In this document: positions 1 through 57,957 of the stretch, in pieces
How positions within the stretch are numbered: position 1 is the stretch's first letter
Layout of the letters: every line of letters begins with the position of its first letter
Assembly: GCA_026993075.1 (NCBI GenBank)
Contig: JALWUQ010000048.1
Span: forward strand, 1-57,957
DNA: 57,957 bases
Reading direction: 5' to 3'
DNA from: Campylobacteraceae bacterium
GTDB lineage: Bacteria; Campylobacterota; Campylobacteria; Campylobacterales; JALSKU01
The notes under the pieces: model-generated
What the model was told of the DNA's origin: nothing
The model's input: the letters and a program-made list of their open reading frames with translations, nothing else
The model's database searches: none
Program-made: the position numbers and the translations under genes

Positions 1-108
1 TACTATTCACTTTCAGTGAATAAACCGTAAACTTACCTCACTTCATTCATTACAGTTTACTTCAAAGTACCCAGACTTTTTTCGTGTTCACCACTAAAAC
101 CTTGTTTT
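1..108. repeat. Direct repeat copy 1 (at least 108 bp, cut by window edge) of a structured non-coding element
   Basis: Bases 1-108 are identical by eye (108/108) to 182-289. It contains hairpins ATTCAC-N5-GTGAAT (5-21), GTAAACT-N20-AGTTTAC (27-60) and AAAGT-N6-ACTTT followed by a T-run (64-82). There is no meaningful ORF on either strand. Confidence 0.9.
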
Positions 109-181
109 TTAAGTTTAGTTTACAAATCAATTTTGTTTGTTTGCGGAGGAATTATTTTTATTGTGTTTAACTTCGTTAAAC

Positions 182-289
182 TACTATTCACTTTCAGTGA
201 ATAAACCGTAAACTTACCTCACTTCATTCATTACAGTTTACTTCAAAGTACCCAGACTTTTTTCGTGTTCACCACTAAAACCTTGTTTT
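182..289. repeat. Direct repeat copy 2 of the same 108-bp element
   Basis: Perfect match to 1-108. Identity ends at 290 (a here versus t at 109). The 73-bp spacer 109-181 and the sequence after 289 are unrelated to each other. Copy 2 is immediately preceded by the hairpin GTTTAAC-TTC-GTTAAAC (165-181). Confidence 0.9.
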
Positions 290-322
290 AGGGCTCACAC
301 ATGAAAAAAGTCAGTAAAGCCT

Positions 323-348
323 AAAAATGACAAGCAGTTGTCATTTTT
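323..348 (-). terminator. Intrinsic terminator of guaA
   Basis: On the minus strand, right after the guaA stop: AAAAATGACAA-ctgc-TTGTCATTTTT, a stem with a T-run. An outer pairing GTAAAGCC (314-321) / GGCTTTAC (352-359) encloses the guaA stop codon. Confidence 0.7.
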
Positions 349-355
349 TACGGCT

Positions 356-1891
356 TTACTCCCACTCTATCGTTGCTGGGGGTTTGGAGCTTATATCGTA
401 AACTACTCGATTTATACCTTCTACTTCATTTATGATTCTAGAGCTTATTCTTTCTAATAATTCATGAGGGAGATGAGCGAAAGTAGCTGTCATACCATCT
501 ACACTTTCTACTATTCTTACACATACTGTATTTTCGTATGTTCTATTATCGCCCATAACACCTACACTGCTTATATTTAAAAGTACGGTAAAAGCTTGCC
601 AAGTTTTATTGTAATATCCGCTTGCTTTTAACTCCTCAAGCATGATAACATCAGCCGATCTTAAAAGCTCTAAGCTCTCTTGTTTGACTTCTCCCATTAT
701 CCTTATAGCAAGTCCCGGTCCGGGAAATGGATGTCTTGAAACCATATCTTTGGGGATACCAAGCTCAATTCCCAATCTTCTAACTTCATCTTTAAAAAGT
801 TCTCTTAAGGGCTCAATAAGTTCAAATTTCATCCATTCTGGCAAACCACCTACATTGTGATGCGATTTGATAGTTTTACTTGGCCCTTTAACTGATACTG
901 ACTCTATGACATCTGGATAGAGCGTACCTTGTGCTAAATACTTTATACCATCATACTTTTTTGCTTCTTGTTCAAAAAGTTCTATAAATGTATATCCAAT
1001 AATTTTTCTTTTTTCTTCAGGATCTTTGATACCTTTTAATTTATCCATATATATTTTTGTTGCATCTATTGTGACAAGAGGAATTTTCAGCTTTACTTTA
1101 AACATATTTTCCACAGATTTCCGTTCATTTGCTCTTAATAATCCTGTGTCTATAAATACAGCTATCAGTTTATCGCCAATCGCTTCATTGAGTAAAGCTG
1201 CCACAACAGAACTGTCTACTCCTCCACTAACAGCACAAAGCACTTTATCTTCACCTACAATATCTTTAATTTTTTGAATTTGTTCTTTGGCAAAACTACC
1301 CATATTCCAGGTACTTTCACAATTACAAATATATTTTGCAAAATTTTTGAGCATTTTACTTCCATACTCACTGTGATAAACTTCAGGATGAAACTGAAAA
1401 GCATAAATATTCTCTTTTTCATTGGCTATTGCAGCATAAGGAGAGTTTTCACTATAAGCAATCTTTTTAAAACCTTTTGGCAACTCTTCAACTCTGTCTC
1501 CATGACTCATCCAAACTATCTGTTCTTTTTTAGTATCATTAAAGATAGAATTATTCTCACATTTTAAAACTGCTTTGCCATACTCATGAGTATTTGTCGG
1601 CATTACTTTACCTCCAAAATATTGAACAATTAATTGCATCCCATAACAAATACCAAGAATTGGTAAATCTATTTCAAAAATATTATTATCAGGATGATAA
1701 GAATCTTTGGCATATACAGAAGCGGGACCTCCGGAGAGTATCAATCCTCTCGGTTCTCGTTTTTTTATATCTTCTATTTTTTCGTTATAAGGAACAATTT
1801 CACAATAAACCCCATTTTCTCTTAATTTTCTAGCTATAAGCTGAGTATATTGTGATCCAAAATCTAAAACAACAATAGGTACTTTTTTCAT
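356..1891 (-). CDS. guaA: GMP synthase (glutamine-hydrolysing)
   Basis: 511-aa ORF. It has an N-terminal class I amidotransferase ([12 protein letters not shown]), an ATP-PPase P-loop (SGGVDSSV) and the typical C-terminus ending TIEWE. Confidence 0.95.
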
Positions 1892-1918
1892 ACAATCTCC
1901 GTTAAATTTATTTTTATA

Positions 1919-3289
1919 TTAATATATCCCAAGTATCTCAAACTGTACATACCATATAGCAACAGACACGGCATATCCAGCAAGTATTGTCCAAGCATAT
2001 TTTATATGGGTATTAAAAGTATAAATACCTCTCATTTTTCCCATAACCCCTACTCCTGCCGCACTTCCAAAACTAATAAGACTTCCTCCTATACCAGCTG
2101 TCATAGTAACTAACATCCACTGTGCATCTTCCATGTGTGGATTTGCCTTTAAAATTGCACTCATAACCGGCACATTATCTATAATAGCAGAAATAAATCC
2201 AACACCGATATTACCAGTAGTGTTACCTATGATATCATATAATTTTACTATATATTCAAGATATCCAACTATATGAAGTGCTCCGACTGCTGCTAAAATA
2301 CCAAAAAAGAAAAATAAAGTATCATGCTCTACTTTTTCCATATTTATATATACATTAAAAGGATTTTCACTTTTTTTCTTAAGCCTGTATGAATATGTTT
2401 TTAAAAGCGAAAGACCAAACATCATGCCCCACATCGCTGGAAAATCAAAAAACTGATGACTAAGTACAGCAATGGCAATCGTAAAAACACCGAGCCATAT
2501 TACAGTTTTGGCACCTGGTTTTAACTCATATTTTTGCGTAGTCTTTATATCAAAATGTGGCTTTCCTTTTGGTACCACACGACTTAGTAAAAATGCAGTT
2601 AAAACCCAGCCTATTACTGCTGCTGGAAAAAGCGCCAAGAAGTCTATAACCGTTCCTTTTCCGGCTGCCCATGACATCAATGTCGTAATATCTCCAAAAG
2701 GACTCCAGGCTCCACCCGCATTTGCAGCAACAACGATATTGATAGCACCTGGAATTAAAAATTCTCTATGTGTTTTATCTATAGTAACTAAAACTGTTGA
2801 AAGTATCAATGCAGTTGTTAAATTATCAGCAAAAGGAGATATAAAAAATGCCAAAAGCCCTGTTATCCAATAGATTTTCTTGTATGTGTAGCCTCTTGAG
2901 ATTAATTTATATTTTAAAACTTCAAAAACATTTCTTTCTATCATGGTTTCTATATATGTCATAGCAACAAACAGGAAAAAGAAGATTTCTGAAATTTCCA
3001 ATATAAGACTTCCTAATTCTTCATGAAGACGCAATAAATCCATATGGTTTATTGCATAATACACACCAATAATCATAAACATAAAAGTACCTATAAAAAG
3101 AGCCGGTTTTGCTTTATTTATATGGTATGATTCTTCGGCAGCTATGATATAGTACCCCACAACAAATATAATCAAGCAAAGTATTCCCACCCAACTATTG
3201 GTTAGGTCAACAGCTCCTGTACCAGCACTCTCAGCAGTATTGGCAAATATGGTGCTAAAGATACCAAACAATAATAATAAAATTTTCAT
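1919..3289 (-). CDS. Polytopic membrane transporter, NhaD/ArsB-superfamily Na+/H+ antiporter-like
   Basis: 456-aa ORF with a signal-like N-terminus and more than 10 hydrophobic segments. Length and pattern fit NhaD-type antiporters. The assignment is from recollection only. Confidence 0.55.
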   Translation of the reverse strand: MKILLLLFGIFSTIFANTAESAGTGAVDLTNSWVGILCLIIFVVGYYIIAAEESYHINKAKPALFIGTFMFMIIGVYYAINHMDLLRLHEELGSLILEISEIFFFLFVAMTYIETMIERNVFEVLKYKLISRGYTYKKIYWITGLLAFFISPFADNLTTALILSTVLVTIDKTHREFLIPGAINIVVAANAGGAWSPFGDITTLMSWAAGKGTVIDFLALFPAAVIGWVLTAFLLSRVVPKGKPHFDIKTTQKYELKPGAKTVIWLGVFTIAIAVLSHQFFDFPAMWGMMFGLSLLKTYSYRLKKKSENPFNVYINMEKVEHDTLFFFFGILAAVGALHIVGYLEYIVKLYDIIGNTTGNIGVGFISAIIDNVPVMSAILKANPHMEDAQWMLVTMTAGIGGSLISFGSAAGVGVMGKMRGIYTFNTHIKYAWTILAGYAVSVAIWYVQFEILGIY

Positions 3290-3299
3290 AAATCTCCTT

Positions 3300-4745
3300 T
3301 TAATTTTTTATATAATGTGCACCTAAAGATTTTTCTCTTTTTATGGCACTTTCAATAATAGCTTTTGATGTCAAAAGTCTAAGCTTTAAAAGCTTTCCTA
3401 TATCACTTGAAATCATTGAATCAACTTTATCTAATGCAAGTTTTAAATTTTTTTTAGTTCTTACTATTCCCACATTATTCCACATTAAGGTTCTTAATTT
3501 GTTTTTTAATATTTTATCGTTTGGTTTAAATAAAATCTCAGATTTTTCATCAAATTCGATGTGGGTAAAGTCATAATCTTCTTGTAATATTTTTCTAACC
3601 GCCCGCATAGAAAAAACTAACCCCTCAAGCAAAGAGTTACTAGCTAATCTGTTGGCACCATGAACTCTTGTATTTGCAACTTCTCCGATAACATATAAGT
3701 TTTTATATTTATCTACTTTTGCATCCAAATCACATTTTATACCACCCATAGCATAATGAAATGCCGGTGAGATAGGAACTCTGTCTTCTGGAAGATTAAA
3801 GCCTAAACCTTTTAAATTATAATAAATAGTTGGAAATCTATTTTTAAAAAATTCCCTTCGAAAATTCTCAAAAGAAAGATAGATAGTGTCTTTTTTATGC
3901 TTTTGTTTATAATCAAATATAGATCTACTTACTATATCTCTTGGACTGAGCTCTCCTCTTTTATCATAATCAAATAAAAATCTTTCTCCTTTGTCGTTTA
4001 TTACAAAAGCTCCCTCACCTCTTAAAGATTCACTTAAAAGCTGTTTTCTTGCTTTATCGGTATTTACAAAAACCGTAGGATGAAACTGTGTCATTTCCAT
4101 ATCTCTAAGTTCACACCCACACTCTATTGCCAAGCCCTGTATGTCAGCACTTACAGTTTTAGCATTTGTATGATATTCATAAAGAGATCCTATGCCACCA
4201 CTGGCAATTATAGTATTTTTAGCATATATATTTTCAAACTTTCCCTGATGAAAAATTCTAACACCATATACCAAATCATTTTTTTGTAAAATATCTATAA
4301 CCGTAGTTTTATACATTAGAGGATGAGGATTTTTTTGCATTAAGAAAAGATGCACCTGTCTTCCAGTTGCATCACCGCCTGCATGAACTATTCTATTTCT
4401 ACTGTGAGCTGCCTCTTTTGTATATAAAAGATTGCCTCTGTCATCTTTATCAAATTCAAATCCTTTTTGTATCAAAGAATTAACTGCACTTCTGCCCTCA
4501 CCGCAAAGAACTTTGACAGCCTCTTCATCACAAAGCCCAGCTCCAGCATTTATGGTATCTTGAATGTGTAAACTTACATCATTTTCATCAACTGCCACAC
4601 TAATACCGCCTTGTGCATAAAAAGTGTTACAATCCCAAGAATTTTCTTTGCATAAAATCAATACCTTCTTCTCTTCTGGTAAATTTAAAGCGGCATTTAA
4701 TCCTGCTATGCCAGCCCCTACTATAACAACATCATATATTTGCAA
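3300..4745 (-). CDS. nadB: L-aspartate oxidase
   Basis: FAD motif VIVGAGIAG, FYAQGGI and a fumarate-reductase-type flavoprotein pattern. The ORF opens at TTG 4775. TTG 4745, preceded by AAGAGG 9 nt upstream, gives the canonical N-terminus MQIYDVVIVGAG. Confidence 0.9.
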   Translation of the reverse strand: MQIYDVVIVGAGIAGLNAALNLPEEKKVLILCKENSWDCNTFYAQGGISVAVDENDVSLHIQDTINAGAGLCDEEAVKVLCGEGRSAVNSLIQKGFEFDKDDRGNLLYTKEAAHSRNRIVHAGGDATGRQVHLFLMQKNPHPLMYKTTVIDILQKNDLVYGVRIFHQGKFENIYAKNTIIASGGIGSLYEYHTNAKTVSADIQGLAIECGCELRDMEMTQFHPTVFVNTDKARKQLLSESLRGEGAFVINDKGERFLFDYDKRGELSPRDIVSRSIFDYKQKHKKDTIYLSFENFRREFFKNRFPTIYYNLKGLGFNLPEDRVPISPAFHYAMGGIKCDLDAKVDKYKNLYVIGEVANTRVHGANRLASNSLLEGLVFSMRAVRKILQEDYDFTHIEFDEKSEILFKPNDKILKNKLRTLMWNNVGIVRTKKNLKLALDKVDSMISSDIGKLLKLRLLTSKAIIESAIKREKSLGAHYIKN

Positions 4746-4908
4746 TCTTTTTAGCCTCTTTGGTTTTATATTCAATCTTTGAAAGAAATTGCTTATTTAT
4801 ATCACTATTTTGATAAGTTGGATTACCCTTGTAGCCGCACCCACTAAAAAATAAAAATAAATTTGCTATAATTAGCAGATGAAAAAATCTTCTTCTATAA
4901 TAACTCAT
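4732..4908 (-). CDS. Small predicted lipoprotein (58 aa), below the ORF-track cutoff
   Basis: Hand translation: MSYYRRRFFHLLIIANLFLFFSGCGYKGNPTYQNSDINKQFLSKIEYKTKEAKKIANI. It has a basic n-region, a hydrophobic core and the lipobox F-S-G-C. Its stop overlaps the proposed nadB start by 14 nt. Confidence 0.5.
   Translation of the reverse strand: MSYYRRRFFHLLIIANLFLFFSGCGYKGNPTYQNSDINKQFLSKIEYKTKEAKKIANI
4864..4872 (+). promoter_or_regulatory. Extended -10 promoter element TGcTATAAT
   Basis: TGCTATAAT at 4864-4872. The A of the ATG at 4879 lies 7 nt after the last T, and no Shine-Dalgarno sequence lies between them. This suggests a leaderless transcript. Confidence 0.35.
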
Positions 4909-5328
4909 ATAAAAAACCGTTCCTTTTGTTCTAAAATAAAAAATATCGAGTGCTTTAACAAGATAAAGTCACTTTTACCAGGTAGGCTCTCAAATGCTAT
5001 ACTTTTTATGTATATAAAAAATAAAACACTATTTATCGCACTAAACCACCCTGGCTTGAAGATGGAATTTAATTATAATGTTAATTTAATAAAGAGACTA
5101 TTAAAAGAGTTAAAAAAAGTTGATTTATCCTGCAAAAATATAGAAGTTGATGATATTAGAACATTTGCAAGTAATAAGATAGATAAAATTCAAGAAACCT
5201 CATCAACTGAGATTGTTTACAAAGAGCGTTCAAAAGGGGAATTTTTAATCCATACAGATGATAAGAATTTAATAAAGATATTTGAAAATATAAAGAAAAT
5301 AATAAATAAAATTGATGACTTAGAGTAG
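4879..5328 (+). CDS. Hypothetical protein, possibly DUF721/DciA-like
   Basis: 149-aa ORF. The segment FMYIKNKTLFIALNHPGLKMEFNYNVNLI resembles the DUF721 core pattern. This is a weak recollection only. Confidence 0.4.
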   Translation: MKKSSSIITHIKNRSFCSKIKNIECFNKIKSLLPGRLSNAILFMYIKNKTLFIALNHPGLKMEFNYNVNLIKRLLKELKKVDLSCKNIEVDDIRTFASNKIDKIQETSSTEIVYKERSKGEFLIHTDDKNLIKIFENIKKIINKIDDLE

Positions 5329-5397
5329 AAATAATATTTAATTTTTAGTTTATACCGATACAATTGCATTTATATTAAACTTCAAAGGTATAAATAA

Positions 5398-5610
5398 TTG
5401 AATATTATCAAAAACATATTATATTTTTATATTGATGGCTTCAAAGGTATGAAAGTCGGAAAAAAATTATGGATAATTCTTGCTATTAAAATATTTATAT
5501 TTTTTGTAATTTTAAAAATATTCTTCTTTCCAAATATATTGCAAACAAATTTTTCCAATAATAAACAAAGAGCCAATTTTGTCATGGAAAACTTAATAAA
5601 AAATAAATAA
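5398..5610 (+). CDS. DUF4492-like small membrane protein preceding cydAB
   Basis: 70 aa. YFYIDGFKGMKVGKKLWIILAIKIFIFFVILKIFFFP matches my recollection of the DUF4492 family, which is commonly found upstream of cytochrome bd genes. The start codon is TTG. Confidence 0.5.
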   Translation: MNIIKNILYFYIDGFKGMKVGKKLWIILAIKIFIFFVILKIFFFPNILQTNFSNNKQRANFVMENLIKNK

Positions 5611-5623
5611 AAAAGGAGTGTGT

Positions 5624-7144
5624 GTGGAACACATAGTTGACTTATCAAGAGCACAATTTGCTCTTACGGCATTGTATCACTGGTTATTTGTACCTTTGAC
5701 TCTCGGTCTTTCTTTCATTATTGCCATAATGGAGACAATTTATGTAAAGACAGGCAACAAGGAATGGAAAAAACTCACAAGATTTTGGATGACACTTTTT
5801 GGTATAAACTTTGCCATAGGTTTAGCAACAGGTATCATTATGGAATTTGAATTTGGAACAAATTGGTCAAATTATTCTTGGATAGTTGGTGATATATTTG
5901 GTGCACCTTTAGCCATAGAAGGACTTATGGCATTCTTCTTAGAATCAACATTTTTTGCGATAATGTTTTTTGGATGGGATAAAGTATCGAAAAAAACTCA
6001 TCTATTATCTACTTGGTTGGTAGCAATAGGCTCGAACTTATCTGCCTTGTGGATACTTGTAGCAAACGGATGGATGCAACATCCAGTAGGTATGAAATTC
6101 AATGTAGATAGAGCAAGATTTGAAATGGAAAATTTTTTTAATGTCCTTTTCAACCCCATAGCTGTATCAAAATTTTTACATACCATATCAAGTGGATATG
6201 TTATGGGCTCATTATTTGTTGTTGGGATAAGCAGTTGGTATCTTTTAAAAAAGAAAGATATTTTATTTGCAAAAAGAAGCATTATTGTAGCATCTTCTTT
6301 TGGACTTTTGGTATCTATATTTCTTATATTTACAGGAGATCAGTCAGCTCACTTGGTTGCTTTAAGACAACCTACAAAATTAGCTGCTATGGAAGGGTTG
6401 TATAATGGGGATAGAAGAGAAGGGATTGTTGCAATAGGACAGTTAAATCCTGAGAAAAAAATAGGTGATAATAAAAATACTTTTCTTTGGGATATAAAAA
6501 TTCCTTATGCTCTTTCATTTCTTGGATTTAGAAATATAAATGCTTTTGTTCCTGGTATAGATAATTTGGTATACGGCGATAAAAAAATGGGAATCGAATC
6601 GGCACAAAATAAAATCAAAAAAGGTAAAATTGCCATTAAATCTTTACTGCAATACAAAAATGCCAAACAGGCAAATGATGAATTACAGGCAAAATCAGCA
6701 CTTAAAACATTTAGAAAATATCAAAATTATATGGGATATGGATACTTGAAAAGTCCAAAAGATATCATACCCCCTGTTGCAATAACATTTTATAGTTTTC
6801 ATATCATGGTAGGTTTAGGAACATGGTTTTTGATACTCTTCTTATTTGTTTTATATTTTTCTATGGTTGGCAAAATACAGACAAAAAGACTATTATTAAA
6901 ATTGGCACTTTTTTCTATACCGCTTGGATACTTAGCCGGTGAAGTCGGCTGGATAGTAGCTGAGGTGGGAAGACAACCCTGGGCAATACAAGGAATGCTG
7001 CCAACATCTCTTGCAACTTCTCATTTATCAGATAATTCAGTTATCATAACCTTGGCACTTTTTACCATACTCTTTACAGCTCTTTTGATTGCTGAAATAA
7101 AAATTATGCTAACACAAATAAAGCTTGGCGTAGAAGGAGAATAA
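5624..7144 (+). CDS. cydA: Cytochrome bd-type quinol oxidase subunit I
   Basis: The N-terminus (M)[28 protein letters not shown] parallels E. coli CydA [29 protein letters not shown]. GTG 5624 lies 5 nt after AAGGAG. The ORF opens at 5618. Confidence 0.92.
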   Translation: [506 protein letters not shown]

Positions 7145-7146
7145 TA

Positions 7147-8271
7147 ATGTTTGGAAATTTATCTTATTTAACACTTCAAGAATATTGGTGGTTTTTAGTT
7201 GCCCTGCTTGGCTCTTTGTTTACATTTATGACTTTTGTTCAAGGTGGACAAACACTACTAAATAAATTCGCAAAAAATAATGATGAAAAAGATATCATTA
7301 TAGCTTCCTTAGGTAGAAAATGGGAATTGACTTTTACAACATTGGTAATGTTCGGCGGTGCATTATTTGCTGCTTTTCCATTATTTTATGCTGTTAGTTT
7401 CGGAGGAGCTTACTTTGTTTGGATGGCGATACTTTTTTGTTTTATCATTCAAGCAGTATCATACGAATACAGAAAAAAACCAAATAATTTTTTAGGACAA
7501 AAAGTTTATGAAGTTTTTTTATATATAAATGGAAGCTTGGGAATCATCCTGATAGGAATTGCACTTGGAACACTCTTTACGGGCGGAAATTTTATCGTTA
7601 CAAATATGAATTTATCAGCATGGACTCTTCCGACAAGGGGTTTGGAAGCTATTTTAAATCCCATAAATGTAATCTTGGGCTTTACTATATTTTTTCTTGC
7701 TAGAGTTCAAGCGGAAATGTATTTTTTAAATAATATAGATAATGAAAAAATATCTTTTCGTGCAAAAACACAACTCAGGCAAGATGCTATATTATTTATA
7801 GGATTTTTTGTTTTATTTGTTATTTCATTACTGACAGCAACTGGTGCAGCATATAATGCAAACGGTTTTTTTACCGTAAAGTATAAATTTTTATTAAACT
7901 TTTTAAATTCACCTGTATTACTTGTATCTTTTTTAATCGGTACAATTATGGTTTTATATGCAATTTTTATAAGTTTATTTAAAAATAGCAAAAAAGGTAT
8001 ATGGTTTAGCGGTATAGGAACAGTTTTAGTTGTATTATCTTTATTGTGCTTGCTTGGATTTAATAATACTGCAATATATCCATCTATAAGTAACCTGCAA
8101 AGTTCACTTAATATACAAAACAGTTCATCAAGTAAATATACATTAGTTACTATGAGTTATGTATCTTTACTGGTACCTTTTGTATTGGCATATATCATTT
8201 TTGTATGGAGAATTATGGATAGAAAAAAAATAACTTTAGATGAAATCAAATCTGACTCACACGGATATTAG
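7147..8271 (+). CDS. cydB: Cytochrome bd-type quinol oxidase subunit II
   Basis: 374-aa polytopic ORF that starts 2 nt after the cydA stop. Confidence 0.9.
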   Translation: MFGNLSYLTLQEYWWFLVALLGSLFTFMTFVQGGQTLLNKFAKNNDEKDIIIASLGRKWELTFTTLVMFGGALFAAFPLFYAVSFGGAYFVWMAILFCFIIQAVSYEYRKKPNNFLGQKVYEVFLYINGSLGIILIGIALGTLFTGGNFIVTNMNLSAWTLPTRGLEAILNPINVILGFTIFFLARVQAEMYFLNNIDNEKISFRAKTQLRQDAILFIGFFVLFVISLLTATGAAYNANGFFTVKYKFLLNFLNSPVLLVSFLIGTIMVLYAIFISLFKNSKKGIWFSGIGTVLVVLSLLCLLGFNNTAIYPSISNLQSSLNIQNSSSSKYTLVTMSYVSLLVPFVLAYIIFVWRIMDRKKITLDEIKSDSHGY

Positions 8272-8279
8272 GAGAAAAA

Positions 8280-8402
8280 ATGGAAAATATAGATTATGTT
8301 AGTGGAATTATCTGGCTATGTTCTTGGCCTGTTTTAATATGGATTGCTTATAAGTTTGTCAGTATAAATATAGAGCATTTTGAAAAATATTTATCAAAAT
8401 AA
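8280..8402 (+). CDS. 40-aa single-pass membrane peptide after cydB (candidate bd-oxidase accessory subunit)
   Basis: Hand translation: MENIDYVSGIIWLCSWPVLIWIAYKFVSINIEHFEKYLSK. AGGAG overlaps the cydB stop, 5 nt before the ATG. The ORF is not in the ORF track (under 60 aa). Confidence 0.5.
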   Translation: MENIDYVSGIIWLCSWPVLIWIAYKFVSINIEHFEKYLSK

Positions 8403-8413
8403 AAAAACTTTTT

Positions 8414-10219
8414 ATGTATAATCTTTCTATGATGATAGATAAGATTAAAAATTTACCACAAAATGCCGGAGTTTACCAATATTTTGATAAAGATGGAAAA
8501 CTTTTATATGTAGGGAAGGCTAAAAATCTAAGAAATAGAATAAAAAGTTATTTTAGCCTTACTCCTTCTTTATCACCCTCTCCAAGACTGGGTTTGAGAA
8601 TTCATAAAATGATAACTGAAACCAAATCTCTTGATTATATCATTGTTAATAATGAACATGATGCATTGATACTTGAAAATTCTCTTATAAAACAGTTAAA
8701 ACCAAAATACAATATACTACTTAGAGATGATAAGACATATCCTTATATTTTTATAGATTTAAAGGAAGATTTTCCTAGATTTGAAATAACAAGAAAAGTA
8801 CAAAAAGGAACCCATATAAAATACTTTGGTCCTTTTACCACAGCTTCAAGAGAGATATTAAATGCCCTTTACGAACTCTATCCTCTTGTTCAAAAAAAAG
8901 GATGCCTTAAAGGAAAAAAAGCTTGTTTATTCTATCAGATACAAAGATGTCCTGCACCTTGTGAAGAAAAAATAAGCAAACAAGATTATCATCTTATTGT
9001 ATCAAATGCATTAGAAAGCTTAAAAAACAAAAACCATCTTTTAATGCTATTAAATGATAAAATGATATTTTATTCAGAAAAAAAACTCTATGAAGAAGCC
9101 GCAAAAGTAAGAGATAGTATAAAAAAAATAAAACTAAGCACCATAATCTCTCAAATTGATTTAAAAAATAGTGCTAATTATGATATATTTACTGTTTTTA
9201 TAAAAGATAAAAGAGCAGTTCTTATCAAAATGTTTGTAAGATTAGGAAAAATAGTCTCAATAACTCATAATATTTTTAAAGATGATAATGGTTTTAGCAA
9301 AGATGAGATATACAAAAGATCTTTATTGGATTTTTACAAAGATGACAAACCATTGATTGCAAAAGAGATTATTGTAGGTGACGAGTTTGATCAAAAGGCA
9401 CTTATAGAAGAATTTATACAGGAAAAAACAAAAAATAATATCATTATATCCACACCCAAAAAAGGTGCAAAAAAAGAATTGATAAAAATCGCATTAAATA
9501 ATGCCAAAGAGATACTAAATGACAGGCGCATTTATGAGAAAGATGTAATATTGCAAAAATTAAAATCTATATTAAATCTTAAAAAAACTCCAAATACCAT
9601 AGAAGCCTATGATAATTCACACATTCAAGGGTCAAACCCTGTTGGCTCATGCATATTTTATGAAAATGATTTTCAAAAAGACAGATACCGACATTACAAC
9701 TTAACATCTACTGACGAATATGCACAAATGAAAGAATTACTTACTAAAAGATGTGAAAGTTTTGAAAAAAATCCAGCCCCTGATCTTTGGGTTATAGACG
9801 GTGGAAAAACATTATTGAGCCTTGCTTGTGATATATCTGAAAGCTTTGGGGTCGATCTTGACATAATAGCCATTTCAAAAGAGAAAAAAGGAAAAAGAAC
9901 AGTTAGAAGCAAAGGAAAAGCAAGTGATAAAATATATACCAAAACGGGACTTATTCCCTTAAAAGAGGATAACAAAGTTTTACAATTTGTCCAAAGACTA
10001 AGAGATGAAGCTCACAGGTTTGCCATCTCATTTCACAGAAAACAAAAACTAAAACAAGATAAACAAATCGAACTGTTAAATAAAAAAGGTATCGGAATAG
10101 GCAAAGTTAAAAAATTATTAACATATTTTGGAACTTTTGAAAATATCTATAACGCTTCAAAAGAGGAACTAACAAAAGTTTTAAATGAAAAAGATGCAAC
10201 TATCATCAAACTATCTTAG
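8414..10219 (+). CDS. uvrC: Excinuclease ABC subunit C
   Basis: 601 aa. It has an N-terminal GIY-YIG domain (GVYQYFD...LLYVGKAKNLRNR), a UvrBC motif, an endonuclease V-like domain and a C-terminal (HhH)2. The start could be 8429/8432. Confidence 0.93.
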   Translation: MYNLSMMIDKIKNLPQNAGVYQYFDKDGKLLYVGKAKNLRNRIKSYFSLTPSLSPSPRLGLRIHKMITETKSLDYIIVNNEHDALILENSLIKQLKPKYNILLRDDKTYPYIFIDLKEDFPRFEITRKVQKGTHIKYFGPFTTASREILNALYELYPLVQKKGCLKGKKACLFYQIQRCPAPCEEKISKQDYHLIVSNALESLKNKNHLLMLLNDKMIFYSEKKLYEEAAKVRDSIKKIKLSTIISQIDLKNSANYDIFTVFIKDKRAVLIKMFVRLGKIVSITHNIFKDDNGFSKDEIYKRSLLDFYKDDKPLIAKEIIVGDEFDQKALIEEFIQEKTKNNIIISTPKKGAKKELIKIALNNAKEILNDRRIYEKDVILQKLKSILNLKKTPNTIEAYDNSHIQGSNPVGSCIFYENDFQKDRYRHYNLTSTDEYAQMKELLTKRCESFEKNPAPDLWVIDGGKTLLSLACDISESFGVDLDIIAISKEKKGKRTVRSKGKASDKIYTKTGLIPLKEDNKVLQFVQRLRDEAHRFAISFHRKQKLKQDKQIELLNKKGIGIGKVKKLLTYFGTFENIYNASKEELTKVLNEKDATIIKLS

Positions 10220-10814
10220 ATAATTTAGTATAAATAGATAAAATTTCTTCTTTTTTAGATATAAAACTATTTTTATTTGCTATTAGATGAGCAGATGAAC
10301 TCATTATAGTTTCTACCACCTTTAAGCCGTTTTGCTTCATCGTAGTTCCGGTTTCTACTATATCAACTATGGCATCGCACATTCCTACTATCGGAGCCAA
10401 TTCTATAGAACCATAAAGTTTTATAATCTCAGCAGCTATTGCTTTTGATGAAAAATGTTTTCTTGCTATATTTTCCATCTTTGTTGCTACTTTTATACTT
10501 GGTTTGTTTGTATCTAAATCATCTTCATTTCTCATACCAACACAAACTCTACATTTGCCGATATTTAAATCCAGTAAATCAACCAAATCCAACTCTTTTT
10601 CAACCAAAACATCGAGTCCAACTACACCCAAATCTGCTGCTTGATGCAAGACATAAACAGGCACATCTTGATTTCTTACCAATAAAAAGGTAAATTCCTT
10701 ATCTCTTAAAATCAATTTTCTATCATCAAAAACAAACTTTTTATTAAATATTCTCTCAAAAAGAGATAAAGTCTCTTCTGCAATTCTTCCTTTTGGTAAT
10801 GCAATAGTCAACAT
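10206..10814 (-). CDS. hisG: ATP phosphoribosyltransferase, short (HisZ-dependent) form
   Basis: 202 aa. MLTIALPKGRI... and the DIVETGTTMKQNGL PRPP-binding loop are present. Confidence 0.9.
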   Translation of the reverse strand: MLTIALPKGRIAEETLSLFERIFNKKFVFDDRKLILRDKEFTFLLVRNQDVPVYVLHQAADLGVVGLDVLVEKELDLVDLLDLNIGKCRVCVGMRNEDDLDTNKPSIKVATKMENIARKHFSSKAIAAEIIKLYGSIELAPIVGMCDAIVDIVETGTTMKQNGLKVVETIMSSSAHLIANKNSFISKKEEILSIYTKLSKIV

Positions 10815-10825
10815 TTTCTACCTTT

Positions 10826-11446
10826 TTATAAATTTTTTTCTTGGATAACCTTTAGCATTCCTTTAAATACCAAGCTGTCATCATATATAGAATCTTTAAA
10901 AAATTTGGCAAAGAATTTTCCATCTCCACCAGTAAAGTATATTTTTTTATCTCTTTTACTCTCTTGCAACATTAGCAATATCGGCTTTATCACACCATAA
11001 CTTAGAGCTTCTGCACTGTTTTGCGGTAAAAGTTCAAGATCTATATTTGGATTGAGTCTGATGTCTAATTTTGTAGAAATTTCTGAAAAACTTTTCTGCT
11101 GCGTAAAAAGTCCCGGCATTATATAGCCTCCAAGGTGTATCCCGTTTGTAACAATATCAACAGTTATGGCACTCCCTGCATCTACAATCATGCCGTTTTC
11201 TACTGCTTTACAAGCCGCCAATCTATCTATACCCAATCCTTCATATACAGTATCTAAATCAAAAAAAGATGATATATCCACAGCTTTATCACTTTTTAGC
11301 AGATAAGCGTCAAGCTTTTCATTAACATTAATATAGTAAAATTCTTCCTCTATTAAAGCAATATTTTTAAAATTTGCAATCTTTTTCCACACAATACCAT
11401 CTTGATAAAAATGTATATTCGTATTTCCTATATCACACAATATCAT
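10826..11446 (-). CDS. coaX: Type III pantothenate kinase
   Basis: MILCDIGNTNIHFY (the ASKHA phosphate-1 motif) and GIDRL are present. The ORF opens at 11461, but ATG 11446 gives the family-typical N-terminus. Confidence 0.85.
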   Translation of the reverse strand: MILCDIGNTNIHFYQDGIVWKKIANFKNIALIEEEFYYINVNEKLDAYLLKSDKAVDISSFFDLDTVYEGLGIDRLAACKAVENGMIVDAGSAITVDIVTNGIHLGGYIMPGLFTQQKSFSEISTKLDIRLNPNIDLELLPQNSAEALSYGVIKPILLMLQESKRDKKIYFTGGDGKFFAKFFKDSIYDDSLVFKGMLKVIQEKNL

Positions 11447-11762
11447 ATATTTTCCATCCATTTTCTATTAAATAACTTTTTGACTTTGAACATATAGCAG
11501 GTGCAAGCAATAATACTTTTTTTTTAATATTATGCTTTTGTGCCAATACTAAAGTATTAAACAATTCTTCCAAATCATTAGCATTTTTCATAACAAATCT
11601 ACTTTTTTGCTTAGGTCTAAAAATGGCAACAAAAAATGATTTTAAATTTACACCTTCATAAATATCTATCTTTTTTCTAGTCCCCAATATTTTATTGTCA
11701 ATCTTATTTAATTTCTTAAAAATATACCCAAGTTCTTGCAAAATCTCTACTGTATCTTTCAA
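11433..11762 (-). CDS. Hypothetical protein
   Basis: 109-aa ORF in an operon-like position. Its stop overlaps the coaX start. I recognise no motif. Confidence 0.5.
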   Translation of the reverse strand: MKDTVEILQELGYIFKKLNKIDNKILGTRKKIDIYEGVNLKSFFVAIFRPKQKSRFVMKNANDLEELFNTLVLAQKHNIKKKVLLLAPAICSKSKSYLIENGWKIYDIV

Positions 11763-11778
11763 ATAAAAAACCTTTTTA

Positions 11779-12606
11779 TCAAAAATATTTACCAGATAAT
11801 GGATGAAATCTCCTTACCGTCTGTTCTAAGTTTTTTTGTTGTATATGAGTATATATCTGAGTAGTTAAGATAGAAGAATGACCCAACAGCTCCTGTACTA
11901 CTCTTAGATCCGCTCCGCCTAAAACTAGTGATGTTGCAAAAGAGTGTCTTAAAATATGAGGTGAGACATTTAGATATTTTTTAGTTATTTTAAATGCTGT
12001 AATTCTACTCATTCTTACACCTTTGTAATTTATCCATAAATACTCTTGATTATAAACACTCTTATCCAAATACTCTTTTACAGCTTCAAGTGCTGCATGA
12101 GCAATCGGCACTATTCTTTGCTTATCACCTTTTGCATTTCTTATTTTCAACCATCCTCCTGCAATATCATCTCTTTTAACATCAATGGCTTCACTGACTC
12201 TCGCCCCGGTTGCATACAAAAACAGTATAAATGCATAATCTCTATAATCAATCCAACTTTTTTTTTCTATATTTTTTATGCTATTTATTATATCATCAAA
12301 CTCCAGCAAAAATGGCAATGTTTTTGGAGCAGACAACTGTTTCAAAGAAGGCGAATTATCTATAAAATCTTCTTTTACACAAAAATTAAAAAAAGAATTT
12401 ATAGCTGAGAGCTTCCTGTTTATCGTATTTCTATTGCTATATTTTTCCAAATATTCTAAAATATCATCTAAATCAGATTTGATCGCATCCTTTTGCAAAA
12501 ATTTTTCAAAATTACTCAAATCACTCTTGTAGGCTTCGATAGTTTTATTGGATAATCCCTTTACTATAGTTATATTTTCTATGTATGCTTCTAAAGCAGA
12601 TGACAT
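11779..12606 (-). CDS. Tyrosine site-specific recombinase, XerC/XerD family
   Basis: 275 aa. The catalytic pattern is ...ATGARVSE..., [28 protein letters not shown] (R-H-R-Y). No phage or IS genes flank it. Confidence 0.8.
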
Positions 12607-12614
12607 TAAGGTAT

Positions 12615-13625
12615 TTATTTCACCTTAGCTAATTTAAAATATTTATTATCATAGTAAAATGAACCTTTTGTTGCAAACATTAAATCTTCAATAGAATTAG
12701 GTAATTGGTATACATTGGTAGTGATTAAATCCTTATCAACAGCTATAAGATATCCATTTTTTACAATTGCATATATATATTTCCCATATATTGCGGCTGA
12801 AAAATTGGCAAATTTAAATTTCTTTTCTTTCATTTCTTTTAAGTTAGAAGTCGTAAGAATAATTCTTCCATCTTTTGTAAAAATAAAAATTCTCTGTCCT
12901 AAAAATATAATATCTTTAATACCAACATTCATAAAATCAACATGTTTTGGATCTATGGATATGACTCTATTTTGTGTTGCTGCTACAAGTCTGTTATCTA
13001 AGACATTCAAAAATATAACATTGTTAAAATATGACTTTGAACTTACTACAATATCCCTTAAAACTTTATCAGATACTTTATCAACTATTAAAAGTCTGCC
13101 ATCTAATGTAGGAAAAACAATCAATTTATCCAAAAAGTACGGATTTGCAATTCTTGCATCAAGTGCATATACATCATCAAGTTTTCTTTTAAATAAAATT
13201 TTATTTGTATCCATATCATAAACCATTATCTTATTGTTTGCAAAAACAATAGCTAAAATATTATTGTCTATACTAGCACTTGCAATCATACTGTTAAAAT
13301 TATGAGAAAAAAGTTTCTTTCCGTTTGAATCTTCAATATTGATAGTTCCAGTAGGAGAAGTTGATATAACTTTTTTTTGATTATATGCCAAAAATCTGTA
13401 ATTTTTCGGTATCTTTGCTTTTAAAAGACCACTTTTTCTTGTTATTACCTGAGAGTTAGCCAAAGTAGCTCCACTTCTTGTAACATCTACTATTTTAGCC
13501 GGTAAATTACCGCTGTAACTGATATCACCTACTACACTTTTTGGTTTATACAAAGATTTAGATGAGCATCCTGCAAAAAGAAAGATAACAGTGAAAACTG
13601 CAAAAATTTTAATTTTGTTTGACAT
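12615..13625 (-). CDS. Lipoprotein, BamB-like beta-propeller (PQQ-like repeats)
   Basis: Signal peptide with lipobox LFAGCSS. A repetitive beta-strand pattern follows. It lies directly downstream of a YfgM-like gene, as with E. coli yfgM-bamB. Confidence 0.5.
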
Positions 13626-13636
13626 ATTTAATTTCC

Positions 13637-14239
13637 TTATTTTTTAACAAAATGTTCTAAGTTTTTAGCTATATTTGCAAGAGGAGAGTCTACTTCTATC
13701 AAAGATAATTTAATCTTGGCTTGATTTGATTTATTATTTTTAAGTAACAAATATGCATCATCCAATAAAGCAAAATTCTTTAATAGTCCGTATTTAGAAT
13801 TATTAATATAAGATTGTATTGCATTTTGACTACCGCTTAATGATGCCAACTGATAACTTGAGAGATCTCTCAAATACCCATCATTAGAATTTTTTATAAT
13901 ATTTTTAAATATAGTTTTATTGTTATTCTTAGATGCAAGCTGAAATTTATAAGCATAGTACAATTTAATATCTTTATTTTTTAATACATTTTCTGCTTTA
14001 ATGTCATTTGGATTCTTTAAAAGTTTTAAGTATGCAATGTTAGCACTTTTTAAATTGCTTGTATGGATATAAACTTTTACCGAATAACCTACAAAAAACA
14101 CAATCAATATAACAGCCAAAGCTATCAATCTTTTTTTATATTTTTTATAAAACCTTTCAGCTCTAATTAAACCTTCCAAAAATTGTTCTTCTGTATTTAA
14201 CTCTTCTTTTACTGCATTTAGATTTTCTTTTATACTCAA
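13637..14239 (-). CDS. YfgM-like membrane-anchored TPR-like protein
   Basis: 200 aa. The N-terminus AERFYKKYKKRLIALAVILIV parallels E. coli YfgM VKRFFAENGKALAVGVILGV. One TM segment is followed by a helical domain. Confidence 0.5.
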   Translation of the reverse strand: MSIKENLNAVKEELNTEEQFLEGLIRAERFYKKYKKRLIALAVILIVFFVGYSVKVYIHTSNLKSANIAYLKLLKNPNDIKAENVLKNKDIKLYYAYKFQLASKNNNKTIFKNIIKNSNDGYLRDLSSYQLASLSGSQNAIQSYINNSKYGLLKNFALLDDAYLLLKNNKSNQAKIKLSLIEVDSPLANIAKNLEHFVKK

Positions 14240-14452
14240 GATAAAATCCTTATAAAAATTTTACAGCATATTACCATTTTTAAAATTAAACTCGGTTTAT
14301 ATCATATTTATCAAAAGAATTATAGTATTGCCGATTTAGGTATAGTTCTTGCTTTTTTAGTATTAAATTAATATAATTTTCGATATAATACTAAAATTTT
14401 ATTAGAATTGACTCATAAAGTCAAAGAATACAAAATATGCGGTAAAGGACAA

Positions 14453-14746
14453 ATGTTGAAAGTTGATATGCAAACACTGGAAAAACTTGAAAAACTATCA
14501 ATGGTAGAAATCAAAGATGAAGAAAAAAAGAATATGATTGAAAATCTAAGCGAAATAGTCAATTTTGTTGATAATTTAAATGAATTAGATTTAAAAAACA
14601 GTGATGCATCTTTTACAATGCTAAACGGAGGGACACCTTTTAGAGACGACAAACCTTCTGTAAATAGTGAAGTTATTGAAATCATACTACAAAATACTCC
14701 AAAAAAAGAAAGCGATTTTTTTGTAGTACCAAAAATTATTGAATAA
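14453..14746 (+). CDS. gatC: Asp/Glu-tRNA amidotransferase subunit C
   Basis: About 97 aa counted from ATG 14453 (preceded by AAAGGA). The pattern is LEKLEKLSMVEIKDEEKKNMIENLSEIVNFVDNL. The ORF opens at 14408. Confidence 0.8.
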   Translation: MLKVDMQTLEKLEKLSMVEIKDEEKKNMIENLSEIVNFVDNLNELDLKNSDASFTMLNGGTPFRDDKPSVNSEVIEIILQNTPKKESDFFVVPKIIE

Positions 14747-14755
14747 GGTAAAACT

Positions 14756-15832
14756 ATGGCAGGTATCGATATTAGGACACTTTTAAAAACTATCAGTGAA
14801 TATAAGGCATCTGATCTTCACTTGGTATCAAGAAGTGAACCGCAAATTAGAATTGATGGAAAATTGACACCACTTGATTTACCAAAATTAAACGGGCATG
14901 TTACAGAATCTATGTGTTACTCCTTGATAACCGATAGACAAAAAAAAGAATTAGAAGAAAACAAAGAACTTGATTTTGCTATTGAATTACCAAATATTGG
15001 AAGATTTAGAGTAAATTATTATTATACTATGAATGGCGAGATAGCAGCAGCATTTAGAACTATACCCATGAGCATACCTTCCATAGATGAGTTAAAACTT
15101 CCTGTAATTTTTAAAGATATTATACAAAAAGAAAAAGGTCTTATTCTTGTCACAGGACCAACAGGAAGTGGCAAATCAACAACACTTGCTGCTATGTTAA
15201 ATGAAATCAATCTTACTGAAGAAAAACACATCATAACCATAGAAGATCCAGTTGAATTTATACATGAAAATAAAAAGTCACTCTTTTCGCATAGAAATGT
15301 AGGTGTTGATACATACAGTTTTGCAAATGGGTTGAAATACTCCCTAAGAGAAGATCCAGATATTATACTAGTTGGTGAAATGAGAGATAGAGAAACTATA
15401 TCAACTGCTATTACCGCAGCTGAGACAGGACACTTGGTATTTGGCACATTACACACAAACTCTGCAGTCCAAACAGTCAATAGGATAGTAGACAGTTTTG
15501 AAGGTGGTGAACAAATTCAAGTAAGAAATATGCTTTCTTCATCAATTACAGCTATTATATCTCAAAGTTTACTACCAAAAATAGGAACCGGAAGAATAGC
15601 TATACAAGAAATCCTTCTGGCAAATTCAGCAATATCAAATCTAATAAGAGAGAATAAAATACATCAAATATACTCCCAAATGCAGTTAAACCAAATGAAA
15701 ACAGGAATGAGAACACAAACTCAATCAATGATAGAAGCAATTAAAGGCAATTTTATAGATAAACAAACAGCTATCAGGTTTTCAACCCAGCCTCAGGAGT
15801 TGGCAAACCTTATAGGTGTTTCATATCAATAA
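14756..15832 (+). CDS. pilT: Type IV pilus retraction ATPase PilT
   Basis: Walker A GPTGSGKST, Asp/His boxes and the PilT signature AISNLIRENKIHQI are present. Confidence 0.85.
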   Translation: MAGIDIRTLLKTISEYKASDLHLVSRSEPQIRIDGKLTPLDLPKLNGHVTESMCYSLITDRQKKELEENKELDFAIELPNIGRFRVNYYYTMNGEIAAAFRTIPMSIPSIDELKLPVIFKDIIQKEKGLILVTGPTGSGKSTTLAAMLNEINLTEEKHIITIEDPVEFIHENKKSLFSHRNVGVDTYSFANGLKYSLREDPDIILVGEMRDRETISTAITAAETGHLVFGTLHTNSAVQTVNRIVDSFEGGEQIQVRNMLSSSITAIISQSLLPKIGTGRIAIQEILLANSAISNLIRENKIHQIYSQMQLNQMKTGMRTQTQSMIEAIKGNFIDKQTAIRFSTQPQELANLIGVSYQ

Positions 15833-15876
15833 AAATAAATATAATTTAAGATACAATATCTTTAAAAGGGTAAAAA

Positions 15877-16824
15877 GTGAAAAATAAAGAACTTAACAAT
15901 TATATAAATGAAGTTGGGAAAAACGCATTTGAGAGATTAAAACAGTTAAATATACCTCCATATCCCAAATATTATCAAGACTCTTTTAAAGATTTTTTAG
16001 GTAGTGGTAAAAATAAAGAAGTTTCTGCATTACTTAAAAAAAATATTTACCTGATAGATTCTATAGACAATAATCAGGATACTCGCATGATTGACGGCTG
16101 TTATGATATCGCGAAAGAATCTATAAAAGAGTTTAGTAAAACGAATGAGAATATAAAACAAATATCAAAAAAAAGCTCTATTGATCTTAATAAAATAACT
16201 AAAAACATTGATGATTTAGACAATACAACACTAATAAACAGTTTCAATAATTTTCATAGCAACTTACTTAAAACACTAAAAGATGCCGACAAAACAATCA
16301 TAAAGCTTCAAGAAGAGATTTTACAGTTAGAGAAAGAATCAAATATCGACCCTCTAACTAAATTATATAACAAAAGAGCCCTTTTAAAAGATATTGAAAA
16401 TATTTTAAACTATGGAAAAGAAAAAAGCTTAAACCTTTCATTGATTATTTTTGATTTGGATGATTTTAAACTCGTTAATGATACTTATGGACATATAGCA
16501 GGAGATAAAACTCTTATTTATGTTGGAAAAGTCCTTAAAAACGCTCTCAGAAGTGAGGTAAAAACATATAGATTTGGAGGGGAAGAGTTTGTAATACTTC
16601 TAAATAGAATAGAAACAAGCGAAGCAAAAAATATTGCTGAGAGGATTTTGAAAACTATCGAAGAAAGTAAACTTATATACAAAAATAATACAATACAAAT
16701 CACAATCAGCGGGGGTATTACCGCCCATATTGCAAATGATTCGCCAGACAGCATCATAGAAAGAGCCGACAAAGCTCTATACAAGGCGAAGAGATTGGGC
16801 AAAAACAGGATCGAGATACTTTAA
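15877..16824 (+). CDS. Diguanylate cyclase (GGDEF domain)
   Basis: C-terminal GGDEF domain with an intact RFGGEEF. The I-site position reads RSEV rather than RxxD. The N-terminal ~150 aa is an unassigned coiled-coil-like region. The start codon is GTG. Confidence 0.85.
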   Translation: MKNKELNNYINEVGKNAFERLKQLNIPPYPKYYQDSFKDFLGSGKNKEVSALLKKNIYLIDSIDNNQDTRMIDGCYDIAKESIKEFSKTNENIKQISKKSSIDLNKITKNIDDLDNTTLINSFNNFHSNLLKTLKDADKTIIKLQEEILQLEKESNIDPLTKLYNKRALLKDIENILNYGKEKSLNLSLIIFDLDDFKLVNDTYGHIAGDKTLIYVGKVLKNALRSEVKTYRFGGEEFVILLNRIETSEAKNIAERILKTIEESKLIYKNNTIQITISGGITAHIANDSPDSIIERADKALYKAKRLGKNRIEIL

Positions 16825-17387
16825 TGAATACAGTTTTTATTTTTGATTTGGCAGTTGGAGTATTACTTGTTATTTTTGGTATAAAAGGTTTGTTCAATGG
16901 ATTTATCAAGGAAGTTTTTGGGCTTATTGGTATAATAGGTGGCATTTTTATAGCTTCAAGATTTGCAAGCCAAGCCGGTGCTTTGATAGATGAAAAAATA
17001 TACCATATAGACAACAGGGCTTCTGTTTATTTTATTGGTTTTTTAGTAATTCTTTTACTATTTTGGATGGCTTCTTTGCTTATAGGTTTGATATTTACGA
17101 AATTGATAAGTTTAAGCGGATTGGGATTGCTCAACAGAATATTTGGTTTTTTAGTTGGTTCACTTAAAATATTTTTACTTTTTTCCATAGTTATATTTGC
17201 TTTAAGAAGTATAGACATATTTAAAAGCAATATAGACAAAAAACTTGATGGCTCCTTTATTTATCCATATCTTATAAAAAGCGGAGATTATATAGTCAAA
17301 CTTAATTTTAATAATACAAATAAAATGCTAAAAGATATTCAAAAAAAGATAGTTACAGAATCAAATAATACCAAAATGAATAAGTAG
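16824..17387 (+). CDS. cvpA: CvpA family membrane protein
   Basis: 187 aa with 4 hydrophobic segments. It sits upstream of fur, as in Campylobacter jejuni (recollection). Confidence 0.7.
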   Translation: MNTVFIFDLAVGVLLVIFGIKGLFNGFIKEVFGLIGIIGGIFIASRFASQAGALIDEKIYHIDNRASVYFIGFLVILLLFWMASLLIGLIFTKLISLSGLGLLNRIFGFLVGSLKIFLLFSIVIFALRSIDIFKSNIDKKLDGSFIYPYLIKSGDYIVKLNFNNTNKMLKDIQKKIVTESNNTKMNK

Positions 17388-17392
17388 GATAT

Positions 17393-17872
17393 ATGGTAAG
17401 TTACACTTATGATGAATTGATACTTTATTTTAAAGAAGTATTAAAAGATAAAAATTTAAAATATACTCTTCAAAGAGAAGTAGTTTTGAAAATTTTATAT
17501 GAAAACGATAAACATTTCACGCCTGAAGAATTACATATGTATATTAAAAAAGAATTTCCCAATCTAAATATAGGAATTGCTACGATATATAGAACTTTAA
17601 ATTTACTGGAAGAGTCAAACATAATAACATCCATTTCTTTTGGGCAATCTGGTAAAAAATATGAAATTGCAATAAAACCCCATCATGACCATCTAATATG
17701 CGATGTTTGCGGTACTATCATAGAATTTGAGGATAACAAGATAGAAAAAAGACAAATTGAAATTGCTAAAAGATATGGTTTTTTTATTAAAAGCCATATT
17801 TTACAACTTCACGGAATATGCAAAGAGTGTCAAACAAAATTAAAAAATACAAAAAATAAGGAAAATAATTGA
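17393..17872 (+). CDS. fur: Ferric uptake regulator family protein
   Basis: Winged-helix N-terminus. Metal sites [11 protein letters not shown] ... CKEC are present. The fur-lysS-glyA arrangement has overlapping stop/start codons, as described for C. jejuni. Confidence 0.8.
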
Positions 17873-19374
17873 ATCTAAATGATTATGAGTTGCAAAGAGC
17901 TCAAAAAGCCAAAGAATTAAGAGAAATGGGGATAAATCCATATCCTCACAATATAAACAAAGAACTTTCTACAAAAGAATTTATAGAAAAATTTAATTAT
18001 ATAAGTGAACTGGAAAATAAAAGAGATGAAAACAATACAGCATGTGTAGCAGGAAGAATTAAATTCTTAAGATTAATGGGTAAAGCAGCATTTCTTAAAA
18101 TAGAAGATGATGATGGAATATTACAAATATATATAGGCAGAGATGCTTTAGGTGCTGACTGGTTTAAAAGTATTAAAAAATATGTTGATATAGGCGATAT
18201 CATAGAAGTTTGCGGATTTGCTTTTATCACTAAAACCGGTGAACTTACTTTACATGCTATCAAATTGAAAATAGCTGCGAAATCCATAACTCCTTTACCT
18301 GAAAAATTCCATGGATTAAGTGATAAAGAGTTACGATATAGACAGAGATATCTTGACATGATAATGGATAGTAATGTTAAAAATGTATTTAAAACAAGAA
18401 GTAAAATTATAAGTACCATAAGATCTTTTTTTGAGAATAAAAAGTTCTTAGAGGTTGAAACTCCTATGATGCACCCCATCGCCGGCGGAGCAAATGCAAA
18501 ACCTTTTGTCACCTATCATAACTCTCTTGGCATAGAAAGATTTCTTAGGATTGCACCTGAGCTGTATCTAAAAAGACTTGTTGTTGGTGGATTCGAGTCG
18601 GTTTTTGAAATAAATAGAAATTTTAGAAATGAAGGAATGGATCTAACCCATAATCCTGAATTTACAATGATAGAGTTTTATTGGGCATATCATACTTATA
18701 AAGATTTGATGTTGCTTACAGAAGAATTATTTTTAAAACTTTTAGAAGTATTAAATCTCCCTGTAAAATTTACTTATGGAGATAGCGAGATAGACTTTAG
18801 TGCACCGTTTGCCAAAATAAGTTATGATGAATCAATAATAAATATCGGCAATGTTCCAAAAGATATCATCAATGATAAAAGTAAAATCATAGAATTTTGT
18901 AAAAAAAATAATATTTCCATAAATGAAAAAGGTGATTTAGGACACCTTAAAGCTGAATTGTTTGATAATTTTGTAGAAGAAAAATTGATAAATCCAACTT
19001 TTATTATTGATTTTCCAATACAAATAAGTCCACTCTCAAGAAGAAGTGACAGCAATCCGGATATTGCCGAAAGGTTTGAGCTGTTTTGTGCAGGAAAAGA
19101 GATTGCCAATGGTTTTAATGAATTAAATGATCCTATTGATCAATTTGAAAGATTCAAGTCTCAAATTGATGCCAAAAATGCCGGAGATGACGAAGCACAT
19201 GAAATGGATGAAGATTACATAAAAGCATTATGTTATGCTATGCCTCCTACTGCTGGTGAAGGTATCGGAATAGACAGATTGACCATGCTTTTAACCAATC
19301 AGCACTCTATCAGGGATGTTATCTTGTTTCCTGCTATGAGGCCTCTTGAAAATAAAAATAAGGAAAAGAAATGA
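17869..19374 (+). CDS. lysS: Lysine--tRNA ligase (class II)
   Basis: 501 aa with an OB-fold N-domain and class II motifs (...FRNEGMD..., GEGIGIDRL). The TTG start overlaps the fur stop (TTGA). Confidence 0.95.
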
Positions 19375-20618
19375 GCTTTTTACAAACAACTGACCCAAAA
19401 ATATATGAATTAGCACAAAAAGAGTTAAAAAGACAAAGTGAGCATCTTGAAATGATTGCAAGTGAAAATTTTACATACCCTGCTGTTATGGAAGCTATGG
19501 GAAGTGTATTTACAAATAAATATGCAGAAGGATATCCCAAAAAAAGATACTATGGCGGTTGCGAATATGCAGATCAGGTAGAACAACTTGCGATAGATAG
19601 AGCTTGTGAGCTTTTCGGATGCACCTATGCAAATGTACAGCCAAATTCCGGCAGTCAGGCCAACCAAGCTGTTTATCAAGCACTTTTAAAACCTTATGAT
19701 AAAATACTCGGAATGGATTTAAGCCAAGGAGGACATCTTACACACGGATCTAAAGTGAGCAGTTCCGGAAAAACATATTCCAGTTTCTTTTATGGAGTTG
19801 ATAAAAATGGAAGAATTGACTATGATGAAGTCAGAAAAATAGCAAAAATCGTAAAGCCAAAAATCATAGTTTGTGGTGCAAGTGCCTATCCAAGAGAGAT
19901 AAATTTTGAAAAATTTAGAGAAATTGCAGATGAAGTTGGAGCATATCTTTTTGGTGATGTCGCACACATTGCAGGTCTTATAGTAGCAAATGAGCATCCA
20001 AATCCATTTCCGCATTGCCATATCATTACCACAACAACACACAAAACATTAAGAGGTCCAAGAGGAGGCTTAATACTGACAAATGATGAAGAATTATCAA
20101 AGAAAATCAATAGTGCAATTTTTCCTGGTATTCAAGGCGGACCTTTAGTTCATGTGATTGCAGCTAAGGCTGTCGGATTTTTAAAAAATTTAGAGCCATC
20201 TTGGAAGGAATATGCAAAACAGGTAAAAGCAAATACCAAAATTCTTTCTAATATTTTACTCAAAAGAGGGTATAATGTTGTAAGTGGAGGAACTGATAAT
20301 CATCTTATACTGGTATCATTTTTAGATAAAAGCTTTAGTGGCAAGGATGCTGATATTGCACTTGGAAAAGCAGGTATAACAGTCAATAAAAACACAGTTC
20401 CTGGAGAAACAAGAAGTCCATTTGTAACCAGTGGTATCAGAATAGGCTCAGCCGCACTTACAAGCAGGGGAATGAAAGAGAAAGAATTTGAAATTATAGC
20501 AAATAATATTGCTGACATTTTAGATGATATAGAAAATGAAGAGTTGCAAAAAAAGATAAAAAAAGAGTTAAAAGAGTTGGCAAGCAATTTCATAATATAC
20601 GACAGAGCAACATACTAA
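19371..20618 (+). CDS. glyA: Serine hydroxymethyltransferase
   Basis: PLP-lysine motif [14 protein letters not shown]. 415 aa. The ATG overlaps the lysS stop (ATGA). Confidence 0.97.
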
Positions 20619-20629
20619 GGATAGAATAA

Positions 20630-21172
20630 ATGTATAATGTTGATATCAGCCTTATTAAGATGGTAACAAAATTTTATTTTGTAAAGTCTGATAAAATCAT
20701 AAATAAAATCAGCTACAAAGGTAAAACTTTCTTTGATAAATTTGAAAAAGTTGACAAAAGTCTAACAAGATCTGTCATGAATGATCATGCTGATAAAAAG
20801 ATTGTAGTGGCACACACACTAATAAGCGACAGAGATATTGTAGAAAATATTGTATTTGACTATAATGGAAGAGATAGTGAAAGATTTTGGCATAGAGCGC
20901 AACTTATGCTTAGAGAAGAAGGATATATAAATTTTACAGCATATAAAAGTAAAACGCAGGGGCATCTTCATTTGTATATACATAAAGGGCATACAACACT
21001 TCAAGAGGCATACCAACTTGCAAAGCTTTTATCGGCAAAATTGCAACAAAAAATGCCAAAACAGTGGAAAATGTTTCCCGATCCAAATATTCCAAGAGAA
21101 TTTAATATATTGATATTACCTTACGAAGTATATAAAAAAGAGAGGGGTTCGACTTGGTCAAAACATTTATAA
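20630..21172 (+). CDS. DUF1882-like protein conserved downstream of glyA in epsilonproteobacteria
   Basis: 180-aa ORF. It occupies the position after glyA, as in Helicobacter and Campylobacter (recollection). Confidence 0.55.
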   Translation: MYNVDISLIKMVTKFYFVKSDKIINKISYKGKTFFDKFEKVDKSLTRSVMNDHADKKIVVAHTLISDRDIVENIVFDYNGRDSERFWHRAQLMLREEGYINFTAYKSKTQGHLHLYIHKGHTTLQEAYQLAKLLSAKLQQKMPKQWKMFPDPNIPREFNILILPYEVYKKERGSTWSKHL

Positions 21173-21229
21173 CTGATCACGAATATGATATAATGTATAA
21201 GGTTAGTTTTGTAAACCAAAGGAGAGGTT

Positions 21230-21943
21230 ATGGAAGAAAAAAATGAATTGAGCGATATAATGTTAGATAAAAATACAGATAAAACACCAAGGGTTAAAAA
21301 GATATTATTAGTAGCAATAATACTAATTGTTTTATTTTTGCTTATTTTGGTTGGTATGAAACTGTTTAATAAACCTTCTGTAAAGAAAAATAATTTTAAT
21401 ATTGTGCTTCCGCCTGAGCCGACTACAAAAGTTCAGCCAAATAAAACCAATAATGAGCTTTTCAAACAAGTTCCTATAATTGAAGAAAACAATACTCAAC
21501 AAAATAATTTTAATGCCATGGTTGAAAAACTTAAAAAAAGAGAACAACAAAAACAAATACCATCTGCTGAAAAAAAACTTACTCCAACAGTAGCAAAAAA
21601 GCAAAACGCGCCTGCAAACAATGTAAAAAATGTTTTAAGTAAAATCAATACAAAAAAAATATTTCATAAAAGAAAAAGTGAAAAGAAAAAAGCGAAAAAG
21701 TATCTAAAAGGTAATACATACATTCAAGTGGGAGTAACATTTGAATCAAAACCAAATAAAAGATACTTAAAAAGGATTTCAAAACTCGGGTACAGATACA
21801 GACTTTACAGCTTAAAGATTGCAGGAAAACATGCAACAAAGATACTTATAGGTCCTTACAGAGACGCCAAGGCTGCACAAAGAAATATATCTAAGATAAA
21901 AAAAGAGATAAACAGAGCTGCTTTTTTGTATGTGATTAGGTAG
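21230..21943 (+). CDS. SPOR domain membrane protein
   Basis: N-terminal TM segment, a Lys/Asn-rich linker and a C-terminal SPOR-like block (YIQVGVT...GYRYRLY...ILIGPYRDAKAAQ). Confidence 0.65.
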   Translation: MEEKNELSDIMLDKNTDKTPRVKKILLVAIILIVLFLLILVGMKLFNKPSVKKNNFNIVLPPEPTTKVQPNKTNNELFKQVPIIEENNTQQNNFNAMVEKLKKREQQKQIPSAEKKLTPTVAKKQNAPANNVKNVLSKINTKKIFHKRKSEKKKAKKYLKGNTYIQVGVTFESKPNKRYLKRISKLGYRYRLYSLKIAGKHATKILIGPYRDAKAAQRNISKIKKEINRAAFLYVIR

Positions 21944-21948
21944 GTTTG

Positions 21949-23361
21949 ATGGTTGAATTTAGAAGTATTTTATGTGACCAGCTGACACCGATTGCTATAT
22001 ACAAAAGAGTTAAAGAGTTATATCAAGACGAGATAACTCTTTTCTTTGAAAGCGCTATAAACACAAGTGATGGGAATTTCTCCTTTATTTTTATGGGAGC
22101 AAGGGAACGCATTGTCCATAATAACACTCAAAGCAATTTTATATCAGAAGACGGAAACACTAAAATAATACGCAACAACCCATTTGCTTTTTTAAAAGAG
22201 TATTATAGAAAAATAGATATATTAAAATATAAAAAATTGGCAAAAGAAGCAAAAGTAGGCTTTGTAGATGGATTTATAGGTTATATCGGTTATGATGCTG
22301 TTAAGATTTTTGAGGATAAACTCAAAAAAAATATGCAAAATCTAAAAGATGATTTAAATATACCTGATATTGTATTAATCAGACCAAAAATAACTTTGGC
22401 TTTTTCTCATAAAACAAACAAATTAACTCTTATTAGTGAAATCAAAGAAAAATCAAAATATTTTGATGAAATAACAGATGCTATATTTAAGCCTTACACT
22501 CCATTAGAAATAATCAAGACAAAAATCAATAAATCAAAAGGAAAATTTGAATTTTCAAAAGAACAATTTTTTGATATGGTAGAGAAATCCAAAGATATGA
22601 TAAGAAGTGGTGATGTATTTCAAATAGTTTTATCAAATCGTTTTACCCAACCTGCAAATATAGATAAACTAAGTTTTTACAGGATTTTAAGAAGTAAAAA
22701 CCCGTCACCTTATATGTATCTGCTTGATTTTAACAAATTTTCCATAGTCGGAAGTTCACCTGAAGTCATGGTGGCTCTAAAAGATAGGCAAATATTGCTT
22801 AGACCCATCGCAGGTACAAGAAAAAGAGGTGATAACTTTTTAAAAGATTTTGAACTCGAAAAAGATATGTTAAATGATGAAAAGGAAAGAGCTGAACATT
22901 TGATGCTAATTGATCTAGGTAGGAATGATGTGGGTAAAGTTGCTAAAGTAGGCACTGTAGAAGTTAAAGACATGATGAGAGTTGAAAAATATTCTCATGT
23001 GATGCACATGGTCAGTGATGTTGTAGCAACTTTGGATGAAAAATATGATATGTTTGATCTTTTTGCGGCAACTTTTACAGCCGGTACGATGACTGGAACC
23101 CCCAAGATAAGAGCTATGGAATTAATAGCAGAATTTGAAGGACTTAAAAGAAGTTATTATAGTGGTGTTATTGGATATTTTGGATTTGATGGCAACATGG
23201 ACAGTGCGATTTCCATAAGAACTTCATATCTTGATGATAAAAAGATTGTATTTCAAGCAGGTGCAGGTGTGGTAGCAGACAGCAAAAAAGAGTTAGAATA
23301 CCTTGAAGTACAAAATAAACTCCAGGCTCTTATGAGCTCACTTGATGATTTATCCTTATAA
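21949..23361 (+). CDS. Chorismate-utilising enzyme, anthranilate/aminodeoxychorismate synthase component I (TrpE/PabB family)
   Basis: FFESA, RPIAGTRKRG, LIDLGRNDVGKV, HVMHMVS and GAGVVADS are present. Ala rather than Lys in PIAGT favours the TrpE type. No trpG/trpD lies adjacent. Confidence 0.8.
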   Translation: MVEFRSILCDQLTPIAIYKRVKELYQDEITLFFESAINTSDGNFSFIFMGARERIVHNNTQSNFISEDGNTKIIRNNPFAFLKEYYRKIDILKYKKLAKEAKVGFVDGFIGYIGYDAVKIFEDKLKKNMQNLKDDLNIPDIVLIRPKITLAFSHKTNKLTLISEIKEKSKYFDEITDAIFKPYTPLEIIKTKINKSKGKFEFSKEQFFDMVEKSKDMIRSGDVFQIVLSNRFTQPANIDKLSFYRILRSKNPSPYMYLLDFNKFSIVGSSPEVMVALKDRQILLRPIAGTRKRGDNFLKDFELEKDMLNDEKERAEHLMLIDLGRNDVGKVAKVGTVEVKDMMRVEKYSHVMHMVSDVVATLDEKYDMFDLFAATFTAGTMTGTPKIRAMELIAEFEGLKRSYYSGVIGYFGFDGNMDSAISIRTSYLDDKKIVFQAGAGVVADSKKELEYLEVQNKLQALMSSLDDLSL

Positions 23362-23384
23362 AATATTGGAAAAAAGATATTAAA

Positions 23385-24182
23385 ATGAAACTTTTTACTA
23401 TATTTGGCAACCCAGTTTCTCATTCTATTTCACCTTTGATTCACAACCATACCATAAAATCTCTATGCATTAATGCATGTTATACAAGAACACTTTTGAA
23501 AGACGGATATCTTATAAAAAACAAATTCCATACAATGAAATTAAATGGTGCAAATATAACAGTTCCGTTTAAAGAAGATGCTTTTATGATTTGCGATGAG
23601 ATAAAAGGAATTGCAAAAGATATTGGAGCAGTTAACACTATAATTAAAAAAAATGACAAGCTTATAGGATTCAATACAGATGCTCCCGGATTTTATGAGA
23701 GTATTAAAGATTTTAAAAATATCAAAAATATACTGATTTTAGGTGCTGGTGGTACTGCAAGAGCCATATCTGTTTTTCTCAGACAAAAAGAATTCAATGT
23801 TGATATTCTAAATAGAAGTAAGAATAGGCTTGCATTTTTTGAGGAACAAAACTTCAATGTTTTTTCCTGGGATAATTTTCAAATTTGTAAATATGATTTG
23901 ATTGTCAATACCACTTCCGCCGGATTAAGTAGTGACATTTTGCCGATCAAGGCAGATACCCTCCAAAAACTTTTCAAAAAAGCAAAATATGCAGTTGATG
24001 TTATTTACAATAAAGAAACACCTTTTTTAAAAGAAGCAAAAAAAGCAAAACTAACCACAAAAGATGGTTCTGATATGCTTCTGTATCAAGCTGTTTTAGC
24101 TTTTGAAATATTTTTTGATAATAAATACAATAAAAAAGATATAAAACAGTATATGCAAGAAGCTTTTAAGCTATTTTTTTAA
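23385..24182 (+). CDS. aroE: Shikimate dehydrogenase
   Basis: NPVSHSISPLIHN, NITVPFKE and GAGGTARA are present. Confidence 0.9.
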   Translation: MKLFTIFGNPVSHSISPLIHNHTIKSLCINACYTRTLLKDGYLIKNKFHTMKLNGANITVPFKEDAFMICDEIKGIAKDIGAVNTIIKKNDKLIGFNTDAPGFYESIKDFKNIKNILILGAGGTARAISVFLRQKEFNVDILNRSKNRLAFFEEQNFNVFSWDNFQICKYDLIVNTTSAGLSSDILPIKADTLQKLFKKAKYAVDVIYNKETPFLKEAKKAKLTTKDGSDMLLYQAVLAFEIFFDNKYNKKDIKQYMQEAFKLFF

Positions 24183-26082
24183 AGTAAACTACCCCGAGAG
24201 CCGGCATATCAAACTCTATAGAGTTTTCTCTACCCCATGCAAGAACTTTTTGTGTTTCATATATAGTATCATCATCAGGTCCCCATCCTTCGTAGCAAGA
24301 ACTTTGAGAGTTAAATACCATCTTGTATCTTCCTTCTTTAGGTACTGCAACTCTGTATTTTTTTCTAAAATGATCTGCAAAGTTACATACGGTTATAATA
24401 GTTTCATCTTCTTTATCACTCTTTCTAAAAAAGGAGATTGTATTATTAGAATTATCACTTCTTTCTATCCACTCAAAACCTTTATGTTCACCATCATAAA
24501 GGTATAAAGCTCTCTCATTTTTATATATTTTATTTAATTCACTCACCATCTTTTGCAATCCCCTGTGCTTTGGCTGTTCAAGCAAATGCCAATCAAGACT
24601 CTCTTTATATTTCCACTCTCTGTACTGTGCAAACTCACAACCCATAAAAAGTAGTTTTTTGCCCGGATGTGCAGTCATATATCCATACAAAGCCCTTAAA
24701 TTTGCAAATTTTTGATTTTCATCACCTGCCATTTTATTGATGAGTGAACCTTTCATATGCACCACCTCATCATGGCTTAAAGGAAGCATGAAATTTTCAT
24801 CAAATGCGTACCAGATGCTAAATGTTAACTGTTCTTGATGATGCTGCCTGTATATAGGATCAAGCGAAAAATATTTTAATGTATCATGCATCCAACCCAT
24901 GTTCCACTTGAAGCCAAAACCAAGTCCACCGTCACTTACAGGTTTTGTTACTTTCGGATAAGCTGTTGACTCTTCAGCTATCATCAAAATATCTTTAAAT
25001 TCGCTGTAAACAGAAGTATTTAACTGCTTTAAAAATTCTATTGCTTCAAGATTTTCATTACCACCATATTTATTTGGCAACCATTCACCATCTTTTCTTG
25101 CATAATTTAAATAAAGCATGCTAGCTACCGCATCAACTCTGATACCGTCTATATGATACTTTTCAAACCAAAAAGATGCACTGCTTATCAAAAATGCTCT
25201 TACTTCATTTCGCCCATAATTAAATATAGCACTTCCCCACTCAGGATGATAGCCTAATCTTGGGTCTTTATGCTCGTAAAGACAAGTCCCGTCAAATGTC
25301 ATAAGCCCATGCCCGTCTGTGACAAAATGTGACGGCACCCAATCAAGTATAATTCCTATACCGTTTTGATGCAAAATCTCTACAAACTTCATAAATTCTT
25401 TAGGTGTTCCATACCTCGCAGTAGGAGCAAAATAACCGGTAACTTGATATCCCCAAGAACCTTCAAAAGGATACTCAGTAATTGGCATAAGCTCTAAATG
25501 AGTATAATTCATCTCTTTTAGATAAGTACTTAATTCAACAGCAGCTTCTTCATAGCTTAAAACTCTACTTTTTTCTTCAACTTTTCTTTTCCAGGAACCA
25601 AAATGAAGCTCATATATGCTTACAGGTTTGTCATAAGCATTTACTTTATCTCTTTGCTGCATCCACTTTTCATCTTTCCAATTAAATCCCTCTATATTAT
25701 AAGTTACAGAAGCAGACTTAGGAGGTTTTTCACAGTAAAATCCATAAGGATCAGTTTTTATATTTACAACATTATCAATATTGGAGACTATATGATACTT
25801 ATATGTTACTCCTTCGCTCACATTATCTATAAATCCTTCCCAAATACCTGAGTCATCCCCTCTTACATTTAAAATATTTGCATTTGGTTCGTATCCATTA
25901 AAATCAGCTACAACGCTGACACTCTTTGCATTTGGCGCCCAAAGAGCAAAATAAACTCCATCTTTTCCATCTCTTTGCATAAAATGTGAGCCAAATTTAT
26001 CATAAAGTTTTGTATGAGTGCCCTCTTTGAAAAGGTATATATCCATCTCGCTAAATCTTGAAATATCATAATATGTTTGCAT
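24166..26082 (-). CDS. glgB: 1,4-alpha-glucan branching enzyme (GH13)
   Basis: 638 aa. Catalytic blocks GIRVDAVASM, MIAEEST and LSHDEVVH are present, with an N-terminal CBM48-type module. Confidence 0.93.
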   Translation of the reverse strand: MQTYYDISRFSEMDIYLFKEGTHTKLYDKFGSHFMQRDGKDGVYFALWAPNAKSVSVVADFNGYEPNANILNVRGDDSGIWEGFIDNVSEGVTYKYHIVSNIDNVVNIKTDPYGFYCEKPPKSASVTYNIEGFNWKDEKWMQQRDKVNAYDKPVSIYELHFGSWKRKVEEKSRVLSYEEAAVELSTYLKEMNYTHLELMPITEYPFEGSWGYQVTGYFAPTARYGTPKEFMKFVEILHQNGIGIILDWVPSHFVTDGHGLMTFDGTCLYEHKDPRLGYHPEWGSAIFNYGRNEVRAFLISSASFWFEKYHIDGIRVDAVASMLYLNYARKDGEWLPNKYGGNENLEAIEFLKQLNTSVYSEFKDILMIAEESTAYPKVTKPVSDGGLGFGFKWNMGWMHDTLKYFSLDPIYRQHHQEQLTFSIWYAFDENFMLPLSHDEVVHMKGSLINKMAGDENQKFANLRALYGYMTAHPGKKLLFMGCEFAQYREWKYKESLDWHLLEQPKHRGLQKMVSELNKIYKNERALYLYDGEHKGFEWIERSDNSNNTISFFRKSDKEDETIITVCNFADHFRKKYRVAVPKEGRYKMVFNSQSSCYEGWGPDDDTIYETQKVLAWGRENSIEFDMPALGVVYFKKIA

Positions 26083-27555
26083 TTACTTATACCTTTGTAT
26101 TTTTTTAGGATAATATAAAGATTTATAAATATCCTCATATTTGCTTGCAGCATCAATCCAACTAAAATGCTCTCTCATAGCTCTTAGCTGCATCATTTTA
26201 AAATCATCCCTCTCATTATAGTATGTTTGAACTGCCCATTTGATTGTATGATAAAGTGCATCCGGTGTTGCGAAAAGAAATTTAAATCCATTTCCTTTAT
26301 CTTTTTGCTTATCATAATTTTCTATAGTATCATCAAGCCCACCGGTTGCTCTTACTATCGGCAAAGTACCATATCTAAGGCTATATATTTGATTTAGCCC
26401 ACAAGGCTCAAATAGTGATGGCATTAAAAATATATCGCTTCCAGCTTCAATCTTATGGGCTAATTTATTATTATACCCGATATAACATCCAAATTTATCA
26501 TGATATCTTGAGGCAACTTCACTAAAAAATCCTTCTGCCCATTTTTCACCGCTTCCAAGCATCACAATTTGTATATCCAAATCCATAAGCCCTTCAATAA
26601 CAGAAGCTATCAACCCTATTCCTTTTTGTTCAACCAACCTGCCTACAAAACCAATCAAAAGAGTTTTGGCTTTTATAGGCAATCTAAAAGCTTTTTGTAA
26701 ATCCTTTTTACACTCTTTCTTGCCATTAAAACTATCTATATCAAAATTTTTAATAAGGTATTCATCAACAGCAGGCGACCACTCATCATAATCAACTCCA
26801 TTTAATATACCAAAAAGCTTATATGAATGAGCTTGTATATGCTCTTGTAAACCAAAGCCAAATTCACTTGTCTGTATTTCATGTGAGTATTTTTTGCTGA
26901 CTGTATTAAAAGCATCACAAAAAGCAATGCCACCTTTTAAAAGATTGACTCTATCCATAGCTTCAAGTTCAAGCGGAGTAAAATGCTCCCAACCCACACT
27001 TAAAATATTTATCACGCTTTTATCAAAATTTCCCTGATGCTGTAGATTGTGAATAGTCAATATACTTGAAGTTTCTTTAAAAAATTCATCCTTTAAATAA
27101 AGTGTTTTTAAAAGTATGGGTATGCTTGCGCTGTGCCAGTCATTGGCATGAATAATGTCCGGTTTAAAATTTAATGCTTTTGAAAGAACAAGAGAAGCTT
27201 TGGAAAGAAAGATAAAACGAATGGCATTATCATCATAAGCAAAACCATTTTCATCATAAAGCCCGCTTCTTCCAAAAAACCCTTCATGTTCTAAAAAATA
27301 AATCTCTACTTTACTTTTTGGCAAATACCCTCTGTAAACTCCAGCCCAAAGCTCACCTAAACTCCCCATATCAACACCTAAAGAGATGGGAAGTTTTTCT
27401 AATTTATCTCTTTTGATATCATAATATCTTGGCATTACAAGCTTTATTTCATGCCCTAATTTTTTCAAAGCTTTTGGCAAAGCTCCACTTACATCACCCA
27501 AGCCCCCTGTTTTTGCAAAAGGAGCAACCTCACTCGCAACAAAAAGTATATTCAT
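26083..27555 (-). CDS. glgA: Glycogen synthase (GT5), paralog 1
   Basis: EVAPFAKTGGLGDV, HNLQHQG, GRLVEQKG and PSLFEPCGLNQ are present. Confidence 0.92.
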   Translation of the reverse strand: MNILFVASEVAPFAKTGGLGDVSGALPKALKKLGHEIKLVMPRYYDIKRDKLEKLPISLGVDMGSLGELWAGVYRGYLPKSKVEIYFLEHEGFFGRSGLYDENGFAYDDNAIRFIFLSKASLVLSKALNFKPDIIHANDWHSASIPILLKTLYLKDEFFKETSSILTIHNLQHQGNFDKSVINILSVGWEHFTPLELEAMDRVNLLKGGIAFCDAFNTVSKKYSHEIQTSEFGFGLQEHIQAHSYKLFGILNGVDYDEWSPAVDEYLIKNFDIDSFNGKKECKKDLQKAFRLPIKAKTLLIGFVGRLVEQKGIGLIASVIEGLMDLDIQIVMLGSGEKWAEGFFSEVASRYHDKFGCYIGYNNKLAHKIEAGSDIFLMPSLFEPCGLNQIYSLRYGTLPIVRATGGLDDTIENYDKQKDKGNGFKFLFATPDALYHTIKWAVQTYYNERDDFKMMQLRAMREHFSWIDAASKYEDIYKSLYYPKKIQRYK

Positions 27556-28376
27556 AGTAGTTTTGCCCCCTCTAATGATGAATTTTTTAATTTACTGATT
27601 ATGATATTCAAATCCTCACAACTTTGCAAAAGTGCATAATTTTTTATATTTTCTTTAATCACATCCAACAGATACGGATTTGTCCTCACAACACCTCCTC
27701 CTAAAATCAATACTTTCGGATTAAACAGTGTGATAATATTTCCGGCTGCTACAAGTAAGGCTTCGATGAAATTTTTATATATTTTTTTAGCATTTTTATC
27801 TTCTGATGCAGATAATTCTTCCAAATCAAACTTTGGAAGATCATAATAATTTTCCCACTTTTCAAGACCACTACCACTTGCAAACAGTTCAATACAGTTA
27901 TTTTTACCGCATCCGCATAGAAAAGGAGCTTTTTTAAAAGGAATATGCCCTATCTCACAAGCTATATTTTTTTCACCTCTGACAATCCTTCCATTATCGG
28001 ATACGGCTGAGCCCAAACCTGTTCCTACAAAAAGCATAGCTATATTTGATTCATCCGTATAGTTTCGCTCAGCTATCAATGCACATTTTAAATCATTTTC
28101 TATTTTTAAAGCAATTTTATATTTTTTAAAAATGTATGATTTTATATCTTTTTCTTTAATTTTTATATTCGGAGAAGACAGTATCACGCCATCATCTACT
28201 TGACCGGCAAAAGATATACCTATAAAATTGATATCATCATGCTTTAATATTTTTTTTTCAATATATTCTATCAAGTCAACTTCAATGCTTAGAACCTCTT
28301 CTTTTAAGATTATATCATTTAGAAAAAGTTCACATCTAAGTTTCGTACCACCAATATCAATATACATTTTACTCAC
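27552..28376 (-). CDS. ROK family glucokinase
   Basis: DIGGTKLR, GTGLGSAV and the zinc motif CGCGKNNCIE are present. 274 aa. Confidence 0.8.
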   Translation of the reverse strand: MSKMYIDIGGTKLRCELFLNDIILKEEVLSIEVDLIEYIEKKILKHDDINFIGISFAGQVDDGVILSSPNIKIKEKDIKSYIFKKYKIALKIENDLKCALIAERNYTDESNIAMLFVGTGLGSAVSDNGRIVRGEKNIACEIGHIPFKKAPFLCGCGKNNCIELFASGSGLEKWENYYDLPKFDLEELSASEDKNAKKIYKNFIEALLVAAGNIITLFNPKVLILGGGVVRTNPYLLDVIKENIKNYALLQSCEDLNIIISKLKNSSLEGAKLL

Positions 28377-29758
28377 AATACTTCCTTATAAAGTTTTATG
28401 TATTTTTTCGCACTTTTTGCAAAAGAGAAGTTGCATTTCATATCAAATTTAACAATTTTTTCATAATTTTTTTTATTTTCAAATATACTTAAAGCCTTTT
28501 TTATAGCGTTTAATAATTCATCTTTTTGGAATTTATCAAACTTAATACCCATCGCACACTTTCTTTCGTCTTGAAAAACAGTATCTTTTAGCCCACCAAT
28601 GCCATGCACTATAGAAATGACACCATATCTTGCTGCTATCATTTGATTTAGTCCGCAAGGCTCAAAAAGTGAAGGCATGACTAAAAAATTTGCCGAGGCA
28701 TACATCTTGTGAGACATACCCTCATCATAACCTTTTATAAAGTGGATATTTTCATATTTTTTTGATAAAAGCATAAGATTTACTTCATATTTTTTTTCAC
28801 CTTCACCCAAAATAACAAATTCAAGTTTCATTTTGGAAATATCTTTTAAAAGATCAATTATCAAAGAGATACCTTTTTGCTCAACCAATCTGCCTATAAA
28901 TATAAAAAGAGGTCTTTTGCTATTTTTTATACTAAGATTTTCATAAAAAAGATTTCTATTTTTTTCTTTTTTATTTAAAGTTTTTACATCATAATTCTCT
29001 TTTATAGATTTATCATTTTTAGGATTAAAATATTCTGTATCGATACCGTTTAATATTCCCTCAAGCTTATATTTATATTTACTTAAAAAACCATCAAGTC
29101 CACAGCCATACTCCTTTGTCTGTATCTCTTTTGCATAAGTAGGACTGACAGTTGTTATCCTATCACTATAAGCTATCCCAGCTTTTAAAAGATTGACTTT
29201 GCCGTAAAACTCAAATGATTCTTGATTAAAATATTTTTTAGGTATTTCCAAAATACTTAAAATATCTTTTTCAAAAACTCCTTGATATGCGAGATTATGG
29301 ATAGTAAATACAGACTTTACCGCTGACTTTTTTTCTTTTAAGATAAAAGCCGCCAAAGCCGTATGCCAATCATTTAAATGAACAATATCTGCTTTTAAAA
29401 GCTCTGTCACTTTTGAAATGGCATAAGAAAAAATCCCAAATCTAAGAGAGTCATTTTTATATCCGTAAAGAGTGTCAACTTCGCATAAAATATCATTATA
29501 AACAAACAAAGTGTCAATTTTTTTATCAGTATGCCTGAAAAGCTCAATTTCATAAAAATTATCCCCAAAAGTTAAGATAAATTTTTTACCAAAAGGCATA
29601 ATGTTAAATTTATCTTTATCAATAAACTTATACATTGGAGTTATATTAATAATTTCACATATTTTATTAAGCTCAAGCGGTAAAGAGTGAGCCACATCAG
29701 CCAATCCTCCACTTTTTGAGTATGGAAAGACTTCACTTGAGGCGAACAAAACTCTCAT
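28373..29758 (-). CDS. Glycogen synthase (GT5), paralog 2
   Basis: EVFPYSKSGGLADV (KSGGL variant), HNLAYQG, GRLVEQKG and PSLFEPCGLNQ are present. Confidence 0.88.
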   Translation of the reverse strand: MRVLFASSEVFPYSKSGGLADVAHSLPLELNKICEIINITPMYKFIDKDKFNIMPFGKKFILTFGDNFYEIELFRHTDKKIDTLFVYNDILCEVDTLYGYKNDSLRFGIFSYAISKVTELLKADIVHLNDWHTALAAFILKEKKSAVKSVFTIHNLAYQGVFEKDILSILEIPKKYFNQESFEFYGKVNLLKAGIAYSDRITTVSPTYAKEIQTKEYGCGLDGFLSKYKYKLEGILNGIDTEYFNPKNDKSIKENYDVKTLNKKEKNRNLFYENLSIKNSKRPLFIFIGRLVEQKGISLIIDLLKDISKMKLEFVILGEGEKKYEVNLMLLSKKYENIHFIKGYDEGMSHKMYASANFLVMPSLFEPCGLNQMIAARYGVISIVHGIGGLKDTVFQDERKCAMGIKFDKFQKDELLNAIKKALSIFENKKNYEKIVKFDMKCNFSFAKSAKKYIKLYKEVL

Positions 29759-30777
29759 ATAATTGTACTTTTAAGGAGCTCTGCCGCATTTTCAGGAGAT
29801 AGTGGATTTATATGTATCTTGCTTTGAAGCTCAAATCCTCCTACCTTGTAAATTCTTGGAATTATCCTTATGTAAAAACGGTAAAATTCATCAATTTCAT
29901 CAAAAAATTCTTCTGTTTCATAACTTTTTTGCATCGGAGGATTTTGAATATACAAATTATAATCAAAATTTCCTATTTGAACTTTCAATTTAGACAAACT
30001 ATCTTTTAACAACTCTGATATTTCGTCCAAAAGCTTTTTATCTAAAGTATCTATTGAGCTTATTTTTACTTTTGGCATTATCATAACTTCAAAAGAAAAA
30101 GCACTGGCATAAGGACAAAAAGATATAAAGTTTGCACTCTCTTTTATAACTCTTTTATTTTGCTCCAATTCATAATCTACGATATCTTTAAAAATACTTC
30201 TACCATGAGTTTTGTAATGGTTAAAATAATATTTTAGATTTGATAATTCATTTTTTGGGATTAGAGGCATCGCTATTAGTTGGGTATGAACATGAGGAAG
30301 AGTTGCACCTGAGTTTTGACCTTGATTTTTAAAAATACAAAAGTAAGTCAATCTTATATCTTTTTTCAAATCTTCAACTCTAAGCTTGATAACGCTCAGC
30401 CAATCCTTCATCTGTAAAGTCGATAAATCTTCAAAACAAATTATATGTTTTGGTGTATCTATGATAATTTCATGAGCACCAAAGCCATCTTTTTTTTCAT
30501 AAATACCATCGATATTGGATATATCAGTTGCTTCTATTTGAACTGCTTTGTAGAGATTTGGCACAACCCTAACATCCCAAGAAGAGCTGTTTTTAGCTTT
30601 TAAAGAAAATATTTCAGGCGGAGTCATATCTTCATGTCCACTACAAAACGGACAAAGAGTTTTTTCAACACTTTTTTTATCAATCTCTTGAAAAAGGTTG
30701 GGTCTTGTTAGCCTGTTTGGTGCTATTATCACTTGTTCATTACTTAATAAGTCGTATCTAAACTCAGACATTTTCAA
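29755..30777 (-). CDS. GalT-family hexose-1-phosphate nucleotidyltransferase / NDP-hexose phosphorylase
   Basis: Zinc motif CPFCSGHE and the active-site HxHxQ (HVHTQ). 340 aa. No galK/galE lies nearby. Confidence 0.75.
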   Translation of the reverse strand: MKMSEFRYDLLSNEQVIIAPNRLTRPNLFQEIDKKSVEKTLCPFCSGHEDMTPPEIFSLKAKNSSSWDVRVVPNLYKAVQIEATDISNIDGIYEKKDGFGAHEIIIDTPKHIICFEDLSTLQMKDWLSVIKLRVEDLKKDIRLTYFCIFKNQGQNSGATLPHVHTQLIAMPLIPKNELSNLKYYFNHYKTHGRSIFKDIVDYELEQNKRVIKESANFISFCPYASAFSFEVMIMPKVKISSIDTLDKKLLDEISELLKDSLSKLKVQIGNFDYNLYIQNPPMQKSYETEEFFDEIDEFYRFYIRIIPRIYKVGGFELQSKIHINPLSPENAAELLKSTII

Positions 30778-32800
30778 CCTTTAATACACCATTGATTTCA
30801 AGATTTCTACAAAAAGGAAAAACAAGTGCAAAGCTCACTCCCTGAGCCATAAGTTCAAACCCTTTTTCACTTTGAGAGACAGTATTTAGTGGAGTCATCA
30901 ATAGTTTAAAAGGTAAATTTAAAGAAAATGATAACTTTTTTTTCGTATATTTATCGATTAAAAAAAATTCTTTTATATTTTCAAATTTTATATCATCTAA
31001 TAAAGAAGTATCATCACAAAATACATTTTTCAAATCGGCAAAATGAAGATTAAATTCCAAAGCATAAAGATATTCTTTTTCACTTTTTGAATTTATTTTT
31101 ATATCAAACGCTATTCCCTCTTTTAAAAATTGATATTTTTTTGTGATAATCGTATCATACTTTTCATCAAAATATATCCCACCTTCTCTTTTAAATACAA
31201 TCTTATTTTTATCTTTTATCAGCTCAAACGGTTGATTTGCAAAATCTCCATATTCCCAAAAAGAGCATCTTTTAAAATTTTCCATAGTAAAAGTTTTATT
31301 ACTTATATGATCAATAAAAGAATTTTTAATATACCAGTCAAAACTAAGAGCATCTTTTATCTCTTTATTTACCTCTATTTCTTTGTTATGGATAGTTTCA
31401 ATTTCATCTTTTGACTTCTTTATTTTTGAAGTCTTTTGTTTTTCTATCATTTTTTGATGATAAGACTCTTCTCTTCTTGTTAAAGTATTTTGATAGTTAA
31501 ACTTTTTATCTCTTTGCAAAAATTCTACCATTTGTCCGCCATAATGGCTATCAAACCTTATTATAAAGTTATTTTTTATGATTTTTACTTCATCATATCC
31601 ATTCATATCTATATCATTTATCTCTACAGCTTCTTTATTTTTATATCTTATGTTTTCACATTCACATAAATAAGAGTAAGCATTATCTCTTAAATTTGGC
31701 AGATACAAACCCCCAAAAACTCCATGCCAAAAAACATCATTTGTCTGAAGTTTATAAAGTGAGTCTAAAAACTTTTTATTTTTTACCTTGTTGCTTGATA
31801 CTTCCAGCATCCTTTTATGAAGCCTGTTTGATTCATCATACTTAACAAAAAAATTTTTCCAAGTACCACCTTTTACAAACTTATCCGTATCATCACCGTA
31901 AACTTCTTTGGTTTTAGTTTGTATCTTTTCAAGAGTTATCGCATCTTTTGCTCTTAAACTCCATTCACCCATCTCATAATATGAAACATTTTGCAAGTAT
32001 GCGATACCTTTTGCTTTTTGCTTTTGATAATACTCATTAAAATGCATACATTCTATGGATTTATCTTTTAAAACAGTCGTAAAAAACTCTTCAAGCCATC
32101 CTTTTTCATATACCCATTCATAAGTTCCAGGCCACAAGCCAAACTTTTCTGCATCATCAAAGATGATTGCCGCACTTTGTTTTGTTTTATATAACTCTTT
32201 TATATCCTGTATAACTTCTTTTACATTTTTAAAAGGGATTGCATATCTTAATTTTTTACTTATAGGAAAAAGAGCTAGTTTCTTAGCATCGTTTTCACTA
32301 AAATAATATCCATCCAAATCTTCACTGTCAAACCCACTAGCACGAAAATGATAATCATCAACCATCGCATACGAAACTTTGCATGCAACAAAATCATTTA
32401 TAAGTGAATCCTCCCAAACTCGCTCAGTAAGCCAAGCTCCTTTTGGTATTTTTGAAAATTCTTTTTTTATATATTTATTTAATTTTTCTATTTGAGAAAT
32501 TCTATCAATACTTGGTATCGAGCTTAAAACAGGCTCATAAAATCCTGCTGTAAAAAACTCAATAGTACCATAATCACTTAATTTTTTTATATTCAAAAAT
32601 ACTTCAATATAATTTTTCTTTATATAGTCCAAAAGCCAGCCGCTACAATGAAGTGCTATTTTAAATTCTGGAAATTTTTTTAAAACTTCAAAAAAAGGCT
32701 TATAACATTTCTCAACGGCTTCATCAACAGCCTCCTTAAAATTGTCCACAGGCTGGTGCATGTGAATTCCAAAAAGAAATTTTATCTTCTTATTTTGCAT
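30764..32800 (-). CDS. GH57 4-alpha-glucanotransferase-like enzyme
   Basis: The N-terminus FLFGIHMHQPVDNF resembles the Thermococcus litoralis GH57 glucanotransferase. The nucleophile block is GAWLTERVW and the acid/base block is FDDAEKFG. 678 aa. Confidence 0.8.
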   Translation of the reverse strand: MQNKKIKFLFGIHMHQPVDNFKEAVDEAVEKCYKPFFEVLKKFPEFKIALHCSGWLLDYIKKNYIEVFLNIKKLSDYGTIEFFTAGFYEPVLSSIPSIDRISQIEKLNKYIKKEFSKIPKGAWLTERVWEDSLINDFVACKVSYAMVDDYHFRASGFDSEDLDGYYFSENDAKKLALFPISKKLRYAIPFKNVKEVIQDIKELYKTKQSAAIIFDDAEKFGLWPGTYEWVYEKGWLEEFFTTVLKDKSIECMHFNEYYQKQKAKGIAYLQNVSYYEMGEWSLRAKDAITLEKIQTKTKEVYGDDTDKFVKGGTWKNFFVKYDESNRLHKRMLEVSSNKVKNKKFLDSLYKLQTNDVFWHGVFGGLYLPNLRDNAYSYLCECENIRYKNKEAVEINDIDMNGYDEVKIIKNNFIIRFDSHYGGQMVEFLQRDKKFNYQNTLTRREESYHQKMIEKQKTSKIKKSKDEIETIHNKEIEVNKEIKDALSFDWYIKNSFIDHISNKTFTMENFKRCSFWEYGDFANQPFELIKDKNKIVFKREGGIYFDEKYDTIITKKYQFLKEGIAFDIKINSKSEKEYLYALEFNLHFADLKNVFCDDTSLLDDIKFENIKEFFLIDKYTKKKLSFSLNLPFKLLMTPLNTVSQSEKGFELMAQGVSFALVFPFCRNLEINGVLKVENV

Positions 32801-32812
32801 TTATAATCCTTA

Positions 32813-34828
32813 TTATAAAAACCAATTTTTCTCAAATTCTTCATTACAAACTTCTATATCGCCAAAGATAGGCACAAATTCGCTATTTGATTTTTTATCA
32901 GTGATTTCTATTTGAAGATTGATTTTTTTCATATTTTTACATAATTTTTTATCTATTGACAATTCCAATATATCTTTGATTGCCAGCTTCACTCCATTTT
33001 GTTCATATTTTTCCATGATCGGAAGTGTTACTATCTTCTTCAACTCTTTTAAATGAATTTTTATCTCTTTATACTCTTTAAAAAGTTTTTTATTATCCAC
33101 ATCAAGTCGTATATATATAAAATTTTCATCTTCACCATAATAAAGCTGTTGCACAATACCTCTGCTTGTATCCATAGTCGAATATGCCTTGCTCTCATCA
33201 ACCAAACCAGATCCCAGCCATTCATAAAATGAATCTTTTTTGCCGTTTACATTAGCTGTTATATTAAACTGCGGTTTTGTTTGTGAGAGTTTAGCTTCTC
33301 TCTCTTTGGATATAGGTAACATTAGATTTGATGGTATTTTCATATTTGCAAGCTTGTATATATCTTGCAAATGAGATCTAAAAAGCAAATCAAACTCTTC
33401 TAAAAAATCACTAAAATGATCATCTCCATACCACCAAAACCAATCTGAACATTCACTTGCTAAAAAATGTTTTTCTACTAATTTGTTAGTTTTTTCATCA
33501 AATACGCACTCTTTTGTATCTCTTTTGGTTTGATATATAAGCTCCCAAGCTCTATTTTTTTCATTATGCCCCACCCAAGTATCAAAAGTACCATATATCC
33601 AACTTCCCGGATGTAAAGTCGTTAATTTATTTTTTTTAAAATTATTTATTTCATCAAAATTTCTTGTTTGTATGTTTTTCTCATTTGAAAGTTTTTCATA
33701 CAATTTCATAAAAAAATCCATCGCATTGTTTTGATAAAATTCCCATGCGTTTTCGCCATCAACTATCACAAAAACAGTTACATCTTCTTTCTCGGAGTTT
33801 ATATTATTTACTTTTTGAACAAAATCATTTACCGCATCATTCGCTTTTTTATATCTATATGAAAAACCTATTAAATCACTTAGAAAATGGTCTCTAAAAG
33901 CTATAAATACATCACTGTATTCAAATAATTCATATATCAAATCTTTTTGATTATTTTTTAAAGTTTTAAAAAGTATCGCTTCATCGGTTGCTACCCATTT
34001 GATACCTTTTCTTTTATACAATTCTAAACTCTTTTCATCCACCGCCCCCTCAGCCGGCCAAAAACCATTTGGATTTGCACCAAATACTTCTTTGTATAAT
34101 TTTATAGAAAAATCAACCTGTTTTAAAGCATCATCTTCCAAAGAAAAATACTCTTTTGGTAAAGTAGTATCAGGATTTGAAATCTTCGCATTGTTCATAT
34201 CCAAAAGAAGTGGAAGTATCGGATGGTTTAAAGGTGTAGTTGAAAGTGAAATCTGTCCTTTTTTTAAAAGCTTTGCGTAAAAAGGAAGAATTTTTGGGAT
34301 AAATTTTAAGAGTGTATCTAAAAGATTTGCTTTATCAATGGCATTGTATCCCTTTTTTTTATCTATTAAATTCTTAATTATACTATCATTTTGTCTTAAA
34401 AAATTCCCACACCATGAAAGCATAAATAAAACTTCAAGCTCTATTAGTTCATTATCATCATAACTATCTTTGTAAAACAATTCTGCAAATCTTGGAAAAC
34501 TTGATACCATAGTGTCAAATTGGGAGGATTTGCATATCTTTATGAGTGATTTTTTATCAACCTTTGTTAACTCTTTTGGATCTTTTATCCAAGAGAGTAA
34601 AAACTTATCTTTTTTATATCCGTTTTTTTCATACACTTGGATTTGTTGTATCAAAGGAGGTGTAAGATTGAAAGTTGCTTTTAGATTTGGAAAAAGCGAT
34701 AAAAGCCAAGGCATTTCATAATAATCCTTAATAGAGTGCAAAAACACCCATGGCATCTGCAAAAACCCTTTCTTATCACGATAATCAGGCTGATGCATAT
34801 GCCATAAAAAAGATAAATTAACTGACAT
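32813..34828 (-). CDS. GH57 family glycoside hydrolase (alpha-amylase/amylopullulanase-like)
   Basis: LSFLWHMHQPDY, GFWPAEGAV and VIVDGENAWEF are present. 671 aa. Confidence 0.8.
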   Translation of the reverse strand: MSVNLSFLWHMHQPDYRDKKGFLQMPWVFLHSIKDYYEMPWLLSLFPNLKATFNLTPPLIQQIQVYEKNGYKKDKFLLSWIKDPKELTKVDKKSLIKICKSSQFDTMVSSFPRFAELFYKDSYDDNELIELEVLFMLSWCGNFLRQNDSIIKNLIDKKKGYNAIDKANLLDTLLKFIPKILPFYAKLLKKGQISLSTTPLNHPILPLLLDMNNAKISNPDTTLPKEYFSLEDDALKQVDFSIKLYKEVFGANPNGFWPAEGAVDEKSLELYKRKGIKWVATDEAILFKTLKNNQKDLIYELFEYSDVFIAFRDHFLSDLIGFSYRYKKANDAVNDFVQKVNNINSEKEDVTVFVIVDGENAWEFYQNNAMDFFMKLYEKLSNEKNIQTRNFDEINNFKKNKLTTLHPGSWIYGTFDTWVGHNEKNRAWELIYQTKRDTKECVFDEKTNKLVEKHFLASECSDWFWWYGDDHFSDFLEEFDLLFRSHLQDIYKLANMKIPSNLMLPISKEREAKLSQTKPQFNITANVNGKKDSFYEWLGSGLVDESKAYSTMDTSRGIVQQLYYGEDENFIYIRLDVDNKKLFKEYKEIKIHLKELKKIVTLPIMEKYEQNGVKLAIKDILELSIDKKLCKNMKKINLQIEITDKKSNSEFVPIFGDIEVCNEEFEKNWFL

Positions 34829-37350
34829 TATTTATCCATCCATTTTTCTATTTTATCTCTGTAAAGATTATTTAAATCTTCTCCTCTTTCTTTAGTTTTT
34901 GCTTGAACATAAAGATTTAAAAAATCATCGAATTGATCTGGTATCATAAGTATCCAATCTTCTTCATTTTCCCATATTTTAACTCCATCAACTGTTGAGG
35001 ATTTTTTGCTTTTTGCTTTTTGTAAAAATTTTCTCATAATTTTACCTTTTAACGCTTGAGAACACTCTATTTTGCATTGGTGATAATAAAAATCTTCAAA
35101 ATTTCCAGCTATATTTGAAAGTTTTTCTTTTTGACGAGATAACATTTCCATGATTTTCAAACTTGCATAAATGGCATCTCTGTGTAGTGAAAATTCACTA
35201 AAAGCAAAATTACCATCGATTGTCGCTATAAGGTCGTACTGCTTCATTTTATCTGCTTTGAAATTTGCATATTTTCCTCTTTTTATGATAAGATTTTCAA
35301 ACTTCTCATCCATAAAATCAGGTGCCCAGCTGGGCAAAAATACAACTTTCTTCTTATCTTTCGCCTCAAGATTAAAAAGATACATAACACAAAGCAATGC
35401 TTTTATCTTGTTTAAAACCTCTCCTTTATCTGTGATGATAGAAAGTCTTTGACCATTTGGATACATAAGTATTCCCAAACTCAAACCAAGACTTTTTACG
35501 ATGGCGGAAACTTCTTCTTTTGATTTTTCTTCAATGTGTAAAATATTTGCCATCTTGTGATAATCAGTATAAGCATTTAGTAAAATATTTTCCACCTGAA
35601 TATCGGCCATAATTTCAGGAAAGATATCTTTAGTTCCACCAAACATCAAATCAACTACTACTTTAAAATTATTTTTTTTGATAATACTGTGATCAATAGC
35701 GTTTTCAATGGCACTTTTATACTTATGGCATTCATCTAAATGATGAACATAGTTTTCTCTTATTCTTCCTATCCTGTTATATTCAACTCTTCTAAATTTT
35801 TGTTGGAAAAATGCTTTTTCAACTGATTTTGCCATATCAGTATCTATCCTAAGTCCCTCTTCAGTAAAAAAGGTAAATTCTACACTAGTAGGGTCATTCA
35901 TATTTTGTCTAAAATAAATACCTGCAATTAAGCTGTCATCATTTCCTAAATTATATCTTAAAACCGCCGGAGGCATAGCCTTTAAATCTATCACATTAAT
36001 ACCCCCAGAAAGCAATCCTCCTAAAAATGCTCTCTTTAACATCCTTGCACTTTTACTGTGATCTCTTGCTACTATAACCGTACTTCCAATAGGCAACTGT
36101 GAGGCAAATGCTTCTGAAATCTGGCAAGACATTTCACAAGAAAGCTCAACATTACTCTTTCCTATAACTCTTCCATATTCAATAAGAGAATTTTTATATT
36201 TACTTCCCCATACGATATTATTATTAACGATAGAGGTTGCCTCTATACTTTTATGAGGCCAGACTGTCACATCTTGTTCAAATTTTACAAGTTTGCCGAC
36301 ATCACACCCCTCAGCCAAAACAACTCCAGCCTTTGCCGTAACAAAATCATCTATTTTGTTATCATTACAAATGACGCAATTATCAAGTATACATTTTTTA
36401 CCAACATCTATATCATTCCAAAAAACAGAATTTCTAACTCTACAATCTTCACCTATGACTACATTATCACCTATAACAACATTATGAAGCCTTGTTCTTT
36501 TACCTATCTTGACATTTGTTCCTATAACAACACTATCGACTATCTCAACACTTGAATCAATACTGCTTTCTCCGGTTAAATGCAAAATCCCATCAGGATA
36601 TTTTATCTTCTTTCCTGGTATTTCAAAATCTAATTTATTATTAAAAATATCATCATACACTTCTTTGTAACTCTCGGGGTTACCCACATCCCTCCAGTAA
36701 CCTTTCGCGTTATAAGACATCAAATCTACTCCTTTTTCCATAAGAAGTGGAAATAAATCTTTAGCAAAGTCGAAGCTGTCCTCTTTTGGAATATACTCCA
36801 ATATCTCAGGCTCAATCACATAAATACCCGTATTTATAGTATCACTGAAAACTTCACCCCAGCTTGGTTTTTCTAAAAATTTTTCTATTTTTCCCTCATC
36901 ATTTGTAATAACCACGCCAAACTGAAGAGGGTTTTCAACAGAAGTTAGAGTTATGGAGAGTTTTGCATTTACTTTGTAATGATGTTTAATAATTTTTTCA
37001 AAATCAAAATCACTTACCAAATCTCCACTGACTATGATAAAAGTAGTATCTAAAAATTCTCTTGCACATCCAACAGCCCCGGCAGTCCCGTAGTCTTCCG
37101 CAGGCAGTACATACTCTATATTTGCACCCCACTTACTTCCATCTCCAAAGTAATTTTTTATAATTTCAGGTTTAAAATACAACAAAAAAATTATATCTTT
37201 TATACCGATATCAACTAACTTTTTTAAAGTATGCTCCATCATAGGAAAATTAAATATCGGCAACATTGGCTTTGGCATCGAATTGGTCAGCGGTTGGATT
37301 CTCGTACCAAATCCGCCTGCCATCATCACGGCTTTTATCTTCTTGGGCAT
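34828..37350 (-). CDS. Sugar-1-phosphate nucleotidyltransferase + left-handed beta-helix fused to a degenerate PGM/PMM-like domain
   Basis: 840 aa. The N-terminus has MMAGGFGTRIQPLT...MPKPMLP and hexapeptide repeats (VVIGDNVVIGEDCRV...). The C-terminal half aligns to the PGM/PMM fold but lacks the signature loops (see findings). Confidence 0.8.
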   Translation of the reverse strand: MPKKIKAVMMAGGFGTRIQPLTNSMPKPMLPIFNFPMMEHTLKKLVDIGIKDIIFLLYFKPEIIKNYFGDGSKWGANIEYVLPAEDYGTAGAVGCAREFLDTTFIIVSGDLVSDFDFEKIIKHHYKVNAKLSITLTSVENPLQFGVVITNDEGKIEKFLEKPSWGEVFSDTINTGIYVIEPEILEYIPKEDSFDFAKDLFPLLMEKGVDLMSYNAKGYWRDVGNPESYKEVYDDIFNNKLDFEIPGKKIKYPDGILHLTGESSIDSSVEIVDSVVIGTNVKIGKRTRLHNVVIGDNVVIGEDCRVRNSVFWNDIDVGKKCILDNCVICNDNKIDDFVTAKAGVVLAEGCDVGKLVKFEQDVTVWPHKSIEATSIVNNNIVWGSKYKNSLIEYGRVIGKSNVELSCEMSCQISEAFASQLPIGSTVIVARDHSKSARMLKRAFLGGLLSGGINVIDLKAMPPAVLRYNLGNDDSLIAGIYFRQNMNDPTSVEFTFFTEEGLRIDTDMAKSVEKAFFQQKFRRVEYNRIGRIRENYVHHLDECHKYKSAIENAIDHSIIKKNNFKVVVDLMFGGTKDIFPEIMADIQVENILLNAYTDYHKMANILHIEEKSKEEVSAIVKSLGLSLGILMYPNGQRLSIITDKGEVLNKIKALLCVMYLFNLEAKDKKKVVFLPSWAPDFMDEKFENLIIKRGKYANFKADKMKQYDLIATIDGNFAFSEFSLHRDAIYASLKIMEMLSRQKEKLSNIAGNFEDFYYHQCKIECSQALKGKIMRKFLQKAKSKKSSTVDGVKIWENEEDWILMIPDQFDDFLNLYVQAKTKERGEDLNNLYRDKIEKWMDK

Positions 37351-37373
37351 TTTTTATCCTTTTTAAGATTTAC

Positions 37374-37655
37374 TTAGACTTCTATGGCAGAATTAGTACT
37401 CCCAAAACTATTTTGAACTTCCAGAGCATCTGCTTCATTTTCCCAAATGCTACCATCTATCAAATATTTAAATTCATAAATTTGTCCTATCGGAAGTATT
37501 TTTGTTATATAAAAATCTCCATTTTTCTTTTGTTTCATTTTTTCTTTACTCCAGTCACTCCAAGAACCTGTTATCTCAACTGTTTTCTCCTCATTTGTTG
37601 GAACATAAGTAAATGTAACCCAAGCTTTATCCGCATTTTTCTTAACTTTCAACAT
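37374..37655 (-). CDS. Stand-alone CBM48 (AMPK-beta-type glycogen-binding) protein
   Basis: 93 aa. VEITGSWSDWSK...GDFYITKILPIGQIYEFKYLIDGSIWEN...NSFGSTNSAIEV matches the CBM48/GBD consensus. There is no signal peptide. Confidence 0.75.
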   Translation of the reverse strand: MLKVKKNADKAWVTFTYVPTNEEKTVEITGSWSDWSKEKMKQKKNGDFYITKILPIGQIYEFKYLIDGSIWENEADALEVQNSFGSTNSAIEV

Positions 37656-37667
37656 TTCATCCTCCTT

Positions 37668-39305
37668 TTATTTTTTATAAACTTTTTCATAATATTCTCT
37701 AACCATCCTGGAAGAGTCAAAATACCGTATATCATTCATACCATTTTGTATGATTTGCACCCATTTTTTTTCATCATCATAGTAAGTAGGCAGTATCTCA
37801 TCTTCTAAGATACTCATCATACTTTCATAATCCTTTTTATCTTGCTCTTCTATACTAAGAGTTGTATCTGCATGATGGATTGTAAATGAATTAATATCAT
37901 CTTTATAAAACTCATCATGCCATCCATCGTCAATAGAAAAATGGATACAGGCATTTGAAACTGCACTCATTCCGCTAGTACCGCTTGCTTCTCTTGAATA
38001 CCTTGGAGTATTTAGCCAAATATCACCTCCTTGTTTTAAAAGTTTTGAAAGCCTCAATTCATACCCTATTAAGACAGCTACATTCTTATACTCTTTCGCA
38101 ATTTTAATAAGCTCATTAAACATATTGACAGCACGATAATCAAGTGGATATGGTTTACCTGCCCAAATGATTTGCACAGGTCTTTTAGTATCATTTATAA
38201 GTTTTTTAAATCTTTGCATATCATAAGTTAAAAGCCATGGTCTTTTATATTCGGCAAATCTTCTTGCCCATACGATAGTTAAAATATCAGGATCAAATAT
38301 CTTTCCTGTTTGGTCTGCGACTTCTTCAAAAAGCAACCTTTTTAAATGTTTTTTTCTCCCAATTATCTGGTACTCTTCATGCTCTTGAAACCAGCTAACT
38401 AACTGTTTATCAGCCCAATACCTCATATTTTGTGCATTTGTTATACCTATTATCTCACATTTTCCTTTTACCCCACTCCACATTTCATTAGCAACTTTGG
38501 CATGTATTTTAGAAACAGCATTGGCAATTTTTGAAACTTTTAAAGCTCCTATTGTTAAAGAAAAATTATCATCTTCATAATTTAATATTTTTTTTACTTC
38601 TTCTGCTCCTAAGCTGCCAAAAAAGCCCATCCTTTCTAAAAGGCTTATATCATGTTCTTCATTTCCTGCTATTTCTGGAGTATGAGTAGTAAAAACGACT
38701 CTTTTTTTAACTTCTTCCAAACTTTCTAAATTTTCCAAAAGCTTAAATGCCAAAGGCAAGGCATGCCCTTCGTTTAAATGATAAATATCTATCTCTTCAT
38801 TAAGGGCTTCAAGAACCTTTACTCCACCTATACCTAAAACTATCTCTTGAGCGATTCTTGTTTCTTCGTTGGCATCATACAGTTTGTGAGTAATCGTCCT
38901 TGCCAAATAATCATTTTCAAAAACATCGGTTGAGAGCAGTATAAGAGGTGCGGTATCAAAACAAGATGAAGGTAAAAGATAAGCTTTTACTGTTATTGGC
39001 TTGGAATTTATCATAACTGTTACTTTGATATTTAAATCTCTTATAAAATAGTAAAATTTTCTTAAAAAATCTATCTTTAAACTTCTGTCTTCATGTCTGT
39101 GTTGATCATAATATCCATAACTCCACAAAAGCCCTACACCGATAGTATTTTGTCTTAAATCATTCGCACTTCTAAGATGAGAACCTGCTAAAAAACCAAG
39201 TCCTCCCGAGTAATTTTTAAAAGCTTGATCTATTGCAAACTCCATCGAAAAGTAAGCGACTTTTGTGCTGTATCTTTCATTTATATCATAATCAATCAGT
39301 TTCAT
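37668..39305 (-). CDS. GT35 alpha-glucan phosphorylase-family paralog lacking the PLP lysine (candidate pseudoenzyme)
   Basis: 545 aa. YSGGLGFLAG, HLNEGH, FTTHTP and ARRFAEYKR are conserved, but the PLP motif reads EASGTSGMS instead of GTSGMK. Confidence 0.8.
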   Translation of the reverse strand: MKLIDYDINERYSTKVAYFSMEFAIDQAFKNYSGGLGFLAGSHLRSANDLRQNTIGVGLLWSYGYYDQHRHEDRSLKIDFLRKFYYFIRDLNIKVTVMINSKPITVKAYLLPSSCFDTAPLILLSTDVFENDYLARTITHKLYDANEETRIAQEIVLGIGGVKVLEALNEEIDIYHLNEGHALPLAFKLLENLESLEEVKKRVVFTTHTPEIAGNEEHDISLLERMGFFGSLGAEEVKKILNYEDDNFSLTIGALKVSKIANAVSKIHAKVANEMWSGVKGKCEIIGITNAQNMRYWADKQLVSWFQEHEEYQIIGRKKHLKRLLFEEVADQTGKIFDPDILTIVWARRFAEYKRPWLLTYDMQRFKKLINDTKRPVQIIWAGKPYPLDYRAVNMFNELIKIAKEYKNVAVLIGYELRLSKLLKQGGDIWLNTPRYSREASGTSGMSAVSNACIHFSIDDGWHDEFYKDDINSFTIHHADTTLSIEEQDKKDYESMMSILEDEILPTYYDDEKKWVQIIQNGMNDIRYFDSSRMVREYYEKVYKK

Positions 39306-40565
39306 CTATTTATCGCCTCCAAATTTTTTAACTAATATTTTTTTACCATTTTCAACGCCTGGCTGGTCATAAGTATTTATCCCAAGAAGCAAGCCTGTAT
39401 ATGAAGTAAGCAATTCAAAATACATTATCATTTCTCCTATATTTTCTTCACTTATTATATCTAAAGTTATACTGTCAACAGGAATATTTTCAGCAATTAA
39501 GCTCTCTTTTGTCGCATCGCACTCTGCATTTATAAGTTCATTAAAAGAGTGAGAGTTTATATAATCAACTTTTTCAATATTTTTTAAAGATATAGAAGGA
39601 ACAATCAAATCATTTTCAAAATCTTCAACTTTTATAAATGTGACTGTCTTGTCTCTTACTCCTTGCATAATAAGTTGTAAAAAAGAGTGTTGATCTACTG
39701 AGCCTATGTGTCCAATAGGAGTCAAACCGGTATGTTTGCCTTCTTTGTCAATTTTTCCAAGAGACTCAGCCCATAACTGCACGAACCATTTGGTAAAATC
39801 TTCCAAACAATCAGCATAAGAAAAAAGTACATTCACAGGGTATTTTTTTTGTGCATAAAAAAGAGCTTTTAAGCCTATACTCTCAATTCTGCTGTCAAAA
39901 AATTTATCCATTATCGATTTTGCACCTTTTAGTATCGATTCAACATCAAATCCTGCCAATTTCAAAGGAACTACTCCAACCGCACTTAAAACAGAAAACC
40001 GCCCTCCTACATTTTGAGGTATAACAAAAACTTTGATGCCGTGAAAATCAGCAAATTTACAAAGAGGCGAACCATCATCGCTAACAACAAGCACTCTTTT
40101 ATTCTCAGCTGTATTTAAATCTATATCAAAATGTGCAATAACTGTCTTAAAAATAGAAGTTGTCTCTATAGTTCCTCCGGATTTGGATATTACTACAAAT
40201 ATAGAATTTTCTTTTTTTATCTGTGAAAATATTTTTGATATACTCAAAGGATCAGGATTTTCCAAAAAAAGTAAATTTTTAATATTTTTATATTTATGCT
40301 TTAATACAGAATTTACAGCTTTTGTACCCAAAGATGAACCGCCAATCCCTATAACTACAATATTCTCAGCACTTTGATAAATCCCATCTTCATTTATAAT
40401 ATAATTTTCTACCTCTTTCAAAAGATGAATAGAATCATCAGGAAGATTATAATATCCACTTACTCCTTTTTCTCTCTCTTGTATCATCGAGCCAAATGCA
40501 TTTAGCAAAAGTATACTGTTTTCTTCATCAATTTCTACATCCAAATATCTCTCATACTGTATCAT
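39306..40565 (-). CDS. pgi: Glucose-6-phosphate isomerase
   Basis: 419 aa. IGIGGSSLG and GGRFSVLSAVG are present. Confidence 0.9.
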   Translation of the reverse strand: MIQYERYLDVEIDEENSILLLNAFGSMIQEREKGVSGYYNLPDDSIHLLKEVENYIINEDGIYQSAENIVVIGIGGSSLGTKAVNSVLKHKYKNIKNLLFLENPDPLSISKIFSQIKKENSIFVVISKSGGTIETTSIFKTVIAHFDIDLNTAENKRVLVVSDDGSPLCKFADFHGIKVFVIPQNVGGRFSVLSAVGVVPLKLAGFDVESILKGAKSIMDKFFDSRIESIGLKALFYAQKKYPVNVLFSYADCLEDFTKWFVQLWAESLGKIDKEGKHTGLTPIGHIGSVDQHSFLQLIMQGVRDKTVTFIKVEDFENDLIVPSISLKNIEKVDYINSHSFNELINAECDATKESLIAENIPVDSITLDIISEENIGEMIMYFELLTSYTGLLLGINTYDQPGVENGKKILVKKFGGDK

Positions 40566-40566
40566 T

Positions 40567-42210
40567 TTATCCCTCCTTAAAAACTTTTTTTATCATTTGT
40601 TTAGCTTCGTTTTGTATAGATTTTAAATGCTCCAACGATACAAAACTCTCTGCATAAATCTTATAAATATCTTCTGTCCCAGATGGTCTCAAAGCAACCC
40701 AACTGTTTTTTGTAACTATTTTAACTCCACCTATTTTTGCACCATTTCCTGAAGCTTTTGAAAAAATATACTCTATCTTCTCACCGCCTAAACTCTTTTC
40801 TTTTATATCTTTTGGCTCTATATTTTTCAATATATCTTTTTGCTCTTTGGTTGCTGTAACATCTATTCTTGCATAGTATGCTTTTGAGAAACTTTTTTCA
40901 AAATCGCTGTAAATATCACTTAAATCTCTTTTTTGACTTGCAATGATTTCAGCTGAGAGGAGATTGAGTATAATACCGTCTTTATCTGTAGTCCAAACAC
41001 TCTCATCAAACCTCAAAAAAGAAGCCCCCGCGCTCTCTTCACCGCCAAATCCAAGTTCGCCGTCAAACAAACCTTTTGAAAACCACTTAAAACCAACAGG
41101 CACTTCATATATCTTTCTGTTTAGAGATGTTGCAACTTTGTCTATCATAGAACTTGAAACTAAAGTTTTTCCTATTTTTAATCCTTTGCTCCAATGTCTA
41201 TGTTTAAACAGGTACCAAATAGCAACACTAAGATAATGATTTGGATTTAAAAGTCCGCCTTTTGGTGTGACTATACCATGCCTGTCAGAGTCAACATCAT
41301 TGGCAAATGCTATATCATACTTATCTTTTAGTCCAATCAACCCTGCCATCGCGTAAACAGATGAGCAATCCATCCTGATTTTACCGTCATGGTCTAAATG
41401 CATAAAAGAAAAAGTAGGATCTACAAATGGATCTATAATATCCATATCAAGAGAGTATATCTCATTTATCTTTTTATAAACAGCTATACTTGCCCCACCC
41501 AAAGGGTTGACTCCTATCTTTAATTTTGCTTTTTTTAGCAAATCCATATCAATAATATCTTTTAAAGATTCTACATAAGGTGTGATAAAATCATACTCTT
41601 TTATATATCCGCTTCGCATAGCATCTTCAAGTGAAATACTCTTAACACTTAAAAGATTATTTTTCAAGATTTCATTTGCTTTTTTTTCTATGATATTTGT
41701 TATATCACTCTCAGCCGGTCCTCCATTTGGTGGATTATATTTATAACCTCCATCACTTGGCGGGTTGTGTGAAGGTGTTATAACCACTCCATCACCTTTT
41801 TTATTATTTGTTTTATTATATTCCAATATGGCAAATGAAACTAAAGGGGTTGGCGTATACTCATCATCTTTAGCTATAAATACATTTACCTCATTTGCAG
41901 CAAAAACTTCCAAAGAAGTGAGTTGTGCGGGAATAGAAAGGGCATGTGTATCTTTACCTAAAAATAAAACTCCATCAATACCATTTTCTTTTCTATAATC
42001 ACAAATAGCTTGAGAGATAGCTTTAACATGGTACTCATTAAAGCTTTTTTTGTAGGCATTTCCTCTGTGACCAGAGGTTCCAAATGAGACTGTTTGCTCT
42101 TTTTTACTCATGTCCGGAGTTAACATATAGTATGCACTTATAAGTGCTGGTATATTTTCAAGTTTATCTTTTGAGACAAGTTTTCCCGCATTTTTATCTA
42201 TCATTTTCAA
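40567..42210 (-). CDS. pgm: Phosphoglucomutase (alpha-D-glucose phosphate-specific)
   Basis: 547 aa with all four loops intact: TPSHNP, DVDSDR, GGEESAG and RPSGTED. Confidence 0.93.
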   Translation of the reverse strand: MKMIDKNAGKLVSKDKLENIPALISAYYMLTPDMSKKEQTVSFGTSGHRGNAYKKSFNEYHVKAISQAICDYRKENGIDGVLFLGKDTHALSIPAQLTSLEVFAANEVNVFIAKDDEYTPTPLVSFAILEYNKTNNKKGDGVVITPSHNPPSDGGYKYNPPNGGPAESDITNIIEKKANEILKNNLLSVKSISLEDAMRSGYIKEYDFITPYVESLKDIIDMDLLKKAKLKIGVNPLGGASIAVYKKINEIYSLDMDIIDPFVDPTFSFMHLDHDGKIRMDCSSVYAMAGLIGLKDKYDIAFANDVDSDRHGIVTPKGGLLNPNHYLSVAIWYLFKHRHWSKGLKIGKTLVSSSMIDKVATSLNRKIYEVPVGFKWFSKGLFDGELGFGGEESAGASFLRFDESVWTTDKDGIILNLLSAEIIASQKRDLSDIYSDFEKSFSKAYYARIDVTATKEQKDILKNIEPKDIKEKSLGGEKIEYIFSKASGNGAKIGGVKIVTKNSWVALRPSGTEDIYKIYAESFVSLEHLKSIQNEAKQMIKKVFKEG

Positions 42211-42213
42211 TCC

Positions 42214-42450
42214 TTAAAAAATTTCGTTCGACACCTCATCTATATGACCTTTTTTACCACCTTTTATATGAGCATAAGCAACCACTAAAGCTACTACAGC
42301 TGAAAAGACAATAAAATATAAAAAATTAAATATCATATCAGCATAATAATCAATCATTCCAGAAAGTGCTGTAAAAAGTACAAAATATGTTAAAAATAAT
42401 TTTATATATCTTTTATATGGAAACTTTTTATTATGTTTTTTATGACTCAC
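42214..42450 (-). CDS. Small two-TM membrane protein
   Basis: 78 aa. A basic N-terminus is followed by two hydrophobic helices. The start overlaps the gpmA stop by 11 nt, and the stop lies 3 nt before pgm. Confidence 0.55.
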   Translation of the reverse strand: MSHKKHNKKFPYKRYIKLFLTYFVLFTALSGMIDYYADMIFNFLYFIVFSAVVALVVAYAHIKGGKKGHIDEVSNEIF

Positions 42451-43150
42451 TTTTATCCTTTAAAACAGTCTTATTAGTCATTTGCATCACTTTGTCAAAC
42501 TCATACACTATAAGTTCTCCAGTAGGAATCTCAAACTTAACTATCTCTTCTTCAGATATTTTCTCAATCTCCATGACCAATGCTCTTAAAGAGTTTCCAT
42601 GAGCTGATATGAGTACTGTTTTATCAGTTGTAAGAACAGGTACTATTTTTTCATAAAAATAATTAACTGCTCTTTTTTTTGTATCTTTTAAAGACTCACT
42701 CTTTGGAAGTAAAAAAGGATTTACACTATTGTATTTTTTATCATTTTCAGGCAATCTTTTATCTCCTGTTTCAAGAGGAGGAGGTGGAGTATCATACCCT
42801 CTTCTGATACTTAAAAACATACTCTCACCTATCTCAAGCTTTATCTTGTCTTTATTCATTCCCTGCCATGCACCATAATGCCTTTCATTCAACTTCCAAC
42901 TTCTATTTATATCTATATGCTCCCAATTTAATTCATTTAAAACGATCTGTGCTGTATGTATAGCCCTTTTTAGCCAAGAAGTAAAACAAATTTCAGGCAA
43001 CAAACCACTTCTTTTTAAAATATCTCCAGCTTGTTTTGCTTCATCTCTTCCTTGTTTGCTAAGTTCTACATCGCTCCAACCGGTAAAGATATTTTGTTGA
43101 TTATAAACACTTTGACCATGTCTTAAAAGTATAAGTTTTGACATTTTCAA
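42440..43150 (-). CDS. gpmA: 2,3-bisphosphoglycerate-dependent phosphoglycerate mutase
   Basis: LLRHGQSVYNQQNIFTGW and SAHGNSLR are present. Confidence 0.93.
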   Translation of the reverse strand: MKMSKLILLRHGQSVYNQQNIFTGWSDVELSKQGRDEAKQAGDILKRSGLLPEICFTSWLKRAIHTAQIVLNELNWEHIDINRSWKLNERHYGAWQGMNKDKIKLEIGESMFLSIRRGYDTPPPPLETGDKRLPENDKKYNSVNPFLLPKSESLKDTKKRAVNYFYEKIVPVLTTDKTVLISAHGNSLRALVMEIEKISEEEIVKFEIPTGELIVYEFDKVMQMTNKTVLKDKSES

Positions 43151-44157
43151 TCCATCTTAGATGCTACAAAATCAGCAAGTTCTAATAATCTTTGAGAATA
43201 TCCGTATTCATTATCATACCAGGCAAGCACTTTTACCATTTTATCTCCGACTACACTTGTTGAAAGTCCATCTATGATACTTGAGTGAAGATTACCTAAG
43301 ATATCGCTTGAGACTACTTCTTCCATTGTTATTTCAAGTATTCCTTTTAACTCATTTTGAGATGCTTTTTTATAAGCTTCATTTAACTCCTGGGCTGTTG
43401 TAGGTTTACTTAAAACAGCAACTATCTCTGTAATAGCACCATCAGGTACCGGCACCCTAAGAGCCATAGCTTCCATTTTACCTTTTAATACAGGGATAAC
43501 TTCGGTAGTGGCTATAGCCGCACCTGTTGTAGTTGGTATTATATTGACCGCGGCAGCTCTTCCTCTTCTTCTTTTTTTTGATCTTTTATCAACTGTTGTT
43601 TGGGTTGAAGTATAGGCATGAGTAGTTGTTATCATAGCATTTTCAACTCCAAAATTATCCTCTAAAACTTTCATCGCAGGAGCTAAAGAGTTGGTTGTGC
43701 AAGAGGCATTTGAGAGAATATGATGATTTTTAGGGTCATATCCGTTTTGATTAACTCCTAACACTATAGTTTTATCCAAGTTTTTTCCCGGAGCTGAAAT
43801 GATAACCTTTTTAGCACCTGCTTCTAAATGCTGCTTGGCAAGATTGCCATCGGTATAGTGTCCGGTGCATTCTAAAACTATATCAATTCCAAGCTCTTTC
43901 CATGGAAGTTCCAAAGGATTGTGAGAACTGACCACAGTTATCTCTTTACCATCAATTATCAGTTTTTCATTTCCTTCTGTTTGTATGTCAAAATCTGCTT
44001 TTCCGTGAACTGAGTCATACTTTAAAAGATAAGCTGCATCTTCCACACTTGAAGTATTTACAGCTACTATTTCACAATGTTTAGGCAAATTGTTCATATA
44101 GTGTCTTAAAACCTGATTGCCAATCCTACCAAGTCCATTTATCGCTACTCTTTTCAT
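43147..44157 (-). CDS. gap: Glyceraldehyde-3-phosphate dehydrogenase
   Basis: INGLGRIG and the catalytic SNASCTTNSLAP are present. 336 aa. Confidence 0.95.
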   Translation of the reverse strand: MKRVAINGLGRIGNQVLRHYMNNLPKHCEIVAVNTSSVEDAAYLLKYDSVHGKADFDIQTEGNEKLIIDGKEITVVSSHNPLELPWKELGIDIVLECTGHYTDGNLAKQHLEAGAKKVIISAPGKNLDKTIVLGVNQNGYDPKNHHILSNASCTTNSLAPAMKVLEDNFGVENAMITTTHAYTSTQTTVDKRSKKRRRGRAAAVNIIPTTTGAAIATTEVIPVLKGKMEAMALRVPVPDGAITEIVAVLSKPTTAQELNEAYKKASQNELKGILEITMEEVVSSDILGNLHSSIIDGLSTSVVGDKMVKVLAWYDNEYGYSQRLLELADFVASKMD

Positions 44158-44159
44158 CT

Positions 44160-46286
44160 TTATATCTCCTTCATAAGTTTTTTTGATATAGGTATATAAA
44201 ATTTATCCGCATACTCTTTCATCATTCGTCTTGCACTAAACTTAGGAGTTATGCTGATAATAGAGTTTTTCATCATCTCTACCCATTTCTCGGGTATATT
44301 ATTTTCATTTAGATCATAGTACAAAGATGCAATTTCCTTTTCTATGATATCGTAAAGGGCGATAGAATCATTCTCATCATTTGCACTCTCCCCTCCAAAC
44401 GCCCAACCGTTTTTATCACCTATTGCCTCAGGCCACCACCCATCTAAGCTTGATAAATGCAAAGTTCCATTTATACTGGCTTTCATCCCACTAGTCCCGC
44501 AAGCTTCCATAGGAATTTGAGGATTGTTCAGCCAAACATCAACTCCTCTGACCAAATATTTTGCCACCTCTTCTGCATAATCCTCTATAAAAGCAATCCT
44601 GCCTTTTAACTTAGGATTTTGAGCTGTTTTAAAAATATTTTGTATCATTTTCTTACCCGGGTTATCGGATGGATGAGCTTTTCCGGCAAAGATTATCTGC
44701 ACAGGCTTATCACTGTTATTTAGTATATTCTCAAGTCTTTGTAAATCTCTTAATAAAAGATTTGGTCTTTTATAGCTTGTCATTCTCCTTGCAAATCCGA
44801 TAGTTAGTATATCAGGATCAAGCATAACTCCCTCAGCCATTGCGACTAATGGATCAATACCTTCATCAGACCACTTTCGCCTAACTCTTTCTCTTATAAA
44901 ATTAACCAATCGTACTTTGTTAGCATAATGCAAATCCCAAATCTCTTTATTACTTATTTCATTTATACGGGTCCAAATAGCGGGATTATCCTCTAAATGA
45001 ATCCAATCTTCACCCAAAACTTCATTTAAATTTTCAAAAAGCTCATCTGAAAGCCAAGTTGATAAATGTACACCGTTTGTTACATACTCTATAGGAACTT
45101 CTTCTTTTTTATCTACGGCAAAAACACTTTTCCATATCTCTTTTGTAACTTCACAATGTTTTTTACTGACAGCATTACGGTTATTGCACATTTTAAGCCC
45201 AAAAACCGTCATATTAAATCCACCTCCGGGAGAGTCTGGATTTATACCAAAACTAAAAAACTCTTCCTTGCTCATTCCAAGTCTCTTCCAGTAATCACCA
45301 AAATAATTACTCATCATATCAAAACTATACACATCAGTTGCAGCTTGAAGAGGAGTATGTGTTGTGAAAACAGAAGTTTCTCTTACTTTTTGCAAGGCAT
45401 CTTCAAGGCTTAATTTTTCATTTTCTATAAAACTTCTAACCCTTTCAAAAAGTGCAAAAGCAGGATGACCTTCATTTAAATGAAGTATTGAATACTCTAT
45501 TCCCAACTCTTCAAGCACTTTGTATCCACCAATTCCCAAAACTATCTGTTGCCTTAATCTTTGATTTAAATCAGGTACATAAAGATGAGAGCAGATTTCT
45601 CTATCCCAAGGGTCATTTTGTTCAATATCCGTATCAAGCAAATATAGAGTAACTCTTCCCACATTTATCTTCCAAACAGAAGCAAATACAGGAGGATCTA
45701 TAAAAGGGACTTGTATTGTAAAATGATTGCCTTGTTCGTCCAAAACTCTTTCTATTGGTGCTGTATCTTTGTCTATGGTTTCATTTGCTCCGTTTTGCCA
45801 TCCGTCACTTCCTATGATTTGCCTTATGTAACCTTGAGGATACATAAAGCCGATACCTACCATAGGGATATTCATATCGCTTGATTCTTTTAGTATATCT
45901 CCCGCTAAAAATCCGAGACCGCCTGAATATATGGGAATTGAATGATGAAGACCAAACTCGGCACAAAAATATGCTATTGGCAAAGGTTCTACTAACTTGG
46001 TATCATTGCCCATATAATCTTTAAAAAGAGCATAAACATAGTTATATTCTTGCATAAACTGTTTATTTTGCAGTAAATTATCCAATTCGTCTTTTGATAA
46101 AATTTTGAGTAATTTTATTGGATTATGATTACTCTCTTTCCAGAGGTAAGGACTTATAAGTTTAAATAAATTTTTACCTTTTGGGTTCCATGTCCACCAT
46201 ATATTTAGTGCGATTTCACCAAGACCCTCTATCTCTTTTGGAAGATTAGGAATGGCTATGTTGGCTGAGGGATCTTTACCTAACAT
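44160..46286 (-). CDS. glgP: Alpha-glucan phosphorylase (GT35, glucan-family type), intact paralog
   Basis: YSGGLGFLAGD, HLNEGH, FTTHTP, ARRMTSYKR, AGKAHPSDNPGKK and the PLP motif EACGTSGMK are present. ATG 46286 lies 1 nt after the eno stop. The ORF opens at TTG 46319. Confidence 0.88.
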   Translation of the reverse strand: MLGKDPSANIAIPNLPKEIEGLGEIALNIWWTWNPKGKNLFKLISPYLWKESNHNPIKLLKILSKDELDNLLQNKQFMQEYNYVYALFKDYMGNDTKLVEPLPIAYFCAEFGLHHSIPIYSGGLGFLAGDILKESSDMNIPMVGIGFMYPQGYIRQIIGSDGWQNGANETIDKDTAPIERVLDEQGNHFTIQVPFIDPPVFASVWKINVGRVTLYLLDTDIEQNDPWDREICSHLYVPDLNQRLRQQIVLGIGGYKVLEELGIEYSILHLNEGHPAFALFERVRSFIENEKLSLEDALQKVRETSVFTTHTPLQAATDVYSFDMMSNYFGDYWKRLGMSKEEFFSFGINPDSPGGGFNMTVFGLKMCNNRNAVSKKHCEVTKEIWKSVFAVDKKEEVPIEYVTNGVHLSTWLSDELFENLNEVLGEDWIHLEDNPAIWTRINEISNKEIWDLHYANKVRLVNFIRERVRRKWSDEGIDPLVAMAEGVMLDPDILTIGFARRMTSYKRPNLLLRDLQRLENILNNSDKPVQIIFAGKAHPSDNPGKKMIQNIFKTAQNPKLKGRIAFIEDYAEEVAKYLVRGVDVWLNNPQIPMEACGTSGMKASINGTLHLSSLDGWWPEAIGDKNGWAFGGESANDENDSIALYDIIEKEIASLYYDLNENNIPEKWVEMMKNSIISITPKFSARRMMKEYADKFYIPISKKLMKEI

Positions 46287-46287
46287 C

Positions 46288-47562
46288 TTATTTCCAATAA
46301 TACTTAGCTCTATCGCCAAGTCTTTCTTCTATCTCAAGGAGTCTATTATATTTTGCAAGCCTTTCACTTCTTGATGCAGACCCGCTTTTTAAGTGCCCAG
46401 TACCCATAGCTACCGTAAAATCAGCTAAAAAAGTATCACAAGTTTCACCAGAGCGATGCGATACAAAGGCTCTCCAGTTATGTTCATAACAAAGTCTTAC
46501 CGCGTCAACCGTTTCACTAACCGTTCCTATTTGATTTAATTTTATCAAAGAAGCATTGGCAGTATGTTCTTTGATACCTCTTTGTATAAATTTTGTATTT
46601 GTTACGAAGATATCATCACCCACAACTTCTATTTTATCTCCCAACTCTTTTGTAAACTTGGTAAATCCTTCCCAATCCTCTTCAGCCAAAGGATCTTCCC
46701 AAAGAATAATGGGGTATTTTTCAACCCATTGTTTTGACATTTCTATCATTTCATCAGTACTTTTTTTACCGGCACCTGACCATTTCATGTCATACTCGCC
46801 TTTTTTCCCGACTACAAAAGAAGTTGCCGCATTATCAAGTGCTATGGATATATCGACTCCCGGTTTGTATCCGCTTTTTTCAATAGCTTCTATGATTATC
46901 TCTATTGCTTCTTCATTACTTTGAAGATTTGGTGCAAAACCACCCTCATCTCCAACAGAAGTTGCAAGTCCTCTTATTTTGAGTAATTTTTTTAAAGTGT
47001 GAAAAGTCTCAGCCACATATCTAAGACCTTCCCTAAATGAAGGAGCACCAAAAGGAACTGCCATAAACTCTTGTATATCTACACTGTTATCAGCATGCTC
47101 ACCGCCATTTAATATATTCATACATGGTACAGGAAGCCTATTAGCTTCAGCTCCTCCAAGGTACTCATAAACTTCAAGATTATGACTCTTTGCAGCTGCT
47201 TTTGTTGCAGCCATAGAGACTCCAAGGATTGCATTCGCACCAAGTTTATCTTTATTTTCCGTACCGTCAAGCTCATTTAAAAGATTGTCTATTTTCATTT
47301 GTTCGGTAGCATCTATTCCTTTTAAAGCAGGAGATATAATTTCATTTACATTTTTAACAGCATCTAAAACTCCCTTACCGCCAAATCTTCTTTTATCACC
47401 ATCACGAAGCTCACAAGCTTCATATTCACCGGTACTAGCTCCACTTGGAACAGAAGATCTCACTCTTGTGCCATCTTCAAGATCCATAAAAACTCTTACA
47501 GTAGGGTTTCCTCTGCTATCAAGAATTTCCATTGCTTTTATATCTTTGATTTTACTGCTCAT
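46288..47562 (-). CDS. eno: Enolase
   Basis: 424 aa. ILDSRGNPTV and SHRSGETCDTFLADF are present. Confidence 0.97.
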   Translation of the reverse strand: MSSKIKDIKAMEILDSRGNPTVRVFMDLEDGTRVRSSVPSGASTGEYEACELRDGDKRRFGGKGVLDAVKNVNEIISPALKGIDATEQMKIDNLLNELDGTENKDKLGANAILGVSMAATKAAAKSHNLEVYEYLGGAEANRLPVPCMNILNGGEHADNSVDIQEFMAVPFGAPSFREGLRYVAETFHTLKKLLKIRGLATSVGDEGGFAPNLQSNEEAIEIIIEAIEKSGYKPGVDISIALDNAATSFVVGKKGEYDMKWSGAGKKSTDEMIEMSKQWVEKYPIILWEDPLAEEDWEGFTKFTKELGDKIEVVGDDIFVTNTKFIQRGIKEHTANASLIKLNQIGTVSETVDAVRLCYEHNWRAFVSHRSGETCDTFLADFTVAMGTGHLKSGSASRSERLAKYNRLLEIEERLGDRAKYYWK

Positions 47563-47619
47563 TTTGTTTACTCCTTGTTTAGAATATTTTCTTATTTGCT
47601 TTTCTTTTGCTCAATCGTG

Positions 47620-47642
47620 CAACCAACGGGGTCCGCTGGTTG
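47620..47642 (-). repeat. GC-rich hairpin in the fba-eno spacer
   Basis: Minus strand: CAACCAGCGG-acc-CCGTTGGTTG. This gives 10 pairs including one G-U, which is an A-C mismatch on the plus strand. No U-tract follows. Confidence 0.6.
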
Positions 47643-47661
47643 ATTTGCAACTTCTATCCAC

Positions 47662-48570
47662 TCACTTCTGACTTTTTACTATCTTTATAGCTTCTTTTAC
47701 TGTGGCATTTTTTACCGTTACTGCATATATGGCATTTGCCATTTTTATAGCTTCTTTTAGTTTTCTTTGGTGTATATTTCTTCCTGTTCCGTTGCCTCTG
47801 CTTTTTCCTGTGTGGATTTGCTCATACAACTCTTGCAAAAATGCTTTTTCATCTACTTTGTCACCACCTTCGCAAAGCACACCGGATCTTCCAGCAGCTG
47901 TTGTTACTTCTTTTAAGAGTTCCGGCTTAAACTTGCCGTTATCATAAGGAACTTTAAGTTTTATAAAATCAGCCCCCAAACATGCACCCACCCCGGCAGC
48001 TCCGGCTATAAGGTGAGCATCGTGTTCATCTTTTACATATTTTCCCTTAGGATATATCCACAATACTGCTAAGAGTCCGTTTTGATGAGCTTTATGTATG
48101 ATATTTGCTGCTTCATTGAACATATCTCTCTCAAATTCACTTCCAAGATAAACAGTATATCCGACTCCAAGTATTTGAAGTTTACTCTGCTTTTTAAATT
48201 CTACGACATCTTCTACACTTAACCACTCTTTAGAATAAGGATCTTTGTCATTATATGGTATCAAATTTGTTTTTGCATTTAGTTTAACAAGATAGGGAAT
48301 ATCTTTATAACTTCTGCCATATCTGCTGATAAGTCCAAATTGTGTTGCAAAAACACCGATATTTGCTTTAGAGGCGATTTTGAAAAGATGTTCAGGGTCG
48401 TTATCTTCTAAGGGGATATTTTTACCGTGAAAGTCATTGTTTAAGTGCTCAACCTTTTGATCTCCCGCAAAAAGCATAAGCCTTCCACTTCCTCCTGTTG
48501 CTTTTTTAAAATTTTTAAAAAACTCTTTCTCTTTTTTTGCCGGTATATCTGCCGGAAGGTAATTGTTCAT
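47662..48570 (-). CDS. Class I fructose-bisphosphate aldolase, DhnA/FbaB (archaeal-type) family
   Basis: 302 aa. GADFIKLKVP (Schiff-base Lys region) and GNGTGRNIHQ are present. It is not the class II Fba. Confidence 0.75.
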   Translation of the reverse strand: MNNYLPADIPAKKEKEFFKNFKKATGGSGRLMLFAGDQKVEHLNNDFHGKNIPLEDNDPEHLFKIASKANIGVFATQFGLISRYGRSYKDIPYLVKLNAKTNLIPYNDKDPYSKEWLSVEDVVEFKKQSKLQILGVGYTVYLGSEFERDMFNEAANIIHKAHQNGLLAVLWIYPKGKYVKDEHDAHLIAGAAGVGACLGADFIKLKVPYDNGKFKPELLKEVTTAAGRSGVLCEGGDKVDEKAFLQELYEQIHTGKSRGNGTGRNIHQRKLKEAIKMANAIYAVTVKNATVKEAIKIVKSQK

Positions 48571-48588
48571 TGTTTTCTCCTTATAATT

Positions 48589-48655
48589 GGGGTTAAAGCT
48601 TTACTTTTTCATCTGTTCACTTCGTGAACAAACAAAAAAGTCAAGCATTAACCCC
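48589..48655 (-). repeat. 67-nt imperfect palindrome / rod-like hairpin in the ppsA-fba spacer
   Basis: GGGGTTAAAGCTT-ta-CTTTTT-catc-TGTTCAC-ttc-GTGAACA-aaca-AAAAAG-tc-AAGCATTAACCCC. This gives 25 Watson-Crick pairs plus one mismatch (26 positions) in three helices with symmetric internal loops. On the minus strand it ends 6 nt before the fba AAGGAG. Confidence 0.7.
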
Positions 48656-48714
48656 GGCTGGTTGGGTTGGTTTACTAAATTCTCACCACTTTCTTCTTGC
48701 TTCTTGTGCTTCTC

Positions 48715-51117
48715 TCATCCGTCCATTTTTACTATATTTTTTATAGTTTTTAATACACTGTCAGGATTTAGACTTATAGAATCTATTCCTAATTTTACCA
48801 AAAATTCAGCAACTTCGGGATAATCTGATGGTGCTTGACCACAAATACCACTGTGTCTGCCGTTTCTTTGACATCCTTTTACGGCTAATTCTATCATTTT
48901 AAGGACTCCTGGGTCTCTTTCATCATAATCAAAAGCAACTATTTCACTATCTCTGTCAACTCCAAGAGTCAACTGTGTAAGGTCATTACTTCCTATGCTA
49001 AATCCGTCATATATTTTACTAAATTCATCTATTTGTATGACATTATTTGGTATTTCACACATTACATACACTTTTAAACCATTTTCGCCTTTTTTAAGTC
49101 CATATTTTTCCATAGTCTGTATAACTCTCTCACCCTCTTCAACTCTTCTGCAAAATGGTATCATCAATATAATATTATCCAAGCCTATCACTTCTCTAGC
49201 TCTTTTCATAGCTTTACACTCAAGGGCAAATCCATCTTCATAAGCAGGATTTGAATATCTTGCGGCTCCACGAAAACCTATCATCGGATTGTCTTCTTCA
49301 GGCTCAAAAAATTTACCTCCTAAGAGTGTTGCATATTCATTCGATTTAAAATCACTCATTCTGACAACACAAGGATTTGGATAAACTGATGACGCTATGG
49401 TTGCTATACCTTCACTAAGCGTTTTTACAAAAAATTCTTCCATATTTCCGTAAGCTTCACTTAATTCTTCAAGTTTTTTCCTTGTCGCATCATCAACCCT
49501 GTCAGGATGCCTTAATGCCATAGGATGAGCTTTTATATATTCATTAATAATAAATTCCATTCTTGCAAGACCTATACCGTCAACTGGCAAAGAAGCAAGA
49601 GAAAATGCTTGATCGGGATTGCCAAGGTTCATCATAATCTCAGTTTTTGTTTTTGGTAAATTGCCAAGGTCTGTTTTTTCTATCTCATATTTTAACTTGC
49701 CTTTATAGATATCACCATTTTCACCCTCAGAACAGCTGACTGTAACCATCTCGCCATTTTTTAATCTCTCAGTTGCATCTTCACATCCTACGACTGCTGG
49801 TATGCCAAGCTCCCTACTGACTATGGCTGCATGACAAGTTCTGCCACCTTTGTTGGTTATGATAGCTGAAGCTGTTTTCATGATAGGCTCCCAATCAGGT
49901 GTTGTAGTATCTGCTACCAAAACTTCGCCGGCTCTAAAATCACTCAAATTTTTAACATCATTTATAATATGCACTTTTCCTTGACCTATCTTTGTGCCCA
50001 CAGCCCTGCCTGTGACTAAAACTTCACCTTTTTCTCTTAAGTGATATATCTCTAAAATATCACCTTTTTTTTGAGACTGTACGGTTTCTGGTCTTGCTTG
50101 AACCATATAAAGGTGACCATCAAGCCCATCTTTAGCCCATTCCATATCCATAGGTTTTATATGCCCTACTTTTTTAGAGTAGTGATTCTCTACTTTTATG
50201 GCATAATCAGCTAAAACCATTACATCATTATCGCTTATACAAAATCTCTTCTCTTCTTTTTCGGTTGTTGGTATATTTTTTGTATATTCGACTGCTATAT
50301 TATCTGTGTTTAACACATCTGTAAATATCATTTTTAGTTTTTTGCTACCTAATCGTCTTTTTAAAACAGCTCTTTTTCCTTTCACAAAAGTAGGTTTATG
50401 CACATAAAAACTATCCGGATCTATTGTACCTTGTACAACATTTTCTCCAAGTCCCAAAGCAGCATTTATAAAAACAACATCTTCAAAACCTGTTTCAGTA
50501 TCAAGACTGAACATTACACCACTCGCTCCTTTGTCGCTTCTTACCATTTTCATGACAACAACACTAAGGTATACTTTAAAATAATCAAATTTATTATCAT
50601 ATTTGTAATGAATTGAGCGGTCTGTAAAGTTTGAAGCCAAACACCTTTTGTAAGCATCAAGTAACTCTTTTTCATTTTTTATATTTAAGTAAGTATCGTT
50701 TTGACCGGCAAAAGAAGCTTCAGGGGAATCCTCAGCGGTTGCAGAAGATCTAACAGCCATAGAGAGAGTATCACCGTATTCTTTTTTTAACTTTTCAAAG
50801 CCGTCAAATATGTTTTGTTTTAAATCATCAGGAAGTTCGCATTCCCAAATAATTTTACGACAATTTGCACCTCTTTCTTGAAGCTGCTTTAAGTTATTTG
50901 GATCCAAATCGTCTAATTGTTCGTGCAGTTTTTTCCAAGCATTATTATAATCAAGTATATATTTATATGCACTCGCAGTAACTGCGAAGCCATTTGGCAC
51001 TCTCACGCCTTCACTTATAAGATTTTGATACATTTCACCCAATGATGCATTTTTCCCGCCTACTTCGGCGACATCTTCTATACCTATTTCTTTAAACCAT
51101 TTGATATATTGACTCAT
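48715..51117 (-). CDS. ppsA: Phosphoenolpyruvate synthase
   Basis: About 800 aa with an ATP-grasp N-terminus and the phosphohistidine motif GGRTCHAAIVSRELGIP. ATG 51117 is preceded by AAAGGA. The ORF opens at TTG 51132. Confidence 0.95.
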   Translation of the reverse strand: MSQYIKWFKEIGIEDVAEVGGKNASLGEMYQNLISEGVRVPNGFAVTASAYKYILDYNNAWKKLHEQLDDLDPNNLKQLQERGANCRKIIWECELPDDLKQNIFDGFEKLKKEYGDTLSMAVRSSATAEDSPEASFAGQNDTYLNIKNEKELLDAYKRCLASNFTDRSIHYKYDNKFDYFKVYLSVVVMKMVRSDKGASGVMFSLDTETGFEDVVFINAALGLGENVVQGTIDPDSFYVHKPTFVKGKRAVLKRRLGSKKLKMIFTDVLNTDNIAVEYTKNIPTTEKEEKRFCISDNDVMVLADYAIKVENHYSKKVGHIKPMDMEWAKDGLDGHLYMVQARPETVQSQKKGDILEIYHLREKGEVLVTGRAVGTKIGQGKVHIINDVKNLSDFRAGEVLVADTTTPDWEPIMKTASAIITNKGGRTCHAAIVSRELGIPAVVGCEDATERLKNGEMVTVSCSEGENGDIYKGKLKYEIEKTDLGNLPKTKTEIMMNLGNPDQAFSLASLPVDGIGLARMEFIINEYIKAHPMALRHPDRVDDATRKKLEELSEAYGNMEEFFVKTLSEGIATIASSVYPNPCVVRMSDFKSNEYATLLGGKFFEPEEDNPMIGFRGAARYSNPAYEDGFALECKAMKRAREVIGLDNIILMIPFCRRVEEGERVIQTMEKYGLKKGENGLKVYVMCEIPNNVIQIDEFSKIYDGFSIGSNDLTQLTLGVDRDSEIVAFDYDERDPGVLKMIELAVKGCQRNGRHSGICGQAPSDYPEVAEFLVKLGIDSISLNPDSVLKTIKNIVKMDG

Positions 51118-51146
51118 CTTATATCCTTTCAATTTTCTTTAATGAA

Positions 51147-51152
51147 ATTATA
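51147..51152 (-). promoter_or_regulatory. Candidate -10 box (TATAAT) for the ppsA-led gene run
   Basis: Minus strand: tttgtaaTATAATttcattaaagaaaattgAAAGGAtataagATG. The -10 box lies about 30 nt upstream of the start. No -35 was evaluated. Confidence 0.3.
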
Positions 51153-51289
51153 TTACAAATTTTATTTACTTTTTGTTTGAAATTTAAAATTATTGTATCT
51201 TAATATTATTTTTATCATCTGTAAGCCAACTAACAGAATATAAACTAACTATTTTATACAATTACTTATCAAAAATGAGGAGGTATAAA

Positions 51290-51928
51290 ATGTCATATAA
51301 AAATGATATAAAAGAGAAAATACAAGATATACTTTCACATGATAAAGATATTGAAAAAGAGATTGAATATTTGATTAAAAATGATTATAGAAACATAGTA
51401 GAAGATTATAAAAAAACAGGACAGTCAATAGAGGGCATAACTTATGAAATGTTAGAAGTGATAGAAGAGTTACTGCACAATAATATGCAAACATATAAAG
51501 AGATTTTAAAAAATTCTTCTGCTTTTATGATAGAAACTGCAAAAGAAAGCGCAAAAGAAAATATAGATAAAAATCATCAATTAATAAGTCAAAAAGAGAA
51601 TGAATTTCATCAACAATTAAATGATATAAATGATTATATAGATAAATTAAATGACGATTTCAAAAAAAAGATGGATGTTTTACATCATCAACTTTACGAC
51701 AGCATTGAACATGAAAAGTTTCATATAGAAGAAATCCTGCATGGTATAAGTATATTTAGTAAAGATAAAAGTCATAAATTTTTTGAAGAAAACATTAAGA
51801 AATGCAAAGAAAGTATTGAATATATGGATAGTTTGTCAAAAACATACAAAGAGTCGATTTATCAAAAAACAAAGACAAAAACTGCTATCTTACTTTATAA
51901 GTTAGCAAACAGAATTAATCAGCTATAA
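51290..51928 (+). CDS. Hypothetical acidic, His-rich coiled-coil protein
   Basis: About 212 aa counted from ATG 51290 (AGGAGG 7 nt upstream). The ORF opens at 51275. I recognise no family. Confidence 0.6.
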   Translation: MSYKNDIKEKIQDILSHDKDIEKEIEYLIKNDYRNIVEDYKKTGQSIEGITYEMLEVIEELLHNNMQTYKEILKNSSAFMIETAKESAKENIDKNHQLISQKENEFHQQLNDINDYIDKLNDDFKKKMDVLHHQLYDSIEHEKFHIEEILHGISIFSKDKSHKFFEENIKKCKESIEYMDSLSKTYKESIYQKTKTKTAILLYKLANRINQL

Positions 51929-51975
51929 TAAGATTTATCACTATAAAACACAAAAAACATACCAGAGGAAAAAGC

Positions 51976-52692
51976 ATGCAAAATAACTCTTTCTCTCTTG
52001 AGAACTCTCTTAAAGTTTTACAAAAATCTTTTTTATTTGAAAAAATGGATAAAGAAGAAATAAAGCAAATAATCAAATCATCTACTTTGATCAGTTGGAA
52101 ACGAAATGAAACAATTGATAGTGATATAGGTGCAAAATACTTTCATATCATATTAAAAGGCAGGTTAAAAATCACTTGTATAAACCCTCAAAACGGTAGA
52201 AGTATATCTCTTTTTATTTTAAGTAGTGGAGATATTTTTGATATCGTTACTTTACTTGACGGTAAAGAACATATTGTTTTTCCTGTTGCGATGGATGATA
52301 TATTTGCTCTTCGTTTTCCTTTAAAAAAAGCGAGACAATTGCTAAAGGATTATCCTGATTTTAATGCTTCTTTCTTGCCATATCTTGGACAAACTGTGAG
52401 AGAATTAGAAGACTTTGGGGAATCTTTAGTTTTTAATGATACTTCAGTAAGACTTGCTAAGCTGATTTTAAAACATACATCACCAAAAGAGATACAAGAC
52501 CATCATCATGTCAAACTCATAAATAACCTCTCGCACGAATCTTTGGCAGAAATGATAGGCTCAGTTCGCTCAGTTGTAAGCACACAGATGGAAAAACTTA
52601 AAAAAGAAGGTATAATCTTAAGTAAAAGAGGATATCTTGCGGTAAAAAACTTGGAAAAATTGATTGAAAAATGTGATGATTTTAAGATATAA
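51976..52692 (+). CDS. Crp/Fnr family transcriptional regulator
   Basis: A cNMP-binding-type beta-barrel and a C-terminal HTH (SHESLAEMIGSVRSVVSTQMEKLKKEGII). There is no N-terminal Cys cluster, so it is not an FNR-type Fe-S sensor. Confidence 0.8.
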   Translation: MQNNSFSLENSLKVLQKSFLFEKMDKEEIKQIIKSSTLISWKRNETIDSDIGAKYFHIILKGRLKITCINPQNGRSISLFILSSGDIFDIVTLLDGKEHIVFPVAMDDIFALRFPLKKARQLLKDYPDFNASFLPYLGQTVRELEDFGESLVFNDTSVRLAKLILKHTSPKEIQDHHHVKLINNLSHESLAEMIGSVRSVVSTQMEKLKKEGIILSKRGYLAVKNLEKLIEKCDDFKI

Positions 52693-52713
52693 AATCATAC
52701 TCAAAGGATAATT

Positions 52714-54018
52714 TTGAATAAAAAAGTAGTAATTCAAGATGAAAAATTAGGTCTTAAAGAACTTATTGCCATGGGAGTTGGAGGCATGGTTGGAGGCGGG
52801 ATATTTTCAGTTCTTGGCTTATCTGCTGATTTGGCAGGACATGGAGCTTTTATAGCTTTTGGTCTTGGAGGAATCATTGCATTACTTACAGGTTGGTCTT
52901 ACTCTAAACTTGGTCTTTCTTATAAAAGCGAAGGTGGCAGTTTTACCTATCTTGAAAAAGCTTTTTCAAACCAAAATATTGCGGCACTTGGCGGATGGCT
53001 GTTGATAGTCGGATATATAGGAACTCTCTCTTTATATGCCTATACTTTTGGAGTATATGCAAAAGCTATGCTTGATGATGGTACTTACAGTATTGCTTTG
53101 CAACATCTCTTTGAATCAGGCATATTGCTTACTTTTTTAGGTGTCAATCTTTACGGAGTAAAAGCAGCCGGACACACAGAAGATATCATAGTTATAATAA
53201 AAGTTATCATTTTATCTTTATTTGCGGTAATCGGTCTTTTTTACATCAAGTCCAACCATGTATTGCCTATTTTTAGTAATGGCGAAATGGGGGTCTTGAT
53301 GGGTGCAGCGCTTATCTTCGTGGCTTATGAGGGGTTTGAGCTGATACCAAATGCTATAAATGAAACTAAAAATCCCAATAAAAATATCCCCCGTGCTATT
53401 ATGTACTCTATCATTATAACTATTTTTATATACATCTTGGTATCTTTAGTAGCCGTTGGAAATCTAACTCCACATGAAATTGTAAAATATAAAGAAGATG
53501 CTTTAGCTATAGCAGCCAAACCTTTTTTGGGAAATGCAGGCTTTTTACTCATATCACTTGGAGCTTTACTTTCAACCTCATCAGCAATCAATGCTACATT
53601 ATTTGGCACCGCAAGACTTGGTAAAGTTATGTCTGAGCAAAAAGCACTACCAAAACTGTTTTCCATGAGAGAAAGAACAAAAAATATCCCATGGGTTAGC
53701 CTTCTTCTTATAAGTATAATTACGATAATATTTGTAAATATAGGAGACTTAACCATAATATCTTCTTTTTCAAGTTCCAGTTTTTTATTGATTTTTGCAT
53801 CAATAAATCTTTCTGCTTTTAAGCTAAAAAAAGATATAAAAATCTCATATTTATTACCTCTTACAGGTTTAATATTGTGCATGATATCTTGGTTCACTTT
53901 GATATACTACCTATGGGAACACAATAAAAACAGTCTTTTAATGATAGGTTTATTTTATTTATCTATCATCATTTTAGAATTTATTTTTAGTAAAAGAAGA
54001 ATGTTGTCAATTAGTTAA
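52714..54018 (+). CDS. APC superfamily amino acid/polyamine permease (434 aa)
   Basis: 12-TM pattern with N-terminal GVGGMVGGGIFSVLG. Its length is typical of substrate/product antiporters (AdiC/PotE/CadB size class). The start codon is TTG. Confidence 0.75.
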   Translation: MNKKVVIQDEKLGLKELIAMGVGGMVGGGIFSVLGLSADLAGHGAFIAFGLGGIIALLTGWSYSKLGLSYKSEGGSFTYLEKAFSNQNIAALGGWLLIVGYIGTLSLYAYTFGVYAKAMLDDGTYSIALQHLFESGILLTFLGVNLYGVKAAGHTEDIIVIIKVIILSLFAVIGLFYIKSNHVLPIFSNGEMGVLMGAALIFVAYEGFELIPNAINETKNPNKNIPRAIMYSIIITIFIYILVSLVAVGNLTPHEIVKYKEDALAIAAKPFLGNAGFLLISLGALLSTSSAINATLFGTARLGKVMSEQKALPKLFSMRERTKNIPWVSLLLISIITIIFVNIGDLTIISSFSSSSFLLIFASINLSAFKLKKDIKISYLLPLTGLILCMISWFTLIYYLWEHNKNSLLMIGLFYLSIIILEFIFSKRRMLSIS

Positions 54019-54073
54019 CACAGTGTAATACAATTTTATGATAAAATTTCACTAAAATTATAAAGGGTCAAGA

Positions 54074-54634
54074 ATGTGGAATTATAAATTATTTCCAAAA
54101 GAAAAAGAGATATTGACTAAATTTGGCAAGTACTCAACAATTGCCGGTATTGTTTTGTCTCTTGTTGGAATTGGAGCTTTTTCATATCCTTTCTATGCAT
54201 CTGTTGTAACAGTTGCTTTTATAGCCTGGATTATGATATTTTCAGGATTTACAACTGGATACTTCACATTTATCAGTAACCGTGAAGACTGGCTTGGATG
54301 GCTTAAAACTATTATACTTATAGGTACTGGCTTAATGATTTTGTATTACCCTGTAACTGGCATTGAAGCAGTCGGTTTTCTTTTTGCAATTTATTTTTTC
54401 ATGGATGGTTTTGCCGGATTTGCTCTTGGATCTTCTATGTATCCCTCAAAAGGATGGTGGATTTGGCTACTTAATGCTTTTGTATCATTGGGGTTAGGTG
54501 TTATTTTTTTAATCTCCTGGACTTCCATACAGCAAGAATCATGGCTTATAGGCGTATATGTAGGGATAAGTTTATTTTTTGACGGATTAACTTTGCTTTT
54601 CATGGGCAATAATTTCAAAAAGTTTGATAAATGA
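54074..54634 (+). CDS. hdeD: HdeD family (DUF308 repeat) membrane protein
   Basis: 186 aa with six hydrophobic segments in the DUF308 repeat pattern. Size and topology resemble E. coli HdeD. Confidence 0.6.
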   Translation: MWNYKLFPKEKEILTKFGKYSTIAGIVLSLVGIGAFSYPFYASVVTVAFIAWIMIFSGFTTGYFTFISNREDWLGWLKTIILIGTGLMILYYPVTGIEAVGFLFAIYFFMDGFAGFALGSSMYPSKGWWIWLLNAFVSLGLGVIFLISWTSIQQESWLIGVYVGISLFFDGLTLLFMGNNFKKFDK

Positions 54635-55965
54635 CAACAGGAAACAAAATGGAAAATAAAAAAGCTTTTGGAATTATCAGTGCGGTTATGCTTGGAATTG
54701 GTTCGATGGTTGGAGCCGGTATATTTATAGTTATAGGACAAGCCGGCTCAATAGCAGGGAATATCGTATGGGTTTCTTTTATATTTGGAGGTATTGCGGC
54801 TTTGCTTAGCGGATATTCATTGGCAAAACTTGCTTTAGCTTATCCATCTCGTGGCGGAATAGTAGAATATTTGGTTCAAAGTTATGGAGAGGGTGTTTTT
54901 TCAGGTTCTGCTGGAGTTTTGTTTTATTTTTCAGGATTGGTTGCCATAGCCGCAGTTGCAAAATCTTTCGGAGTATACGCGGCAACTTTTATGCAAGGAG
55001 GAGACGCATTTTGGATAAATATATATGCTGTTGGAATTGTAATTGTTTTTACTACCATAAATCTTGTTGGTGCTAGCATAGTTGCAAAGTCTGAAAATAT
55101 CATAGTTATTATAAAACTTACTATATTGATAGTTTTTACTGTAGCAGCTCTTTTTAATGTTAGTCCAAAACTCTTAAGTATTTCTAATATGCCGCCTATG
55201 AAAGATATGTTTTTTGCCATTGGTTTGACATTTTTTGCGTATCAAGGTTTTAGTGTTATTACAAATACGGTAGAAGATATGAAAAATCCTAAAAAAACAA
55301 TGATGTATTCTATGACTATCGCTATTATATTTGTGGCGATTTTATACATATTAACAAGTTTGGCAGTTCTTGGTAATTTGCCGCTTGCTGAAGTTGTAAA
55401 AGCAAAAGATTATGCACTCGCTCAAGCAGCAGAGCCTATATTTGGACATTTTGGATTTAAAATAATGGCTGTAACTGCTCTTTTGGCAACTGCTTCAGCC
55501 ATAAATGCTACCTTGTACGCAACAACTGAGATAGGCTACACTATGGCAAAGAACGGTGATTTGCCTAAAATTTATGATTATAATATATTTCACTCTTTTG
55601 AAGGTATAATTGTAAGTACTGTGTTTATTATTCCTATGATTATATTTTTCAGCTTAACCCAAATAACTATAATAGCAACACTTGCTGTACTAATCATTCA
55701 AGGCATCACTCACATAGGTCATCTCTTTCGTATAAAACAAACAGGGGCAAATATTTATATGGTTTTACTATCAATCTTTTTCATATTTAGTATAGTAGGG
55801 CTCACATTATATTATACTTACCAACATACTCCTATGATAGGATTTTATTTGATAATATCATTTGCAATAGCATTTGGAGTTGAGATAGCATTAAGACTTA
55901 TAACACACAGAACCATAAGTAAACAAATATTAAAACTTGAAAAAGAAATATTTCGTGCAGACTAA
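54631..55965 (+). CDS. APC superfamily amino acid/polyamine permease (444 aa), paralog of 52714-54018
   Basis: GIGSMVGAGIFIVIG and a 12-TM pattern. The ATG overlaps the hdeD-like stop (ATGA). Confidence 0.75.
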   Translation: MTTGNKMENKKAFGIISAVMLGIGSMVGAGIFIVIGQAGSIAGNIVWVSFIFGGIAALLSGYSLAKLALAYPSRGGIVEYLVQSYGEGVFSGSAGVLFYFSGLVAIAAVAKSFGVYAATFMQGGDAFWINIYAVGIVIVFTTINLVGASIVAKSENIIVIIKLTILIVFTVAALFNVSPKLLSISNMPPMKDMFFAIGLTFFAYQGFSVITNTVEDMKNPKKTMMYSMTIAIIFVAILYILTSLAVLGNLPLAEVVKAKDYALAQAAEPIFGHFGFKIMAVTALLATASAINATLYATTEIGYTMAKNGDLPKIYDYNIFHSFEGIIVSTVFIIPMIIFFSLTQITIIATLAVLIIQGITHIGHLFRIKQTGANIYMVLLSIFFIFSIVGLTLYYTYQHTPMIGFYLIISFAIAFGVEIALRLITHRTISKQILKLEKEIFRAD

Positions 55966-55978
55966 TTTCAGAAAAAAC

Positions 55979-57694
55979 ATGACACTACTCTTAGATACCT
56001 TTATCATAGGTGTTGTTGGTGCCATGTGTTCTGAAATATTTATCCTTTCATTGGATGCTATAAGTAAATACACGATAGGTTACATAGCAGGCTACATACC
56101 TCCTGGGACTCTAAAAATATTAAAGCCTTATATCACACATGGCTATGATCCTATGCTTTTGATAGCTGTTATTGTGATAGGAGGATTGATTTCAGGAATA
56201 TTAGTTTACACCTTTGCCCCAGAAGCTGAGGGGCATGGTACAGATACTGTTGTAAGAGCATTTCATAGATCAGGAGGATACCTAAGACCCATAGTAACCC
56301 CTATCAAGATAATCGCATCCGCTATCACCATAGGAACAGGCGGTTCTGCCGGAAGAGAAGGCCCGACTGCTTTATTTAGTTCCGGTATCGGCTCGATATA
56401 TGCAACTTTTAGAAAAGTAAATACGAAAAAGAGAGAGTTATTTGTTCTTCTTGGAATGGCATCAGGCTTATCAGCAGTTTTTAAAGCACCTATGGGGACT
56501 GCTATATTTTCAATAGAAGTTTTATATAGTGATACAGAGTTTGAAACACAAGAACTTATGTTTATACTTTTTGGACCGCTTATCGCATATACAATAACAG
56601 GATATCTCTTTGGTTGGCAGCCTATATTTGCAATTCCTAAAAATTTGGAAGTGACTAAAATAATCACATTTTTAGAAATTATTCTACTTGGAATTGCCAG
56701 TGGCATTGTATCTGTATTTTTACCAAATGTATTTTATGGAACTAGAGATATATTTAGAAAGATACCGATAAAACCACATTTTAAACCGGCCATTGGAGCA
56801 TTTTTCGTAGGACTTATAGCCATATATTTTCCTCAAGTTTTAGGAGGCGGATATGGATGGATACAAGAAGCGATAAACGGCAGTATTATGGCGAAGTTGC
56901 TATTAATTTTAATATTTGCAAAGATATTTGCTTTTTCATTTACTGTAGGTTCTGGCGGTTCTGGCGGTGTTTTTGCCCCAACACTTTTTATAGGCTCGAT
57001 GTTAGGTGGTGCTTTTGCATACTATTTTCATGAACCAAGTGCGATATTTGCAGTTATTGCGATGGCAGCCGTGTTTGGAGCAGCAGCAAGAACTCCTTTG
57101 GCAGCTATTGTTATAGTCATAGAGATGGCCGGAGGATATTCATTGTTGGTACCAACTATTCTGGCAGTATTTTTTTCACACATGGTTCATATATTAATAT
57201 CAGATAAGTTAAACTTAAAATATACCAGCTTATATGAAGCACAACTTACAAATAAAAATTATTCACCTATATATCAGATTGAGAAATTAAAAAGCATACT
57301 ACTTTGTTATATAGATCTCTTAAAAATAACTCCGGAAAAAATTAGAGATGAAAAAATGTTAGCCCTACTTGAGAGCGGTACTCCAATCAATCTTCCAAAT
57401 GATAAAGATATATATTTTGGACAGTTTAACAATAATGCAAAATTAAAAAAAGAAGATAATAAAAAAGAGTACAAAAATATACGAATATTATACCTTTTTA
57501 GAAATGGAAAATGGTATCATCCATCAGAAATTGAAACCATAAATAAAAATGATGAAATCTTGATATACGGATCTAAAATAGAGATAAATAATGTAAAAAC
57601 AGAATTTACACCTATATCATATACTTTTTCAAAGCTCAAAAAACAACATAAAAAATTAGAAGAAGATGTCAATAAAATTATTCCTATAAGATAA
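55979..57694 (+). CDS. ClC family chloride channel/antiporter with a C-terminal TrkA-C-like domain
   Basis: GSAGREGP and GGVFAPTLFIG are present. The C-terminal ~150 aa ends in a pattern (ILYLFRNGKWYHP...NDEILIYGSK) resembling RCK_C rather than CBS pairs. The ORF opens at TTG 55937. Confidence 0.8.
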   Translation: MTLLLDTFIIGVVGAMCSEIFILSLDAISKYTIGYIAGYIPPGTLKILKPYITHGYDPMLLIAVIVIGGLISGILVYTFAPEAEGHGTDTVVRAFHRSGGYLRPIVTPIKIIASAITIGTGGSAGREGPTALFSSGIGSIYATFRKVNTKKRELFVLLGMASGLSAVFKAPMGTAIFSIEVLYSDTEFETQELMFILFGPLIAYTITGYLFGWQPIFAIPKNLEVTKIITFLEIILLGIASGIVSVFLPNVFYGTRDIFRKIPIKPHFKPAIGAFFVGLIAIYFPQVLGGGYGWIQEAINGSIMAKLLLILIFAKIFAFSFTVGSGGSGGVFAPTLFIGSMLGGAFAYYFHEPSAIFAVIAMAAVFGAAARTPLAAIVIVIEMAGGYSLLVPTILAVFFSHMVHILISDKLNLKYTSLYEAQLTNKNYSPIYQIEKLKSILLCYIDLLKITPEKIRDEKMLALLESGTPINLPNDKDIYFGQFNNNAKLKKEDNKKEYKNIRILYLFRNGKWYHPSEIETINKNDEILIYGSKIEINNVKTEFTPISYTFSKLKKQHKKLEEDVNKIIPIR

Positions 57695-57777
57695 ACCGAC
57701 TACAAGATTAATTTTTAAACAAGAGGTAGAATAAATTGAAATATGAATATTTAAAAGAAAACCTAATTGATAAAAAT

Positions 57778-57815
57778 AGACTTGTTGCAATATAAGAGTA
57801 CATCGCAACAAGTCT
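57778..57815 (-). terminator. Intrinsic terminator of the partial oxidoreductase gene
   Basis: Minus strand: AGACTTGTTGC-N16-GCAACAAGTCT followed by ATTTTTAT, beginning 6 nt after the stop at 57822. Confidence 0.65.
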
Positions 57816-57821
57816 AATGCA

Positions 57822-57956
57822 TTAGATATATTCAACCAAATGAGAGAAACTCTCTGACATCGTGGGGTGGGCAAATATCATTGAATTTATCTCTTTTATA
57901 TTTTGTTTTGTATTTAGACAAATTGCCACCTGATTTATCACTTCAGTGGCATCATA
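57822..57956 (-). CDS. 3' end of a pyridine nucleotide-disulfide oxidoreductase (dihydrolipoyl dehydrogenase-like), partial
   Basis: Hand translation of the minus strand: YDATEVINQVAICLNTKQNIKEINSMIFAHPTMSESFSHLVEYI*. The HAHPT(L/M)SE block is typical of the dimerisation domain. The gene is cut by the window edge. Confidence 0.6.
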   Translation of the reverse strand, partial: YDATEVINQVAICLNTKQNIKEINSMIFAHPTMSESFSHLVEYI

Positions 57957-57957
57957 A

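Follow-up and report, generated by a model that had tools for sequence, protein, structure and literature searches.

What do three adjacent genes of a bacterial glycogen operon do, when each of them appears to be built from non-catalytic parts? The question is raised by genes A, B and C in the window, the whole 57,957-nucleotide stretch of a Campylobacteraceae genome analysed here. The preliminary description of this DNA regarded them as one regulatory module, which tethers a pyrophosphorylase to the glycogen granule or gates it allosterically. All three open reading frames are present, and the features of the locus are as follows.

37668..39305, minus strand: gene A, 545-aa short alpha-glucan phosphorylase homologue of GT35 (TIGR02094 type), Lys-less clade
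37374..37655, minus strand: gene B, 93-aa stand-alone CBM48 of the AMPK-beta glycogen-binding-domain type
34828..37350, minus strand: gene C, whole, with nucleotidyltransferase, beta-helix and phosphohexomutase fold
32813..34828, minus strand: GH57 protein, 671 aa (PF03065 on the Hydrogenothermus orthologue)
24166..32800, minus strand: conserved downstream block of GH57 4-alpha-glucanotransferase-like, GalT-like, GlgA, ROK kinase, GlgA and GlgB genes
40567..42210, minus strand: comparator phosphoglucomutase (pgm), genuine, with all four loops intact (TIGR01132, 803.6 bits)
44160..46319, minus strand: comparator GlgP, canonical, 719 aa, DUF3417 plus phosphorylase, PLP lysine K613

The genes are tightly packed, with 0 nt between pgi and A, 12 nt between A and B and 23 nt between B and C, and the stop codon of C overlaps the start of the GH57 gene. 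They belong to a run of co-oriented carbohydrate genes (24166-51132), in which we count 18 genes rather than the 19 given previously. As had been described, the operon also holds motif-intact versions of both degenerate folds: GlgP has its lysine (GTSGM-K613), and pgm keeps TPSHNP, DVDSDR, GGEESAG and RPSGTE. Profile searches place both GlgA genes above the TIGR02095 cut-off. A literature search for genes A, B and C returned no report on any of the three.

We give about even credence to the reading that A, B and C are separate parts of a glycogen-plus-glycolysis supraoperon conserved in hydrothermal Campylobacterota, with the individual roles proposed below. This type of cluster is also common to Hippea and Hydrogenothermus.

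Domains of gene C

36646..37350, minus strand: residues 1-235, sugar-1-phosphate nucleotidyltransferase catalytic domain, motifs intact (PF00483, 176.9 bits)
36196..36645, minus strand: residues 236-385, left-handed beta-helix (LbH) domain and linker (PF25084, PF00132; DSSP of the AF2 model)
34828..36195, minus strand: residues 386-840, pseudo-PGM, a complete four-domain phosphohexomutase fold that lacks the catalytic loops
35890..35916, minus strand: former phosphoserine loop, YFRQN483MNDP (canonical TASHNP), Asn at the Ser position
35443..35469, minus strand: former Mg2+ loop, LMYPNGQRL (canonical DGDxDR; DGDADR replaced by YPNGQR), three Asp lost
35200..35226, minus strand: former sugar-binding loop, ATIDGNFAF (canonical GEExG; GEENG replaced by TIDGN)
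34924..34950, minus strand: former phosphate-binding loop, LMIPDQFDD (canonical RxSGTEP; RASGTEP replaced by IPDQFDD)

The catalytic domain of C contains the motifs GGFGTRIQPLT...PKP, SGD, EKP and WRDVG, the residues G12-G13-x-G15-T16-R17, K27, D110, E160-K161 and D221 are invariant, and dN/dS is 0.012. In agreement with the earlier statement that the window has no GlgC-type enzyme, tblastn of the window found no NTP-transferase besides C, and C itself scores under the cut-offs of the GlgC profiles. No other gene of the operon is a candidate for supplying NDP-glucose. From this context, C most likely makes ADP- or UDP-glucose for the two GT5 glycogen synthases and would thereby replace GlgC.

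The best NCBIfam match of C is man1P_GTase_Rv, a mannose-1-P guanylyltransferase (248 bits), and source annotations read 'mannose-1-phosphate guanylyltransferase/phosphomannomutase'. C could thus be a GDP-mannose pyrophosphorylase, with or without phosphomannomutase activity, serving another glycan and placed in the glycogen operon incidentally. We regard this as highly improbable, since 248 bits is below the cut-off of 440, all mutase loops are gone and the operon has no alternative source of NDP-glucose. The GH57 protein, the most conserved neighbour of C, directly follows it in 52 of 70 loci, and GH57-GalT-GlgA-GlgB lies downstream of C wherever the contig reaches far enough. There is also a precedent in CugP (tlr0611, 8x7s), a cyanobacterial non-GalU UDP-glucose pyrophosphorylase, which combines a GMPP-like NTP-transferase with LbH and yet is UDP-glucose-specific, acting on glucose-1-P. 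The N-terminal part of C matches it (E = 1.1e-40) as closely as it matches GDP-mannose enzymes such as human GMPPB (7d72, E = 1.3e-40). CugP differs from C, the substrate of which is predicted, in having no phosphohexomutase-like C-terminal domain.

In the C-terminal half, PGM_PMM_I and II are above cut-off, III is under it and IV has no match. The similarity to T. kodakarensis PGM (9du5; Foldseek TMt 0.87) confirms the four-domain fold, with an AF2 pLDDT of about 90 throughout. Alignment to the archaeal PGM/PMMs 9du5 and 1wqa reveals that all four loops are replaced, so that the description of C as an intact nucleotidyltransferase fused to a degenerate PGM/PMM fold holds. Each of the 78 full-length homologues that we inspected has degenerate loops; among them are sequences with 34-37% identity from Elusimicrobiota, Chlorobiota, Ignavibacteria, Rokubacteria, Erysipelotrichia and a deltaproteobacterium. 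The fusion family spans at least eight phyla. Thus, the loss of the Ser, Mg, sugar and phosphate loops from the phosphohexomutase fold preceded the diversification of the family. Judged from these alignments, the whole fusion family inherited the dead mutase domain from its ancestor, and the domain is no special feature of glycogen operons. Identity to distant phyla is 52-56% in the catalytic domain versus 26-30% in the pseudo-PGM, for which dN/dS is 0.056. Purifying selection keeps the pseudo-PGM as an accessory domain, which may be regulatory or may offer a surface for assembly or for docking of either the GH57 enzyme or genuine PGM.

PGM-fold proteins are known to act via protein-protein contacts, as in the case of GlmM and CdaA, and GlmM-CdaA complexes (7olh, 9g69) are among the fold matches of C. 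The dead domain might therefore be specifically a dock for a genuine phosphoglucomutase, channelling G6P to G1P and on to NDP-glucose, rather than an allosteric sensor. Gene order is consistent with such a dock: an intact four-domain PGM/PMM of 473-476 aa directly follows the C homologue in Endomicrobia, Elusimicrobiota and a deltaproteobacterium, and pgm is directly upstream of C in five Campylobacterota loci and of B-C in one. However, enzymes of consecutive pathway steps are expected to be adjacent anyway, and the Campylobacterota pgm (TIGR01132, 547 aa) belongs to a different subfamily than the archaeal-type dead domain, which makes this dock unlikely. Vertebrate PGM5/aciculin (fold match 6y8z) and GlmM regulating CdaA (7olh) likewise are phosphohexomutase folds acting by contacts. 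Both are free-standing proteins of unrelated pathways, and GlmM retains the catalytic loops that the pseudo-PGM lacks.

C shares the NTP-transferase and LbH core with GMPPA/GMPPB, GlgC/GlgD and the large and small subunits of plant AGPase, pyrophosphorylases that non-catalytic relatives regulate; like C, they combine the enzyme with a catalytically dead module. In those systems the dead module is a paralogous pyrophosphorylase subunit, whereas in C it is a fused pseudo-enzyme with another fold, that of the phosphohexomutases. The pseudo-enzyme of C derives from the previous step of the pathway.

Gene B and its link to gene C

B was correctly recognised as a stand-alone CBM48: its 93 residues match PF16561 (AMPK1_CBM/CBM48) with E = 2.9e-11 and 43.9 bits, above the cut-off of 26.8. 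It aligns with the glycogen-binding domain (GBD) of AMPK beta1 (1z0n, E = 8.5e-5) and with SEX4, 24 homologues share its conserved GSW..W, DG.W and NS positions, and dN/dS is 0.106. The only place where B is found is immediately upstream of C; 22 of 62 Campylobacterota loci have this pair, as does one genome of Aquificota (Hydrogenothermus), and in the other 40 Campylobacterota loci C occurs without B. The gene preceding B-C varies and can be A, GlgP, pgm or pfkA. The B-C coupling is the one well-supported link within the trio. Since B is tied to C across genera and in Hydrogenothermus, a glycogen-targeting role of B towards the NDP-sugar enzyme is a reasonable inference, gene adjacency being what points to a contact between the two. 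The probable role of B is to recruit C to the glycogen particle or to act as a glycogen sensor for C.

B shares the Pfam family and the sugar-binding Trp/Trp/Asn with the AMPK beta GBD and the plant CBM48 proteins SEX4, LSF1 and PTST, and like them may bring a partner to alpha-glucan. Unlike its eukaryotic counterparts, B is bacterial and consists of the single 93-aa domain; their partners are fused or experimentally identified, whereas that of B is predicted from its position next to C. The view that such a concept is undescribed in bacteria no longer applies, because the cyanobacterial CipG, a small non-enzymatic protein, has since been reported to position GlgC and change glycogen deposition (PMC13506006). 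CipG resembles B in its predicted role of recruiting an NDP-glucose pyrophosphorylase. It is a pentapeptide-repeat protein that targets the carboxysome surface, and it has no homology to B.

Gene A and the Lys-less GT35 clade

37965..37967, minus strand: codon AGT of Ser447, which stands where ScGP (K609) and GlgP (K613) have the Schiff-base lysine of PLP
38034..38036, minus strand: codon of Lys424, the same residue throughout the Lys-less clade; most Lys-containing relatives have Val here

The trio is of interest chiefly for the Lys-less GT35 clade to which A belongs. A scores 427.7 bits against TIGR02094 (cut-off 191.7) and also matches PF00343. It has neither the N-terminal DUF3417 helical domain nor an internal segment of about 45 residues found in TIGR02094/GT35 phosphorylases. 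The AF2 model (pLDDT 82.7) has the GT-B fold, with Segatella copri glycogen phosphorylase (ScGP; PDB 9l6i, TMq 0.85) as the top Foldseek match. In a gap-free alignment EASGTSGM-S447 of A is opposite EASGTSGE-K609 of the latter, where K609 is the PLP lysine (PMC12912991). A is indeed a GT35 paralogue without this lysine, and its AGT codon is two changes from a Lys codon.

In the neighbour-joining tree, all 21 Lys-less representative clusters form a single clade, separate from the 118 Lys-containing clusters. Every member of the clade has S, T, A or G at the PLP-lysine position, and position 424 is K in 100% of the Lys-less clusters versus at most 15% of the Lys-containing ones. The clade is deep and common in Bacteroidota and Melainabacteria. 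Each of the best 80 loci of a genome scan (Bacteroidota, Melainabacteria, Verrucomicrobiota) has a short A-type gene with 45-57% identity to A, and the lysine position is S or T in all 79 that were read there. Across 80 loci built around A-type genes from other phyla B was not found, and where A is found in other phyla it is alone, without B or C.

Apart from the lysine, the active site is retained. Conservation is 90% or more, in the Lys-less and Lys-containing clades alike, at the GGLG motif, H176/E179, T206-H208-T209, N290, W297, R348-R349-Y353-K354, G383-K384, Y415, E439 and T443; W297 and Y415, which sandwich the PLP ring, are among these residues, and the PLP-phosphate binders are kept too. 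Like the GT35 phosphorylases of S. copri (9l6i) and the maltodextrin phosphorylase of Thermococcales, A has the phosphate, glucose and cofactor-contact motifs, and it differs from them in the Ser/Thr/Ala/Gly substitution and the clade-specific Lys424. Because all other catalytic and cofactor-contact residues are kept, the label "non-catalytic" is unjustified for A.

Starch and glycogen metabolism has many non-catalytic paralogues, and A could be a true pseudoenzyme acting independently of B and C, either as a glucan- or G1P-binding regulator or as a heteromeric partner of a Lys-type phosphorylase. Its pocket residues would then be conserved for ligand binding rather than catalysis. This is a real but lesser possibility. 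The lysine is lost in every clade member, and A occurs in the window together with a normal GlgP, which fits a paralogue of non-catalytic role. However, W297, Y415 and the PLP-phosphate binders are retained, and the cross-phylum identity of A exceeds the 40-47% of catalytic GlgP among the matches listed. In most clusters A and Lys-type GlgP are alternatives: C-centred loci have A in 30 cases and Lys-type GlgP in 10, and besides the window the two co-occur in one such locus only. Within its cluster A is often the sole phosphorylase homologue, Lys-type GlgP being at least as frequent as the matches listed indicate. Given the intact residues, the replacement of A by GlgP elsewhere and its frequent lone occurrence, these sequences favour a functional enzyme, with its cofactor attached in an unusual way, over a scaffold. 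A would be an alpha-glucan phosphorylase or transferase in which PLP, or a different cofactor, is bound by other means than the canonical Schiff base. To our knowledge all characterised GT35 enzymes use lysine-bound PLP, and an active Lys-less member would therefore be unprecedented.

Gene order of the trio across genomes

The idea of a single module, outlined at the outset, agrees with the close packing of the three genes in the window and its closest relatives, and with the presence of catalytic GlgP and pgm in the same operon. The altered residues are family-wide and not strain-specific, with dN/dS of 0.05-0.13 across A, B and C (0.126 for A versus L001), indicating purifying selection. As a conserved cassette, however, the trio does not stand, since A, B and C follow one another without interruption in only 4 of 62 Campylobacterota loci. 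Ordinary GlgP takes the place of A before B-C in Nautiliaceae and Hydrogenothermus, other phyla have A without B or C, and many have C without A or B. Together with active-site and cofactor-pocket residues of A that are conserved as in active enzymes, this makes the single module quite unlikely. What survives of the three-part proposal is the link between B and C and the position of C as sole NDP-glucose candidate; the non-catalytic A and the contiguity of the trio do not. A, B and C each come from their own widespread family, and they constitute no single dedicated regulatory cassette. Seven more of the 62 loci have pfkA, alone or together with pgk, between A and B; elsewhere A is absent or stands at the distant end of the cluster. 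The order A-(pfkA/pgk)-B-C, a point in favour of the module, recurs in Hydrogenimonas, Nitratiruptor, Nitratifractor, Sulfurovum and Sulfurimonadaceae.

Gene order in the operon and across genomes

The stretch 34828-39305 consists of three minus-strand ORFs:

37668-39305, minus strand: gene A, ORF of 545 aa, a short GT35 homologue of the TIGR02094 type with Ser447 at the PLP-lysine position
37374-37655, minus strand: gene B, ORF of 93 aa, a stand-alone CBM48 domain
34828-37350, minus strand: gene C, ORF of 840 aa, a sugar-1-phosphate nucleotidyltransferase fused to a beta-helix and a pseudo-PGM

All three lie inside a co-oriented run of carbohydrate genes (24166-51132), which exists as the preliminary description had it but counts 18 genes rather than 19. 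In order of transcription, the run comprises ppsA, a class-I aldolase gene, eno, the gene for a 719-aa GlgP, gap, gpmA, pgm and pgi, followed by A, B and C, and then by two GH57 genes, a GalT-like gene, glgA, a ROK kinase gene, a second glgA and glgB. The intergenic gaps are 0 nt between pgi and A, 12 nt between A and B and 23 nt between B and C, and C and the next GH57 gene overlap, at the stop of the former and the start of the latter. A consensus scan of 34000-43500 for promoters and terminators gave no signal above shuffled expectation. The sole sizeable intergenic gap among the operon ORFs downstream of ppsA is that between gpmA and pgm (42211-42439, 229 bp). It could harbour an internal promoter for the part of the operon starting with pgm-pgi-A-B-C, and the consensus promoter scan of the gap found nothing above chance. 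Toward the end of the run, the ROK-family kinase gene lies between two genes for GT5 glycogen synthases of 461 and 490 aa (26083-29758, minus strand). Both glgA products score above the cut-off of TIGR02095, the ADP-glucose-type synthase family, and the two synthases are found together in only some of the relatives. The closest public relative of the window is a hydrothermal Campylobacteraceae MAG (locus L001), with protein identities of 96-98%.

ORFs were called in 83 loci around homologues of C and classed against the operon proteins of the window; upstream counts refer to 62 loci, those whose sequence extends 400 bp or more upstream of C. Most of the loci are MAG contigs, in which absence within 10 kb differs from absence in the genome. 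The downstream side is conserved: a 671-aa GH57 gene directly follows C in 52 of 70 Campylobacterota loci, the exceptions being mostly truncated contigs, and the second GH57 gene, the GalT-like gene, glgA and glgB are found farther downstream wherever the contig reaches. Upstream, B immediately precedes C in 22 of the 62 loci, A-B-C are contiguous in four, and A is followed by pfkA, with or without pgk, and then by B-C in seven. A phosphorylase with the PLP lysine (Lys-type GlgP) stands ahead of B-C in two loci, A stands directly upstream of C without B in four, and pgm directly upstream of C in five. A is found somewhere in 30 of the 62 loci and Lys-type GlgP in ten, with both present in one locus and in the window. 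The preliminary description considered A, B and C a single non-catalytic or regulatory glycogen module; the three genes are not kept together as a unit, which counts against this idea.

Loci with pfkA (319 aa) and at times pgk (406 aa) between A and B-C include L006, L008, L011, L014, L018, L024, L036 and L062, and neither gene occupies this place in the window. Glycolysis and glycogen genes are mixed in a supraoperon of variable order. In Hydrogenothermus marinus (Aquificota), GlgP and a 92-aa CBM48 protein are followed by C-GH57-GH57-GalT-GlgA-GlgB, and in Hippea maritima A converges on the distal end of this cluster.

A clade of GT35 proteins lacking the PLP lysine

GT35 is regarded as a family dependent on lysine-bound PLP. 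A belongs to this family, scoring 427.7 bits on TIGR02094 (cut-off 191.7) and also matching PF00343. In the AlphaFold2 model (mean pLDDT 82.7), the fold is of the GT-B type, and the top Foldseek matches are glycogen phosphorylases, the nearest being the enzyme of Segatella copri (TMq 0.85). An N-terminal DUF3417 domain is missing from A, as is an internal segment of ~45 residues. The Schiff-base lysine of the E-A-S/C-G-T-S-G-x-K motif is also missing: in a gap-free alignment, E439-A-S-G-T-S-G-M-S447 corresponds to EASGTSGE-K609 of the S. copri phosphorylase, in which K609 bears PLP (PMC12912991). The GlgP of the same operon has GTSGM-K613, which aligns with Ser447, and the AGT codon of this serine is two substitutions away from a lysine codon.

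Absence of the lysine in A is a property of a clade and not a lesion. In 30 Campylobacterota loci, the lysine position is S or T in every A-type ORF, and it is K in every GlgP of 666-722 aa. HMMER, run exhaustively against 1.84 billion representative proteins, returned 7568 relatives, and in a neighbour-joining tree built from full-length representatives, the clusters that have S, T, A or G at this position (21 in number, 512-575 aa) all fall into one deep clade standing apart from 118 Lys-containing clusters. Scanning genomes with the distant half of the Lys-less clade as seed gave matches in 599 genomic stretches, of which the best 80 all carry a short A-type gene, with 45-57% identity to A and S or T in 79 of the 79 readable at the lysine position. 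Their hosts belong to Bacteroidota (Chryseobacterium, Pontibacter, Chitinophagaceae, Saprospiraceae), Melainabacteria/Vampirovibrio and Verrucomicrobiota; for GlgP, the matches listed from other phyla show 40-47% identity. Glycogen genes are usually missing near the A-type genes of these three groups. No conserved context was found around them, glycogen synthase adjoining in one locus only, and a search for B-like domains nearby found none.

The remaining active-site residues of A are kept. They include the phosphate-binding R-R-x-x-x-Y-K-R motif, the glucose-site histidine of T-H-T, the T-N motif and the PLP-stacking aromatics. Residues conserved at 90% or more in both Lys-less and Lys-containing clades are the GGLG loop, H176/E179, T206-H208-T209, N290, W297, R348-R349-Y353-K354-R355, G383-K384, Y415, E439 and T443. 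We take these to correspond to H377, N484, W491, R569, K574, Y648, E672 and T676 of rabbit muscle phosphorylase, so that the conserved set presumably takes in both aromatics sandwiching the PLP ring as well as the residues holding the PLP phosphate. Comparison of A with its L001 counterpart gives dN/dS of 0.126.

We favour A being a working enzyme that would hold its cofactor differently. This preference stems from the way its residues are conserved, from the clade being distributed independently and from the positional exchange of A with ordinary GlgP. A may instead be a ligand-binding pseudoenzyme, which fits the presence of both A and GlgP in the window. The kept residue set and a cross-phylum identity above that of the catalytic GlgP are not expected of a protein merely losing function. 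For a working enzyme, PLP might be held non-covalently between the retained W297 and Y415 in the Lys-less clade; alternatively, the emptied pocket might take another phosphate-bearing ligand, for instance an NDP-sugar. That the whole Lys-less clade comprises active alpha-glucan phosphorylases or glucosyltransferases operating without lysine-anchored PLP is a tentative proposal, to which we give somewhat less than an even chance. If active, the clade would break the covalent-PLP rule of GT35 for the first time. It is widespread, being found in Campylobacterota, Hippea, Bacteroidota, Melainabacteria and Verrucomicrobiota, and would represent either a new phosphorylase chemistry or a widespread unrecognised ligand-binding pseudoenzyme. 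Its members are currently annotated everywhere as "alpha-glucan family phosphorylase", and the TIGR02094 phosphorylases are the nearest known proteins.

Only six positions, Y66, F116, K318, P385, K424 and F474, tell the Lys-less clade from the rest. K424 (codon 38034-38036) is lysine in 100% of the Lys-less clade, the position being mostly valine elsewhere; loss of the PLP lysine is thus perfectly correlated with a lysine gained 23 residues upstream. By DSSP on the model, K424 is part of the final turn of the helix after Y415, five residues ahead of the next strand. It is unlikely to be a relocated Schiff-base lysine, since by the secondary structure the cofactor aldehyde would lie at the opposite end of the Rossmann crossover.

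In a Campylobacterales MAG (L002, 10986-13541, plus strand), a ROK glucokinase and an A-type protein are read as one 852-aa ORF, uninterrupted by a stop or a run of N, and in two related MAGs (L043, L044) the end of glk is within 3 nt of the start of A. A functional link of A to glucose phosphorylation is possible, considering this fusion and adjacency.

The B-C pair and the nucleotidyltransferase of C

B matches PF16561 (AMPK1_CBM, CBM48) with E = 2.9e-11 and 43.9 bits (gathering cut-off 26.8), and aligns with the glycogen-binding domain of AMPK beta1 (1z0n, E = 8.5e-5) and the CBM48 of SEX4; no NCBIfam model names it. A word-indexed search returned 16 relatives, and the wider set came from ORF calling in the fetched loci. 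The elements GSW..W, DG.W and NS are kept in 24 homologues of B and align with the sugar-contacting Trp, Trp and Asn, presumably W100, W133 and N150 of AMPK beta1. The dN/dS of B is 0.106. With one exception, B is found only directly upstream of C, and this pairing spans two phyla. The B-C association is the firmest functional link among the three genes, and B is therefore predicted to be a glycogen-binding partner of C. An apparent in-frame B-C fusion of 948 aa in L005 was discarded, as it is really two ORFs joined across a run of N.

The first part of C (residues 1-235) is a nucleotidyltransferase, with 176.9 bits on PF00483 (cut-off 21.2) and the motifs G-x-G-x-R...P-K-P, SGD, EKP and D-x-G invariant in 25-28 homologues. 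It is followed by a left-handed beta-helix (residues 236-385). C falls under the cut-off of every named equivalog, including the GlgC models TIGR02091 (135.9 vs 424.9) and NF003670 (140.3 vs 470) and the mannose-1-phosphate guanylyltransferase model NF052502 (248.3 vs 440). Its N-terminal part is as near to the CugP-type UDP-glucose pyrophosphorylase tlr0611 (8x7s, E = 1.1e-40) as to GDP-mannose enzymes. C is the sole NTP-transferase within the window, and we infer that it is a glucose-1-phosphate nucleotidyltransferase acting in place of GlgC. In vent Campylobacterota and Aquificota, C apparently stands in for GlgC at the committed step of glycogen synthesis, which would bear on the control of carbon storage in vent chemolithoautotrophs.

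A constant part of the cluster is the GalT-like gene (29755-30777, minus strand, 340 aa), which comes after both GH57 genes and is kept in Campylobacterota, Hippea and Hydrogenothermus. Its product scores slightly under the cut-off of TIGR00209 (galT; 95.2 vs 102.1). It could interconvert NDP-glucose and hexose-1-phosphate and so bear on the nucleotide sugar made by C.

These functional readings of A, B and C draw on sequence, predicted structure and gene order. The nearest known proteins are AMPK-beta, SEX4 and PTST for B, and GMPPA/GMPPB, GlgC/GlgD and CugP for the catalytic part of C; PGM5 and GlmM-CdaA are the nearest cases of non-catalytic use of the phosphohexomutase fold. The B-C pairing parallels AMPK-beta and the plant PTST proteins and would be a simple bacterial example, open to testing, of a metabolic enzyme with a CBM48 adaptor. 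A full-text literature search returned nothing on Lys-less GT35, the dead-PGM fusion or stand-alone bacterial CBM48 proteins. The small adaptor CipG, described in 2026, brings GlgC to carboxysomes and alters glycogen deposition (PMC13506006), providing a bacterial precedent, built from unrelated parts, for spatial control of the NDP-glucose step.

The mutase-like domain of C

Residues 386-840 of C score above the cut-offs for PGM_PMM_I and II and below that for III, and IV is undetected. All four domains are present in the AlphaFold2 model (pLDDT ~90), which matches 9du5 and 1wqa over ~460 columns with TMt of 0.84-0.87, the superposition with the PGM of Thermococcus kodakarensis giving 0.87. 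The four catalytic and ligand loops, read from the alignment to 9du5 and 1wqa, have all lost the canonical motif:

Loops of the mutase-like domain of C
Phosphoserine loop: canonical TASHNP; in C FRQN483MND; motif absent
Mg2+ loop: canonical DGDADR (D-x-D-x-D-R); in C YPNGQR; motif absent
Sugar loop: canonical GEENG (G-E-x-x-G); in C TIDGN; motif absent
Phosphate loop: canonical RASGTEP (R-x-S-G-T-E-P); in C IPDQFDD; motif absent

Degenerate loops are found in all 78 full-length homologues of C inspected, and RxSGTEP in none of them. This set takes in proteins of 34-37% identity from Endomicrobia/Elusimicrobiota, Chlorobiota, Ignavibacteria, Rokubacteria, Erysipelotrichia and a deltaproteobacterium. 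Across the fusion family, the former serine position varies (N, S, D, K and others), and the Mg loop is YPNGQR in Campylobacterota and mostly D-x-G-x-E-K/R, a partial remnant, in distant phyla. In the latter, identity is 52-56% for the catalytic domain vs 26-30% for the pseudo-PGM; dN/dS is 0.012 and 0.056, respectively, so that both are constrained. The residue-level observations of the preliminary description on A, B and C were borne out in every detail checked: profile HMMs recover its domains save for PGM_PMM_III and IV, dN/dS indicates constraint on all three genes, and the degenerate residues, being shared by the homologues of C and the whole clade of A, are not strain-specific decay.

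The dead mutase domain is older than the recruitment of C into glycogen operons, which makes it a general accessory domain of the enzyme family. It may serve in metabolite sensing, oligomerisation or docking of the genuine PGM or a GH57 enzyme. Docking of the genuine PGM is a reasonable contender among these, since a real PGM repeatedly adjoins C; in distant phyla an intact four-domain PGM/PMM (473-476 aa) follows the homologue of C. The fusion architecture is already catalogued, though described as bifunctional, in the CDD model cd05805 ("MPG1_transferase"), which we take to cover the PGM-like domain of such fusions. With the mutase loops gone throughout the homologues inspected, in many phyla, the label "mannose-1-phosphate guanylyltransferase/phosphomannomutase" would be a systematic misannotation.

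Three loci from Endomicrobia and a deltaproteobacterium (L071, L072, L074) have the intact PGM/PMM downstream of the fusion, followed in two of them by genes for a DUF502 protein and histidyl-tRNA synthetase, and no glycogen genes are found near these fusions. Searching the window alone with the pseudo-PGM (tblastn, low-complexity filter off) also gave a weak match at 31127-31702 (minus strand; 25.6% identity over 195 aa, E = 3.8e-4) in the middle of the 678-aa GH57 4-alpha-glucanotransferase-like gene, which is probably compositional, the region being rich in Lys, Glu and Asn.

Follow-up and report, generated by a model that had tools for sequence, protein, structure and literature searches.

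The window analysed, a 57,957-nucleotide stretch of a contig from a Campylobacteraceae bacterium (JALWUQ010000048.1), carries a run of glycogen genes on the reverse strand, given here in transcription order:

40567..42210, (-): genuine phosphoglucomutase (pgm), catalytic loops intact; TIGR01132, 803.6 bits (cut-off 778)
39306..40565, (-): glucose-6-phosphate isomerase; NF003016, 552.6 bits (cut-off 487)
37668..39305, (-): alpha-glucan phosphorylase, 545 aa; TIGR02094, 427.7 bits
37374..37655, (-): small stand-alone CBM48 (AMPK-beta-type glycogen-binding module), 93 aa, directly upstream of the fusion gene; PF16561 AMPK1_CBM, E 2.9e-11
34828..37350, (-): fusion gene, 840 aa, ATG start; NTP_transferase, left-handed beta-helix and PGM/PMM-like pseudoenzyme domain (ORF list, Pfam, NCBIfam)
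32813..34828, (-): GH57 glycoside hydrolase, 671 aa; PF03065, E 4e-51
30764..32800, (-): GH57 of the alpha-amylase/4-alpha-glucanotransferase type, 678 aa; PF09095, PF03065, PF09094
29755..30777, (-): GalT-like HIT-family nucleotidyltransferase, 340 aa; active-site motif PHVHTQ (HxHxQ kept)
28373..29758, (-): GlgA paralog 1 (GT5 glycogen synthase), 461 aa; TIGR02095, 489 bits (cut-off 328)
27552..28376, (-): ROK-family sugar kinase, 274 aa
26083..27555, (-): GlgA paralog 2, 490 aa; TIGR02095, 542.6 bits
24166..26082, (-): GlgB branching enzyme (GH13), 638 aa; NF003811, 923 bits (cut-off 741)

The fusion gene is preceded, about 9 nt 5' of its ATG, by AAGGA, a likely ribosome-binding site, and its stop codon overlaps the start codon of the first GH57 gene. 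An earlier, sequence-only reading of this DNA had described the cluster as holding two GlgA paralogs and no GlgC, together with a genuine pgm, and profile searches of the window bore this out: the pgm product scores above the TIGR01132 cut-off and retains TPSHNP145, DVDSDR305, GEESAG390 and RPSGTED508. That reading did not mention the small CBM48 gene, the ADP-glucose-phosphorylase-like gene of the operon or the family-wide degeneracy of the fusion.

The ORF list, Pfam and NCBIfam confirmed the coordinates, strand, hexapeptide beta-helix and C-terminal PGM/PMM fold that had been assigned to the fusion, with domain matches well beyond chance; the protein is built of three parts:

36646..37335, (-): sugar-1-phosphate nucleotidyltransferase catalytic domain, residues 6-235; PF00483 NTP_transferase, 176.9 bits, E 7e-52
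36286..36564, (-): left-handed beta-helix (hexapeptide repeats), residues 263-355; PF25084 LbH_EIF2B, E 4e-18, and PF00132 Hexapep, E 5e-9
34858..36162, (-): four-domain PGM/PMM-like module lacking the catalytic residues, residues 397-831; TIGR03990, phmmer, Foldseek

Within the C-terminal half, Pfam recognised PGM_PMM_I (397-520, E 2e-15) and PGM_PMM_II (543-643, E 1e-9), and TIGR03990 (Arch_GlmM) spanned residues 397-831 with 168.8 bits (E 2e-49), short of its cut-off of 439. The solved Thermococcales PGM/PMM structures 9du5 and 1wqa were matched by phmmer at E 3e-29 and 4e-27, respectively, and Foldseek placed the modelled C-terminal half on both over ~465 columns, with target-normalised TM scores of 0.83-0.84. 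The underlying AlphaFold2 model (pLDDT 79.7) shows short beta-strands over residues 247-381 and is mostly at pLDDT 80-95 across residues 410-840; its pTM of 0.57 makes it uninformative on contacts between the two halves.

The claim that all four mutase signature loops have been replaced was examined by per-column alignment and by structure superposition, the checks that the earlier reading had called for. Three independent routes, namely pairwise phmmer alignment to 9du5 and 1wqa, MAFFT alignment with canonical stand-alone mutases, and superposition of the AlphaFold2 model on the same two structures, gave identical correspondences:

35893..35910, (-): former phosphoserine loop, TASHNP replaced by RQNMND (481-486); Asn483 occupies the Ser site
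35446..35463, (-): former Mg2+ loop, DGDADR replaced by YPNGQR (630-635), all three Asp lost
35209..35226, (-): former sugar-binding loop, GEENGG replaced by ATIDGN (709-714), the sugar-loop Glu lost
34924..34944, (-): former phosphate-binding loop, RxSGTEP (RASGTEP) replaced by IPDQFDD (803-809)

The peptides quoted for these regions were all found (IYFRQNMNDP 478-487, GILMYPNGQRL 626-636, DGNFAF 712-717, MIPDQFDD 802-809), and since conserved flanking blocks anchor each loop, misregistration is unlikely. With every catalytic loop gone, the Ser position variable in close relatives and a genuine pgm in the operon, the conclusion that the C-terminal domain does not act as a phosphohexomutase is well supported, and the mutase half of the database family name "mannose-1-P guanylyltransferase/phosphomannomutase" is very probably wrong. 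The loss of the phosphate-binding residues also argues against a role for the domain as a phospho-sugar sensor.

Loss of all canonical catalytic residues could also mark a functionless relic drifting towards loss, a reading that we consider highly improbable and that the data already contradict. The full-length architecture is retained in thousands of proteins from many phyla, and the PGM-like region is confidently folded in the model. In the Campylobacterota/Aquificota clade, mean column identity is 0.60-0.71 across the four PGM-like domains, with many invariant residues, on a par with the beta-helix (0.72); the catalytic domain is the most conserved region of the fusion (0.82, 47% of its columns invariant). 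Near-invariant in this clade are YP(N/H)GQR at the old Mg2+ loop and ATxDGNFAFTEF at the old sugar loop, and DWILMIPDQ at the old phosphate loop is invariant or nearly so. By these alignments the PGM-like domain is under purifying selection, and the near-invariance of the new loops marks it as a conserved pseudoenzyme, not a product of decay.

Such conservation would also be expected were the domain still an enzyme with a non-canonical site, be it a phosphatase, another phosphotransferase or a mutase with residues recruited from elsewhere. Among 76 fusion representatives from many phyla, 45 still have Ser at the phosphoserine position; the metal loop of the wider family often retains an Asp...Glu pair (DxGGEK), and a semi-conserved Thr/Ser (motif DPTS) follows a few residues after the former Ser. 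Of the same 76 representatives, none has retained the Ser-His pair or the phosphate loop and only two have all three metal-binding Asp, so the degeneracy is not confined to this window. We nevertheless regard a non-canonical active site as improbable. In this clade all three Asp are gone. Among close homologs, the phosphoserine position itself varies (N/S/H/D/K), in contrast to its conserved neighbours F480, D486 and P487; in the phosphate loop, Arg/Ser/Thr have given way to acidic or hydrophobic residues, the Arg of the N-terminal VRG motif of 9du5 corresponds to Ile, and a genuine mutase gene accompanies the fusion. Our literature search brought up no publication on this fusion.

The N-terminal catalytic domain and beta-helix, by comparison, look intact. 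All the peptides attributed to this half were located (GGFGTRIQPLT 12-22, KPMLP 27-31, DYGTAGAV 86-93, VSGDLV 107-112), and the domain carries GGFGTR (12-17), K27, D110 in VSGDLV, K161 in FLEKPS and D221 in GYWRDVGNP. Motif by motif, it matches the GDP-mannose pyrophosphorylases 7whr and 7d72, and its nearest solved or curated kin are enzymes of this kind (7whr, GMPPB and VTC1; E 1e-41 to 1e-46). Also a close relative, by both sequence and structure, is 8x7s (tlr0611), named as a UTP-glucose-1-P uridylyltransferase, whereas GlgC models match only weakly (136-140 bits). The fusion appears to belong with the NDP-hexose pyrophosphorylases, in the GDP-mannose-pyrophosphorylase/CugP-like branch rather than that of GlgC.

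The gene's surroundings recur in other genomes. The order phosphorylase-(small CBM48)-fusion-GH57-GH57-GalT-like-GlgA-(ROK)-GlgA-GlgB was found in ~50 Campylobacterota loci, and the same operon is also present in the isolates Sulfurovum sp. NBC37-1, where it includes pgm, and Hydrogenothermus marinus (Aquificota); this operon is common to vent bacteria. Of the 54 eligible Campylobacterota loci, 51 have GH57 as the next gene downstream of the fusion; a small CBM48 gene is immediately upstream in 21 other loci and in Hydrogenothermus marinus, and GlgA and GlgB were found nearby in 34/38 and 23/34 loci, respectively. Beyond the Campylobacterota/Aquificota clade, the fusion does not occur in glycogen clusters, so its substrate may differ across the family; a canonical PGM/PMM gene sits directly downstream of it in 6 of 12 distant loci.

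Those distant neighborhoods, in one of which the fusion adjoins a GT4 glycosyltransferase gene, are in line with the database name being half right, i.e., with a GDP-mannose pyrophosphorylase for cell-envelope glycans whose place in the glycogen operon is unrelated to its substrate. The top PDB matches point the same way, as does the top NCBIfam match, to mannose-1-P guanylyltransferase (NF052502), yet the latter scores 248 bits, far under the curated cut-off of 440, and 8x7s indicates that glucose enzymes exist in this branch. Moreover, the fusion sits close against its neighbours, its stop codon overlapping the next start codon, in a glycogen operon whose conservation spans two phyla, and no mannose-utilising, mannose-related or LPS-related genes were found in the rest of the window. 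We therefore consider this reading unlikely.

A somewhat more credible alternative, though still a minority view, is that the GlgA donor is supplied by a GlgC encoded at another site in the genome, or by the GalT-like enzyme (ADP + glucose-1-P to ADP-glucose + Pi), and that the fusion produces a different sugar nucleotide or serves mainly as a regulator or scaffold. The closest solved relative of the GalT-like protein is Arabidopsis ADP-glucose phosphorylase (1z84/2h39; phmmer E 9e-48, as against 4e-13 for E. coli GalT). The protein keeps the HxHxQ active site and might, in principle, either form or degrade ADP-glucose. In 41 of 43 loci its gene follows the fusion within 7 kb, and both isolate genomes have the two together; both GlgAs fit TIGR02095, an 'ADP-glucose type' model. 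Against this, no GlgC-like gene was found within 10 kb of any of the ~70 glycogen operons examined, and the fusion's catalytic domain being its most conserved part argues for an active enzyme. The equilibrium of ADP-glucose phosphorylase reportedly favours breakdown, a finding attributed to McCoy et al. in 2006. It is also in the breakdown direction, from ADP-glucose to ADP and glucose-1-P, that the plant enzyme is described (PMC4136846).

We thus favour, by a modest preference, the explanation that the fusion makes the NDP-glucose for glycogen in place of GlgC and carries a dead domain with a selected non-catalytic role. The proposal that it is the NDP-glucose source gained support, in that no second NTP_transferase homolog turned up in the window or in 83 related loci (1.25 Mb) and that the gene lies in a strongly conserved glycogen operon; glucose-1-P as its substrate and the replacement of GlgC are plausible inferences. 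As the sole such enzyme in this operon, the fusion probably makes the glucose donor, presumably converting glucose-1-phosphate and an NTP to NDP-glucose, which would feed the two GT5 GlgA synthases, a job done elsewhere by GlgC. Counting against this explanation are the GDP-mannose kin of the N-terminal half, the ADP-glucose-type GlgAs and the GalT-like ADP-glucose-phosphorylase homolog. Precedents show that GlgA can work without GlgC: P. aeruginosa has GlgA without GlgC and uses UGPase instead, ADP-, UDP- and GDP-glucose are all substrates of archaeal GT5 GlgA enzymes, and Haloarcula has a GDP-glucose pyrophosphorylase (PMC11046441).

The C-terminal half, for its part, would descend from an archaeal-type PGM/PMM that kept its fold and lost catalysis, leaving the mutase step to the separate pgm of the operon. 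The near-invariance of its replaced loops suggests a selected non-catalytic role, most likely either control of the pyrophosphorylase or its assembly or docking, in which it might bind itself, a non-phosphorylated ligand, or partners associated with glycogen, for instance GlgA or the CBM48 protein encoded next to it.

The fusion gene reads as one open frame:

34828-37350, minus strand: 840 codons, ATG start, plausible ribosome-binding site

Its N-terminal half matched the Pfam NTP_transferase family (PF00483) over residues 6-235 (E 7e-52; 176.9 bits against a gathering score of 21.2), followed by a left-handed beta-helix of the eIF2B-epsilon type at residues 263-355 (E 4e-18). The nucleotidyltransferase signature is complete (GGFGTRIQPLT at 12-22, K27, D110, K161 and D221); GGFGTR and these four residues are invariant in an alignment of 24 homologs, and the catalytic motifs line up with their counterparts in 7whr and GMPPB. 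Judged by its motifs, this half looks like a working sugar-1-phosphate nucleotidyltransferase, which would turn an NTP and a sugar-1-phosphate into an NDP-sugar and pyrophosphate.

By phmmer, the closest solved relatives of this half are 7whr, GMPPB (7d72), VTC1 (7x8j) and tlr0611 (8x7s, an entry named UTP-glucose-1-phosphate uridylyltransferase), with E-values of 5e-46 to 5e-41, as against 4e-16 for Escherichia coli GlgC (5l6s). Residues 1-370 share the NTP_transferase and beta-helix layout of this group of GMPPB, VTC1 and Leishmania-type GDP-mannose pyrophosphorylases and tlr0611, together with the motifs GGxGTRxxPLT, KP, the metal-binding Asp, EKP and WxDxG, and Foldseek matches within the group reached E 5e-17. 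Those proteins, however, stop after the beta-helix, whereas the fusion adds 455 residues of PGM/PMM fold, and the genomic setting of the fusion is glycogen, not mannose. With GlgC, the fusion has in common its superfamily and its domain order of catalytic domain plus beta-helix. Its scores fell below the curated cut-offs for GlgC (TIGR02091, 135.9 versus 424.9 bits; NF003670, 140.3 versus 470 bits) and for mannose-1-phosphate guanylyltransferase (NF052502, 248.3 versus 440 bits). By these models the protein is not a GlgC; it is most likely an NDP-hexose pyrophosphorylase, whose sugar and nucleotide are not readable from its sequence because its nearest relatives are mixed and its scores lie below both the mannose and the GlgC cut-offs.

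The C-terminal half presented a different picture. Pfam recognised PGM_PMM domain I at residues 397-520 (E 2e-15) and domain II at 543-643 (E 1e-9), with only a weak trace of domain III and no match to PGM_PMM_IV. The archaeal GlmM model TIGR03990 (NCBIfam) aligned end to end over 397-831 (E 2e-49), scoring 168.8 bits against a cut-off of 439, and TIGR01455 gave 70.8 against 447.55 bits. The nearest relatives of this half are archaeal-type PGM/PMM enzymes, namely 9du5 (Thermococcus kodakarensis), 1wqa (Pyrococcus horikoshii) and 2f7l (Sulfolobus tokodaii), at phmmer E 3e-29; identity to archaeal-type structures is 20-23%. An AlphaFold2 model of the fusion had a mean pLDDT of 79.7, mostly 80-95 in the C-terminal half, and Foldseek placed this model on 9du5, 1wqa, 2f7l and 9ix8 with a target-normalised TM of 0.83-0.85 across four domains; for the first three, a TM of 0.83-0.84 extends over about 465 columns. 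The superposition on the first three structures indicates that the whole four-domain fold is kept.

The sequence-only reading had described all four mutase signature loops as degenerate, and this held in each of three approaches: phmmer alignment to the PGM/PMM structures from Thermococcus and Pyrococcus, a MAFFT alignment that took in canonical mutases of the stand-alone kind, and superposition of the AlphaFold2 model on solved mutases. In the phosphoserine loop, RQNMND stands opposite TASHNP, with Asn483 at the serine position; in the Mg2+ loop, YPNGQR stands opposite DGDADR, and none of the three Asp is present; the sugar-binding loop has ATIDGN opposite GEENGG; and the phosphate-binding loop of domain IV has IPDQFDD opposite RASGTEP. 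The residue aligned by phmmer with the Arg of the N-terminal VRG of 9du5 is likewise no longer Arg. Unlike 9du5, 1wqa and 2f7l, the fusion is thus without the phosphoserine, the Mg2+ ligands and the phosphate-binding Arg/Ser/Thr. The peptides quoted in that reading were all found in place, and the separate phosphoglucomutase gene of the same operon (pgm, 40567-42210, minus strand) carries the intact motifs it cited. Misregistration of the loops, which it had named as a possible refutation, was not borne out by the three independent alignments and is no serious worry, since conserved blocks flank each loop; the same agreement and the same flanking blocks led us to reject a true bifunctional enzyme with a misaligned Ser/Asp set. 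We consider it very likely that the C-terminal half is not a mutase.

An exhaustive HMMER search of 1.8 billion representatives with the C-terminal half returned 802 clusters at E<=1e-10. Most among the best 150 of these are fusions of ~830 residues, and canonical loops occurred, among the relatives listed, only in stand-alone proteins of ~450 residues. None of 76 full-length fusion representatives has the complete mutase catalytic set: the Ser-His pair and the phosphate loop are absent from all 76 and the three Mg-binding Asp occur together in two, while a Ser occupies the old phosphoserine position in 45. As far as these sequences tell, loop degeneracy is a family trait and not a local oddity.

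To gauge conservation, 24 homologs of 58-90% identity were aligned. Mean column identity was 0.82 in the catalytic domain, 0.72 in the beta-helix and 0.71, 0.60, 0.70 and 0.70 in the four PGM-like domains. The replacement loops YP(N/H)GQR, ATxDGNFAFTEF and DWILMIPDQ are nearly invariant, and the former phosphoserine position wanders among N, S, H, D and K. From this combination of nearly fixed new loops and a drifting old catalytic position, the dead domain is under selection and appears re-purposed, being neither a working mutase nor a decaying relic.

Close relatives of the protein, at 58-98% identity, occur in Sulfurovum, Hydrogenimonas, Nitratiruptor, Nitratifractor, Sulfurimonas and the aquificot Hydrogenothermus; the locus itself is 98% identical to that of a Campylobacteraceae MAG. 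Odd match lengths at two related loci (L034 and L063) were considered as gene insertions and rejected, since they trace to a reporting artefact and to the duplication of a 5' fragment of 86 residues. The fragment (L034, 10001-10258, in a Sulfuricurvum MAG) corresponds to the first ~86 residues of the fusion, at 73% identity to our protein, and lies ~340 bp upstream of the full-length gene, as a rearrangement remnant or an assembly artefact.

Farther afield, a profile of the distant fusions gave at least 8000 matches at E<=1e-20, spanning Deltaproteobacteria, NC10, Armatimonadetes, Actinobacteria, Firestonebacteria, Elusimicrobia and Firmicutes. Their names, all assigned by homology, read 'mannose-1-phosphate guanyltransferase', '.../phosphomannomutase' or 'nucleotidyltransferase', and the JGI name 'mannose-1-phosphate guanylyltransferase/phosphomannomutase' is carried by the homologues P0014, P0015, P0069, P0274 and many others. 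Given the loops, the 'phosphomannomutase' half of the family name is very probably a systematic mis-annotation.

Fusions at 34-37% identity were found in Endomicrobia, Elusimicrobia, a deltaproteobacterium, Rokubacteria, Chlorobi relatives, Ignavibacteria and an erysipelotrich, and no glycogen cluster was seen around the fusion at those loci. At six of 12 distant loci, the next gene encodes a complete PGM/PMM with canonical TASHNP, DGD(A/G)DR and RxSGTE, and in five of the six also GEESG:

L071, 12733-14154: downstream PGM/PMM
L072, 12870-14138: downstream PGM/PMM, open reading frame from the first Met (tblastn match from 12720)
L074, 12890-14320: downstream PGM/PMM
L075, 5040-6464: downstream PGM/PMM
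L077, 6571-7971: downstream PGM/PMM
L078, 9448-10884: downstream PGM/PMM

A mutase immediately follows the fusion in Endomicrobia, Elusimicrobia, Deltaproteobacteria and Rokubacteria. That a real mutase is supplied separately wherever visible fits a non-catalytic C-terminal half; the arrangement hints at an origin of the fusion next to a mutase gene, and suggests an ancestral pairing of the pyrophosphorylase-pseudomutase with a real mutase.

In the window, the fusion lies within a glycogen operon whose transcription order is pgm, pgi, alpha-glucan phosphorylase, a 93-residue CBM48 protein, the fusion, GH57, GH57 (4-alpha-glucanotransferase type), a GalT-like HIT enzyme, GlgA, ROK kinase, GlgA and GlgB. 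From pgm (42210) to glgB (24166) the genes are co-oriented on one strand and tightly packed. The CBM48 gene was unlisted:

37374-37655, minus strand: 93-residue AMPK-beta-type glycogen-binding module (PF16561, E 2.9e-11), lying after the phosphorylase and before the fusion in transcription order

The same gene order is found in two phyla, in cultured Sulfurovum sp. NBC37-1 and in the aquificot Hydrogenothermus marinus. An alignment-based search recovered 80 related loci (a single-protein query gave only 3), and synteny was counted over the Campylobacterota loci long enough to judge. GH57 lies directly downstream of the fusion in 51 of 54, the GalT-like gene within 7 kb in 41 of 43, GlgA within 9 kb in 34 of 38 and GlgB within 10 kb in 23 of 34. 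In 21 further loci, and also in Hydrogenothermus marinus, the CBM48 gene immediately precedes the fusion; by its domain, its product could be a partner tethering the operon enzymes to glycogen. A 317-bp 'gap' upstream of the fusion, considered as a regulatory RNA, was rejected, as it contains this gene; an apparent in-frame CBM48-fusion gene at the related locus L005, which would have been a 'Rosetta stone' link, is an artefact of a 100-base run of N (8801-8900) joining two frames. No Rfam family matched anywhere in the window, and promoter- and terminator-like sites around the fusion gene were no commoner than in shuffled sequence.

Several features of the surroundings are recorded here. Two GH57 genes (32813-34828 and 30764-32800, both minus strand) accompany the GH13 GlgB. 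The first encodes 671 residues in which only the GH57 catalytic domain was recognised, with no NCBIfam match; because its start overlaps the fusion's stop codon, the two genes may be translationally coupled. There are two alpha-glucan phosphorylases, one of 545 residues beside the CBM48 gene (37668-39305, minus strand, TIGR02094) and a second, further upstream of the operon, of 719 residues with an N-terminal DUF3417 (44160-46319, minus strand). Two other genomes have the DUF3417 type as the nearest phosphorylase upstream of the fusion: in Hydrogenothermus it immediately precedes the CBM48 gene, and in Sulfurovum NBC37-1 pgm and pgi follow it. Directly upstream and co-oriented lies a gluconeogenic run (42440-51132, minus strand) with PEP synthase, a DeoC/LacD-type class I aldolase, enolase, GAPDH and a histidine-phosphatase/PGAM-like gene, which together with the glycogen operon makes a ~27 kb block from PEP to glycogen. 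A XerC/D-like tyrosine recombinase of the Phage_integrase family (11779-12606, minus strand) is followed by two open reading frames (12615-13625 and 13637-14239) with no Pfam match.

The sequence-only reading had also noted that the cluster holds no GlgC and had proposed the fusion as NDP-glucose source in its place. The first point was confirmed: the fusion is the sole NTP_transferase homolog of the window, and 1.25 Mb of related loci yielded no second one. The rest of the window is housekeeping, and genes for mannose or envelope glycans were not found there. We are fairly confident that the fusion works in glycogen metabolism. That it replaces GlgC as the principal source of NDP-glucose we hold at slightly better than even. 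There is precedent for GlgA operating without GlgC: Pseudomonas aeruginosa uses UGPase, a GDP-glucose pyrophosphorylase is present in Haloarcula, and archaeal GT5 synthases take the ADP-, UDP- and GDP-linked forms of glucose (PMC11046441).

The main rival places the source of ADP-glucose in the GalT-like enzyme, or in a glgC elsewhere in the genome, either of which is possible. As to the latter, a DNA scan of genome contigs for the GlgC motif KPAVPFGG in AT-rich codons gave at least 120 matches, none of them, among the matches listed, from Campylobacterota. The GalT-like gene (29755-30777, minus strand), which the sequence-only reading had not considered, owes its standing to its co-conservation with the fusion, to a retained catalytic His motif (PHVHTQ), and to a full-length match (E 9e-48) to 1z84, which we take to be the Arabidopsis ADP-glucose phosphorylase At5g18200 of McCoy et al. 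2006, as against E 4e-13 to true GalT. At5g18200 (1z84, 2h39) and the GalT-like neighbour would share a metabolite pool, ADP-glucose and glucose-1-phosphate, through the reaction ADP-glucose + Pi <-> ADP + glucose-1-phosphate; the plant enzyme, however, is described as degradative (PMC4136846). From homology, the GalT-like enzyme could feed the ADP-glucose pool as an alternative source, draw it down, or proof-read it. We found no literature characterising a bacterial glycogen-operon role for this ADP-glucose-phosphorylase homolog.

We therefore set out the reading we marginally favour as a whole: in the Campylobacterota/Aquificota clade, the fusion would be an NDP-hexose pyrophosphorylase supplying NDP-glucose to the two GlgA synthases, and its dead mutase domain would have a selected non-catalytic role in control, assembly or docking. 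Any specific role for the domain is tentative at best and falls short of an even chance. A phospho-sugar sensor is argued against by the loss of the Arg/Ser/Thr phosphate loop, with acidic residues in its stead; speculatively, the aromatic- and polar-rich new loops could accommodate a neutral sugar or a partner protein. More ambitiously, and in our view rather improbably, the fusion would represent a new class among the NDP-glucose pyrophosphorylases of the glycogen pathway and stand as the 'missing GlgC' in Campylobacterota and Aquificota, its dead phosphoglucomutase domain having been re-purposed for control or targeting. Through its YPNGQR, DGNFAF and IPDQY/F loops the domain might then bind glucan or another non-phosphorylated ligand; alternatively, it might dock the enzyme, on the glycogen particle, to GlgA or to the neighbouring CBM48 protein.

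GlgC itself is known with non-catalytic partners, GlgD in Firmicutes and the large subunits in plants. The fusion would resemble these in its presumed pathway position beside GlgA and GlgB and in having an active pyrophosphorylase accompanied by a regulatory module that does no catalysis; it differs in that this module is a mutase gone dead and fused in cis, where theirs is a dead paralog of the pyrophosphorylase. Other parallels are of principle only, where a fold or dead paralog acts by contacts or allostery: PGM5/aciculin is a non-catalytic or moonlighting member of the phosphohexomutase fold, GlmM acts on the c-di-AMP cyclase CdaA as a protein inhibitor, and GMPPA is the pseudoenzyme regulator in the GMPPA-GMPPB complex. 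All three appeared among the structural or sequence matches of the fusion (PGM5, 6y8z; GlmM-CdaA, 7olh, 7ojs and 9g69; GMPPA/GMPPB, 7d72), but none fuses the two enzyme types and none is tied to bacterial glycogen operons.

The fusion architecture itself is not new, being abundant in databases under names given by homology, and a PGM-like domain joined to 'MPG1 transferase' proteins already has its entry in domain databases. A search of the full-text literature, including work on Campylobacterota glycogen, pseudo-mutases and ADP-glucose phosphorylase, found no publication on this fusion. What appears to have gone unrecognised is that the mutase half is uniformly dead yet conserved, that one clade of the family is fixed in a GlgC-less glycogen operon in Campylobacterota and Aquificota, and that two further genes accompany it there, one for a stand-alone CBM48 and one resembling ADP-glucose phosphorylase. 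We regard this as a testable lead for glycogen and pseudoenzyme research and an annotation correction, not as a categorically new system.

Metabolic reconstructions that count the fusion as a mutase or a GDP-mannose enzyme will be misled. If the new-class reading were true in its broader form, thousands of 'mannose-1-P guanylyltransferase/phosphomannomutase' proteins in many phyla would be pyrophosphorylases regulated by a pseudo-mutase. Bacterial glycogen synthesis is usually described as controlled at GlgC. In chemolithoautotrophs of vent and sulfidic habitats (Sulfurovum, Sulfurimonas, Nitratiruptor, Hydrogenimonas, Arcobacter relatives and Hydrogenothermus), a conserved glycogen operon has no GlgC-type gene, and its place is held by a different pyrophosphorylase joined to a conserved dead mutase. 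If the fusion makes the glucose donor, it would illustrate clearly how a pseudoenzyme domain can be recruited in cis, and the control point of carbon storage in these bacteria would shift to an unstudied protein.

Follow-up and report, generated by a model that had tools for sequence, protein, structure and literature searches.

To our knowledge, pyridoxal phosphate (PLP) has long been taken as obligatory for every alpha-glucan phosphorylase. Glycogen phosphorylases (GPs) of the Methanococcales have a Thr, in some cases a Ser, in place of the Lys that carries this cofactor (Gonzalez-Ordenes et al., 10.1101/2024.09.29.615707). The recombinant enzyme of M. maripaludis (MmGP; UniProt Q6LXX5; journal version FEBS J 2025, doi 10.1111/febs.70182) contains no PLP according to UV-Vis absorbance, fluorescence, a cyanohydrin assay and mass spectrometry, and phosphorolyses glycogen with ordinary kinetics (Km for Pi 0.74 mM), branched glycogen being preferred and ADP- and UDP-glucose acting as effectors (10.1101/2024.09.29.615707). 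In the model of this enzyme the site of the pyridoxal ring is filled by a bulky residue, while the presence of a second orthophosphate in the PLP-phosphate site is a modelling proposal only; as discussed in the same study, phosphorylase chemistry uses the 5'-phosphate of PLP and not the Schiff base (10.1101/2024.09.29.615707).

Lys-less enzymes have also been described within GP1 clade VIII, whose members have ~550 residues and which includes one subclade where Thr, Gly or Ala stands in place of the Lys (Nat Commun 2026, PMC13324651). This subclade is made up of the FCB group with Melainabacteria, Archaea and Verrucomicrobiota, and Bacteroidota, Akkermansia and Melainabacteria are named for it (PMC13324651). 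Among solved structures, the closest to the protein described here (E 1e-66) is the GP of Segatella copri (PNAS 2026, PMC12912991), where K609 is the PLP-bearing lysine and H316, R507, R508 and K513 are the substrate/product contacts (PMC12912991). The GT5 glycogen synthases (GlgA) likewise have a GT-B fold and perform a retaining glucosyl transfer to an alpha-1,4-glucan, and they do so without PLP, as predicted for the protein described here; their donor, however, is ADP- or UDP-glucose.

The Lys-less clade shows that PLP is not obligatory, with only one member, an archaeal one, characterised. In the window analysed here (the whole stretch of DNA, 57,957 nucleotides) the clade is represented by a bacterial enzyme, whose host is a moderately thermophilic inhabitant of vents and whose gene has a clear metabolic context. 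By described motif, length and conserved residues, and not by sequence identity, this Lys-less GP can be likened to MmGP: both are short (~60 kDa) and devoid of a long N-terminal region, both have a small hydroxyl residue for the Lys, and GGLG and the phosphate-site residues are conserved in both. MmGP is nevertheless archaeal, carries Thr and has no second GP beside it in its organism, whereas the Lys-less GP is bacterial, carries Ser and stands beside a PLP-type paralog. With the Lys-less subclade of clade VIII it shares the length of ~550 residues, the replacement of the Lys and the same bacterial groups, while its Ser (as opposed to Thr, Gly and Ala), its vent Campylobacterota-like host and its glycogen/glycolysis operon set it apart. 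The S. copri enzyme has the same GP1-type GT-B fold and the four substrate/phosphate contacts are conserved between the two, but it is much larger (852 aa), bears extra N- and C-terminal domains, is pentameric and holds PLP.

The Lys-less GP is therefore a new example of an already described enzyme subfamily and not a new kind. Neither the MmGP study nor PMC13324651 mentions members from Campylobacterota or Desulfurellales, a bacterial Ser variant or a PLP-type GP encoded in one operon with the Lys-less one, and the new points are correspondingly modest: the Campylobacterota membership, the Ser at the site and the PLP-type paralog in the same operon. Because this paralog is canonical and lies in the same operon, the two are naturally matched for the questions of what takes the place of the PLP phosphate and of why a cell retains both enzymes. 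The original prediction for this gene held the Lys and its PLP to be essential in GT35 enzymes; this premise is contradicted by MmGP, which has Thr and is PLP-free yet active (10.1101/2024.09.29.615707), and is also countered by the Lys-less ~550-aa GPs described in PMC13324651.

Loss of the Schiff-base lysine from a short GT35 protein

The two phosphorylase genes of the window and the sites discussed below are as follows.

37668..39305, minus strand: Lys-less GP, a 545-aa short GT35 / GP1 alpha-glucan phosphorylase with Ser447 and without the DUF3417 N-terminal domain
37967-37965, minus strand: AGT codon of Ser447, in the column of the PLP Schiff-base lysine (K609 of S. copri GP)
38244..38264, minus strand: codons of R348-R349...K354 (ARRFAEYK), predicted phosphate and substrate contacts, retained
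44160..46319, minus strand: Lys-bearing GP1 paralog, a 719-aa ORF with DUF3417 and phosphorylase regions and the motif CGTSGMK

The translation of the Lys-less gene (545 aa) contains GDIWLNTPRYSREASGTSGMSAVSNACIHFSIDDGWHDE, and its motif at the cofactor site, REASGTSGMSAVSN, reads EASGTSGM-S. The Schiff-base lysine of E-A-S-G-T-x-x-M-K is absent and Ser447 stands there instead, minus-strand codons 37970-37965 being ATG AGT (Met446-Ser447); the translation and the codon at 37967-37965 thus agree with the Ser (AGT) that had been predicted at the Lys position. Ser447 lies opposite the Lys of the paralog's CGTSGMK (BLASTP, 31% identity over almost the full short protein) and aligns with residue 609 of S. 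copri GP (HMMER against PDB sequences). Together with the matches to TIGR02094 (427.7 bits, cutoff 191.7) and PF00343 (49.2 bits, cutoff 27; the sole Pfam match), these alignments bear out the description of a GT35 protein devoid of its Schiff-base Lys. The blocks YSGGLGFLAG, HLNEGH, FTTHTP and ARRFAEYKR, said to be kept, are all present in the translation, and the reported changes of LAGD to LAGS and of AGKAHP to AGKPYP can both be seen in the translations.

One part of that description needs correction. The protein was said to be ~170 aa shorter than its paralog at the N-terminus; it is shorter, but the N-terminus accounts for only ~90-100 residues, which correspond to the DUF3417 domain that it lacks (in the alignment, residue 16 stands opposite residue 104 of the paralog in its 708-aa form), and the rest of the difference lies in internal gaps, mainly near residues 300-335. 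The 708-aa form starts at the ATG at 46286, which is probably the true start of the paralog since it is called so in near-identical contigs. Like the Lys-less GP, the paralog belongs to the TIGR02094 family and to the same operon; unlike it, it has a DUF3417 domain and internal insertions, keeps the Lys and falls on the Lys-bearing side of the tree described below. Its score against the Thermococcales-type maltodextrin phosphorylase model NF041129 is 694 bits, below the equivalog cutoff.

Conservation and phylogeny of the Lys-less clade

The replacement of the Lys is conserved far beyond this genome. Among the 120 closest homologs listed (66-100% identity), the Ser447 column holds Ser in 90, Thr in 28 and Ala in 1, the motif pattern finding no match at this column in one further sequence (1/120). 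It is equally Lys-less in 83/83 related loci (Thr 75, Ser 7, Ala 1), 80 of which come from a genome scan (52-65% identity) and three from further contigs. These loci belong to Campylobacterota, Bacteroidota, Verrucomicrobiota and Desulfurellales. Those from the genome scan include Sulfurovum, Sulfurimonas, Sulfuricurvum, Arcobacter and Desulfurellales on the one hand, and many Chitinophagaceae, Cytophagales, Chryseobacterium, Pedobacter and Akkermansiaceae on the other. Lys-bearing orthologs, which would have spoken against the original prediction, are found in 0/120 homologs and 0/83 loci.

That the Ser results from a sequencing or assembly error, or that the gene is a decaying pseudogene, has a practically negligible probability. 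The whole gene occurs with 0 differences in Logan contigs of three independent hydrothermal-vent metagenome runs (word depth of the matching contigs 220-460x), and a fourth run contains a strain variant with 11 SNPs, none of which falls in the Ser447 codon. The ORF is intact and under purifying selection, with a dN/dS of 0.115 against a 96%-identical ortholog (0.054 for the Lys-bearing paralog), and the Lys replacement is conserved across the clade. A private mutation or sequencing error is ruled out by the homologs, the loci and the independent runs. RNA runs containing the Lys-less gene were looked for and none was found.

For the phylogeny, 50%-identity representatives were searched exhaustively and the matches aligned and used for a neighbour-joining (NJ) tree. 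All full-length Lys-less representatives (Ser, Thr, Gly or Ala; 529-571 aa) fall on one side of the tree, and all Lys-bearing representatives, short and long and including the paralog of the window, fall on the other side. Even when the Lys column is left out of the alignment, this split has an NJ bootstrap value of 100/100. In the subclade that includes the Lys-less GP (87/100), the named members are from Bacteroidota and Vampirovibrionales, and a second Lys-less subclade includes Candidatus Sungbacteria. The relatives with 52-56% identity come from Chitinophagaceae, Cytophagales, Flavobacteria-type genera and Akkermansiaceae, and a 45%-identical representative comes from Vampirovibrionales (Melainabacteria). 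Since these relatives come from the taxa named for the Lys-less subclade of GP1 clade VIII, sequence comparison assigns the Lys-less GP to that subclade.

Because of the fully supported split between Lys-less and Lys-bearing proteins, the loss of the Lys is ancient and family-wide and no event of this operon, and by the same kind of evidence the Lys-less GP and its paralog are placed in different deep GP1 clades. The view that the Lys was lost locally, from a copy that arose recently within the operon, cannot be maintained, as the two proteins share 31% identity, belong to different deep clades and the loss is clade-wide. MmGP is not among the 120 homologs listed. In the set of 50%-identity representatives the own cluster of the Lys-less GP stands under a 52%-identical sequence, and this collapse makes the absence of a Methanococcus-like composition from the 150 representatives uninformative; the genome scan with the Lys-less GP returned only bacterial loci. 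The loss of the Lys in Methanococcales may be a separate event from the bacterial one.

These results bear on annotation. Proteins labelled 'alpha-glucan family phosphorylase' in Campylobacterota, Hippea and Bacteroidota include predicted PLP-free enzymes, and it would be wrong to annotate Lys-less GPs as PLP-dependent or as pseudogenes.

Retained and altered residues around the cofactor site

The S. copri residues H316, R507, R508 and K513 correspond to H208, R348, R349 and K354 of the Lys-less GP in the HMMER alignment. All four are invariant in an alignment of 43 homologs, as are G34-G37 (GGLG), H176-N178-E179-H181 (HLNEGH) and E439-G445 (SGTSG loop). In the rabbit and E. coli phosphorylases, the PLP 5'-phosphate is held by the residue equivalent to R348 (rabbit K568) and by the N-terminal end of the helix that begins at SGTSG. 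Since these phosphate-holding elements are kept in the Lys-less GP, its phosphate subsite looks intact, with the ring anchor gone.

Several other positions switch together with the Lys. At 385, Ala is replaced by Pro (AGKA to AGKP) and the two groups share no residue (0% overlap); Gly-Phe becomes Val-Trp at 345-346, Asp becomes Ser or other residues at 42 (LAGD), Gly becomes other residues at 392 and Trp becomes Phe at 474. Lys424 is invariant among Lys-less sequences, most Lys-bearing ones having Val instead, and was considered as a residue compensating for the lost Lys; its location at a helix end before strand 429-432 suggests that it is distant from the active site.

These residues speak to both sides of the proposal that PLP or another phospho-cofactor (pyridoxal-diphospho compounds, pyrophosphate) is bound non-covalently, with no Schiff base. 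Such binding would be compatible with a chemistry that needs only the 5'-phosphate and with the conservation of the residues holding it, and PLP is present in the cell: the window encodes the Lys-bearing GP as well as SHMT, another PLP enzyme, and PLP must consequently be available to the organism. The ring pocket, however, changes along with the Lys (Ala to Pro 385, Phe to Trp 346, Asp to Ser 42), and MmGP is without PLP by four methods and has its ring site filled in the model, which makes non-covalent retention of a cofactor unlikely.

The AF2 model of the Lys-less GP (pLDDT 84.7, pTM 0.85) has a phosphorylase fold. Its top 50 PDB structural matches are all GT35 phosphorylases, the best being S. 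copri GP (20yr/9l6i, TMq 0.88/0.86), and its low-confidence stretches, 26-36 and 436-440, are the two loops flanking the cofactor site. The model is relevant to the idea that the protein has become an NDP-glucose-dependent glucan synthase or transferase, with the phosphate of a nucleotide sugar occupying the former PLP-phosphate site. In favour of this idea, GT35 and GT5 enzymes both adopt the GT-B fold, weak PF08323 matches are precomputed for some homologs, the Lys-less GP itself has a faint GlgA match, a sugar-1-phosphate nucleotidyltransferase fusion gene lies just downstream, and MmGP responds to ADP- and UDP-glucose as effectors. The GlgA match (NF001899) nonetheless amounts to 18.8 bits against a cutoff of 459, no GT5 model threshold is reached, and a Pfam search finds neither PF08323 nor PF00534 in the Lys-less GP. 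With 0 synthases among the top-50 structural matches, phosphorolysis as the reaction performed by MmGP and two bona fide GT5 synthases in the same cluster, a nucleotide-sugar transferase is highly improbable.

Operon context and predicted function

The Lys-less gene lies in a large gene cluster, of which the relevant parts are listed here.

24166..51132, minus strand: co-directional glycogen and glycolysis/gluconeogenesis cluster, 27 kb
40567-42210, minus strand: phosphoglucomutase, upstream of PGI
39306-40565, minus strand: PGI, immediately upstream of the Lys-less gene
37374..37655, minus strand: stand-alone AMPK1_CBM / CBM48-like glycogen-binding module, 93 aa (PF16561, 43.9 bits)
26083-27555 and 28373-29758: two GT5 glycogen synthase genes

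The cluster begins with PEP synthase, class-I FBP aldolase, enolase, the Lys-bearing GP, GAPDH, dPGM, PGM and PGI, continues with the Lys-less GP, the CBM48 ORF and an 840-aa nucleotidyltransferase-phosphomutase (NTP-transferase/PMM) fusion, and ends with GH57, GH57, a GalT/HIT-like gene, GT5 GlgA, ROK kinase, GT5 GlgA and GH13 GlgB. The start codon of the Lys-less gene directly adjoins the PGI stop. The pair formed by PGI and phosphoglucomutase is identified by matches to TIGR01132 (803.6 bits) and NF003016 (552.6 bits). These two are the enzymes that consume the product glucose-1-phosphate. A role of the Lys-less GP as the missing glycogen synthase of the cluster was rejected, two GT5 genes being present and the structural matches being all phosphorylases.

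The gene order of the cluster, CBM48 ORF included, is identical in the near-identical contigs L084/L085, and an ortholog of the Lys-less GP lies among glycogen genes in 11/12 other Campylobacterota loci. The original prediction pointed to an adjacent CBM48 protein, and in the window 12 nt indeed separate the stop of the Lys-less gene from the start of this ORF; the adjacency is not consistent in relatives, however. In the Sulfurovum loci L001 and L007 the CBM48 ORF precedes the nucleotidyltransferase gene and is separated from the Lys-less GP by another gene, and in several Campylobacterota loci it is absent beside the Lys-less gene. Since the ORF is missing beside the gene in several loci and travels with the nucleotidyltransferase gene in Sulfurovum, the data do not support the CBM48 protein as a dedicated partner of the Lys-less GP.

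The preferred explanation, to which we assign a probability of roughly 0.7 from sequence and by analogy with MmGP, is that the Lys-less GP would be an active PLP-independent glycogen phosphorylase that supplies glucose-1-phosphate to PGM/PGI, a non-covalent anion replacing the phosphate of the cofactor. We infer in this way its catalytic activity, the absence of PLP and a two-phosphate mechanism. The enzyme keeps its sites for the glucan and for the substrate phosphate, together with the loops in which the PLP 5'-phosphate is normally bound, and lacks only the residue to which the pyridoxal ring is tethered. If it works like MmGP, a non-covalent anion, most simply a second orthophosphate, would sit at the position of the PLP phosphate and activate the substrate phosphate as an acid/base. 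The glucose-1-phosphate formed would pass to phosphoglucomutase, PGI and the glycolytic enzymes encoded just upstream in the operon.

The same context could be read in favour of a dead pseudo-phosphorylase that would persist because it binds glycogen or acts as a scaffold or regulator, for instance as a partner of the Lys-bearing GP or of the CBM48 protein: the canonical cofactor anchor is lost, the intact PLP-type GP of the operon could supply the activity, and the gene of a glycogen-binding module directly follows. We regard this as quite unlikely, given that the non-cofactor catalytic contacts and both phosphate-binding loops, which a mere binder would not need, are invariant across phyla, that most other Campylobacterota loci have no Lys-bearing paralog within 10 kb, and that MmGP is active although its Lys is absent.

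If the Lys-less GP is an active PLP-independent phosphorylase, as we favour, a division of labour within the operon can reasonably be proposed from the preference of MmGP for branched glycogen and from the resemblance of the paralog to the maltodextrin phosphorylase model of Thermococcales: the short enzyme would act on branched glycogen and the DUF3417 enzyme on maltodextrins released by GH57. In this vent lineage a PLP-type and a putative PLP-free phosphorylase are probably co-transcribed from one operon, and the Lys-less enzyme may therefore be more than a plain replacement for the other, with a distinct chemistry or role; we hold this to be possible but doubtful. One conceivable form is the action of the Lys-less GP, together with the CBM48 protein, on granule-bound branched glycogen, the PLP enzyme being engaged on soluble maltodextrins. 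Another is the use of pyrophosphate, a sugar phosphate or a nucleotide sugar as the acid/base ligand, in which case, with a different ligand in the vacated cofactor site, metabolite levels would directly gate the breakdown of glycogen.

The conserved lysine of the Lys-less phosphorylase

38034-38036 (-): Lys424 codon of the 545-aa protein, the GT35 phosphorylase in which Ser447 replaces the PLP Schiff-base Lys

Lys424 is kept without variation in all Lys-less representatives (20/20) as well as in 43 close homologs, whereas the same column in 113 Lys-bearing sequences of GP1, the TIGR02094 alpha-glucan phosphorylase family, holds mostly Val and in no case Lys, making it a clade-specific residue. 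The AlphaFold model of the 545-aa protein is confident throughout except at residues 26-36, 436-440 and 467-469 (confidence below 50), the first two of these segments being the loops either side of the former PLP site.

In two of the sequencing runs from which contigs matching this gene were assembled (X2 and X3), a short extra contig with good coverage connects window position 38025 with 38145, its sequence ahead of 38002 being unrelated. It probably represents a related gene from another strain or species of the same samples, matching only short conserved stretches.

A glycogen cluster joined to central carbon metabolism

24166-51132 (-): glycogen and gluconeogenesis/glycolysis gene cluster, ~18 genes, all co-directional
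24166-26082 (-): GH13 branching enzyme
26083-27555 and 28373-29758 (-): two GT5 glycogen synthase paralogs, divergent from each other
29755-30777 (-): GalT/HIT-family protein
30764-32800 and 32813-34828 (-): two GH57 enzymes
34828-37350 (-): fusion of a sugar-1-phosphate nucleotidyltransferase and a PGM/PMM-type phosphomutase, 840 aa
37374-37655 (-): stand-alone AMPK1_CBM/CBM48 glycogen-binding module, 93 aa, without catalytic domain

The cluster joins a full glycogen toolkit to genes of gluconeogenesis/glycolysis (PEP synthase, aldolase, enolase, GAPDH, dPGM, PGM and PGI), looks like a single super-operon, and keeps its gene order in two near-identical contigs (L084 and L085). Both synthesis and branching apparently have duplicate systems here, given the two GT5 paralogs, between which lies a ROK-family kinase gene, and the presence of a GH13 branching enzyme alongside two GH57 enzymes.

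The nucleotidyltransferase part of the fusion consists of an NTP_transferase domain and a left-handed beta-helix, and its best model match is mannose-1-P guanylyltransferase, with a score below the cutoff; the protein, which could convert a sugar-6-phosphate to an NDP-sugar within one polypeptide, is kept in other Campylobacterota loci at 53-57% identity. The CBM48 module is also found in two Sulfurovum loci, L001 (5663-5938) and L007 (12639-12908), in both of which its gene lies immediately upstream of that for the fusion. The GalT/HIT gene overlaps each of its two neighbours by a few bases and occupies the same position in the glycogen cluster of several Campylobacterota loci; instead of a galactose enzyme, its product might be a phosphorylase or exchange enzyme for NDP-glucose.

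Recombinase region and start of the Lys-bearing phosphorylase

11779-14239 (-): tyrosine recombinase of XerC/D or phage-integrase type and, after it, two ORFs of 336 aa and 200 aa
46286-46319 (-): alternative starts (ATG and TTG) of the Lys-bearing phosphorylase

Neither ORF following the recombinase has a Pfam match. For the Lys-bearing phosphorylase, the canonical paralog of the same cluster, the mechanically called TTG start produces an overlap of 32 nt with the end of the enolase gene, and the ATG at 46286 (708 aa), which agrees with the gene calls of relatives, is more likely the true start.
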